A stretch of 32,000 bases of DNA from Paenibacillus tarimensis. GTDB taxonomy: Bacteria > Bacillota > Bacilli > Paenibacillales > Paenibacillaceae. Positions 1 to 32,000 of the stretch are shown one piece after another (the stretch's first letter is position 1; each line of letters begins with the position of its first letter). The translations under genes were made by a program, and so were the position numbers. The notes below the pieces were generated by a model that searched no databases, had not been told where the DNA came from, and saw nothing but the letters and a program-made list of their open reading frames with translations. The DNA is taken from contig NZ_JAKGAO010000007.1 of assembly GCF_021532315.1 (NCBI RefSeq), positions 140,285 to 172,284 on the forward strand. The letters are read 5' to 3'.

Positions 1-141
1 ATGAGAGATTCGGCGGACAGGAAGGCAATTGCGCCTTACCTGATTCCGGTGAAGGTGACGGTCAAGAATGCGGCAGAGCCGGATAACAAGCGCGGCTGGA
101 CTGAGGTGGAGGGATATATTACCGATGAAGCGATTCGTTAA
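1..141 (+). CDS. 3' end of an upstream CDS (partial, product unknown; probably the same minor-pilin operon)
   Basis: Frame +1 is open from base 1 to TAA at 139-141. It overlaps the ATG of the next pilin-like gene (125) by 17 nt, which is a typical operon junction. The 46 visible residues carry no recognisable motif. Confidence 0.45.
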   Translation: MRDSADRKAIAPYLIPVKVTVKNAAEPDNKRGWTEVEGYITDEAIR

Positions 142-673
142 CAGAGCGGCCGATGAGCGGGGGTTTACACTAATTGAGCTGATCGCGTCGCTCACGCTGT
201 TGTCGGTGGTGCTTGGTGTTATATACGGCTCTATTACCTTTGGAATCAATGCTTATAACAAGATTAGTATAGAAAACTCGCTTCGCGATGAAGGAGATTT
301 AATTATGTCCTCCATTATGACGGAGCTGTACACGTTTGGCCCGGATGAGCTTGAGCAGCTGGACGGAAGCGGGACGAAGATCGCGCTGCGGCTGAACGGG
401 AATCCGGGAGTGGAGCACCAGTTGTATATCGCGCCTAACGGGGAGAACAGAGGAGCGCTGTTTATCGAGGAAGCGGTCGGGCGCCGGGAAATCCCGGTTC
501 AGGCAGAGGTGGTCCCGGTTTCTGCTGAGGAACCCCGGGGTTCCAGTATCAAGCTGAGCTGCCCGGCGGGAGACGCCTGCAGCAGCGGACTGCTGGAAGT
601 CAGGCTGCTCCTGCGCCATATGCACGGGAATGAGCCTATGGAGCTGGAGCTGGTCAGCAAATTCGGTTTTTAG
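125..673 (+). CDS. Type IV pilus minor pilin / pseudopilin with prepilin-type N-terminal cleavage-methylation domain
   Basis: From the internal ATG at 125 the product begins MKRFVNRAADERG|FTLIELIASLTLLSVVLGVIYG. That is the class III signal: G-1, F+1, E+5, then a hydrophobic helix. The track ORF starting at 68 adds an unlikely 19-aa extension. The subtype (PilV/PilW/ComGF-like) cannot be resolved by eye. Confidence 0.8.
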   Translation: MKRFVNRAADERGFTLIELIASLTLLSVVLGVIYGSITFGINAYNKISIENSLRDEGDLIMSSIMTELYTFGPDELEQLDGSGTKIALRLNGNPGVEHQLYIAPNGENRGALFIEEAVGRREIPVQAEVVPVSAEEPRGSSIKLSCPAGDACSSGLLEVRLLLRHMHGNEPMELELVSKFGF

Positions 674-693
674 GGAGAACGGGGGAAAGGCTT

Positions 694-2454
694 TTGAGGC
701 GGTTGAGGGAAGAGGGAGGATCGGCCTTCCTGATGGTCATATTCATGATCCTGCTCTTCATGATGCTGGGCATGGCCGTGCTAAGCGCTAGTATCGGCGG
801 AGCTCACCGTACAGAGAAGAGTGAGGATAATGTGCAGAGTCTGCATCTCGCGGAAAAAGCGCTGAACGAAGCGGCGGCGCATATCGCTGCAGAATATAAT
901 GGCAAGGAAATGGCTATCCGGCCCGCTGAGCTGATGGCGGAGCTGCAGGATTTTGTCAAGGCATTCAACGACAGGGCTGTCGGTACGGACTTAGAAGGCG
1001 CAAGCGGCCTCATTGAGTCGATCGTTTATACAGGGGAGGATCTGCAAGCAGATGAGCAGAAGCTCGATTATTACCTGAGGGTGACGGCCAAGACGGAAGT
1101 GAATGGTTCAGTCCGGAGGCTGTCGCAGGAGATTGTGCTGGATACATTCCCGGATTTTCTGCGTTACGGGCTGGGATCGGAGGAAGGGGATGTGATCCTG
1201 AACGGCTCGCCATATCTGGCAGGCAATCTGTATGTGGGAGATGAGCTGAAGCTCAGCAGTATGGCCGGCTACCGGTATTTGGGCCAGGAGCTTGCTGTAC
1301 AATCGCAGTTCCCGTATCTGGCTCAGCAGGGAGGCCAATACGGCGAAGTCTATGTATCGGCAGTGGATCGAATCAAGCACCGTGAGGACCGGGTAAGCAT
1401 CTATGTGCCGCTGAGCGATCCTGCGCATATCACCCGTTATCTGCATAGCGAGCCGAGCCGTATCAAGCTGAAGGATAACAAGAAGTTTGTCTCCATTGAT
1501 GTGGAGCAGTCCTTCCTGGACAAGGCTGCCTTAACGGCCGGGGATGACCAGAATGTGCGGAACGAGCTGGCCTCCAGGTACGAGGGAAGTATGAAGAAGC
1601 AGGATAATATGCTGTCCATACTTAACGAACGGTTCAAGGAGGATGGCAACGGAGACGGCAGCCCGGACGGAGAGGGATGGCTAACGCCGCCGGTTATGCC
1701 TGAGCTTGCGGAGCCTACAATAGAGGATGAGGAGCGTTATGCGGCGGAGGTGCGCAATTTTGCGGCTAAGCTGGAGAGCTTGGCCAAGCCGGTAATCGTC
1801 GAAGGTCCGCTCAAGCTGGGCGATGATTACAAGCGCATCTATTACACAGATAAATCGGCGGGCAATTGGCTTATCGTGAACGGCGACCTGATTGTGGAAA
1901 ACTACGAAGACCAGTTCGTTACCATACGCGGCAACATCCTGGTGACAGGCGATATAATTATCAAGGGCAAGCTTGCGGTGGATGCGACCATGATCGGGCT
2001 CGGCAAAACAGAGGTTGTCGATGCACAGATCAGGGGGATTGGCGGCAAGCAGCTGCTGGTCCTGATCTCGAAGGGACCGGTCGATGTGTACCGTTATGAC
2101 GCATTTCAGCCTATTACAGAGGCCTACAGCAGGGAAGATGACTATACGCTGGATGCCTTCTTCTACACAGATGCTGAAGCGGAGCTGTACGGAGTAGGAT
2201 CGACCTTCTGGATGAATGGCGGCTTCTTTGCCCGCGGAGACATCACGATCAATGCAGTCTTAGGTTCGACAAAGGCGGTTGAGGGAGAGAGGTCCCTGCA
2301 GTTCGATGCCCGCAGCCAATCGGCGATACCTGGCGAACAGTCCCGATTTGTCATTGATTATAATCAAAATGTCTTCACAAGTCAGAGCACCGGCCTGCCG
2401 CGCGTCAAGAAGGTCAAGGTCACCATCGGCCGCAAGTGGCTGGAAAGCCAGTAA
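694..2454 (+). CDS. Large PilX-N-like pilus assembly / minor pilin-like protein (586 aa)
   Basis: TTG start at 694 follows the RBS GGGGGAAAGG. The N-terminus RRLREEGGSAFLMVIFMILLFMMLGMAVLSASIGG resembles the PilX_N/TadG/ComGG type hydrophobic segment (no E+5). The C-terminal part has repetitive beta-strand-like runs (NGDLIVEN...IRGNILVTGDIIIKGKLAVD). It sits immediately downstream of a prepilin-type gene. Confidence 0.6.
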   Translation: MRRLREEGGSAFLMVIFMILLFMMLGMAVLSASIGGAHRTEKSEDNVQSLHLAEKALNEAAAHIAAEYNGKEMAIRPAELMAELQDFVKAFNDRAVGTDLEGASGLIESIVYTGEDLQADEQKLDYYLRVTAKTEVNGSVRRLSQEIVLDTFPDFLRYGLGSEEGDVILNGSPYLAGNLYVGDELKLSSMAGYRYLGQELAVQSQFPYLAQQGGQYGEVYVSAVDRIKHREDRVSIYVPLSDPAHITRYLHSEPSRIKLKDNKKFVSIDVEQSFLDKAALTAGDDQNVRNELASRYEGSMKKQDNMLSILNERFKEDGNGDGSPDGEGWLTPPVMPELAEPTIEDEERYAAEVRNFAAKLESLAKPVIVEGPLKLGDDYKRIYYTDKSAGNWLIVNGDLIVENYEDQFVTIRGNILVTGDIIIKGKLAVDATMIGLGKTEVVDAQIRGIGGKQLLVLISKGPVDVYRYDAFQPITEAYSREDDYTLDAFFYTDAEAELYGVGSTFWMNGGFFARGDITINAVLGSTKAVEGERSLQFDARSQSAIPGEQSRFVIDYNQNVFTSQSTGLPRVKKVKVTIGRKWLESQ

Positions 2455-2460
2455 ACAGAT

Positions 2461-2497
2461 GAGAGCCAGCAGCTGCAGGGACGCGGCGCTGGTTCTC
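2461..2497 (+). terminator. Possible weak terminator hairpin after the minor-pilin operon
   Basis: GAGAGCCAGC (2461-2470) pairs with GCTGGTTCTC (2488-2497), including one G-U pair, across a 17-nt loop. It is followed by TTATTGG, which is a poor U-tract. Confidence 0.3.
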
Positions 2498-2679
2498 TTA
2501 TTGGCAGACGACCTGCCCGCAATTAAATGTATGCGTTTACAAAAAAGTGTCATTAGAGTACTTTGAAGTTCATAAAGTGTTAACAAAGCCGTTATATTCA
2601 ACATTTAATGCGTTGGCTCACTAGGAGGGTACGAAGTCCCAAGAGCATCCTGGAATATCCTTCAAAAGGAATAAATCTA

Positions 2680-2708
2680 TTGATTTTAATAGGTCTTTGT
2701 CTTATATT
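2680..2708 (+). promoter_or_regulatory. Candidate sigma-A promoter for the agr-like cassette
   Basis: TTGATT (2680-2685), a 17-nt spacer, then TATATT (2703-2708), about 120 nt upstream of the TTG start at 2827. This is a pattern match only. Confidence 0.3.
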
Positions 2709-2826
2709 CAAATCAGAGTAAAAGGACGAAATATTACCAGACGTTCTTAACAAGAAGTTGCTAATTTAATGATTAGCGGAGAAATCATCTATCTAGGGCA
2801 AGAAATCCTCGAGGGGACTGATAGAG

Positions 2827-3453
2827 TTGAGTTTTCTGGGGTTTATGTTTTTTTCCACAATTGAAGGCTTGGCAATCTATGCTTTTGCCCTCTATGTTTT
2901 CAGAATGGATCTTCGGAAGTATATATGGCATGTATTAACGATGATCTTACTCATTACATTTCAAAACTATATTACTAGGGATATGCTCGAACTCTCCCAG
3001 CTCTCCACAGTTGGCAACTTAATTGTAACAGCTTTATTCTTCAACACTATCATTAGAATCCCGATGATCTGGTCCTTAATTATGACAGTAACCGGGTTCA
3101 TAGGGCTAGGAATAATACAAACCCTAATCATATTCGGGTCCTTTGGATATTTTTCTATTGAAGAAGCAGCGGCACATGCATGGAAAACCTATACCATTCA
3201 AGGTGTTACCGGAGTTATCGGTTTTCTTATAGGTTGGGGGCTTTACAGGAAAAGACTTGGCTTTACTTTCGATTTCGACAATATAGTAATTAAAGGCGAG
3301 AGGCTTTTTGTCATTACGATTATCGGATTATTCATTCTTGCTTGGATCGGCATGGTATTATTTGAAAATGTTTATTTGAATCTATTTGGCCTGTTAATAG
3401 CCTTGTTGATCTTTCTGGTATATTCAATCAAGAAGGAATTGGCTGAACGATGA
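2827..3453 (+). CDS. Polytopic membrane protein (about 6-7 TM, 208 aa), no soluble domain; first gene of the agr-like cassette
   Basis: TTG start at 2827 lies 9 nt after GAGGGGA; an alternative ATG is at 2845. The protein is almost entirely hydrophobic helices (FLGFMFFSTIEGLAIYAFALYVF, IWHVLTMILLITF, MIWSLIMTVTGFIGLGIIQTLIIFG, LFVITIIGLFILAWIGMVLF, LFGLLIALLIFLVYSI). Its stop overlaps the agrB start as ATGA (3450-3453). The size and topology match the sensor module of AgrC-type kinases, but no HisKA or ATPase region follows. Confidence 0.7.
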   Translation: MSFLGFMFFSTIEGLAIYAFALYVFRMDLRKYIWHVLTMILLITFQNYITRDMLELSQLSTVGNLIVTALFFNTIIRIPMIWSLIMTVTGFIGLGIIQTLIIFGSFGYFSIEEAAAHAWKTYTIQGVTGVIGFLIGWGLYRKRLGFTFDFDNIVIKGERLFVITIIGLFILAWIGMVLFENVYLNLFGLLIALLIFLVYSIKKELAER

Positions 3454-3965
3454 CAATCTATGCTGTCTCTATGCGAATCGCTGAATCCATAAAGAAGGCG
3501 GCACCCGATCATCCCGCAAGTGTAGAGGTTCTACGGTATTCTGTTTCCTTTTTGATCAATACATTTTTAATCATATCGTTCACACTCTCAATTGCTTGTA
3601 TTACAGGGCGACTGACAGAAGCCTGCATATCCTTATTTTCCTTTGCTTTATTAAGGCAGGTTTCTGGAGGATATCATTTAGGCTCAGGTATGTGGTGTAT
3701 TCTGCTCTCTACCTTGCTATTAACCGGACTGACTTTCGTTGAATTCCAACCGCAGATCATAGATACTATGAATGTTGTTAGTGCGGTTCTTGTTTTAATT
3801 TATGCGCCATCTAGAATTGAGCGGCAAACCAGGATATCAGCCAAGCATTTTCCTGTACTAAAACTGGTATCATTCTGGATTGTAGCATTAAGTTTCTTAG
3901 CAGGAGATTCAGTCTTAACTGCTACCTTGTTCGTTCAATCCCTATCATTGATAAGAAGACTATAA
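3450..3965 (+). CDS. agrB: AgrB-family accessory gene regulator B (AgrD-processing membrane cysteine peptidase)
   Basis: A 171-aa membrane protein carrying the AgrB signature LRQVSGGYHLGSGMWC. His76 (CAT 3675-3677) and Cys83 (TGT 3696-3698) are 7 residues apart, matching the catalytic H77/C84 pair of S. aureus AgrB. An AgrD-like ORF follows immediately. Confidence 0.85.
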   Translation: MTIYAVSMRIAESIKKAAPDHPASVEVLRYSVSFLINTFLIISFTLSIACITGRLTEACISLFSFALLRQVSGGYHLGSGMWCILLSTLLLTGLTFVEFQPQIIDTMNVVSAVLVLIYAPSRIERQTRISAKHFPVLKLVSFWIVALSFLAGDSVLTATLFVQSLSLIRRL

Positions 3966-3981
3966 GGGAGAGGTGAAGCCT

Positions 3982-4104
3982 GTGAAAAGTAAAGTTTTTT
4001 ACAGACTTGCGACAATCTTAGCTGCTCTTGCAGTTGCAGTTGTATCGTCAGCTAGCTGGATGTACTTTCACCAAGACGAAACGCCGGAAGAATTGCTGAA
4101 ATAA
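3982..4104 (+). CDS. agrD: AgrD-like cyclic (lactone) autoinducing peptide precursor, 40 aa (absent from the ORF track)
   Basis: GTG at 3982 follows the RBS AAGGGAGAGGTG. Translation: VKSKVFYRLATILAALAVAVVSSASWMYFHQDETPEELLK. It has an N-terminal amphipathic/hydrophobic helix, a central S-W-M-Y-F, and an acidic tail with Pro 6 residues after the Phe plus an EL motif. This is the same layout as S. aureus AgrD (CDFIM|DEVEVPKEL). It lies directly 3' of agrB. Confidence 0.7.
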   Translation: MKSKVFYRLATILAALAVAVVSSASWMYFHQDETPEELLK

Positions 4105-4127
4105 TTATGGCGGGGATGGGTTAAATC

Positions 4128-4508
4128 ATGCTTTTGTCTCTGACTCATGACATTGACGGAAAATCTGGATTTGTTCATGTCGAAGCGGACGATCTCTTGT
4201 ACATATCCTATGACAGCATGACTAACCGTGTATCGTTCCACACCTTAGACGACGAATACTTCGCCATGGGCACGCTGAAGTACTTTATTGAGACGTTCCT
4301 TCACTCGGGTTATGTCTTCGATAAGGTTGACCGCAACAATGCGGTTAATATGCAGAAAATTACGCTGGTCGACGAAAGGATGGGTCTCGTTTACTTTGAT
4401 GAAAGACCCGACCGAAGATCCAAGAAATGCACAGTAGCGGTTTCCAACTTCAAGAATATTATGCTTAAGCTGAAGTCCTTCAACCCGGATATCGCTGTAC
4501 TGCGCTAA
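4128..4508 (+). CDS. Stand-alone LytTR DNA-binding domain protein (AgrA C-terminal-domain-like, no receiver domain)
   Basis: The 126-aa product aligns by eye with the AgrA LytTR domain. VHVEADDLLYISYDS matches VYVQYDDIMFFESST. MGTLKYF matches YGNLKEL. NAVNMQKITLVDERMGLVYF matches FVVNRHNIESIDSKERIVYF. KCTVAVSNFKNI matches HCYASVRNVKKI. Only about 14 residues precede the domain, and only 23 nt separate the gene from agrD, so there is no room for a receiver domain. Confidence 0.85.
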   Translation: MLLSLTHDIDGKSGFVHVEADDLLYISYDSMTNRVSFHTLDDEYFAMGTLKYFIETFLHSGYVFDKVDRNNAVNMQKITLVDERMGLVYFDERPDRRSKKCTVAVSNFKNIMLKLKSFNPDIAVLR

Positions 4509-4513
4509 GAGAT

Positions 4514-4553
4514 AACAGGTACTGCCTGAGTAGGCGGTACCTGTTTCTTTTTA
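4514..4553 (+). terminator. Rho-independent terminator ending the agr-like cassette
   Basis: AACAGGTACTGCC (4514-4526) pairs with GGCGGTACCTGTT (4533-4545) as a 13-bp stem with one G-U pair. TCTTTTTAT follows. Confidence 0.7.
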
Positions 4554-4661
4554 TGGTCCGTTACATGAATTCTATCTGCTGTAAACTCGCAACCTTTGCG
4601 GATTTTCGTCGTCTAATAGGTGGCTGGATGAATATGTAAAAGATTGTGGGATGGTGATGAA

Positions 4662-6161
4662 ATGATCAGGAAGTTAAGGGTATTGGTCATCTGTTGGATC
4701 GCTTTCTGTCTAATTCTTACGGGACAAGCGTCACTGGCGCAGGCGAAGCCGGGGTCAGAGCCAGCATCGGCATCAATTGTGCTGAACGGAGCGAAGCTTG
4801 AGATGCTGCCGGGTGTCACCATCCCGATCGTAAGCGGCAATGTTATGATTCCGATCCGTATGGTTGTGCAGGGACTAGGTTATGAGGTGAAGTGGCAGCG
4901 GAATGAGCAGAAGGTGACGGTGTTTGCGTCAGGCAAGACCATTGAGATGACGATCCGAAGTGAAGAGGCATTGGTGGACGGAGCGGCCAAACGTATGGCG
5001 GCTGCGCCGATAGTAATCTCGGGTACTTCATATATTCCTCTGCGGTTTGTCGGGGAGGAGTTAGGTCTTAGGGTAGGCTGGGATAACAAGAGCAAGACGG
5101 TGTCGCTTGATACGGTAATGCCTGCAGAACCGGAGTTGGATCTACCGACTCATGATCCGGCGGTACCGGCAGCTCCGGGGGTGCCGGGCGGTGCGGCTCC
5201 TGTACAGGTAGAGGCGATCAGCTATGCGGATAACCGGTTGACCGTGTACACCAGCGCAGCGGTAGAGCCGAAGATCTTTACAATGACAGGTCCGGACCGG
5301 ATCATTATGGATATATCCAATGCGGTATTTTCCGCTTCGCTTGCGCAATCGGTCGGGACCGGCGGACAGGGAGAAATCGCTGTAAATGATGCTTATGTGA
5401 ACCGGATTCGTTATTCCGTATTCTCTAAAGACCCGGCAGCCGTCCGTATTGTTATAGATACCGCGCAGGTTATCCCTTATGAGGTGCTCAAAGGGCAGGA
5501 AGGCGGCTCTTACATCGTTATCGACCTGAATGCAGGTATAGCTAGCGCACCCGCTCAGCCGATTGGCCAGGATGGGAAGAAGCTGGTCGTTATTGATCCG
5601 GGTCATGGAGGCTCTGATCCTGGTGCGGCAAGTGTATCGGGCAGGAGGGAGAAGGACTTTACCTTATCGTTATCGCACAAGGTTGCTGAGCTGCTGTCGG
5701 CGGAGCCGGGCGTTGATGTCATTATGACCCGCAGCGATGATACGTATGTAGAGCTCGGCAGCCGCGGGACTATGGCTAACGCGCTTCGTGCCGATTTATT
5801 TCTATCTATACACGGCAATTCTTTTCCGCAAAACCCCTCGGTCAGGGGGACAGAGACTTATTACTACAATGAAGCTTGCAGGCCATTCGCCGAGCTGATG
5901 CACAGGCATCTATTGGGAGCAGCGGGTTTCCCCGACCGCAAGGTGAAGAGCAAGAGTCTGAAGGTGCTGCGGGATGCGACTATGGATGCCCTGCTGCTCG
6001 AAATCGGCTTCCTCTCGAACTCGGCGGAGGAGGCGGTCATGTTCGATGAGTCCTTCCAGTGGCGTGTTGCTCAGGCTATTGTGGCAGGAATCATGGAGCA
6101 GCTGCAGATGCGGCAGGAACAGGAACCGCTGCAGGAGCAGATGCCGCTGCCAGGGATGTAA
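4662..6161 (+). CDS. N-acetylmuramoyl-L-alanine amidase (Amidase_3) with N-terminal copper-amine-oxidase-like stalk domain and central AMIN-like domain
   Basis: ATG at 4662 gives the signal peptide MIRKLRVLVICWIAFCLILTGQASLAQA. A Cu_amine_oxidN1-like repeat follows (VMIPIRMVVQGLGYEVKWQ...SYIPLRFVGEELGLRVGWD). Next come a Pro-rich linker and an AMIN-like segment (LTVYTSAAVEPKIFTMTGPDRIIMDISNAVF...VNRIRYSVFSKDPAAVRIVID). The catalytic motifs VIDPGHGGSDPGA, LFLSIHGNS and GTETYYY are present. Confidence 0.9.
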   Translation: MIRKLRVLVICWIAFCLILTGQASLAQAKPGSEPASASIVLNGAKLEMLPGVTIPIVSGNVMIPIRMVVQGLGYEVKWQRNEQKVTVFASGKTIEMTIRSEEALVDGAAKRMAAAPIVISGTSYIPLRFVGEELGLRVGWDNKSKTVSLDTVMPAEPELDLPTHDPAVPAAPGVPGGAAPVQVEAISYADNRLTVYTSAAVEPKIFTMTGPDRIIMDISNAVFSASLAQSVGTGGQGEIAVNDAYVNRIRYSVFSKDPAAVRIVIDTAQVIPYEVLKGQEGGSYIVIDLNAGIASAPAQPIGQDGKKLVVIDPGHGGSDPGAASVSGRREKDFTLSLSHKVAELLSAEPGVDVIMTRSDDTYVELGSRGTMANALRADLFLSIHGNSFPQNPSVRGTETYYYNEACRPFAELMHRHLLGAAGFPDRKVKSKSLKVLRDATMDALLLEIGFLSNSAEEAVMFDESFQWRVAQAIVAGIMEQLQMRQEQEPLQEQMPLPGM

Positions 6162-6175
6162 GGGGTCAAAATCAA

Positions 6176-6207
6176 ACAGGGAAGCGGATGCACTGCCCCT
6201 TCCCTGT
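6176..6207. terminator. Hairpin between convergent amidase and sspH genes (probable shared terminator)
   Basis: ACAGGGAAG (6176-6184) pairs with CTTCCCTGT (6199-6207). On the minus strand it is followed by TGATTTTG. Confidence 0.5.
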
Positions 6208-6223
6208 TGTGGCGTTGCTTCAC

Positions 6224-6403
6224 TTACTGTTCGGTCAGGCTGCGCAGCGGCACGCTCTGTTCGGCCTGAGGCTGATCCAGCGGAAAAATTCTCGCTGTCT
6301 CGGTTTCCTCGTCCACATGCTGGATGTATACCTGTTGTCCGTTATAGGTCACATTAGCCATTACGGGGGAGGCAGCAATTTCCTGGGCACGATAGATGTC
6401 CAT
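6224..6403 (-). CDS. sspH: Small acid-soluble spore protein, H-type
   Basis: From the internal ATG (6403) the 59-aa product is MDIYRAQEIAASPVMANVTYNGQQVYIQHVDEETETARIFPLDQPQAEQSVPLRSLTEQ. This matches the SspH pattern (M.I.RA.EI..SP....V.Y.G..VYI.HV.E...TA...PLD.P). The RBS GGAAGGG lies 9 nt upstream. The 27-aa N-terminal extension in the track is rejected. Confidence 0.75.
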   Translation of the reverse strand: MDIYRAQEIAASPVMANVTYNGQQVYIQHVDEETETARIFPLDQPQAEQSVPLRSLTEQ

Positions 6404-6435
6404 TCTGTTATTCCCTTCCATATGGAGTATTGGCA

Positions 6436-6465
6436 TAATGTGCGCGAATCGCAGCGTAAATATAC
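6436..6465 (-). promoter_or_regulatory. Candidate forespore sigma-G/F-type promoter of sspH
   Basis: On the minus strand, GTATA (6465-6461) is followed by an 18-nt spacer and CACATTA (6442-6436). This approximates the sigma-G consensus GNATR-N17-18-CATNNTA with one mismatch. Confidence 0.3.
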
Positions 6466-6508
6466 TGGCTCCTGCAATTATCATGAACTCATTTCCTTGG
6501 GGCAGCAG

Positions 6509-6556
6509 AAAAATAACGCCATCCTTGGCCTATCGGCTTGGGATGGCGTTATTTTT
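6509..6556 (-). terminator. Strong rho-independent terminator of the 1431-aa gene (symmetrical, could act in both directions)
   Basis: AAAAATAACGCCATCC (6509-6524) pairs with GGATGGCGTTATTTTT (6541-6556) as perfect 16-nt arms that include A/T runs on both sides. It lies 20 nt downstream of the minus-strand stop at 6576. Confidence 0.75.
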
Positions 6557-6575
6557 GTAAGCTCATGATGGTTTA

Positions 6576-9500
6576 TCAGTACACATCACCGCTGTACAAC
6601 GGTTCAACTTTCACTATCATACTGGCCCGGATTTCCGGTCTTGAAGCATCGGGACGATAGATAGCCGTAATGATGGTTGAGCCCCGCTTTAGACCAGTAA
6701 TTATGCCTGAATTTGTAAGACTTACAATACCGGAATCACTGCTGAGCCACTTGACCCCGGGCAGAATGCGGCTGCGCATGGATGCTGGAAGCACCTGCAG
6801 ATCCGGCCCCAGAGAATGGCTGCTTCCTTGTGTGATCGTTCGGCTTGCCGGCAGGCGAAGCCGGATGACGGTGCCCTCATACTCAGCTCTGAAGGCAGCG
6901 CCAGATGTCGTCTGAATATGGACAACAACGGTTACGCTCCCGGCATCATTGCCGGTCAAGCTGGCTGTTTGAGGGTCGGCAGGCGGGCTGCTTAGTGAAG
7001 CGGTCCGCGCAGCTTCCCCTTCCTTCAACGTCCATCTGATGCTTTGAATGCTGCCTGGCGGCAGAGGACTGCCTTGCCACTCCAGCCCCAGATTAATCGT
7101 CTCTCCTATGCCAAATGCATCATGCCCGGTAATGCGGACGCTGCGGTCGTTAATGACAACTGTATGCTCGGCTGTAATTTGGTCACCGGATGCAAGAACG
7201 CCGGTAACAACTACGGTTACGCTGCCGGCTTCCACTGCTTTTAATGTACTTTCCAGCCTTTCAGTGCCGGACGTCAGCCTGGCCTTGGAGGCATCCGAAA
7301 GTCCCTTTAAGGACCAGGTGACGGACTGCACCATAGCAGCTGGCAGCATAACTGGGTTTCCTTCCGTATCGATCCATTCCGCGCGAAGCCCGATCTGCTC
7401 GCCCTTGCCGGTCTCGGACGGACCGGCGATCCGCAGTCGGGGATTGACGATTGTGACGCTGTGCTCGTCAGAGTAGGTATGCTTCACAGCGCCGGTGGCG
7501 AGATCATAGGTCGTTGCCTGAACGACGACTGTTACGGTACCGGCCTTCGTGCCGGTCAGTTTGCGATCCCAGACACTACCGCTGTCCGCCTCGGCAATCG
7601 CCGCTTTCGTGCTGTCTGCCTCGTTCTTGAAGCTCCAAGTTACCGAATCAGCCTGAATCGTCTCATTCGCTGTTTGTCTTAGTACGGCCTGCAGCGGCAG
7701 GGCAGAGCCTACCGTCACGGTATTGCCGCCATTAATGCTAAGGCCTGTCTTCACGACATTTATGGCTGCTTGCGCGGTCAGGCCGCTTACAGCATCCCGT
7801 ACGGTTACGATAGCTGTACCGGGTGCGATGCCTTTCACAGTCCCGATCTCATTGATCTCGAGTACGCTGCGGTTGCTGGACTCCCAGGTGAAGATGGGAG
7901 AAGTAGCGTCTGCCGGACTGTATGAAGGATGCAGCGGCAATTCTTCGCCAACAGCTATCTCTGAGCCTGCGAGCGACAGCTTGTCGATCATCGTGATGGC
8001 CTGGAAGCTCAGGGGCTGGAAAGGAACGGTGATCGTTTGGGTCTCGCCAATATCCCGGAAGGACACCCGCGATTGATCCAATGTATAGTTGCCGTTGTTG
8101 ACGGCTCTAATGCCGACTTCGAAGCGGATCGGTTCAGCCGTGTACATGCTGCCGTCCTCCGAGAGTTGGTATGTTACATCGGGCAGAGTGCCGCTGATTG
8201 TATAGCCGGAATCTATACTCCCGGAGGTGCTCATCCATGAAGGCAGAGTGGTTATCTCAATGCCCTTAGGCATGGTCTCGCGGAAGGAGACTTGATGGAT
8301 GACAAGCTTATGCGGCTCCGTTGTAGAGTGTGCAGGTATGGGCATAGGCGTCAGCTGATAGTGCACGGTCAGCGGATCACCTTTTTCGGCCACCGGGCTT
8401 CCATTGCCGTCCGCACTTTCTCTCAGGCCTGACATGTGCCGGCTGACGGTAAGATTGGTTTCGATCTTCTTGATCTTGACCGGCACTTCCTTGATGGTCT
8501 TGGCTCCTTTCTTATCGCGCGCAATCACCTCTACGGTTAGATCGCCGCCTTGGGGCAGCGGATTCGTGAATGTCTGGGTCACGGTGGAGCCTGATAAGAC
8601 ATCCGCCTGCTGATACTTGCGCACAATTTGCCCGTTGTATTTGAAGTTAACCTCAACATATACGCGTGGGTCGGCCAAATCCCAGTCCTCAGGCTTGAAG
8701 CTTACTGCGATTCTCTGATAAGACGGAATATAATTGTCTTCCAGTTCCGTATAGGGGCGCGGCGTGAAGACAGTCAGCTTCGGCGCATGGTTCGAGCCGA
8801 TGAACGCCCGGTACATAGTATTGACGAACAGCTTTTCTTCCCAGTCGGGAAACGGGTCCGATAAGTAGCTGGTCTGGCTGTTCAGGAAGACGTGCCCGCT
8901 GCCCGAATAAGTGACATTGCCTTTGGAATACGTGTAGTAATGATTCCAGCTGTCATTAGGGTCCCGGCTTCCGCCCGAAATGTTATACCAGCTGATAATA
9001 CTGTCATCCTCCAGATCGAGGGTGAAATATTGATTGTGCGTTCTGGCAACCGAAGTGGCTGCATGGCTGATATTGAACGGATATTGCGTGAGCAGCCCAT
9101 CATTGACCTTTACGGTAGTCGTCGATGTCCTGGGGGCGGTTAGTCCCAGGTTGGTCTGTGTTCCCCTCTGCCCGGTCGTATCCTGGAAGTAGCGAATCCA
9201 GTTATTGTTGTCTCCAAAGACGGTGTCATGTGTGAACATAACGGCCTGGCCGGTGCCGATGAATGCGTTAACGGCTTCCGCCGCGGCATCGCTAATGCCG
9301 GAATAACGGTTGTATTCGTCGATAAATCCGAAGATCAGCATATCGTACCGGCCGTTCAATTCCCGATACCCGCCGCTGTTAAATTTGTTAAACTCCGTCA
9401 CGTCGATATGAATCTCAAATTCGCCCGCCTTCTTCAAGTAGGACTGCTTCAGTGTGGCGTCCCGCTGCAGGGAGCTGAACAGCTTGCCGTTTGGCATGAC

Positions 9501-10871
9501 CTGCAGCACGTTAACGACGGTCGTCTCATCCTTGAAGCGGATCACACCGCTCTGAAAATCCTTAAGCCTGCTGTTCTGGTCCACAAGCTCCAGCTTCCAA
9601 TAGTGGACACCGGAATAGCCCTTGGGCAGACGGTAGGTCAATTCGCCTTCTGGCCCGGTTACGGGTGTGGATGCTACCATCTGGTCGGGTGTGAACCGCA
9701 GCACCTGGTCCAATCCGATATACAGGTTGGCTGTTAGCCTCCGCTGGCTGAAGTCGGGGATATTGGCGGCGTTAAACTTGAAGGTGAGCGTATTGCCTGT
9801 GCTGTGAATGTAATCAGGATTCACGTTGTAATCAATGGGCCGCTCGCTTAGGACCAGCTTGGGCCGCTGCCGCAGGATTCGGCTATAGTTGTCCTCAGTC
9901 AACAGGCCGGCCAGACGGATGAGCCTGTCCTCGTTAATAAACAGAACATTGTCCCGGGCTTCTGAAGGCTTGCTGAAACGGCTGAACGTATTATAGAGCT
10001 TGCCCTTCTGTGGACTCTGGTAGAGAAGGCCGCTGCGCTGACCCGCATCACTGTAAAACATGACCAGCAGACCTTTATTAATATAATGCTGAATGATCTC
10101 ATTGGCCTTAAGCTGGGTGATGTCGTTCATTACATTCCGGGTATCATGCCAGCTCTCCCGGTTGGAAGAAGTTGTGACCGGAACAGTCTCCGGATTATAG
10201 CTGCCTTTGCCGATATAGATAGCATCATATTTGCCGTCCAGATCCCCGCGGAGTGCGACGAACCGTTTCATGCTCATTGTCTCTACCTCAATATAAGGGA
10301 CGGGACTGAGAATGGTTTGAATATCGGAGCTCCCGGTGTCAGTAATCTCCAGAATCTTGACGGGATGGTGCTCGGTCAGCTTGAAGCCGGTACATGCCCC
10401 GGCTGAGGTTTTGCTGGCGGCAAGCGGATAGGTGGTGCTGTCTAGCGACTTGTCCGCGCACACATATTTATTTTTGGAATCGATAAGGGATACCGTACCG
10501 TCTGTGTGATGGACTAGTGTGAACTGTTCCCGGGCTCCTATACTCGATGCAGCAGCTGTAAGCCGGCTTGAAGTGGAACTGACGCTCACATATTTGCCGT
10601 TACTCTCGGACTTTAGGGCAATACTGCCGCTGCTTAGCATGCTGAGTTCAAAAAGCTCGGCTGCCGCAGCATCCGTTGTGCTGGTGGATACGGCTGCTCC
10701 GTTACTGGTTATGGTTACGTATTTGGCGTTTATCTTCGCTTGAAGGGAGACAAGCTTACCTGTCCCGGCATGCACCTGACGCTCGCCAATTCCTGTGACT
10801 GCAAAGGCTGTGAAAATCATGCTGAGCGCAACTAGAAGGGTAAGCGGACGGTTGAACGTTCTTCTTCTCAT
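6576..10871 (-). CDS. Large secreted multidomain protein (1431 aa): signal peptide, beta-trefoil (fascin/ricin-like) module, two alpha/beta modules (DUF5057/ThuA-like by recollection), Ig-like region, five C-terminal Big_2-type Ig repeats
   Basis: The start is set at ATG 10871, preceded by AGGAGG at 6-nt spacing. The signal peptide is MRRRTFNRPLTLLVALSMIFTAFAVTGIGERQVHA. A threefold NGKYV/NKYV repeat pattern follows (AKYVTITSNG, NGKYVSVSS, KNKYVCADK). Two similar modules are present (KILEITD...LDGKYDAIYIG and VNVLQVMPNG...LNGRYDMLIFGF...GQAVMFTHDT). The C-terminal ~475 aa (nt ~6576-8005) form five ~95-aa repeats with Big_2 hallmarks (e.g. SNRSVLEINEIGTVKGIAPGTAIVTVRD; SSDSGIVSLTNSGIITGLKRGSTIITA). 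No LPXTG, SLH or choline-binding anchor is seen. Confidence 0.85.
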   Translation of the reverse strand: MRRRTFNRPLTLLVALSMIFTAFAVTGIGERQVHAGTGKLVSLQAKINAKYVTITSNGAAVSTSTTDAAAAELFELSMLSSGSIALKSESNGKYVSVSSTSSRLTAAASSIGAREQFTLVHHTDGTVSLIDSKNKYVCADKSLDSTTYPLAASKTSAGACTGFKLTEHHPVKILEITDTGSSDIQTILSPVPYIEVETMSMKRFVALRGDLDGKYDAIYIGKGSYNPETVPVTTSSNRESWHDTRNVMNDITQLKANEIIQHYINKGLLVMFYSDAGQRSGLLYQSPQKGKLYNTFSRFSKPSEARDNVLFINEDRLIRLAGLLTEDNYSRILRQRPKLVLSERPIDYNVNPDYIHSTGNTLTFKFNAANIPDFSQRRLTANLYIGLDQVLRFTPDQMVASTPVTGPEGELTYRLPKGYSGVHYWKLELVDQNSRLKDFQSGVIRFKDETTVVNVLQVMPNGKLFSSLQRDATLKQSYLKKAGEFEIHIDVTEFNKFNSGGYRELNGRYDMLIFGFIDEYNRYSGISDAAAEAVNAFIGTGQAVMFTHDTVFGDNNNWIRYFQDTTGQRGTQTNLGLTAPRTSTTTVKVNDGLLTQYPFNISHAATSVARTHNQYFTLDLEDDSIISWYNISGGSRDPNDSWNHYYTYSKGNVTYSGSGHVFLNSQTSYLSDPFPDWEEKLFVNTMYRAFIGSNHAPKLTVFTPRPYTELEDNYIPSYQRIAVSFKPEDWDLADPRVYVEVNFKYNGQIVRKYQQADVLSGSTVTQTFTNPLPQGGDLTVEVIARDKKGAKTIKEVPVKIKKIETNLTVSRHMSGLRESADGNGSPVAEKGDPLTVHYQLTPMPIPAHSTTEPHKLVIHQVSFRETMPKGIEITTLPSWMSTSGSIDSGYTISGTLPDVTYQLSEDGSMYTAEPIRFEVGIRAVNNGNYTLDQSRVSFRDIGETQTITVPFQPLSFQAITMIDKLSLAGSEIAVGEELPLHPSYSPADATSPIFTWESSNRSVLEINEIGTVKGIAPGTAIVTVRDAVSGLTAQAAINVVKTGLSINGGNTVTVGSALPLQAVLRQTANETIQADSVTWSFKNEADSTKAAIAEADSGSVWDRKLTGTKAGTVTVVVQATTYDLATGAVKHTYSDEHSVTIVNPRLRIAGPSETGKGEQIGLRAEWIDTEGNPVMLPAAMVQSVTWSLKGLSDASKARLTSGTERLESTLKAVEAGSVTVVVTGVLASGDQITAEHTVVINDRSVRITGHDAFGIGETINLGLEWQGSPLPPGSIQSIRWTLKEGEAARTASLSSPPADPQTASLTGNDAGSVTVVVHIQTTSGAAFRAEYEGTVIRLRLPASRTITQGSSHSLGPDLQVLPASMRSRILPGVKWLSSDSGIVSLTNSGIITGLKRGSTIITAIYRPDASRPEIRASMIVKVEPLYSGDVY

Positions 10872-11035
10872 GGAGTGCCTCCTATTTCGGATATCTCTAT
10901 GATAACGAATTCCAATATGCATAGACATAGTATAAAAGGACTAATAATAGGTGTATATACTCACGTGCTTGTAATATGGCTGTAAGAATTGTCGAAGACA
11001 AATTAAGATACAATATTTTTGGTTATTGTCTTGTC

Positions 11036-11064
11036 ATTAGCGACATTGTATAATGATCCTGATA
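11036..11064 (+). promoter_or_regulatory. Candidate sigma-A promoter of the pilB operon
   Basis: TTGTCT (11036-11041), a 17-nt spacer, then TATAAT (11059-11064), within the AT-rich divergent intergenic region. This would give a ~175-nt leader before pilB. Confidence 0.35.
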
Positions 11065-11244
11065 AAGATGACCAAAATGGAATATAATCATATTCGACAA
11101 TTTACTACAAAAAAATTCACTTAACACAGATCTTACAAAATTCTAACACATTCTAAATATTAGGTAGTTAAGACTAGTTTTCGAGGGGGTTCATTCCCGG
11201 CTTGTTAGACCGTTGTTAAAAGGTTAGAGGTAGGGGGACGGCAA

Positions 11245-12909
11245 ATGGCCATCGTGAAGAAAAGGCTGGGCGACCTTCTGGTGGAGAGCCGGATTATTTC
11301 GCAGGAGCAGCTGCAGGAAGCACTGGCAGAGCAGAGCAAGTCGAAGCAGAAGCTGGGTGACCTGCTCATAACCCAAGGCTACATAACGGAGCAGCAGCTG
11401 ATCGAGGTACTGGAATTTCAGCTGGGCATTCCGCATGTCAGCTTATACAAATATCAGATAGATCCTACGATTACTCAGATTATTCCGGAGAGCTTGGCGC
11501 GGCGTTATCAAGCAATACCGTTTCATAAGGAAGGCGGCAAGCTGATGGTCGCGATGGCGGACCCTCTGGATTATTTTGCCATTGAGGAGCTCCGCATGAG
11601 CACAGGGTTCAGAATTGAACCCGCTATCTCAAGCAAGGATGAGCTTCAGCGCGCCATAGCACGTCACTACGGCCTGCAGGATTCCATGAGCCAGATGATG
11701 GTCGAGCTTCCCAATCAGGAAGAGATCCGGGAGACGGAGATTACAGATGAGGACTCTCCTGTCGTGAGGCTGGTTAACCAGATGATTCAGCAGGCTGTGC
11801 AGCTGCAGGTTTCTGACATTCATGTGGACCCGGGGGAAGCCAATGTCGCTATCCGCTACCGGGTTGACGGCGTGCTTCGCACCGAGCGGATGATTCCAAA
11901 ACAGATGCAGGGCTTTATTACTGCACGGCTCAAGATTATGGCGAGACTGAATATTGCGGAGCGGAGACTGCCGCAGGATGGTCGGATTAAGATGCAGGTG
12001 GATTACAGGACAGTCGATATTCGGGTATCGACACTTCCTACCATCCATGGTGAGAAAATCGTGCTCCGGATTCTTGATCTGAGCATCGGTGTGAAGGCGC
12101 TGGATCACCTAGGCTTCGGTTCACGTAATCATCAAGCGTTCAAGAGCATGATCGAGAAGCCGTACGGCATCATTCTCATCACAGGACCCACAGGCAGCGG
12201 CAAGACGACTACGCTTTATTCGGCGCTGCATCACCTGAATCAGGAAGGTGTCAATATCATGACGCTGGAGGACCCGGTGGAGTACCAGCTGGAAGGGATT
12301 AACCAGGTGCATGTAAACCCGGGAATCGGACTTACTTTTGCCGCAGGGCTACGCTCGATACTGAGACAGGACCCGAATATCGTGATGGTCGGTGAAATCC
12401 GTGATACAGAAACGGCCGAGATGGCGATCCGGGCTTCGCTTACAGGGCATCTTGTATTATCTACACTGCATACGAATGATTCGATCAGCACCGTTACGCG
12501 TTTCCGTGACATGGGGGTCGAAACCTACCTGATCGCTTCTTCACTGGTAGGCGTTGTAGCCCAGCGGCTTGTCCGACGGATTTGTCCGGACTGCAAGACT
12601 GCCTATGAGCCTAGTGAGCAGGAAGCTATTTATATGAAGAGCCGCGGAATCACAGCTGACAAGCTGTACAAGGGAACCGGCTGCGGCAACTGCAACAAGA
12701 CAGGCTACCGCGGACGGCTTGCTGTCCATGAAGTGCTGGTTGTAGATGACCGGCTGAGGCAGCTGATTGCACAAGGAGCGACAATTCAGGAGCTCCGGGA
12801 GGAAGCAAAGGCGGCTGGCATGGTTCAGCTTATGGATGATGGTCTGGAGAAGGTGAAGCTTGGCGCGACAACACTGCAGGAAGTGCTGCGCGAGACGGTA
12901 TCAAATTGA
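11245..12909 (+). CDS. pilB: Type IV pilus assembly (extension) ATPase PilB (GspE family)
   Basis: An N-terminal MshEN/T2SSE_N-like repeat is present (LGDLLVESRIISQEQLQEAL...LGDLLITQGYITEQQL). So are Walker A GPTGSGKTTT, Asp box LEDPVEY, Walker B ILRQDPNIVMVGEIRD, His box TGHLVLSTLHTND and the tetracysteine motif CPDC...CGNC. Confidence 0.92.
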   Translation: MAIVKKRLGDLLVESRIISQEQLQEALAEQSKSKQKLGDLLITQGYITEQQLIEVLEFQLGIPHVSLYKYQIDPTITQIIPESLARRYQAIPFHKEGGKLMVAMADPLDYFAIEELRMSTGFRIEPAISSKDELQRAIARHYGLQDSMSQMMVELPNQEEIRETEITDEDSPVVRLVNQMIQQAVQLQVSDIHVDPGEANVAIRYRVDGVLRTERMIPKQMQGFITARLKIMARLNIAERRLPQDGRIKMQVDYRTVDIRVSTLPTIHGEKIVLRILDLSIGVKALDHLGFGSRNHQAFKSMIEKPYGIILITGPTGSGKTTTLYSALHHLNQEGVNIMTLEDPVEYQLEGINQVHVNPGIGLTFAAGLRSILRQDPNIVMVGEIRDTETAEMAIRASLTGHLVLSTLHTNDSISTVTRFRDMGVETYLIASSLVGVVAQRLVRRICPDCKTAYEPSEQEAIYMKSRGITADKLYKGTGCGNCNKTGYRGRLAVHEVLVVDDRLRQLIAQGATIQELREEAKAAGMVQLMDDGLEKVKLGATTLQEVLRETVSN

Positions 12910-12925
12910 CAGCGGAGGAGAAGGT

Positions 12926-14008
12926 ATGCCTCATTACATCGATGAAATAGCCGGGGGACAACAAGAAGACAGGGAGCGGTTGACAGCTCTGCTGCTAGCT
13001 GTGCATGAGGCAGGGGCATCCGACCTGCATCTGGCGGCCGGGTCGCCTCCAGTCATGCGTCGGCACGGGCAGCTTCAGCGAATAGGGCAGCAGCCGCTGA
13101 CAGCTGAGGCAATCAGCGGAATAGCGAGGGGGCTGCTTGAAGGGAAGCAGTGGGAACGATTTTGGGAGCTTGGAGAGATGGACTTTGCCTGGAAGCTTGA
13201 AGGTATATCCAGGTACAGGGTTATTGCCTACCTGCAGCGCGGACAGGTCAGCTTGGCGATCCGGACTATCCCGTTGGATATCCCTACACTGAGCTCCCTT
13301 GGCCTGCCCCCCGTTGTGGAGACGTTAGCTGGGAAGCCGCACGGACTGGTGTTGGTGACCGGCCCGACAGGCAGCGGCAAATCATCAACACTGGCAGCGA
13401 TGATCGACCATATTAACGGTACTCAGAAGAAGCATATCGTAACACTTGAGGATCCGGTGGAGTTCGTGCATCCGAACCGGTTGTCACTGATCCAGCAGCG
13501 TGAGGTGGGTCAGGATACCGGCAGCTTTGCCAGCGGACTGCGGGCTGCATTGAGGCAGGACCCGGATGTCATTCTTGTCGGAGAGATGCGTGATCCGGAA
13601 ACTATAGGGGCTGCGGTTACGGCGGCCGAAACCGGACATCTGGTGCTCGCAACGCTGCATACAACGGATGCGCCGCAGACAATTGACCGGATCATTGATG
13701 CTTTCCCGGCAGAGCAGCAGGCTCAGGTTCGAGGGCAGCTGGCAGCTGTACTGGCGGGGGTTATATCCCAGCGGCTGCTTCCCCGCCCGGATGGGTCAGG
13801 CCGCTGCTGTGCAGTCGAAATTATGATTAACACCCCGGCAGTCGCCAACCTGATTCGCACCGAGAAGAATCATCAGATTCGCAATGTGCTCCAGACAGGG
13901 CGGGCACAAGGAATGATTACGCTCGATATGTCCGTGCAGGAGCTTCTCCGGCAAGGCCTGGTTGAACCCATGGCCGCTAAGGCCTGCCTGACGGAAGGAG
14001 CGGTCTGA
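12926..14008 (+). CDS. pilT: Type IV pilus retraction (twitching motility) ATPase PilT
   Basis: ATG at 12926 follows GGAGGAG; the track start at 12860 lies inside pilB and is rejected. The 360-aa product has GPTGSGKSST, LEDPVEF, LRQDPDVILVGEMRD and TGHLVLATLHTTDA. It also has the PilT-type C-terminal motif AVANLIRTEKNHQIRN (compare AIRNLIREgK). Confidence 0.9.
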   Translation: MPHYIDEIAGGQQEDRERLTALLLAVHEAGASDLHLAAGSPPVMRRHGQLQRIGQQPLTAEAISGIARGLLEGKQWERFWELGEMDFAWKLEGISRYRVIAYLQRGQVSLAIRTIPLDIPTLSSLGLPPVVETLAGKPHGLVLVTGPTGSGKSSTLAAMIDHINGTQKKHIVTLEDPVEFVHPNRLSLIQQREVGQDTGSFASGLRAALRQDPDVILVGEMRDPETIGAAVTAAETGHLVLATLHTTDAPQTIDRIIDAFPAEQQAQVRGQLAAVLAGVISQRLLPRPDGSGRCCAVEIMINTPAVANLIRTEKNHQIRNVLQTGRAQGMITLDMSVQELLRQGLVEPMAAKACLTEGAV

Positions 14009-15216
14009 TGCCGGAGTTTGCCTATCACGTCAAGAGTGCTAGCGGCAAGCAGCTCAAGGGGCGAATGTCTGCTATGGACAAGTCGTCTGCGGTGGAGGAG
14101 CTGCGTAAGCGCGGACTTATCGTACTGTCACTTGATGAGAAGCGGAAGACGCTGCTGTCGACGGAGATTTATATCGGCAACCCGGTCAAGCCGCAGCATT
14201 TTATTATCTTTTGCCGGCAGCTCGCCACCTTGATCCGCGCAGGCGTTACGATCGTAGAAGCTTCCAGCATATTGGCCAGCCAGACAGAGAGTAAGCCGCT
14301 GAAGAAGGCGCTAATCGAAGTTCATGCCGGTCTGATGCGTGGTCATGCCTTCTCGCAGACCGTGCAGGAGCAGAAGAAGATTTTCCCGGCCATCTTTACG
14401 AGTATGATACGCGCTGGTGAGGAGACGGGTGATCTGGATGGGACGCTGGACAGGCTGGCGCGGTTCTTCGAGAAGCAGCATGCCACCCGGGAGAAAATCA
14501 AGTCAGCCCTCACCTACCCGATTGTTGTTGGTGTGCTAGCGCTCGCTGCGGTTGTGTACCTGCTGATTTCGGTTGTGCCGCAGTTTGTCCAGATGTTCGA
14601 GTCAATGGATGCAGAGCTGCCCGCGATAACGAAGCTGGTTCTCTCGCTCAGCAACAGTGTTGTCGATTACTGGTACTACTGGGTACTGACGGCAGTGGCA
14701 TTGCTCTCGGGCCTGTTGTTGATGAAGCGGAGCGACAAGGGGGCTTACTGGCTGGATTATGCCAAGCTGAAGATTCCGGTATTTGGCAAGCTGGCCCAGA
14801 AGGGCGCAATCGCGCAGATGTCTCGGACCCTTGCGTCGCTCTACGCGAGCTCGGTCCCGGTTCTGCAGTCGCTTGCGATTGTTGAGGAAGTGGTTGGCAA
14901 CAAGGTGATGGGACGCTATATCAGGCGTTCCGCTGATTCTCTTCGGCGGGGAAATCCGTTATCTGATCCGCTGAAGCAGGCTTGGGTATTCCCGCCGCTT
15001 GTGACCCAGATGATTGCGATTGGCGAGGAAACAGGCTCGCTCGACCAGATGCTGGCGAAAGTAGCGGACTTCTACGAGGCGGATGTGGACAACACCGTTG
15101 ACCGGCTGAAATCACTGATCGAGCCGCTGCTGCTGGTCTTCCTGGCGGGAGTCGTCGGCCTGATCGTCGCCGCCGTTATGCTGCCGATGTTCAGCATGTA
15201 CGAGCAGATGAGCTAG
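14008..15216 (+). CDS. pilC: Type IV pilus platform protein PilC (GspF family)
   Basis: A 402-aa protein with two GspF-type repeats (FCRQLATLIRAGVTIVEAS...; MSRTLASLYASSVPVLQSL...) and three TM segments. Its ATG overlaps the pilT stop (TGATG). Confidence 0.9.
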   Translation: MPEFAYHVKSASGKQLKGRMSAMDKSSAVEELRKRGLIVLSLDEKRKTLLSTEIYIGNPVKPQHFIIFCRQLATLIRAGVTIVEASSILASQTESKPLKKALIEVHAGLMRGHAFSQTVQEQKKIFPAIFTSMIRAGEETGDLDGTLDRLARFFEKQHATREKIKSALTYPIVVGVLALAAVVYLLISVVPQFVQMFESMDAELPAITKLVLSLSNSVVDYWYYWVLTAVALLSGLLLMKRSDKGAYWLDYAKLKIPVFGKLAQKGAIAQMSRTLASLYASSVPVLQSLAIVEEVVGNKVMGRYIRRSADSLRRGNPLSDPLKQAWVFPPLVTQMIAIGEETGSLDQMLAKVADFYEADVDNTVDRLKSLIEPLLLVFLAGVVGLIVAAVMLPMFSMYEQMS

Positions 15217-15329
15217 CAGAGCGGCGCGGGGCAGGGCAGGAATAGGAATTGTAACATGGATTGGAAGTATGAATTCGTTTGGACCGGACTTATAAGTCTG
15301 TTCAATTATATAAGAGAGGAAGATTTAAT

Positions 15330-15830
15330 ATGCAAATGGTAATGAAGAGGCTGAAGAAGGAAGAGAAGGGTTTTACGCTGATCGAGCTGCTGGCTGTTAT
15401 TGTTATTCTGGGTATTATTGCAGCAATTGCAATTCCATTGATTGGCGGAATTATTAATAACTCCAAAGAAAAGGCGGACGTGGCCACTTCTCGTCAAATA
15501 TATGATGCCGCAAGATTATATCTTACTGCTGAAAATAATGGAGAAACCAAGAGTAAGAAGGTTGATATTACTGCACTGAAGCAGGCTGGTTATTTGAATG
15601 GTGATTTAGCTCTGCCAAGCAGCAAAAAGAGTATTACAGGGGGAGAAGTGCAGTTTAAGTCAACAGGAGATTTGTTGTACGTGTCATTAACTACGAGTGA
15701 TGGGACTGTGTACTATGAGGGTTCTGTTGTTTTGAAGGGTGAAGGCGAGAAAGCATCTAGTAAGCCGGTAGAAACTAATAACAATAACAATAATAATGCC
15801 AATCCTAATGCTAATGCCAATGCTAACTAG
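15330..15830 (+). CDS. pilA: Major type IV pilin (PilA-like) with Asn-rich C-terminal tail
   Basis: ATG at 15330 follows AGAGAGGA. The product begins MQMVMKRLKKEEKG|FTLIELLAVIVILGIIAAIAIP, a class III signal with G-1, F+1 and E+5. It has a small globular domain and ends ...VETNNNNNNNANPNANANAN. The gene is visibly more AT-rich than its neighbours. Starts at 15336 or 15342 are equally possible. Confidence 0.85.
   Translation: MQMVMKRLKKEEKGFTLIELLAVIVILGIIAAIAIPLIGGIINNSKEKADVATSRQIYDAARLYLTAENNGETKSKKVDITALKQAGYLNGDLALPSSKKSITGGEVQFKSTGDLLYVSLTTSDGTVYYEGSVVLKGEGEKASSKPVETNNNNNNNANPNANANAN
15777..15827 (+). repeat. In-frame trinucleotide/hexanucleotide microsatellite (AAT/AAC run, then AAT-GCY units) encoding the pilin tail
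   Basis: The sequence reads AAT AAC AAT AAC AAT AAT AAT GCC AAT CCT AAT GCT AAT GCC AAT GCT AAC, followed by TAG. Confidence 0.85.
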
Positions 15831-16004
15831 TCAAACAATTCAGTTTTCCTGAACACTCTACAAACTCTATATAATAATCGAAAGGTATTCGGGCAATAGC
15901 ATCGGGCTATTACAGAAATTACCGTAAGAGGTGCGAGTGAGAGGGATATCGTTCAGGTTCTAGCGGTGGCCCGCTTGAAAGTACTGTCATTGCCACAACA
16001 ACCA

Positions 16005-16040
16005 CAGCAGGAACAGACCCTGTTCCTGCTGTTTCATTTT
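16005..16040 (+). terminator. Rho-independent terminator/attenuator between pilA and pilD
   Basis: CAGCAGGAACAG (16005-16016) pairs with CTGTTCCTGCTG (16020-16031) as a perfect 12-bp stem with a 3-nt loop. TTTCATTTT follows. Confidence 0.7.
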
Positions 16041-16054
16041 AACCTAGGAAAGAG

Positions 16055-16825
16055 ATGACCGGAATGACGATGGATGCTGCTGTAGGTGCCTATTTATTCG
16101 TGCTCGGGCTGGTACTGGGCTCCTTCTATAATGTCGTTGGGCTTCGGCTGCCGCGAGGCGAGTCGGTTGTTTATCCGCCGTCTAGCTGCGGAAGCTGCGG
16201 CATGAGTCTGCGTGCACGCCATCTGGTTCCGGTATTCAGTTATATAGCAACATGTGGCCGATGTGCCGGGTGCAGGACTAAGATCTCCCCGCTCTACCCG
16301 GCGGGGGAGCTGGCAACAGGCTTGATGTTCATCTGGGTTTATGGTCTCCACGGCTATACGGAAGGCTTGTTGACCGGACTGCTGCTGGTCAGTCTCTCTG
16401 TGATGGTTACAGTTGCAGACCTTAAGTACATGCTGATTCCCAACAAGCTGCTGCTCCTGTTCCTCGCGCCGCTGGCAGCAGCTGTATCGCTTACCTCGGA
16501 GCTTCCGATCTGGAACCATGCGTTGGGCGCTCTTGCAGGGGGTGCGGTTCTGCTGCTGATTGTTATTGTGTCGGGGGGCGGTATGGGAATGGGGGATGTT
16601 AAGCTGTTTACTCTGCTAGGCTTGGTGCTCGGGCTGCCACTTGTGTTTCTTGCCTTAATCATGGCCTGTCTGGCAGGTACTGTGATTGGCGGAGCTTTGC
16701 TGCTAACAGGACGTATTCAGCGCAAGCAGCCTGTACCGTTTGGACCTTTTCTGGCAATTGGTGCACTTGCAGCCTATGGGTATGGAACGGCAATTATTGA
16801 GTGGTATATAACACTATTCATGTAG
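16055..16825 (+). CDS. pilD: Prepilin peptidase / N-methyltransferase (A24 family) PilD
   Basis: The N-terminal Cys motifs CGSCG...CGRCAGC are present. The aspartyl protease motifs are VADLKYMLIPN and GMGMGDVKLF. There are 7-8 TM segments. Confidence 0.9.
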   Translation: MTGMTMDAAVGAYLFVLGLVLGSFYNVVGLRLPRGESVVYPPSSCGSCGMSLRARHLVPVFSYIATCGRCAGCRTKISPLYPAGELATGLMFIWVYGLHGYTEGLLTGLLLVSLSVMVTVADLKYMLIPNKLLLLFLAPLAAAVSLTSELPIWNHALGALAGGAVLLLIVIVSGGGMGMGDVKLFTLLGLVLGLPLVFLALIMACLAGTVIGGALLLTGRIQRKQPVPFGPFLAIGALAAYGYGTAIIEWYITLFM

Positions 16826-16831
16826 CGGGAT

Positions 16832-18352
16832 GTGATGGTCATGATGGGATTTGGCAGAACGCGGGTCGGTTTAACAATTGACCAGTCCGGAATCCAGTAC
16901 GTGAAGCTGGTGAAGAACAAAGTATGGGAATTAGAAGCCAGCGGCGGTTTGATGCTGCCGGAAGGTGCAATAACGGAGGATCAATTCTCCAATACTGCCG
17001 CTATAGCGCCCATTCTCAAGGAATGGGTGCAGAAGGAGAAGCTGGCTGGTGAAGCGGTATCGATTGCCGTCCCCACCTCACAGCTTATCGTGCGCAAGAT
17101 GCATCTGCCTTCACATAATGCCAAAGAATTGCGTTCACTGGTAGAGCTTGAGGTGGAGACAACCCTGCATCTGCCCTTTGAAAATCCGGTCTACGATTAT
17201 GTGGAGATGGAAGCCGATGAGAGCGGCACGCAAGTTCTTGTGTTTGCTGCTCCTCGTAAATGGGTGGATACAGCTGTCTTGCTCCTGGAAGAGGCGGGCC
17301 TCAAGGTTAAAGATGCGCAGATTGCTTCCTTTGCGCTGGTCCGGGCAATCCGGCGGAATCCGCTGGAGCCGCTGAACGAGACGATGCTTATTCACTTGGA
17401 TGATGCCAGTATGGAGATTTATATGTTCTATGCGGGTTATCCGGTGTTCATGCGCAGTATTAATCTCTCTGAGAATCAGGATTACCGTGACCATCAGGGT
17501 TTAATAGGCGATTCGCAAACGGCAGAACTGACAGCCGAAATAGCCCGTATGCTGAACTTCTATCAATTCGGTATTCAGCAGGGCGAATCCAAAATTGCAG
17601 CCATATGGGTGACGGGCGCTTCAGCGAGCCGTAGCAGGCTGGTTGAAGCCATCCGTGCTTCTCAGCAGGAGATAACCGTCTCAGAGGCAGAATATGTGGT
17701 ACAGCTGCGGGATGGCGGGGATATGAAGCCGGTGAGCGGACTAAACGGGATCGCCGCCGGTCTGGTAATACAGGGCTCGGACAAGAACGCAAGTCTGCTT
17801 CCCAGAAAAGCAGCGGATACCAAGCTGTTTCCGGTATTGATCTACAGCAGCTTGGCATTATGGCTGGCTGCCGCTGGTGTTATCGGATATATGGCGATGA
17901 GTTATCACGAGCAGAAGGATGAGAATGCTCAAGAGATCATTCGTCTGGAAGGTGAACGGGCAATGCTGGAAGAGAGGTTCAGCTCTGCAGGCCGGGAGAA
18001 CCAAGCCAATCCGGCAGCTGTGATTGAGCAATTAAGGGCCAATCGGCGTGATGCACCCGGCATTGTCCGTTTGCTGGAAAATGCTCTGCCCAAAGGCGGA
18101 ATAATGAAGTCTTTAACTTATACGGCAGAAGGGAATATAACCGTGGCCGGTACATTTTCCACTCTGACAGCATCGGCAAAATATCTGGACAGTATACGCA
18201 AGCTTCCTCAAGTAAAGACAGCCCTCCTGGACACGGTTACCAAAGAAACAACGCTTGGCAGCCCGGATGGGGAACAGGGAGCGGTACGGACAGCATATGC
18301 GGCAGTCTACTCCATTGTCATGAAGAGGGTAACGGAAGGGGAGGTCGACTGA
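16832..18352 (+). CDS. pilM: PilM-PilN fusion protein (actin-like pilus assembly ATPase fold fused to a single-TM PilN-like domain)
   Basis: The first ~325 aa resemble PilM (GLTIDQSGIQYVKL..., IAVPTSQLIVRKMHLP, VLVFAAPRKWVD, and a C-terminal actin-fold half). A TM helix LFPVLIYSSLALWLAAAGVIGYMAMSY follows, then a coiled-coil and a ~130-aa periplasmic-type domain typical of PilN. The start is GTG 16832 or ATG 16835. Confidence 0.7.
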   Translation: MMVMMGFGRTRVGLTIDQSGIQYVKLVKNKVWELEASGGLMLPEGAITEDQFSNTAAIAPILKEWVQKEKLAGEAVSIAVPTSQLIVRKMHLPSHNAKELRSLVELEVETTLHLPFENPVYDYVEMEADESGTQVLVFAAPRKWVDTAVLLLEEAGLKVKDAQIASFALVRAIRRNPLEPLNETMLIHLDDASMEIYMFYAGYPVFMRSINLSENQDYRDHQGLIGDSQTAELTAEIARMLNFYQFGIQQGESKIAAIWVTGASASRSRLVEAIRASQQEITVSEAEYVVQLRDGGDMKPVSGLNGIAAGLVIQGSDKNASLLPRKAADTKLFPVLIYSSLALWLAAAGVIGYMAMSYHEQKDENAQEIIRLEGERAMLEERFSSAGRENQANPAAVIEQLRANRRDAPGIVRLLENALPKGGIMKSLTYTAEGNITVAGTFSTLTASAKYLDSIRKLPQVKTALLDTVTKETTLGSPDGEQGAVRTAYAAVYSIVMKRVTEGEVD

Positions 18353-18987
18353 TGGAACAGCTCCGAAACAACCGGCAGGCGCTTATACTAGCGGCCACAG
18401 TCATGTTGTTGGTTCTGCTCGCAGGCGTTGTCTATCTGATTCTTCCGGGTTCCCGGGCGGTTGATGAGCAGGAGGCGGAGATAACTGCACTTTCATCGCA
18501 GTTCCAGCTGCTTGAGAACAAGCTGGCAGAGCGGGAGAGAGAGGCTTCAGGCCTTGACATGGCAGATGTTCAAGCCGCTTTGCCCCTATGGGATAATTCA
18601 GAACAGCTTCTACTTGACCTGCAGCAGCTGGAGAACGACACCGGGGTTGAGCTGATGAGCAGCACATTCACTTTGGCAGCGCCGGCCGCAGACAATCAGA
18701 CAACTGACCAGGCAGCGGGTGTGGATAGCGGGATATCCGGTTCTTCCTCTATGGGTAGGGTTCAACTGTCGCTTGTAGTTAGCGGCACTTATCAGGATTT
18801 GCTGAACTGGATGGATGGTGTGCAGTCACTGCCAAGGCTGATTACGATCGAATCATTCGCAGTCAGCAAGCCCCAAGCAGCTGAGGTTTCCTGGAAGCCG
18901 ATAACGGTAAATGTGACCTTGACCGCTTATTATGATCCTTCTTACCGGGGATTGGTGGATGAAGTGCTGTGGCCGTTTGGCTCTTAA
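18352..18987 (+). CDS. pilO: PilO-like pilus assembly protein
   Basis: It has a single N-terminal TM (ALILAATVMLLVLLAGVVYLIL), a coiled-coil (EAEITALSSQFQLLENKLAERE) and a ferredoxin-like C-terminal domain (LSLVVSGTYQDLLNWMDGVQSLPRLITIESF). Its ATG overlaps the pilMN stop (TGATG). Confidence 0.65.
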   Translation: MEQLRNNRQALILAATVMLLVLLAGVVYLILPGSRAVDEQEAEITALSSQFQLLENKLAEREREASGLDMADVQAALPLWDNSEQLLLDLQQLENDTGVELMSSTFTLAAPAADNQTTDQAAGVDSGISGSSSMGRVQLSLVVSGTYQDLLNWMDGVQSLPRLITIESFAVSKPQAAEVSWKPITVNVTLTAYYDPSYRGLVDEVLWPFGS

Positions 18988-19387
18988 TTATGGCAAGAGT
19001 AATTCAACTAAAAAATGAGCGTATGGCAACCGATAGTATTACTATAGGGTTGACATGCGCTTTTTACCATGTGTGTGTCAGTATGGTGACCCGGGCTTAA
19101 AAAATCTTAATGTGACATATTTCACGAGTAATGAACGGTTTAAGTGGGTACATGTATATAATGGTAATGATTTATCTTTGCCTGATCTCGATTGCCGGGG
19201 GGGTGAATATAGCCGGAAAGTCCAGGAACCAACCATACAAATGGAATCCGTGCTGATCATCCAGAACGGAAGTGACACCCTAAAGGCGCACATACATAAC
19301 AACCGGAAGGTTGCCGAAGGAATGAAGCCTGATTAGGGTCTCAGAGCCATGATAACTCATTGGACCGGAATCAGGATTATTGTAGGA

Positions 19388-19416
19388 TTGAATGTCGGAA
19401 CAAGGATGGATATAAT
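19388..19416 (+). promoter_or_regulatory. Candidate sigma-A promoter
   Basis: TTGAAT (19388-19393), a 17-nt spacer, then TATAAT (19411-19416), about 90 nt upstream of the small membrane-protein ORF. Confidence 0.4.
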
Positions 19417-19503
19417 ACTCTATAATTGTAAAAATTAGTATATACCATTCGGATGACAAGACTTGCTGTTGGTTAAGTCTATTCGGTCAGGAGGGACATG
19501 CCA

Positions 19504-19716
19504 ATGCTGGAATCGTTGATGATGTACGCTGCAGTCTTATTCGGCATCCTTATAGCCGTCTGGGGTGTAGTCGCCTATTTGCGTATAACGAAGTCATCAA
19601 CATTCGCCCAGCGACCGAATGACATGGAAGACGTGCCAGCTGCCAAGCGAATGGAACCACCTTCGCCTTACCTGCCAGCCAGGGAGGAACGTGACAAGGA
19701 CAGTGCCACAGGGTAG
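19504..19716 (+). CDS. Small hypothetical membrane protein (70 aa)
   Basis: ATG at 19504 lies 8 nt after GGAGGG; the track ATG at 19498 is too close to the RBS. The product has one TM helix (MMYAAVLFGILIAVWGVVAYL) and a charged, Pro-rich tail. No family was recognised. Confidence 0.45.
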   Translation: MLESLMMYAAVLFGILIAVWGVVAYLRITKSSTFAQRPNDMEDVPAAKRMEPPSPYLPAREERDKDSATG

Positions 19717-19938
19717 GGAATCATCCCTTTTCATACCATAGTTTAACTGCTATAATGAAGGCACAACTGAATAGGTTACGAACCATACGGTTCGGCCATG
19801 AACGATCCTGTGGAACAGCCGGCGTCAGGCGACAGATGCAGATAGGAAACATTCGTATCATTTGCAGCTGACATATTGCCGCCAACATTCTCGTAAATTG
19901 TTTTAGGACGACCATCCAACATTGTGGGAGGGGATTTC

Positions 19939-20124
19939 ATGGCGAAACGGGGCCATAATGAAGTCAAAGAAAGTCTGAAGGAACTCACGAGAATTTTCCA
20001 ACCGAAAGATCCGCGTAAATTTGTCCGCGATTACATCCGGAAATATCGGATTACGGGCGGTTATGAAGATGAACTGACGGTGCTGGTCGAGCATGAGCTT
20101 GGTAAACTGAATTCAGTAAGCTAA
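19939..20124 (+). CDS. Small hypothetical cytoplasmic protein (61 aa)
   Basis: ATG at 19939 follows GGGAGGGG at about 6-nt spacing. The product MAKRGHNEVKESLKELTRIFQPKDPRKFVRDYIRKYRITGGYEDELTVLVEHELGKLNSVS is helical and charged, and a strong terminator follows the gene. No family was recognised. Confidence 0.5.
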   Translation: MAKRGHNEVKESLKELTRIFQPKDPRKFVRDYIRKYRITGGYEDELTVLVEHELGKLNSVS

Positions 20125-20151
20125 ACAAACTTATAACGTACAAATGTTGAA

Positions 20152-20177
20152 GGGGACGCGCAGGCGTCCCCTTTTTT
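20152..20177 (+). terminator. Rho-independent terminator
   Basis: GGGGACGC (20152-20159) pairs with GCGTCCCC (20164-20171). TTTTTT follows. Confidence 0.85.
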
Positions 20178-20306
20178 AGATGGCAACAAGCTGGTGACTG
20201 TTTCGAAAGGTCCATAAGCAGCTATATATTATATGGAAGCGAAATTTTGGCATTGCTTCGAAGAGCGGTTAGCAAATATCAAGGACAGGCGTCAGAAGCC
20301 TGCAGT

Positions 20307-21041
20307 TCAGGGACCGGTTGTACCTGCTGCCTGCTGCTTCAGGTCACGGAGCGGGACAGGCATGATTTTGCCGCCGGCAAATTGATGCTTGACGAGGATG
20401 TTGAACTGATTCAGCCATGGATCGATGGAGCGGCCAGCCCAAGCTTCCTTGGCATACTCAGTGATTTCGTTCACGAAATCCATGTTAGCCGAAATATGAA
20501 CTTCATCGACACGGGGGCTGATGCCGCGGACGCGCGCTGCGATCGTCTGCTTCATCTCATCGGACAGGGTATGGTAATCCGTCGTCGTGAAGTATGAATT
20601 ATACGGGGTGACCTGATGGCTGTTGTCCCAGTAAGGGCTCCCTGTGTCAAAGTCATATACGCCTTCAATTGTACCGCCGTTGCTCTGATCCCACTGATTA
20701 CGGCTTCCGCCCTCATTAAGGGTTCCTGCAGCCGTATTATCGACTGTAACCGCAACATATGCGTTCTTGTCCGTCAACATGACGAGCGCCGACCGTACGC
20801 CGTTCAGCTTCGTTACTTCGCGGGTAAGCAGACTGCTGTACTCGACAAAAGCATTGTCGTGTTGTTTTGGATTGCCTGTAGTTGAACCATACATCCGGGC
20901 TCCGAGTATCTTGGGGTCGCCCTTCTGGCGTGAGCCGTAGTCGTAATCACTGTCCTGTACGGCTCGCCTGTAATTACATCCTGTTAAAGTGAGCATGATG
21001 ATGCACATGAAGAGTATGGCATGCTGAGTCAAGCGGTTCAT
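20307..21041 (-). CDS. YhcN/YlaJ-family sporulation lipoprotein
   Basis: The lipobox is LTLTG|C after a signal peptide (MNRLTQHAILFMCIIMLTLTGC). The family pattern is present: VRSALVMLTDKNAYVAVTVDN and ISPRVDEVHISANMDFVNEI. GGGAGG lies upstream of the ATG at 21041. Confidence 0.8.
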   Translation of the reverse strand: MNRLTQHAILFMCIIMLTLTGCNYRRAVQDSDYDYGSRQKGDPKILGARMYGSTTGNPKQHDNAFVEYSSLLTREVTKLNGVRSALVMLTDKNAYVAVTVDNTAAGTLNEGGSRNQWDQSNGGTIEGVYDFDTGSPYWDNSHQVTPYNSYFTTTDYHTLSDEMKQTIAARVRGISPRVDEVHISANMDFVNEITEYAKEAWAGRSIDPWLNQFNILVKHQFAGGKIMPVPLRDLKQQAAGTTGP

Positions 21042-21328
21042 GATCCTGCCTACCTCCCTGCATAGTCCGGCGTTATGCAGTTAGCTTCTGCCGCAGGGGT
21101 GGAAATATGCGTTCAAAAAGTATACATAATTACCCATAGTAATGGTGCATAATGATACCAAGTGAAATTGTGGATATGGGCGGACGAATAAGTGGTAAAC
21201 ACAGGGAAAAACATGACGTAAACAGGACACAAATTGGGTTGAAAACGCGCAGGTCAAGACCCTAAAAACCCTTTAATAATGCCGAATTTGACGTCTTTGA
21301 GAACAATTTGTGAACTCTCTTCGGAACA

Positions 21329-21357
21329 TTGACAAAAATGGGCTTCAACTTTATATT
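21329..21357 (+). promoter_or_regulatory. Candidate sigma-A promoter of the cta operon
   Basis: TTGACA (21329-21334), a 17-nt spacer, then TATATT (21352-21357), about 115 nt upstream of ctaC. Confidence 0.35.
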
Positions 21358-21473
21358 TAATAAAGTGATCGAGATGTGCGTAATATCACAAAATTTTCAC
21401 GTGTACCACGCAGTTTGCCGCCTGCCACGCCACGTATTGGCAACTGTGAAATCGTAAAAAGCGGGGTTGATTA

Positions 21474-22577
21474 ATGATGAAACGGTGGCACGTTCTGAAA
21501 CGCCTTCTGCCTTTGCTGGCAGGGGTCGCATTGCTCCTTTCGGCATGTGGACGAGCAGATTTATCCACTCTGAATCCACAAGGGCCGGTGGCACAAAGCC
21601 AATTTGACCTGATGAAATTGTCGATTTCGATCATGATTCTGGTGGTCGTTGTCGTGTTCGCGATCGCCATTTATGTGCTGATCCGATTCCGCCGCCGTCC
21701 AGGGAATGATAAAATTCCTGTACAGGTGGAAGGGAACCACAAGCTCGAAATTATTTGGACGGTTATCCCATTAATTCTTCTGGTTATCCTCGGTATTCCG
21801 ACGATTCAGACCGTCTTTGCACTTGCAGAGGACTACAGCCGTGACGAGAATGCCGTTGTTGTCAAGGTAACTTCACACTTATACTGGTGGGAATTTGAAT
21901 ATCCTCAGCATGGTGTCGTAACGGCACAAGAACTAGTTATTCCGACGAACGCCAAGATTGCTATCGAAGCCAAGACGGCCGACGTGCTTCACTCCTTCTG
22001 GATTCCAGCGCTTGCAGGTAAGATCGATACGAACCCGGGGGGCAACGTGAACCGGATGTTCTTCGAAGCCCCGAAGCCAGGTATCTACTATGGTAAATGT
22101 GCGGAGCTGTGCGGACCTTCCCATGCTCTGATGGATTTTAAAGTGAAAGCAGTTGAACCCGCTTCCTTCGAAAATTGGGTGAATGCAATGAAAGCGCCTG
22201 CCCAATTGCCTTCCGATCCTGAGATCGCTGAAGTATTCCAGAGCGAATGTCTGAGCTGCCATGCTGTTGGTGAGCTTGGCGGACCGGCTTTCCCGAACCT
22301 GACGGGTATTGGCAGCCGCGAGTCTGTAGCAGGTATTCTCCTCAATACGGAAGATCCTGAGTATGAGAATGAAGGCACAACCTATGAGAACCTGTACAGA
22401 TGGATTCAAGATCCACAGGCGATCAAGCCTGGTAATGCGATGCCTAAGGTTGATCTGACTGAAGAAGAGCTTGAAGGCATTGCACGCTACCTATCGGAGC
22501 TTAAGCTTGAAGGCTTTGATCCAGCAGAACTCCAGGGTAATAGTGTGACTAACGATGATCAAGAAAAGCAGCAATAA
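21474..22577 (+). CDS. ctaC: Cytochrome c oxidase (caa3-type) subunit II with fused C-terminal cytochrome c domain; lipoprotein signal
   Basis: The lipobox is LLSA|C. There are two TM helices. The CuA motifs are HSFWIPALAGKID and CAELCGPSHALM. The heme c motif CLSCH is followed by a downstream Met (GNAMP). Confidence 0.93.
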   Translation: MMKRWHVLKRLLPLLAGVALLLSACGRADLSTLNPQGPVAQSQFDLMKLSISIMILVVVVVFAIAIYVLIRFRRRPGNDKIPVQVEGNHKLEIIWTVIPLILLVILGIPTIQTVFALAEDYSRDENAVVVKVTSHLYWWEFEYPQHGVVTAQELVIPTNAKIAIEAKTADVLHSFWIPALAGKIDTNPGGNVNRMFFEAPKPGIYYGKCAELCGPSHALMDFKVKAVEPASFENWVNAMKAPAQLPSDPEIAEVFQSECLSCHAVGELGGPAFPNLTGIGSRESVAGILLNTEDPEYENEGTTYENLYRWIQDPQAIKPGNAMPKVDLTEEELEGIARYLSELKLEGFDPAELQGNSVTNDDQEKQQ

Positions 22578-22607
22578 TTTTAACGGGGATAAAAGGGGGT
22601 ACCACAC

Positions 22608-24458
22608 TTGGCTCACGCTCATGCGGTGAAACGGTATAGCGGCCTGATGGATTGGCTGACAACCGTGGACCATAAGAAAATCGGGATCCTGTACCTGATC
22701 TCCGGCGGCTTCTTCTTCCTCATCGGAGGTCTGGAAGCAATATTGATCAGGATACAGCTGTGGAAACCGATGAACAATTTCGTAAGTCCGGATACGTATA
22801 ACGAACTGCTCACAATGCATGGTACAACGATGATTTTCCTTGCTGCCATGCCAGTTATATTTGCCTTAATGAATGCCATAGTGCCGCTGCAGATCGGGGC
22901 GCGCGACGTCGCGTTCCCGTTCCTTAACTCGCTTGGGTTCTGGACATTCTTCTTCGGCGGCGTACTGCTTAATATCAGCTGGTTCACTTCAACGGGTGCC
23001 CCGGCGGCCGGCTGGACATCCTATGTACCGCTGGCTAGTCCAATGTTCAGTGAAGGCCACGGCGTAGATTACTATGTCATCGGTCTTCAGATATCAGGTT
23101 TAGGTACCCTTGTTGGCGGTATTAACTTCCTGGTAACGATTATCAACATGCGTGCACCGGGCATGAGCTTCATGCGTATGCCGATGTTTACCTGGACGGC
23201 GTTTATCACATCGGCGCTGATCCTGTTCGCCTTCCCGGCACTGACTGTCGGCTTGGTCGCGCTGATGTTCGACCGTTTGTTCGACGGCAACTTCTTCGAT
23301 CCAAGCTCAGGCGGTAACGTTGTGCTCTGGGAGCATATCTTCTGGATCTTCGGTCACCCTGAGGTGTACATTCTGATCCTGCCGGCATTCGGTATTATAT
23401 CCGAGATTGTCAGTACGTTCTCGCGTAAGCGGCTGTTCGGTTACAGCTCGATGGTCTTTGCAACCGTACTGATCGGCTTCCTGGGCTTCATGGTCTGGGC
23501 GCATCATATGTTCACAACTGGTCTTGGACCTGTAGCGAACTCGCTCTTCTCCATCGCAACGATGCTGATCGCGGTTCCGACAGGCATCAAGATTTTCAAC
23601 TGGCTGTTCACGCTGTGGGGCGGTTCGATTACATTCACATCCGCTAACCTGTTCGCGATCGGCTTCATTCCGACGTTCGTTATGGGTGGCGTAACGGGTG
23701 TCATGCTGGCGGCTGCGCCTGCTGACTTCCAATACCATGACTCGTACTTCGTCGTCGCGCATTTCCATTATGTTATCGTAGGCGGTCTGGTACTTGGCTT
23801 GTTCGCGGGTCTTCATTACTGGTGGCCGAAGATGTTCGGCCGGATGCTGAACGAAGGACTTGCGAAGCTGACCTTCTGGACCTTCTATATCGGCTTCCAT
23901 CTGACCTTCTTCGTACAGCATTTCCTGGGTCTGATCGGTATGCCGCGCCGGGTATACACATACCTGGACGGCCAAGGCTTTAACGGCATGAACCTGGTAA
24001 GTACGGTTGGTGCTATCCTGATGGGTATTGGTACGATCATATTCCTGATTAACATTGCGGTCACAGCTGCAAAGCCGAAGAACGCTCCTGCCGATCCTTG
24101 GGTCGACGGACGTACGCTGGAGTGGTCGATTCCATCTCCTGCGCCTGAATACAACTTTGCTCAAACTCCGCTGGTACGTGGTTATGATGCACTGTGGAAG
24201 GAAAAGATGGACGGAAACAAAGGCATGACGCCTGCGGAGCCGCTTGGTCCGATTCATATGCCGTCACCATCGATTCTTCCGTTCTTCATGTCACTCGGAC
24301 TGTTCATTATGGGCTTCGGTCTGATGTACCATCAATGGATTTTGACAGGTACCGGAGCACTCATGACATTCGGTTGTATGTTCCTGCGCTCGGTATATGA
24401 CGATCATGGCTTCCATATCGACCCGGATGAACTCAAAGACAAGGGGGTTAAAGCGTGA
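22608..24458 (+). CDS. ctaD: Cytochrome c oxidase subunit I
   Basis: TTG start follows GGGGG. The canonical heme-copper oxidase motifs are WFFGHPEVYILILPAFG (here IFWIFGHPEVYILILPAFG), WAHHMFTTG and HFHYVIVGG, across about 14 TM helices. Confidence 0.95.
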   Translation: MAHAHAVKRYSGLMDWLTTVDHKKIGILYLISGGFFFLIGGLEAILIRIQLWKPMNNFVSPDTYNELLTMHGTTMIFLAAMPVIFALMNAIVPLQIGARDVAFPFLNSLGFWTFFFGGVLLNISWFTSTGAPAAGWTSYVPLASPMFSEGHGVDYYVIGLQISGLGTLVGGINFLVTIINMRAPGMSFMRMPMFTWTAFITSALILFAFPALTVGLVALMFDRLFDGNFFDPSSGGNVVLWEHIFWIFGHPEVYILILPAFGIISEIVSTFSRKRLFGYSSMVFATVLIGFLGFMVWAHHMFTTGLGPVANSLFSIATMLIAVPTGIKIFNWLFTLWGGSITFTSANLFAIGFIPTFVMGGVTGVMLAAAPADFQYHDSYFVVAHFHYVIVGGLVLGLFAGLHYWWPKMFGRMLNEGLAKLTFWTFYIGFHLTFFVQHFLGLIGMPRRVYTYLDGQGFNGMNLVSTVGAILMGIGTIIFLINIAVTAAKPKNAPADPWVDGRTLEWSIPSPAPEYNFAQTPLVRGYDALWKEKMDGNKGMTPAEPLGPIHMPSPSILPFFMSLGLFIMGFGLMYHQWILTGTGALMTFGCMFLRSVYDDHGFHIDPDELKDKGVKA

Positions 24459-25072
24459 GCGAGTTATCACATGTAGATGGTCAACTGCCGCATGAGCCGG
24501 AGAAGGCGACCCTCGAAGGCCGTAATAAAGTGCTCGGCTTCTGGCTTTTCCTTGGCGGTGAGGTCGTCCTGTTCGGTACCTTGTTCTCCGTGTACCTGGC
24601 CCTTCGGGATCAGATACTTGATGGACCACCTCCGCAGGAGCTGTTCTCGCTTCCGCTGGTTGCGATTGCGACGCTCATCCTGCTGACATCGTCGCTGACG
24701 AGTGTGTTCGCGATCCAGGCGATGCATCGCAACAACCGGACAGCTCTGATCAACTGGCTGGTCGTTACCGTTCTTCTCGGCTTTGGATTTCTGGGCCTTG
24801 AAATTTACGAGTTTATACATTATGCACATGAAGGTCACACGTTCAGTGCCAGTGCTTTCAGTACATCGTTCTATACGCTGGTCGGCTTCCACGGCGCCCA
24901 CGTAGCTTTCGGTGTACTCTGGATTTCCCTTCTGATCGCCCAGCTGTTCAAGAAAGGGCTGACGGTAGTCACGGCCCCTAAGGTATATGTTGCCGGTCTG
25001 TACTGGCATTTTGTAGACGTGGTGTGGGTATTTATCTTCTCCGTCGTTTACCTGATGGGAAAGGTGGGCTAA
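24455..25072 (+). CDS. ctaE: Cytochrome c oxidase subunit III
   Basis: GTG start overlaps the ctaD stop (GTGA). The 205-aa, 5-TM protein has subunit III motifs (FWLFLGGEVVLFG, GFHGAHVAFG, YWHFVDVVWVFIF). Confidence 0.9.
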   Translation: MSELSHVDGQLPHEPEKATLEGRNKVLGFWLFLGGEVVLFGTLFSVYLALRDQILDGPPPQELFSLPLVAIATLILLTSSLTSVFAIQAMHRNNRTALINWLVVTVLLGFGFLGLEIYEFIHYAHEGHTFSASAFSTSFYTLVGFHGAHVAFGVLWISLLIAQLFKKGLTVVTAPKVYVAGLYWHFVDVVWVFIFSVVYLMGKVG

Positions 25073-25076
25073 ACCT

Positions 25077-25394
25077 ATGGCAGACAATCATGCGACTGCT
25101 TCAGAGCCGAAGAGACGTCACCGGGTGGAAGGCCCGAAGAAGCATGTTATATCATTCATTTTCTCACTCGTACTGACTGCAATCGCGTTCGCGCTCGTTA
25201 TGTCGGGTGAGATGAACACAATGTTTATCTATATCATGCTGATCGCGATGGCGATTGGCCAGGTATTCATTCAGATGGCATTCTGGATGCATATGAAGGA
25301 TCGCGGTCATATGTACTCGATCGTTGGTATTATAAGCGGCGTGTTCGTCGTATTCACGATGGTCGTTATGGCATTGTATTGGGTTTGGTGGTAA
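25077..25394 (+). CDS. ctaF: Cytochrome c oxidase subunit IV (caa3 type)
   Basis: A 105-aa, 3-TM protein immediately after ctaE. The HVISFIFSLVLTAIAF...QVFIQMAFWMHM pattern is typical of CtaF/QoxD-like subunits. Confidence 0.8.
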   Translation: MADNHATASEPKRRHRVEGPKKHVISFIFSLVLTAIAFALVMSGEMNTMFIYIMLIAMAIGQVFIQMAFWMHMKDRGHMYSIVGIISGVFVVFTMVVMALYWVWW

Positions 25395-25479
25395 ACTAGA
25401 TAGTAGTATCGATAGTTGGGGAGGCGTGTCGCACTTGGGACCGCCTCCCTTTCCGAATTTATGGCAAGGGGGATCCCAA

Positions 25480-26391
25480 ATGCTGGACTTGCAGTACTTC
25501 AGCTTTGAAGAATTGTGGAGCCCGTTCTTCTTCTTCTTCATGGCTGGGCTGGTAATACTCTACTTCTATATGATCGGCCCCTGGCGGGAGAATCACGTCC
25601 CGGATGAGCCGAAAGCTACCATTTCGCAGCGCTGCTATTTTGTTGTGGCAGCCATACTGTACTACCTGGCACAGGGCGGACCTCTAGAACTGCTCGGCCA
25701 TCTGAATTTCACCTTTCACATGGTGAATATGTCACTGTCCTATCTGATCGTACCGCCGCTTGCCCTGCTTGGTATTCCGGGATTCTTGTGGCGCAAGGCA
25801 TTCTCAGCGAATATCTGGAAACGTCTCAGCTGGCTGATGCATCCGCTGCTTACCCTGCTTTTGTTCAACATGCTGTTCTCGCTGTATCATGTGCCGGTCG
25901 TGCATGACTTCGTCATGACCCATTTTACAGTCCACCGGATCTACTATATGGTTCTGCTTGTTACTTCTTTCATGATGTGGTGGCAAATCGTATGCCCGGT
26001 TCCGGAATGGAGCCGGCTTAGCGACGTGAAGAAGATGGGGTATATCTTCGCGAACGGCGTCCTGCTGACGCCAGCGTGTGCGCTCATTATATTCTCGGGT
26101 GAACCGCTGTACGCGATCTATAATGACCCTGCTGTATGGGTCACAGCGATGGGATACTGCCTTACGGGGGACCCGGCGCTGCTGCTGCAGCAGATTAGCG
26201 GCCCGGACCATTTCACCATGACGAATGCGCTGGAGGACCAGCAGGCAGGCGGCATTATTATGAAGCTTGTGCAGGAAGTGATGTACGGCGCTATTCTTGC
26301 CTATGTCTTCTACAGCTGGTTCCGCAGAGAGCATTCCAGTGAGGATGATCCAATGCCTTCCCAGACCGAGCATGCCGGCGGCAATGCCTAG
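25480..26391 (+). CDS. ctaG: Cytochrome c oxidase assembly factor CtaG (Bacillus Caa3_CtaG family)
   Basis: ATG at 25480 follows AAGGGGGA at 6-nt spacing. The polytopic membrane protein occupies the conserved position after ctaF. The track start at 25426 gives an implausible Pro-rich extension. Confidence 0.78.
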   Translation: MLDLQYFSFEELWSPFFFFFMAGLVILYFYMIGPWRENHVPDEPKATISQRCYFVVAAILYYLAQGGPLELLGHLNFTFHMVNMSLSYLIVPPLALLGIPGFLWRKAFSANIWKRLSWLMHPLLTLLLFNMLFSLYHVPVVHDFVMTHFTVHRIYYMVLLVTSFMMWWQIVCPVPEWSRLSDVKKMGYIFANGVLLTPACALIIFSGEPLYAIYNDPAVWVTAMGYCLTGDPALLLQQISGPDHFTMTNALEDQQAGGIIMKLVQEVMYGAILAYVFYSWFRREHSSEDDPMPSQTEHAGGNA

Positions 26392-26442
26392 CAAACCGGT
26401 TGAATGGCTTGATAGATTACAGTAGCATATTGGATGGAAGAG

Positions 26443-26479
26443 AAGGCTGAACTCCTAGTGGAGTTTGGCCTTTTTTTAA
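26443..26479 (+). terminator. Rho-independent terminator of the cta operon
   Basis: AAGGCTGAACTCC (26443-26455) pairs with GGAGTTTGGCCTT (26460-26472) as 13 bp with two G-U pairs and a 4-nt loop. TTTTTTT follows. Confidence 0.8.
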
Positions 26480-26529
26480 TGTATATAATGTCTTTAAGAA
26501 TTCTTTACAAAAAAATGCAGCAGAATGGA

Positions 26530-26558
26530 TTGACAATTACTGTTAGTGTGATTATAGT
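26530..26558 (+). promoter_or_regulatory. Sigma-A promoter of the GntR/ABC operon
   Basis: A consensus TTGACA (26530-26535), a 17-nt spacer, then TATAGT (26553-26558). Confidence 0.55.
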
Positions 26559-26587
26559 GTGTATAAAGATATACACACTATAATCAC
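26548..26587. promoter_or_regulatory. Perfect 18-bp inverted repeat (probable operator of the YtrA/GntR-type repressor) overlapping the -10 box
   Basis: GTGATTATAGTGTGTATA (26548-26565), AAGA, then TATACACACTATAATCAC (26570-26587). There are no mismatches, and the left arm contains the -10 hexamer. Confidence 0.6.
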
Positions 26588-26591
26588 TGAT

Positions 26592-26633
26592 AAGCACAGC
26601 ACAATACAAGCACAGCACAATACAAGCACAGCA
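26592..26633 (+). repeat. 16-bp direct tandem repeat, 2.6 copies, in the operon leader
   Basis: AAGCACAGCACAATAC occurs at 26592-26607 and 26608-26623. A partial copy AAGCACAGCA lies at 26624-26633. Confidence 0.85.
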
Positions 26634-26680
26634 TCCATACAGTGACTGCTTGGAGGACATCAGCTATAAGGAGGACGGAT

Positions 26681-27406
26681 ATGAACGTATGGGCTGGCGG
26701 GTGGAGAATTGCCCGATTCGAATTGAAGAATTCCTGGTTAGGCGTATTATTTACCCTTCTATTCTTCACTTACATAGTCGTTATTGCCGGTCCTGCTCTA
26801 GGACACGAAGGCATTCTAAATGATACGAGCTATACGAATTGGCTGTTCTTTGATTTTATCTACCTAACGGTACTGCCGAACCTGGGATTTGTAATGAATG
26901 TTTCCTTCGTCCGTTACTGGCGGGAGGATCACTCCAGCAGGAAGCTGGCGATGTGGAGAACCATGCCGATCTCAATGGATCAGATTGCGCTCGGCAGAAT
27001 CATGCAGATGGTGCTGACGGCTGTCCCGGTAGCAGTGTTATTCTTCGGAATGCAGTACTGGCTGCTGGGTGAATCGCGAGCTGAGGTTCCTTTGGACGGC
27101 TATCTCAGTTACTGTCTCTTGTGGTTCAGCTACAGCATGCTGGTAGGAACAGGTTATATGCTTCTCGAATACGGAACCTCAGGGAAAAAGTACACGTTGT
27201 TCAGCTTCTTCTTCCTCCTCCTGTATGCATCAATCATACTGCTGTTGTGGTGGATGGAAATCAGCTTCCTCCGTCTAACCTTCGAATGGGCGGCTGCAGG
27301 CAGCTGGACACCGGCTTTAATCGCAGCAGGCATCGCAGTTATGGCATTAGTGACAGGCTATTGGATACTGAAGCGGCGGCTGCATCGCCGGAATTTCCTA
27401 GAGTGA
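26681..27406 (+). CDS. Polytopic membrane protein (241 aa), probable permease partner of the adjacent ABC ATPase
   Basis: ATG at 26681 follows AAGGAGG. The product has about 6 TM helices (WLGVLFTLLFFTYIVVIAG, FFDFIYLTVLPNLGFVM, IMQMVLTAVPVAVLFFGMQYWLL, ...). The function is inferred from context only. Confidence 0.65.
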   Translation: MNVWAGGWRIARFELKNSWLGVLFTLLFFTYIVVIAGPALGHEGILNDTSYTNWLFFDFIYLTVLPNLGFVMNVSFVRYWREDHSSRKLAMWRTMPISMDQIALGRIMQMVLTAVPVAVLFFGMQYWLLGESRAEVPLDGYLSYCLLWFSYSMLVGTGYMLLEYGTSGKKYTLFSFFFLLLYASIILLLWWMEISFLRLTFEWAAAGSWTPALIAAGIAVMALVTGYWILKRRLHRRNFLE

Positions 27407-27419
27407 GGAAGGTGAAGCC

Positions 27420-27848
27420 GTGTGGATTCCGGTCCAAATCAATGAGCAGAGCGCAGAACCCCTCTATCATCAGATTAAAGTACAGCTTCGGGCATTGATT
27501 GTCAGCGGACAGTTAGCCGAAGGCACACTGCTTCCTTCCATAAGGGAATTTTCCCAGCAGGTAAAATGCAGCGTCATCACGATCCGCCGGGTATATCAGG
27601 ATCTGGAGAATGAAGGTCTGCTCCGTACGCGACAGGGTACTGGCACTTTCGTAGCCAAGGTCGGAGAACAGGAGCGAGACCGGCACAGGCTGGATAGTGT
27701 AGTGAAGGCGCTGGAAGAGGCGGTTGATGCAGGCAGGCGCGTACAGTGTGATGAGGAAGAGCTCCGGCGGTTGTTCGAGCAGGTGGTGAAGGAGCGGCTC
27801 TCGGCTGAGCAGAACAGTCATAGCCAGCCAGATTATGAAGGTGATTAA
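27420..27848 (+). CDS. GntR-family transcriptional regulator, short YtrA-like subfamily
   Basis: The winged-HTH reads PLYHQIKVQLRALIVSGQLAEGTLLPSIREFSQQVKCSVITIRRVYQDLENEGLLRTRQGTGTFV. A short (~60-aa) helical C-terminus follows. GTG start lies after GAGGAAGGTGA. Confidence 0.88.
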   Translation: MWIPVQINEQSAEPLYHQIKVQLRALIVSGQLAEGTLLPSIREFSQQVKCSVITIRRVYQDLENEGLLRTRQGTGTFVAKVGEQERDRHRLDSVVKALEEAVDAGRRVQCDEEELRRLFEQVVKERLSAEQNSHSQPDYEGD

Positions 27849-27876
27849 CCTGGCGTCATTGGGGAGGGGAGCATAA

Positions 27877-28800
27877 GTGACAGAGACAGCAGTAAGGTTG
27901 AGCGGTGTGAAGCTGAAACGGCCGAATTTTCAGCTTGGACCGATTAATCTGGAAGTGCCGCGCGGCTGTGTAACGGCCATTGTAGGCCCCAACGGATCGG
28001 GGAAGAGCTCGACATTCCGCATGATCCTGGATGTGACCAAGCCGGATGAGGGAGAGATTGAGCTGCTCGGCGAGCGTGTTGAGCCCGGCAGCAGCAGCGA
28101 CACGGCGCTCCGCCAGCGCATCGGGTATCTGCAGGAAGAATCGCTATCCCATGAACGGGGCTTCCGGGCCTCGGAGAAAGCGGCTTTCGTCAGCCAGTGG
28201 TACAGCGGGTGGGATGTGAACCGGTATCAGGAGCTGCTGCGCATCTTCGAGATTGATCCCTCCCTGAAGCTTGGCAAGATGTCGAAGGGAATGCGGCGTA
28301 AATTTGATCTGGCGGTCGTGCTAGCGCACAATCCTGAGCTGCTTATCCTGGATGAACCGTCCTCCGGACTGGACCCGCTGGCTTGGAAGCAGATGATTGA
28401 GCTTCTGCACCGCTATATGGAAGCCGGTTATCATACGATTCTGCTGTCTACGCACATTATCGAAGAAGTGAAACGTCTGGCGGATTATATCGTATTTCTT
28501 GTTCGAGGGCGCGTTCTCGGCGTATATGAGAAGGATGAGCTGCTAAGCAGCTGGTTCGTCTACTTCTTCACTGATCGGGAGCTGGCAGCAAGAGCGGACA
28601 TTCAGATTGAGTCCATACCGGGGAAGCAGAGTCTGGAGCGGATGACCGGTATGGTGAAGATTACCACGGACAAGGCCGTTGAAGCAGAAGATTGGCTTAG
28701 ACAGCAGGGCATAACAGCAGCAGGCAAGCAGGCACTAGAGCTTGATGACATACTCGAATTATTGGTAGAACGACAAAGGCTGCTGACGCGGCACTCATGA
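27877..28800 (+). CDS. ABC transporter ATP-binding protein (YtrB-like) with C-terminal extension
   Basis: Walker A GPNGSGKSS, signature-like MSKGMRRK, Walker B LLILDEPSSGLD and H-loop STHI are present. About 90 extra C-terminal residues follow. Confidence 0.9.
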   Translation: MTETAVRLSGVKLKRPNFQLGPINLEVPRGCVTAIVGPNGSGKSSTFRMILDVTKPDEGEIELLGERVEPGSSSDTALRQRIGYLQEESLSHERGFRASEKAAFVSQWYSGWDVNRYQELLRIFEIDPSLKLGKMSKGMRRKFDLAVVLAHNPELLILDEPSSGLDPLAWKQMIELLHRYMEAGYHTILLSTHIIEEVKRLADYIVFLVRGRVLGVYEKDELLSSWFVYFFTDRELAARADIQIESIPGKQSLERMTGMVKITTDKAVEAEDWLRQQGITAAGKQALELDDILELLVERQRLLTRHS

Positions 28801-28813
28801 AAGGAGAACGAAT

Positions 28814-29716
28814 ATGAATCCTCTTGTAGTTGACAAGGTAGTAAAGCAGTACGGGGACAAAACAGCCGTTAACGGCATCAGCCTGGAGGTAGGGCAAGGC
28901 GAGATTTACGGGCTGCTCGGCGCCAACGGTGCAGGCAAGACGACGACGATGCGGATGGTGCTCGGACTTATTTATCCGGATGGGGGCAGCATTCATTATA
29001 ACGGTAAGCCGTACAGCAAGGAACAGCTCCGCAACATGGGTTATCTGCCGGAAGAGCGCGGCCTGTATCCGAAGGTAAAGATCAAGGATCAGATTATCTA
29101 TCTGGCACAGCTGAGAGGCATGGACCGCAAGACGGCCGACCGCAACCTGAAGATATGGCTGGAGAAATTCAATGTACCGGAGTATTACGATAAGAAGGTC
29201 GAGGAGCTCTCCAAGGGCAACCAGCAGAAAATTCAGTTCATCGCGGCTGTGATCCATGAACCGCAGATTCTAATTCTCGACGAAGCGTTCAGCGGTCTTG
29301 ATCCGGTTAACGTCGAGCTGCTTAAGACAACCGTTAAAGAGCTGCGGGACGCGGGGAAAACAATCCTGTTCTCCACGCACCGTATGGAGCATGTCGAGGA
29401 GCTATGCCGTAATATCACAATTCTTCACCGTTCCAACCCTGTTCTTCAGGGCAGCATCAAGGAGATCAAGAAGCAGTTCCCGAAGGAGCGCGTCATGGTT
29501 GGTATCGATGGAACGCTGACGGGGCTCGATAAGCTTCCCGGAGTGAAGCAGGTAATCCAGCATGAGAATGGTTTTGAAGTGAAGATCGAGAATGCCGGAG
29601 CTGCCCAAGGGATTCTGGCCCATGCGATGTCGCAGGGTGAGGTTACCCGGTTCGAAGTAATGGAACCAACGCTGAATGAAATATTTATCCGATCGGTGGG
29701 TGAGAAAATTGAGTAA
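28814..29716 (+). CDS. ABC transporter ATP-binding protein (NatA/YhaQ-like, ABC-2 exporter type)
   Basis: Walker A GANGAGKTTT, the Q-loop, signature LSKGNQQK, Walker B ILILDEAFSGLD and H-loop STHRM are present. There is a DUF4162-like C-terminal domain. Confidence 0.9.
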   Translation: MNPLVVDKVVKQYGDKTAVNGISLEVGQGEIYGLLGANGAGKTTTMRMVLGLIYPDGGSIHYNGKPYSKEQLRNMGYLPEERGLYPKVKIKDQIIYLAQLRGMDRKTADRNLKIWLEKFNVPEYYDKKVEELSKGNQQKIQFIAAVIHEPQILILDEAFSGLDPVNVELLKTTVKELRDAGKTILFSTHRMEHVEELCRNITILHRSNPVLQGSIKEIKKQFPKERVMVGIDGTLTGLDKLPGVKQVIQHENGFEVKIENAGAAQGILAHAMSQGEVTRFEVMEPTLNEIFIRSVGEKIE

Positions 29717-31001
29717 TTTCAAGAATGTCGTAGCCTTCACACTGAGCAACAAGGTCCGTGCCAAATCGTTCGTTATTACGACGCTCATTATTGCTATTAT
29801 TCTAAGTGTTGTCGTGAATCTTCCGTATATTATTTCGCAATTTTCTTCCGATGAGCCCGATAAGCTGGGGTTTATTGAGTCTAACGTTCCACAGGTAAGC
29901 GCTGAATTGAAAGATTATTTTGACACGCAGGAGAACAGCGGCATCAAGCTTGTCAGCTATCCGGATGCCGGTTCGCCGGATGCCAATGAGAAGGCATTGA
30001 AGGATGCAATGGAAGCGGGCGAAATCAAAGGCTATCTGGACTATGTACAGCCGGAGGGTGCGGCATTCCCGAATGTCGTGATTAAGTCGGAGGATCTGCT
30101 TGATTCGATGTCGGGTGCTGTGTCCACAGGTCTGCAGCAGATCAAGATGGAGATGGTTCTGCAGGATGCCCAGCTGACGGATGCCCAGCGCGAGATGCTA
30201 TTCGCACCTGTAGATGTTAGCACCGTACAGATCTCGACAACAGGCGGTGCCGGTTCAGTCGGAGACGGCAAGACGCCAGAAGAGCGCGGCCTGGCCATGG
30301 GTCTGGTGTATGCCCTTATCATTGTTCTGTTCATGGGCGTCATGATCTCCGGCCAGCTTATTGCAAGTGAAATTACAGCGGAGAAGAGCTCGCGTGTTAT
30401 GGAAGTGCTAGTAACCAGTGTGTCGCCGCTGACTCAGATGTTCGGTAAAATCATCGGCATGCTGCTTGTCGGTCTGATCCAGATTGGCGTGTACGTTGTC
30501 GTCTTCCTGATCAACCTGGGCCTGCCGCATAACAGCGAAATGCTTAGTGAAATGAACATTGATCTGTCCGCAATTGATCCGATGCTTCTAGTCTATGCGG
30601 CAATCTTCTACTTTGCAGGTTACTTCCTGTATGCAACATTGTTCGCTGCAGTAGGCTCGATCGTCAGCCGCACAGAGGACCTGGGCCAGGCGGTTATGCC
30701 GATTACGTTCCTCTCACTGGCCGGCTTCTACATTGCAATCTTCGGAATGACGACACCGAATGCGACGTTCATCGAAGTTTCATCGTTCATCCCGTTCTTC
30801 TCGCCATTCATCATGTTCCTGCGGATCGGCCTATCCGATCCTGCGCTGTGGGAAGTGCTGCTGTCGATCGGCATTCTGTTCGGTTCGATCTTCCTGTTCG
30901 GCTGGCTGTCGGCACGCATCTACCGCACCGGCGTCCTGATGTACGGCAAGCGCCCAAGCTTCAAGGAGCTGCGCAAGGCGATGAAGGCTTATAAGCTGTA
31001 A
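29676..31001 (+). CDS. ABC-2 family permease (NatB/YhaP-like)
   Basis: An N-terminal TM is followed by a ~170-aa extracytoplasmic domain and five C-terminal TMs, the ABC-2 topology, directly after the ATPase. The start is ambiguous: ATG 29676, GTG 29700 or TTG 29709, all overlapping the upstream gene. Confidence 0.8.
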   Translation: MKYLSDRWVRKLSNFKNVVAFTLSNKVRAKSFVITTLIIAIILSVVVNLPYIISQFSSDEPDKLGFIESNVPQVSAELKDYFDTQENSGIKLVSYPDAGSPDANEKALKDAMEAGEIKGYLDYVQPEGAAFPNVVIKSEDLLDSMSGAVSTGLQQIKMEMVLQDAQLTDAQREMLFAPVDVSTVQISTTGGAGSVGDGKTPEERGLAMGLVYALIIVLFMGVMISGQLIASEITAEKSSRVMEVLVTSVSPLTQMFGKIIGMLLVGLIQIGVYVVVFLINLGLPHNSEMLSEMNIDLSAIDPMLLVYAAIFYFAGYFLYATLFAAVGSIVSRTEDLGQAVMPITFLSLAGFYIAIFGMTTPNATFIEVSSFIPFFSPFIMFLRIGLSDPALWEVLLSIGILFGSIFLFGWLSARIYRTGVLMYGKRPSFKELRKAMKAYKL

Positions 31002-31044
31002 TTGTCATAGTGATTTGACAATAAATGAGTTTTCGTCACTGCTG

Positions 31045-31082
31045 AGATCCCTCTAAACTTTTGTTTAGAGGGATCTTTTTAT
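31045..31082 (+). terminator. Rho-independent terminator
   Basis: AGATCCCTCTAAAC (31045-31058) pairs with GTTTAGAGGGATCT (31063-31076) as a perfect 14-bp stem with a TTTT loop. TTTTTATT follows. Confidence 0.85.
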
Positions 31083-31259
31083 TACAAGGATTTGTCTGGT
31101 CCCTGAGCAGCAAACGAAGATTATAAGGCAATTATTGCTTTAGCACCTGTAGGTCACATTACAAATGATTTAGAAGTTTCTGTAAGAGCGGGACATTCGC
31201 CTTGGGAATACGATAAACGGTACCTAAGCAAACGGGAAAAGAAAGGGCGATGGCTGATT

Positions 31260-31646
31260 ATGACGCAGCAAATGAATACCAACACAGTGATTCCGCAACC
31301 CGCTGGAAGCATGAATTCGAACATGCCGCATACAGGGACGTCTCTTGTCCAGACTATTCAACACTGTGCTGCTACGTGTGAACACATGTTCTTGATGATG
31401 GCCGCTTCTTCGGACGCAGCGTCACGAACACAGCAAATTCTGTTTTTGCGGGATTGTGCAGATATCTGCGCGTCGACAGCGCAATTTCTTGCGAGAAACA
31501 GCGTGTTTTCACGACAATTACTGTCTATATGCGCTTTCGTATGTGAGACCTGCGGCAGCGAATGTGCGAAGTACTCGGATCCGCATTCCCAGCATTGTGC
31601 ACAAATATGTCTGCACTGTGCCCGTGAATGCAAGCAGTGGGTATAA
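31260..31646 (+). CDS. Cysteine-rich four-helix-bundle protein (DUF326 / Csp3-like copper-binding family)
   Basis: Twelve Cys residues occur in repeated CxxxC / CxxC-type spacing on predicted helices (HCAATCEHM, DCADICAS, ICAFVCETCGSEC, HCAQICLHCAREC). Confidence 0.72.
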   Translation: MTQQMNTNTVIPQPAGSMNSNMPHTGTSLVQTIQHCAATCEHMFLMMAASSDAASRTQQILFLRDCADICASTAQFLARNSVFSRQLLSICAFVCETCGSECAKYSDPHSQHCAQICLHCARECKQWV

Positions 31647-31667
31647 GATCCATACTATAGCAGGAAA

Positions 31668-31700
31668 AGATCATGACAGCTCTTGTCATGGTCTTTTTGT
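31668..31700 (+). terminator. Rho-independent terminator
   Basis: AGATCATGACA (31668-31678) pairs with TGTCATGGTCT (31684-31694), including one G-U pair. TTTTGTTGTT follows. Confidence 0.7.
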
Positions 31701-31939
31701 TGTTCAGGACAAGCAGACAATACACAATTTACATCAGGGTAAGCTGGTAGACGGTTATATTACTGGTTCGCAGGCATCATTCTTTCATCACAACTTTTTT
31801 TTATACTGTGTAAACACACAAGTAAGAACAGGGCGTAGTCAATCTCGTAAAAGCGGTCTTCACAGCTTCAAAGTAACGGGTAATCTGCTGTCTAGTCCGG
31901 GTACACTAATATTGAACTTCACTTTATTAGGGGGTTGTC

Positions 31940-32000
31940 ATGTCGAAGTTACAAATTCTCGTCGTAGACGATGAATGGAACATGCGGAACCTTCTCCGTG
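31940..32000 (+). CDS. 5' end of a response regulator (receiver domain), partial
   Basis: ATG at 31940 follows GGGGG. MSKLQILVVDDEWNMRNLLR matches the canonical receiver-domain N-terminus (ILVVDDE). The gene runs off the window. Confidence 0.6.
   Translation, partial: MSKLQILVVDDEWNMRNLLR

Follow-up and report, generated by a model that had tools for sequence, protein, structure and literature searches.

A conserved and mobile agr-type cassette of Paenibacillus and its phages combines AgrB and AgrD with a seven-helix membrane protein and a LytTR-only protein

Signalling through agr is the classic case of a peptide read by a histidine kinase, and the sensor domains of that kinase, AgrC, are hypervariable. 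The LytTR regulatory systems (LRS), such as HdrRM and BrsRM, are built differently, with a receiver-less LytTR regulator and a co-encoded polytopic membrane protein but no kinase (PMC6193735). More than 4600 LRS operons have been predicted and the signal is known for none of them; Zou et al. 2018 also predicted further, uncharacterised LRS varieties and listed some with unrelated membrane proteins (PMC6193735). In phages, Hargreaves et al. 2014 (PMC3901668) noted AgrB, AgrD, and membrane proteins without HATPase_C in three phages of Brevibacillus (Davies, Emery, and Abouo); they mentioned the kinase-less "AgrC-like" proteins in passing and did not recognise a LytTR partner. According to a 2025 review, no response regulator is present in the agr cassettes of phages (PMC11945551). 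The original prediction for the locus described here held that no described system is known to couple an AgrBD producer to a kinase-independent pair of membrane and LytTR proteins. That claim stands for the combination, since the literature we searched contains no description of a system made of AgrBD, a LytTR-only protein, and a membrane protein, but it must be qualified for the phage AgrC-like proteins, which Hargreaves et al. had already mentioned.

The cassette lies in a stretch of 32,000 nucleotides from Paenibacillus tarimensis, hereafter called the window, in which positions 2827-4508 of the forward strand hold four intact and tightly packed open reading frames, namely those of a membrane (TM) protein, AgrB, AgrD, and a LytTR-only protein (Table 1). 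All four were found as predicted, along with the ATGA overlap of the TM gene's TGA stop with the agrB ATG at 3450 and the gap of 23 nt between agrD and the LytTR gene, and the family searches that had been proposed (PF04647, TIGR04223, and PF04397) each reached the family cut-off. A scan of 20 long ORFs (at least 150 AA) in the 32-kb window revealed no histidine kinase or response regulator, and no RNA genes were returned when the same 32 kb were scanned with Rfam and for tRNAs. The window copy is chromosomal and lies outside any prophage.

Table 1. Features of the cassette and its surroundings, in window coordinates.
Feature	Position	Strand	Basis
62-bp conserved upstream block, candidate operator/promoter element	2524..2585	+	P. 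sambharensis comparison
Allele-replacement (hypervariable) block relative to P. sambharensis	2586..4050	+	blastn
Candidate sigma-70-like promoter, TTGATT-17-TATATT	2680..2708	+	consensus scan
TM gene, 208-AA seven-helix membrane protein	2827..3453	+	TTG start; AF2 model
agrB, AgrD-processing cysteine endopeptidase, 171 AA	3450..3965	+	PF04647
agrD, 40-AA precursor	3982..4104	+	TIGR04223
LytTR-only DNA-binding protein, 126 AA	4128..4508	+	PF04397
Intrinsic terminator, operon end	4514..4553	+	stem + T run

The AgrB protein matched PF04647 with an E-value of 3e-18 and, as read from the translation, carries His76 and Cys83 seven residues apart in the motif GGYHLGSGMWC, which is kept in the homologues; the same His/Cys pair is found in agrBDCA systems. 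AgrD matched TIGR04223 (E 1.8e-9) and starts at the GTG at 3982, giving a peptide of 40 AA where the homologues have 39-40 AA. The GTG at 3973, which opens the longest ORF, was rejected as the start because the codon falls inside the Shine-Dalgarno sequence GGGAGAGG. Like the AgrD of agrBDCA loci, the peptide has an amphipathic leader, a five-residue ring, and an acidic P-E-E-L tail, the ring being a predicted lactone of S-W-M-Y-F and the C-terminal recognition tail HQDETPEELLK. Across 36 cassettes, the ring residue located 10 residues before the Pro of PEEL(LK) was Ser in 34 and Cys in the other two, while the remaining ring residues varied, and the predominance of a Ser nucleophile (lactone) is one of the differences from agrBDCA. 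Both profile matches uphold the predicted AgrB with its His/Cys pair and the 40-AA AgrD-like precursor, and we regard it as supported that a true agr-type producer pair of AgrB and AgrD is combined here with a TM protein and a LytTR-only protein.

The output side of the cassette is also related to agr. The 126-AA protein matched PF04397 at 25.9 bits (cut-off 22.6) over residues 15-112, and its AF2 model (pLDDT 92.9) consists of the LytTR fold with one extra helix (residues 105-118). This model superposes on the LytTR domains of AgrA and ComE, and its top Foldseek matches, and thus its closest solved relatives, were the LytTR domains of S. aureus AgrA (target-normalised TM-score 0.79-0.83); the family profile likewise matched AgrA at an E-value of 1e-7. 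The LytTR partners of the TM family all matched LytTR and nothing else (38/38), and in every locus examined the LytTR ORF was at most 147 AA long.

The TM protein is 208 AA in length, counted from a TTG start, Met7 having been rejected as the true start because it is kept only among close relatives. Neither the protein itself, searched against Pfam and NCBIfam, nor 22 diverse members of its family, searched against Pfam with kinase domains included, matched any known family or domain, which agrees with the predicted lack of a kinase and a receiver and places the TM protein outside any well-characterised family. Compared with the AgrC of phage phiCDHM1, the one AgrC tested, the TM family profile reached an hhalign probability of 0.1% and phmmer found nothing; as a positive control, the same AgrC scored PF14501 at an E-value of 4e-26. 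The relatives of the TM protein form 461 clusters at 50% identity, and the best 150 of the 461 are all 88-242 AA long. The AF2 model (pLDDT 74) has seven TM helices and, by our reading of the positive charges, would place the N-terminus outside and the C-terminus inside. On this topology, the most variable regions (105-121 and 180-181) would be outer loops, and the conserved motifs would fall in the cytoplasmic loops (FR 25-26 and GFTF 145-148) and the C-terminal tail (KKE), a pattern that fits a receptor role. The cassette differs from agrBDCA in lacking both the HPK10 kinase domain (HATPase_c_5) and the receiver domain, in having a stand-alone membrane component, and in its order TM-AgrB-AgrD-LytTR.

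The pair of TM and LytTR-only genes was recovered from approximately 60 loci, 45 of them in genomes, 13 in viral contigs, one on a plasmid, and one in a phage; Paenibacillus chromosomes, prophage contigs of IMG/VR, and Brevibacillus phage Davies are among the carriers. For the genome scan a narrower TM alignment was used, the broad alignment having no stretch that was conserved enough. The TM gene adjoins the LytTR-only gene in every one of these loci, TM-AgrB-AgrD-LytTR is the usual order, and the four-gene arrangement occurs far beyond chance. The flanking sequences of different loci are unrelated, and the cassette is a conserved and mobile module. Only two of 53 AgrC-sized flanking ORFs contained HATPase_c and no family recurred among them, phmmer with an AgrC kinase domain matched a single ORF in about 50 loci, and no kinase recurs beside the cassette in the flanks examined. 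The homologous loci have no adjacent agrCA, so the window copy is not a strain-specific deletion, and the original view that decay does not account for the missing phosphotransfer modules is borne out by the conservation of the architecture amid unrelated flanks and by the uniformly short LytTR ORFs. Variants of the order were also found: AgrB is missing from a TM-AgrD-LytTR arrangement in four loci (L016, L039, L040, and L046), a relative with 27% identity has the order LytTR-TM-AgrB-AgrD, and in another relative, also without AgrB, the LytTR and TM genes are divergently transcribed. The TM-LytTR pair is the constant core of the cassette, outlasting both the loss of agrB and agrD and changes in gene order.

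Three of the cassette proteins matched protein families found together in phages (phrog_15604, phrog_10353, and phrog_15081), the first of these being the family of the TM protein. In phage Davies, gp44 and gp45 matched the TM profile with E-values of 2e-17 and 1e-21, AgrB and an AgrD-like peptide are represented by gp46 and gp47, respectively, and gp48, with a weak PF04397 match, groups with the LytTR protein of the window in phrog_15081. What was noted as agr-like in phages Davies, Emery, and Abouo is the same cassette as that of the window. Phage agr cassettes do encode a LytTR output protein of their own, which fills a gap in phage biology. Because temperate phages of Brevibacillus and Paenibacillus carry the cassette in their lysogeny regions, it may serve them as an arbitrium-like communication system.

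Comparison of the window with the syntenic region of P. sambharensis revealed an allele replacement. By blastn, the flanks aligned at 87% (1-2585) and 81% (4051-6465), but positions 2586-4050, covering the promoter region, the TM gene, agrB, and the leader and ring of agrD, gave a single weak match of 174 nt. At the protein level, identities were 49% for TM, 52% for AgrB, 75% for AgrD, and 90% for LytTR, and the AgrD ring is SWMYF in the window vs. SWVYV in P. sambharensis. As in agrBDCA, the variable block takes in the membrane component as well as the peptide and its processing enzyme, and the DNA-binding part is conserved; judged from these alignments, the block is similar to the hypervariable region of agr, the TM protein apparently standing in the place of AgrC. 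In 18 locus pairs whose LytTR proteins share 80% identity or more, excess TM divergence was positively correlated with the count of ring differences (Spearman 0.58, nominal p 0.012), and in this respect the TM protein seems to behave like a specificity-determining receptor. Co-diversification of the TM protein and AgrD would also be expected of a dedicated exporter or processing factor.

Genomic context and co-diversification suggest, as our best reading, that the peptide is received by the TM protein and that this protein is also the partner of the LytTR protein, in line with the original proposal of a membrane protein that binds the peptide and directly sequesters or releases the LytTR protein. 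We lean towards regarding the whole cassette as a self-contained cyclic-peptide quorum-sensing module without phosphorelay, in which a TM receptor controls the LytTR protein directly, as in LRS. By homology, AgrB would cyclise and release from AgrD a serine-lactone autoinducing peptide (AIP) with the ring SWMYF. The seven-helix TM protein, replacing the AgrC sensor, would recognise this peptide through its variable outer face and would contact the soluble LytTR-only protein directly through the conserved motifs of its predicted cytoplasmic loops and tail. By analogy with HdrRM and BrsRM, the membrane protein most likely holds the LytTR protein in an inactive state and lets it go on binding of the peptide, although control of the opposite sign, by capture instead of release, is conceivable. 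The freed protein would then bind DNA, the region upstream of the cassette being the probable target, and activate transcription. More tentatively, we put forward the possibility that a stand-alone seven-helix receptor which binds a cyclic lactone peptide and signals to a LytTR factor by direct contact would make this the first LRS with an identified ligand.

The cassette shares with LRS the receiver-less LytTR regulator, the co-encoded polytopic membrane protein, and the lack of a kinase, but LRS have no known ligand or signal-producing genes, whereas the cassette contains AgrB and AgrD. Furthermore, comparison at the level of Pfam families showed no relation between 22 TM family members and the Pfam-covered LRS membrane proteins such as HdrM (DUF2154), and the order in most members, with TM first and LytTR last, reverses that of the S. 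mutans LRS (PMC6193735).

An unlikely alternative gives the TM protein an accessory role in the production or handling of the peptide, as a leader protease like MroQ, an exporter, or a factor for immunity or anchoring, with the peptide sensed by a kinase elsewhere and the LytTR protein acting independently. The coupling of TM gene translation to agrB through the ATGA overlap and the exchange of the TM gene in one block with agrB and agrD would both suit such a role, and AIP biosynthesis in S. aureus is reported to need a second membrane protease, MroQ (PMC9388083). However, TM-LytTR pairs persist without agrB and agrD in L027, L032, L036 (these three being TM-LytTR alone), and L053, where a biosynthetic helper would lack a substrate. 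Unlike MroQ, the TM protein has no Abi/CPBP domain: neither it nor the 22 diverse members matched PF02517, and there is no His among the invariant or nearly invariant columns of those members. In addition, agrBD of P. polymyxa alone produce mature AIP in B. subtilis according to a study in which the receptor was not identified (PMC12180512), although that locus may be of another type than this cassette.

We consider it improbable that the LytTR-only protein is an antagonist at the operator of a distant full-length AgrA-type regulator, with the TM protein as a kinase-less AgrC-like decoy. The precedent is BlpS of S. gallolyticus, a repressor of 108 AA which, like the cassette protein, is small and essentially a LytTR domain alone, and which acts in competition with BlpR at a shared operator (PMC8545106). 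Yet BlpS shares its operon with the classical BlpRH two-component system that it antagonises, whereas the approximately 60 loci have no such neighbour, with no receiver-containing LytTR protein within 5 kb and no recurring kinase. The cassette also travels as a unit between hosts on phages and a plasmid, which favours its self-sufficiency.

Small seven-TM facilitators exist and import-based peptide sensing is common in Bacillota, and the TM protein could on these grounds be a small permease that imports the peptide for binding by the LytTR protein in the cytoplasm, following an RRNPP-like logic. We judge this very improbable, as the 126-AA protein is almost wholly LytTR fold and has no obvious ligand-binding domain, and the TM model found no convincing match among solved structures, transporters included (best E-value above 1, TM-score below 0.3). 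That the cassette is a non-functional remnant of agrBDCA, as the fragmented agrB of some relatives (L010, L017, L021, and L025) might suggest, is already effectively refuted by its conservation in phages and many species, with identities as low as 27-35%, and by the four intact frames, which are packed too closely to leave space for domain remnants.

If the TM protein is indeed a receptor acting directly on the LytTR protein, an AIP signal could be read by a non-kinase receptor, which would challenge the textbook mechanism of agr; both phosphotransfer proteins have been replaced in this conserved and mobile version of agr. The candidate ligand of this LRS-like system is encoded in the operon itself, and the question of an LRS ligand is therefore directly testable with synthetic peptides. 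With four genes and dozens of natural ring variants, the cassette is also a candidate part for synthetic biology that might provide orthogonal signalling channels.

Upstream of the cassette, the block at 2524-2585 is identical to the syntenic P. sambharensis sequence at 58 of 62 bases, with divergent sequence on both sides, and contains AAAGTGT(C/T)A twice, at 2544 and 2574, 30 bp apart. This block is a putative binding site for the LytTR protein. Scanning for AARTGTYRA across the loci gave no enrichment, and no operator motif common to the loci was found. The direct repeats characteristic of LRS (9-12-9, or 9 bp with a spacer of 11-13 bp, approximately 10 bp upstream of the -35), through which those systems activate their own expression, were not found upstream of the cassettes, where 38 regions showed no excess of repeats at a spacing of 20-22 bp. 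A repeat spaced by 21 bp in the window, AGAAATCATC/AGAAATCCTC at 2780/2801, was rejected as a LytTR operator, being not conserved in P. sambharensis and adjoining the ribosome-binding site, and is probably due to chance. The candidate sigma-70-like promoter is the only promoter-like site kept in P. sambharensis inside the replaced block, and many relatives carry a poor -35 in TATACG-N18-TATAAT. The TM and LytTR genes of the window share one promoter region and one terminator, the latter with a stem of 14 pairs (4514-4545), seven of them GC, followed by a T run.

The cassette is a conserved module rather than a decayed agr locus, and the original prediction, which described an agr-type cassette with neither kinase nor receiver, is correct in its observation and extends to a family. 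The ORF list and the sequence agree on the four tightly packed genes (see the table), with the TGA stop of the TM gene overlapping the agrB ATG (ATGA at 3450) and 23 nt between the end of the peptide gene and the start of the LytTR gene. AgrB, AgrD and LytTR all matched the families proposed for them, the last at 25.9 bits (cut-off 22.6) over residues 15-112 of 126, and AgrB has His76 and Cys83 at a spacing of 7 residues; the TM protein had no match in Pfam or NCBIfam. The longest AgrD ORF begins at GTG 3973, but this start was set aside since the codon lies within the Shine-Dalgarno sequence (GGGAGAGG) and the product from GTG 3982, with a homologue-like length of 40 aa, resembles the homologues. 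A search of a collection of 5.8 billion proteins did not recover the exact LytTR protein of the window (best match 90% identical); the public P. tarimensis annotation may lack this gene or give it a different start.

Features of the cassette and its surroundings in the window
Feature	Position	Strand	Description
Upstream block	2524-2585		62 bp, 58/62 identical to P. sambharensis; contains AAAGTGT(C/T)A twice (30 bp apart)
Putative promoter	2680-2708		TTGATT-17-TATATT, retained in P. sambharensis
TM gene	2827-3453	+	208 aa; TTG start after GAGGGG
agrB	3450-3965	+	PF04647, E 3e-18
agrD	3982-4104	+	40-aa peptide; AgrD family cyclic lactone autoinducer TIGR04223, E 1.8e-9
LytTR gene	4128-4508	+	126 aa; PF04397
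Terminator	4514-4545 (stem), then T run	+	strong; 14 pairs
1450-aa ORF	6576-10928	-	directly downstream of amidase gene
Pilus genes, upstream side	within 1-2454		prepilin-type protein (N_methyl motif) and unassigned 586-aa ORF
Pilus genes, downstream side	11245-18987		domain matches to PilB/PilT-type ATPase, PilC-type platform, prepilin peptidase, PilM, PilO

The cassette is AT-rich, with a GC content of 0.37-0.45 against 0.52-0.59 in the flanks, about 15 points below that of the type IV pilus genes that lie on both sides of it. A 100% protein match identifies the organism as Paenibacillus tarimensis. Besides these pilus genes, the window has genes for an amidase, cytochrome c oxidase and ABC transporters; neither Rfam families nor tRNAs were found there, and no histidine kinase or response regulator occurred among the 20 long ORFs (150 aa or more) scanned, all other than the 1450-aa minus-strand ORF.

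That the cassette is a deletion copy of loci with an adjacent agrCA was ruled out by the LytTR sizes, the partner domains and the scans of neighboring genes. ORFs found with a broad LytTR profile were at most 147 aa in every locus, and all 38 distinct partners matched the LytTR domain while none had a receiver domain. HATPase_c was present in only 2 of 53 AgrC-sized flanking ORFs, among which no family recurred, and a phmmer search with the kinase portion of a genuine AgrC, that of phage phiCDHM1 (PF14501, E 4e-26), matched a single ORF in about 50 loci. These surveys of LytTR lengths, HATPase_c and phmmer matches bear out the earlier claim that decay is not the cause, the module being conserved across relatives with no adjacent agrCA.

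Compared with canonical agr, the cassette has AgrB, AgrD and a LytTR output but lacks the kinase and the receiver. LytTR regulatory systems (LRS) are defined as pairing a receiver-less LytTR regulator with a membrane inhibitor transcribed together with it, under autoregulation through direct repeats (Zou et al. 2018, PMC6193735); the gene for the regulator precedes the one for the membrane protein, and a ligand is known for none (PMC6193735). The cassette shares this two-protein logic, but its gene order is reversed, its membrane protein shows no Pfam-level relationship to the known LRS ones, direct repeats were not detected and it brings its own signal-synthesis genes. BlpS is a LytTR-only repressor acting beside a two-component system (PMC8545106), which is absent at the cassette. 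Hargreaves et al. (PMC3901668) noted AgrB, AgrD and HATPase_C-less membrane proteins in phages and missed the LytTR partner of these cassettes, a 2025 review (PMC11945551) describes phage agr cassettes as having no response regulator, and a Paenibacillus polymyxa AIP study (PMC12180512) names no receptor. Full-text searches of literature available without subscription gave no description of such a system. The cassette combines an agr producer with a putative LRS-type receiver, both of known kinds. On the best-supported reading it would be a kinase-independent AIP signalling module, with AgrC and AgrA jointly replaced by the 7-TM and LytTR-only proteins. The TM/LytTR pairing and a putative role of the TM protein in specificity have support from comparative genomics, and the physical mechanism is inferred.

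An LRS-type direct-repeat operator was not found upstream of the cassette, and a 21-bp-spaced repeat at 2780/2801 was rejected as an operator, as it was not conserved in the syntenic P. sambharensis allele. Direct repeats in 38 upstream regions had no favoured spacing, and no upstream motif was common to the loci. TATACG-N18-TATAAT is shared by a large subgroup of relatives, and promoters that depend on an activator typically have a poor -35 such as this one.

The model of the LytTR protein (pLDDT 92.9) was closest to the S. aureus AgrA LytTR domain (target-normalised TM-score 0.79-0.83), followed by ComE and a B. cereus LytTR domain, and the family profile also matched AgrA (E 1e-7). Arg69, invariant in the family of this protein, aligns with AgrA Asn201, a residue reported to contact DNA in the 3BS1 work; one additional C-terminal helix (105-118) is absent from the AgrA domain. 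The TM protein was modelled with seven helices (pLDDT 74), and its Lys/Arg clusters (loops 25-31 and 141-159, C tail) led us to read its topology as N-out, C-in. Among 187 family members, variability was highest in outer loops 105-121 and 180-181, and conservation was found in an FSxIE motif in helix 1 and, on the cytoplasmic side, at F25-R26, G145-F146-x-F148 and K203-E204; the overall difference in entropy between outer and inner faces was modest (2.68 vs 2.51, p 0.03). The TM protein had no relative in the PDB and no detectable similarity to the sensor of the single AgrC sequence compared.

The TM protein seemed rare at first sight, with 10 matches in a word-indexed search; 461 clusters (E ≤ 0.001) emerged when 1.84 billion representatives were searched exhaustively with a profile. 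The best 150 of these were all 88-242 aa long and are therefore stand-alone proteins; 0 of 22 diverse members had a Pfam domain. The order TM-AgrB-AgrD-LytTR occurs in four close relatives (LytTR 123-130 aa) with different flanks in each, and scanning one genome per species yielded 45 loci, almost all in Paenibacillus and with 2-3 copies in several genomes, the majority having the complete four-gene order in an HMM survey. AgrB was fragmented in four loci and absent from four others with TM-AgrD-LytTR (L016, L039, L040, L046); since P. pinihumi has a complete cassette (L006) at a site separate from its AgrB-less one, AgrB may act in trans. TM-LytTR pairs without agrB or agrD (P. wynnii L027, a Paenibacillus MAG L032 and P. 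tepidiphilus L036; gap 37-64 nt) are possibly eavesdropping receptors, by analogy with LuxR solos. At 27-30% identity the TM/LytTR pairing was kept despite rearrangement, one distant relative having the order LytTR-TM-AgrB-AgrD and another divergently transcribed LytTR and TM genes with a 31-codon ORF and no AgrB. Only in P. pinihumi locus L003 (1523-1921) does an additional ORF, of 132 aa and lacking any recorded Pfam match, abut the TM gene upstream. A 235-kb plasmid of B. thuringiensis israelensis encodes a 240-aa TM homologue (L057, 3968-4841; 30% identity), and the ORF that follows and overlaps it has 52 codons, an N-terminus resembling a signal peptide and the C-terminal end SGISWWWE; AgrB and LytTR genes were absent nearby, and here the putative receptor family may have another type of peptide as its partner.

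Paenibacillus plasmid pHD02 carries the same four genes, each annotated singly by RefSeq, and relatives occur on 13 IMG/VR viral contigs, 12 of them with the full gene order; at locus L002 the cassette is flanked by phage lysis genes and an integrase. The cassette of Brevibacillus phage Davies (L059, 26243-28658, gp44-gp48) sits between an integrase and repressor/Cro-type regulators, a location that recalls phage arbitrium systems. Its gp44 and gp45 are paralogues belonging to the TM family (hhalign E 2e-17 and 1e-21), gp46 is AgrB, gp47 an AgrD-like peptide, and the 121-aa gp48 appears to be a divergent LytTR-like protein (16.9 bits over the full domain, under the Pfam cut-off). Three window proteins join phage ones in phrog_15604, phrog_10353 and phrog_15081, and the 'peptidase' label of the last, the family of gp48, is probably wrong.

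In P. sambharensis (L007) the cassette occupies the same chromosomal site as in the window, with flanks aligning at 87% (1-2585) and 80-81% (4051-8461), whereas window 2586-4050, spanning the promoter, the TM gene, agrB and the ring segment of agrD, is essentially unalignable with L007 4761-6233. Protein identities were 49% for TM, 52% for AgrB, 75% for AgrD and 90% for LytTR, and the predicted rings were SWMYF in the window and SWVYV in P. sambharensis. The staphylococcal agr hypervariable region shows the same pattern, with the TM protein here taking the place of the AgrC sensor, and the swap looks like agr-type specificity groups arising via recombination. TM and LytTR identities were correlated across all locus pairs (r = 0.84). 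For the 18 pairs whose LytTR proteins shared at least 80% identity, mean excess TM divergence (LytTR identity minus TM identity) was about 4 points at 0-1 ring differences, 17 at 2 and 19-23 at 3-4, a trend (Spearman 0.58, nominal p 0.012) that is no more than suggestive, because the pairs are non-independent. Across 36 cassettes, ring residues 2-5 were highly variable, whereas the Ser/Cys and the PEELL tail were fixed.

Follow-up and report, generated by a model that had tools for sequence, protein, structure and literature searches.

The short open reading frame (ORF) at positions 3982-4104 of the 32-kb window (the whole stretch of DNA analyzed here) is confirmed by sequence comparison as a real agrD gene, carried by a relative of P. 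sambharensis within the genus Paenibacillus. It is the third gene of a predicted single operon that encodes, in order, a 7-helix membrane protein, AgrB, AgrD, and a LytTR-only protein. The explanation that fits the locus best as a whole, and which we consider quite probable, combines a genuine agrD, biosynthesis of a cyclic peptide by the AgrBD pair, as predicted by homology, and sensing of the peptide within the cassette, as suggested by gene context. The context, a kinase-less four-gene cassette, is more interesting than the peptide alone. The four genes are:

2827-3453, forward strand: membrane-protein gene, 208 aa with 7 predicted helices, candidate AIP receptor or LytTR partner
3450-3965, forward strand: agrB, 171-aa AgrD-processing cysteine peptidase
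3982-4104, forward strand: agrD, 40-aa precursor
4128-4508, forward strand: LytTR-only gene, 126 aa, DNA-binding domain only, no receiver

The agrD ORF begins with a GTG codon, reads VKSKVFYRLATILAALAVAVVSSASWMYFHQDETPEELLK up to its stop, and gives the product (M)KSKVFYRLATILAALAVAVVSSASWMYFHQDETPEELLK. Its parts are:

3966-3976, forward strand: Shine-Dalgarno site GGGAGAGGTGA, read from the sequence
3982-4053, forward strand: leader or signal peptide, M1-A24
4054-4068, forward strand: ring codons, S25-W-M-Y-F29
4069-4101, forward strand: recognition tail, HQDETPEELLK
4102-4104, forward strand: stop codon

We identify the gene as agrD because the AgrD family model TIGR04223 matches it above cut-off (37.8 bits, cut-off 19, E 1.4e-9; ORF residues 9-40 align to positions 7-38 of the 38-position model), because an agrB with its catalytic dyad lies directly upstream (agrB ends at 3965, leaving a gap of 16 nt), and because a homologous small ORF accompanies agrB at 47/49 related AgrB loci. 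At one of these (L043), a membrane-protein gene stands between agrB and the small ORF; at the others, the small ORF follows agrB directly. The homologues were collected through AgrB neighborhoods, since a word-index search of a 5.8-billion-protein collection with the 40-aa precursor returned only the precursor itself. The GAGG core of the Shine-Dalgarno site ends 8 nt 5' of the GTG, and equivalent sites (AAGGAGGTGA) precede the homologous small ORFs. The first-pass annotation had proposed an AgrD-like ORF with a strong ribosome-binding site at this position, and both proposals are upheld, the former by the family model, by conservation beside agrB homologues, and by alignment with the AgrD-like ORFs, in which the nucleophile position falls in register. 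Its description of the ORF as unannotated holds in part: in another assembly with an identical membrane protein and the same gene order (L053), the interval from agrB to the LytTR gene has no called gene, but the 40-aa product is already present in the public protein collection (P0001), and NCBI routinely labels its relatives "cyclic lactone autoinducer peptide". The AgrD-type family is thus already recognized by automatic annotation, and the ORF adds a new sequence to it.

A different origin for the ORF, as a Sec-secreted linear peptide or a chance reading frame that AgrB does not process, would be in keeping with its signal-peptide-like N-terminus, with the near-threshold score of the SipW-type signal peptide model TIGR04088 (18.3 bits, cut-off 19), and with the gene caller having skipped it in L053. 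We regard this origin as highly improbable, given that the TIGR04223 score lies well over its cut-off, that conservation of both the PEELLK tail and the Ser position extends over 47 loci, all with agrB alongside, and that a strong Shine-Dalgarno site is present.

The upstream AgrB scores 66.1 bits against PF04647 (cut-off 23), and 22 homologues show no variation at R69, G73, G74, H76, or C83, so that the catalytic His/Cys dyad is kept. Because its score against the NCBIfam AgrB equivalog NF002210 is 28 and does not reach the cut-off of 282, it belongs to a divergent subfamily; a PDB search with the AgrB profile gave no match. S. aureus AgrB1 and AgrB2 are unable to process Ser-containing AgrD (PMC10482373), and lactone formation would therefore depend on the AgrB of this clade.

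Ser25-Phe29 is well supported as the five-residue ring, because the nucleophile position, ten residues before the conserved Pro, is nearly always Ser or Cys (Ser in 33/38 unique AgrD homologues, Cys in 1/38, L041) and the next two residues, at -9 and -8 from Pro, are the most variable, with entropies of 3.0 and 2.8 bits. Across the same 38 sequences, position -7 is Tyr/Phe and position -6 Val/Ile, and the tail motif P-x-E-L has an invariant Pro and Glu and a near-invariant Leu (36/38); Ser22 and Ser23 are not conserved among the homologues. The codons of Ser25 (AGC, 4054-4056), Phe29 (TTT, 4066-4068), and Pro35 (CCG, 4084-4086) place Pro exactly 6 residues past Phe29, as had been claimed, and S25, F29, and P35 have the nucleophile, cleavage-site, and Pro spacing expected of the AgrD family. 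The translation contains no Cys, and the tail HQDETPEELLK has a net charge of -3, in agreement with the reported absence of Cys and the acidic recognition tail; at 11 aa, this tail is shorter than the 14-15 residues of S. aureus, which counts against the assignment. The ring also has the geometry found in Clostridium (Acetivibrio) thermocellum, and the first-pass interpretation as a whole is supported.

The leader departs from that interpretation. It has an n-region with K2, K4, and R8, followed by a 13-residue hydrophobic core and then S-S-A|S. Compared with S. aureus AgrD, its hydrophobic moment is lower (0.25-0.39 vs 0.49-0.57) and its mean hydrophobicity higher. The leader thus looks like a Sec-type signal peptide and is not clearly an amphipathic helix; of the three-part AgrD layout originally described, the core and the tail stand, while the leader is better described as signal-peptide-like. 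The exocyclic tail had been called unpredictable in length. The SSA|S site, together with the C. thermocellum precedent, points instead to no tail at all, and Ala occupies position -1 in 28/38 of the unique homologues.

That precedent is close. The C. thermocellum AgrD Clo1313_2818 has the same positions for the predicted cut (A24|S25), for F29, and for P35, and is alike in its Ser-lactone ring S25-F29, its tail-less product, and its SignalP-predicted leader; the Ser25-Phe29 lactone pentapeptide was detected in culture supernatant by LC-MS/MS (PMC5322536). Unlike the present organism, its source is a thermophilic Clostridium, in which the authors found no adjacent agrB, agrC, or agrA, the neighboring genes being annotated as "hypothetical proteins" (PMC5322536), whereas the window agrD has agrB directly upstream.

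By homology, the 40-aa precursor would enter the membrane via its signal-peptide-like N-terminus, and His76/Cys83 of AgrB would cleave the Phe29-His30 bond, freeing HQDETPEELLK and retaining the remaining peptide as a thioester. Attack of the Ser25 hydroxyl on this thioester would then form the five-residue lactone S-W-M-Y-F, and removal of the leader, most likely at Ala24|Ser25, would release a tail-less cyclic pentapeptide. We predict this product to be tail-less cyclo[SWMYF], with [M+H]+ 715.2909 and a neutral mass of 714.2836. It may isomerize to the lactam via an O-to-N acyl shift, giving a head-to-tail cyclopeptide. Such a step would leave the gene and its processing by AgrB as described but make the homodetic cyclo(SWMYF), and not the lactone, the active extracellular molecule: once the cut at Ala24|Ser25 is made, the free amine of Ser25 would either take over the acyl group or attack the AgrB thioester directly, and the Ser hydroxyl would be left free. 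We lean against a homodetic product while giving it some weight. Tail-less thiolactone AIPs of Clostridia rearrange likewise, PMC8251862 raises the question whether tail-less Ser-lactones, that of H. thermocellum among them, do so too, and the signal-peptidase-like SSA|S site lies immediately N-terminal of Ser25. Yet the retention time and MS/MS of the C. thermocellum product agreed with those of a synthetic lactone standard (PMC5322536), the Ala24|Ser25 site is itself a prediction, and five homologues carry Pro at -1, a residue at odds with signal peptidase I and an argument against a universal cut by this enzyme.

The lactone precursor that we favor can be set beside characterized systems. 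In S. aureus, the key residues are Cys28 and the essential Leu41 of AgrD and His77/Cys84 of AgrB (PMC10482373). S25, L38, and H76/C83 of the window correspond to these residues. Leu41 lies three residues after the Pro. Both precursors are three-part, with the nucleophile at Pro-10, a five-residue ring, and a PxEL tail; they differ in that S. aureus uses Cys rather than Ser and has an amphipathic helix where the window leader looks like a hydrophobic signal peptide. The S. aureus agrBDCA locus differs further, since the window locus is without an AgrC kinase and its LytTR protein without a receiver domain. The Staphylococcus intermedius AIP and Enterococcus faecalis GBAP, derived from FsrD, are likewise AgrB-type products closed by a Ser ester (PMC10482373). 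Unlike the arrangement here, they are sensed by the histidine kinases AgrC and FsrC. The GBAP ring is larger, and the staphylococcal Ser is seen as a recent replacement of Cys, in contrast to the Ser of the present deep clade, which is fixed. In the same genus, Pp-AIP1/2 of Paenibacillus polymyxa are also AgrBD-made autoinducers, but they derive from ICFGLF, belong to the Cys-thiolactone class, are N-acetylated by AgrE, and come from a different agr locus (PMC12180512). Loci of the P. polymyxa group that belong to the present family encode ...SVASYVYVYQGDTPEELLK.

Comparison with the syntenic P. sambharensis locus delimits one further feature:

2586-4068, forward strand: hypervariable low-GC allelic segment, comprising the promoter region, the membrane protein, agrB, and the agrD leader and ring codons

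Within this segment, blastn against the P. sambharensis locus gave no alignment beyond a weak 68% patch, whereas identity in the flanks is 81-87%. At 4-fold sites, the identity falls to 0.18-0.21 inside, compared with 0.59-0.76 in flanking genes, and GC content is 37-40% inside vs 52-59% in the flanks. The segment is saturated with change relative to P. sambharensis, and its right edge falls exactly at Phe29|His30; the P. sambharensis ring reads SWVYV where the window has SWMYF. The membrane protein, AgrB, and the AgrD ring diverge together (49%, 53%), whereas the LytTR-only protein remains 90% identical to its P. sambharensis orthologue. A hypervariable allelic segment within conserved flanks is also found in S. 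aureus agr. The membrane protein, AgrB, and the AgrD leader and ring may form an allelic specificity cassette.

The peptide signal would be read by something other than an AgrC/AgrA two-component pair. A Pfam scan of ORFs of the 32-kb window found no HATPase, HisKA, or Response_reg domain among those scanned, and precomputed Pfam matches gave no kinase or receiver domain among the called genes of L053; the AgrC kinase and receiver-bearing AgrA that characterize a canonical agrBDCA locus were not found among these ORFs and genes. What the operon does contain is a receiver-less LytTR regulator with a membrane protein, the arrangement by which LytTR regulatory systems are recognized. In the systems of this kind known from Streptococcus mutans (HdrRM and BrsRM), a receiver-less LytTR factor shares a transcript with a multi-pass membrane protein, and no phosphorelay takes part (PMC6193735). 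Inhibition of the regulator by its membrane protein and positive autoregulation are further marks of such systems (PMC6193735). Neither a signal nor peptide-production genes have been identified for the known ones. The membrane proteins of those systems also belong to families other than that in the window: HdrM carries DUF2154 (PMC6193735), a domain for which the scanned members of the 208-aa family gave no match.

The LytTR-only protein scores 25.9 bits against PF04397 (cut-off 22.6). All 14 of 14 members of its family match LytTR, and the family profile finds the AgrA DNA-binding domain in the PDB (E 1.5e-6). Residue-level DNA contacts were considered and dropped, the conserved His aligning with an AgrA His other than the one that contacts DNA. 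The candidate control signals of the operon are:

2544-2585, forward strand: two 12-nt boxes, AAAGTGTCATTA (2544-2555) and AAAGTGTTAACA (2574-2585), conserved in the L005 alignment
2680-2708, forward strand: promoter-like TTGATT-17-TATATT upstream of the membrane-protein gene, 9/12 matches in a consensus scan
4514-4545, forward strand: intrinsic terminator closing the four-gene operon, 14-bp stem with 7 GC pairs followed by a T-run

Both promoter-like hexamers are conserved in P. sambharensis. The two boxes, set 30 bp apart, lie about 95 bp 5' of the -35 and are the last block shared with that species ahead of the variable segment. They are the only exact matches in 32 kb to a pattern that was itself derived from them, and GTGTCGA(T/A)T-like boxes lie upstream in other groups of loci. 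As a candidate operator, they may bind the LytTR protein, although their 30-bp spacing departs from the 9-12-9 pattern of LytTR sites and counts against the assignment. The hallmark of LytTR regulatory systems is a pair of direct repeats of ~9 bp, spaced 11-13 bp and placed immediately 5' of the -35 (PMC6193735); repeats with this spacing and position were not found at the window locus. Another direct repeat at 2780/2801 (21-bp spacing) was rejected as a LytTR site and is probably due to chance, because it is not conserved in P. sambharensis and lies directly against the ribosome-binding site. No universal motif emerged when 8-mers were surveyed in 42 upstream regions, and an Rfam scan of 2300-4800 gave no match.

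The membrane protein belongs to a family of 461 representatives, the full-length ones being ~205-240 aa among the 150 matches listed, and its gene adjoins agrB at 47/49 loci. Profile searches of Pfam, NCBIfam, and the PDB found no match to the family and no similarity to receptors. The AF2 model has 7 long helices (pLDDT 69); its best Foldseek hit had an E of about 1, and hhalign against an AgrC sensor region gave 0.2% probability, which is a weak test. Near-invariant residues across the family are limited to F25, Q98, and G145. The predicted cytoplasmic loops are the most conserved parts (62-100% identical), whereas TM3, TM4, TM6, and the outer loops, except for the 2-residue first one, are 0-40% identical. 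An identity as an MroQ/CAAX-type protease was rejected, as no conserved His/Glu motif is present.

We propose that the co-transcribed 7-helix protein may sense the peptide and control the co-transcribed LytTR-only factor, as in a LytTR regulatory system. Taken on its own, this sensing arm, which derives from gene context, has in our judgment close to an even chance of being right. The LytTR-only gene adjoins at 32/49 loci and never without the membrane-protein gene; the pair co-occurs at these 32/49 loci and additionally in L054, L055, and L058. In L055 and L058, where AgrB is missing, the pair is arranged around a Sec-type peptide. Against the proposal, 15/47 membrane-protein loci, in the P. 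polymyxa, P. lautus, and Brevibacillus groups, are without an adjacent LytTR gene. The retention of the membrane protein beside agrB and agrD at these 15 loci would fit a role in maturation, export, or immunity, for example as a partner of AgrB that removes the leader or acts in export, with sensing by an AgrC/AgrA pair elsewhere and the LytTR-only protein acting as an accessory regulator or competitor. The stop codon of the membrane-protein gene and the start codon of agrB share the ATGA at 3450-3453, an overlap that suggests expression coupled to that of the processing enzyme. Processing enzymes co-vary with AgrD in S. aureus as well (PMC10482373), and our view covers 32 kb, so that an AgrC/AgrA pair could be located elsewhere in the genome. 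Such a role nevertheless appears unlikely to us, as membrane-protein and LytTR-only homologues are paired around a Sec-type peptide without AgrB in L055 and L058, Pfam gives no protease or transporter matches, the three near-invariant residues form no His/Glu protease motif, and conservation is highest in the predicted cytoplasmic loops.

Extended to its full form, the sensing proposal describes a phosphorylation-independent Agr-type quorum sensing, in which a cyclic Ser-peptide acts through a new ~210-aa seven-helix family to control a receiver-less LytTR protein directly; we advance this tentatively, as slightly less than an even prospect. In such a system, the receptor, AgrB, and the AgrD ring would be ancient, recombining specificity alleles, and the receptor/regulator pair would also serve Sec-exported linear peptides ending in TWWW.

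The peptide adds one predicted Ser-type autoinducer, with the core SWMYF, to a class in which chemical verification is so far known for only a few Ser-lactone AIPs; in Paenibacillus, antibiotic production is under the control of another AIP. An Agr peptide-production pair wired to a kinase-less module consisting of a membrane protein and a LytTR-only factor would join two fields that now stand apart, Agr signaling and the "orphan" LytTR systems, and, if true, would provide the first identified ligand for LytTR regulatory systems. It may also help to explain sensing at some agrBD loci that lack agrCA. In soil Paenibacillus, the abrupt change of allele at the site where AgrB cleaves offers a natural experiment on the specificity of signal and receptor.

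The frame at 3982-4104 on the plus strand opens with a GTG start codon, closes with a stop codon and encodes (M/V)KSKVFYRLATILAALAVAVVSSASWMYFHQDETPEELLK, a peptide in which Cys is absent. The GAGG core of its Shine-Dalgarno sequence ends 8 nt 5' of the start codon; a second possible GTG, at 3973, falls within the Shine-Dalgarno stretch itself and lacks a separate ribosome-binding site. Scored with the AgrD family model TIGR04223, a check suggested in the first-pass annotation, the peptide reaches 37.8 bits (curated cut-off 19; E 1.4e-9), and agrB (171 aa; Pfam AgrB, 66 bits against a cut-off of 23) ends 16 nt upstream. The ORF is real and encodes an AgrD. It is the third of four genes in one apparent operon:

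2680-2708, promoter-like site upstream of the operon
2827-3453, gene for a 208-aa membrane protein, its stop overlapping the agrB start (ATGA)
3450-3965, agrB
3966-3976, plus strand, purine-rich Shine-Dalgarno sequence of agrD, GGGAGAGGTGA
4054-4056, Ser25 codon of agrD
4066-4068, Phe29 codon of agrD
4084-4086, Pro35 codon of agrD
4128-4508, gene for a 126-aa LytTR protein, 3' of agrD
4514-4545, strong terminator 3' of the LytTR gene
4644-6161, AMIN-domain amidase adjoining the cassette
6576-10928, minus strand, adjacent 1450-aa DUF5057/Big_2 surface protein

Whether this ORF is 'unannotated', as first described, depends on the annotator: its 40-aa product is already in a public protein collection, while L053, another assembly with an identical membrane protein and the same gene order, has no gene called between agrB and the LytTR gene. 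Relatives carry the NCBI name 'cyclic lactone autoinducer peptide', and antiSMASH-based genome papers routinely report such clusters in Paenibacillus, Cohnella and Brevibacillus. The peptide is thus a further member of an established family whose relatives are already recognised by automatic pipelines.

A word-index protein search with the peptide returned only the peptide itself, so homologues were reached via AgrB. The window AgrB was aligned with 21 relatives (22 matches including its own; 40-54% identity, mostly Paenibacillus), among which R69, G73, G74, H76 and C83 are invariant, H76 and C83 corresponding to the His77/Cys84 dyad of S. aureus AgrB (PMC10482373). Scanning genomes with this alignment gave 49 loci in Paenibacillus, Cohnella and Brevibacillus. 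In keeping with the proposed AgrD identity, a small ORF of like architecture is conserved beside agrB in 47 of the 49, directly 3' of it in all but L043, where the four genes are present in a different order.

The homologues (38 unique sequences) were anchored on an invariant Pro, giving 22 aligned positions. Ten residues before this Pro stands Ser in 33 of the 38 and Cys in one (CTWFF, in locus L041). Leader position -16 aside, entropy across the 22 is greatest at -9 (3.0 bits) and -8 (2.8 bits); Tyr/Phe occupies -7 and Val/Ile -6, and the P-x-E-L-L-K tail is almost invariant; the window's Ser22 and Ser23 are not conserved. An autoinducing-peptide precursor is expected to show just this combination of an unchanging nucleophile, a ring that varies and a recognition tail that does not, and the codon positions confirm that the Pro lies 6 residues past Phe29. 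This pattern places the predicted ring at Ser25-Phe29, as originally claimed. The best experimental precedent is Clo1313_2818 of C. thermocellum, for which a SignalP cut at A24|S25, a lactone spanning Ser25-Phe29 and Pro35 are reported, its tail-less pentapeptide having been found in supernatants by targeted LC-MS/MS (PMC5322536); these positions are identical in the window AgrD. The Ser25-Phe29 assignment is well supported by comparison and by this chemically verified analogue, and the first-pass interpretation therefore stands, with refinements to leader and tail. Judged from the alignment, the nucleophilic Ser has been stable throughout a deep clade and does not reflect a recent replacement of Cys by Ser. 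Pp-AIP of P. polymyxa, the only AIP of Paenibacillus to have been characterised, is made from ICFGLF; unlike the Ser type here, it belongs to the Cys-thiolactone class, and it comes from a separate agr locus with an acetyltransferase (PMC12180512).

Several neighbouring observations concern other members. The genes either side of Clo1313_2818, Clo1313_2817 and Clo1313_2819, are annotated solely as 'hypothetical protein' and could belong to the AgrB, membrane-protein or LytTR-only families without having been recognised as such. The Cys-type AgrD, the only one of the set, lies between two membrane-protein paralogues of 236 and 243 aa (L041:4248-6435), with no LytTR gene found nearby. Five AgrD-like ORFs adjoining AgrB and the membrane protein lack a Ser/Cys nucleophile (L039:5503-5625, L040:5502-5633, L042:5513-5632, L048:5516-5635, L057:1399-1515) and have Lys one residue past that position, e.g., ...ITLKPFAFSPKAPKEL and ...AGKWLFGAPAIPTELKK; NCBI labels them 'hypothetical protein', and a putative lactam ring through the Lys side chain is conceivable.

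The leader, initially described as amphipathic, is not clearly so: compared with S. aureus AgrD, it has a smaller hydrophobic moment (0.25-0.39 versus 0.49-0.57) and a higher mean hydrophobicity. Its n-h-c layout is instead of the Sec signal peptide type, ending S-S-A|S; the residue preceding the ring is Ala in 28/38 relatives and Pro in five, and a SipW-type signal-peptide model scores 18.3, just below its cut-off of 19. The exocyclic tail, whose length had been held unpredictable, can now be given a best guess: these signal-peptide-like features and the C. thermocellum result point to tail-less cyclo[SWMYF] (neutral mass 714.2836, [M+H]+ 715.2909; masses were also computed with a tail of one to five residues). 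With a free amine beside the ester, such a ring could undergo an O-to-N acyl shift to a homodetic cyclopeptide, a type of rearrangement demonstrated for Clostridia thiolactones and left explicitly open for Ser-lactones (PMC8251862).

The 126-aa protein consists of a LytTR DNA-binding domain alone (Pfam 25.9 bits versus 22.6) and lacks a receiver domain; LytTR is matched by 14/14 members of its family, whose profile finds the AgrA DNA-binding domain in the PDB (E 1.5e-6). Pfam scans of the window's larger ORFs and of the called genes of L053 found no histidine kinase or response regulator; they found type IV pilus, amidase, surface-protein, cytochrome oxidase, ABC-transporter and spore lipoprotein genes and a GntR regulator, three scanned ORFs having no Pfam family. 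The genome may still carry a kinase gene outside the window. The promoter repeats that are a hallmark of LytTR systems (PMC6193735) were not found upstream of the operon, where the sole conserved operator candidate is a pair of 12-nt boxes spaced 30 bp from each other (2544-2585). A 21-bp-spaced repeat at 2780 and 2801, considered as a LytTR site, is not conserved. The cassette lies between two type IV pilus gene groups (1-2454 and 11245-18987), one comprising minor pilins with N_methyl motifs and a 586-aa protein without a Pfam family, the other PilB, PilT, PilC, pilin, prepilin peptidase, PilM and PilO.

Pfam, NCBIfam, PDB and Foldseek searches returned no match for the 208-aa protein. An exhaustive profile search gave 461 cluster representatives; among the 150 that were listed, full-length proteins measure about 205-240 aa, which means that none of these 150 is a kinase fusion. 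For the window's protein, AF2 predicts seven long helices (pLDDT 69). From the positive-inside rule we infer an N-out, C-in topology, under which the most conserved motif, YRKxxGFTFDFEKLRFKxE, would lie in a cytoplasmic loop. Comparison with a single AgrC sequence detected no similarity to the sensor of AgrC.

The membrane protein and the LytTR protein are candidates for the sensing arm of the system. In HMM searches of the 49 loci, 47 have the membrane protein next to agrB and 32 have the LytTR-only gene, which never occurs in the absence of the membrane protein. The distant member L054 has the same four genes. This reading is limited by 15 loci that have membrane protein, agrB and agrD and no adjacent LytTR gene, and by L050, where a distant member of the membrane-protein family stands alone. 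A sister architecture lacking AgrB occurs at L055:3501-4775 and L058:2022-3263, where a 46-48-aa Sec-type peptide with the C-terminal sequence GITWWWW or SITWWWA is encoded between an upstream homologue of the membrane protein and a downstream homologue of the LytTR-only protein (hhalign 98% and 96% for the latter). The constant pair is thus the membrane protein and LytTR, the peptide-production part being exchangeable. The genes around L055 resemble those of plasmids or phages (ParM-like, HTH). Loci of the P. polymyxa group carry, directly upstream of the cassette, a ~400-aa ORF that by eye looks like an acyltransferase-3 membrane enzyme (L012:2550-3809, L023:2996-4201), and an RsmD-like methyltransferase gene, not a LytTR gene, follows agrD. 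Our literature search found no paper linking AgrBD to a LytTR regulatory system, which is absence of evidence only.

Compared with the syntenic P. sambharensis locus (L005), the DNA is 87% identical as far as 2585 and 81% identical from 4051 onwards, with nothing alignable in between bar one 68% patch. Codons 1-29 of agrD are ~60% identical and codon 30 to the LytTR gene start ~98%; the break coincides exactly with the bond that AgrB is predicted to cut, Phe29|His30 (4068/4069), and may mark either a breakpoint of recombination or an abrupt shift in constraint. At four-fold degenerate sites the membrane-protein and agrB genes show an identity of 0.18-0.21 (saturation) versus 0.59-0.76 in flanking genes, the LytTR gene included, so the alleles far predate the flanks, a pattern shared with the agr specificity groups of staphylococci. 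Both genomes have a low-GC island here (37-40% versus 52-59% in the flanks; 2600-4000 in the window, 4000-5600 in L005). Within the membrane protein, the predicted cytoplasmic loops and C-tail are 62-100% identical, and TM3, TM4, TM6 and the outer loops, except the 2-residue first one, 0-40%. This divergence fits a putative ligand pocket that changes with the ring (SWMYF versus SWVYV) and an inner face that would contact a conserved partner. More novel than the peptide itself, though still inferential, is the kinase-less, hypervariable cassette around agrD.
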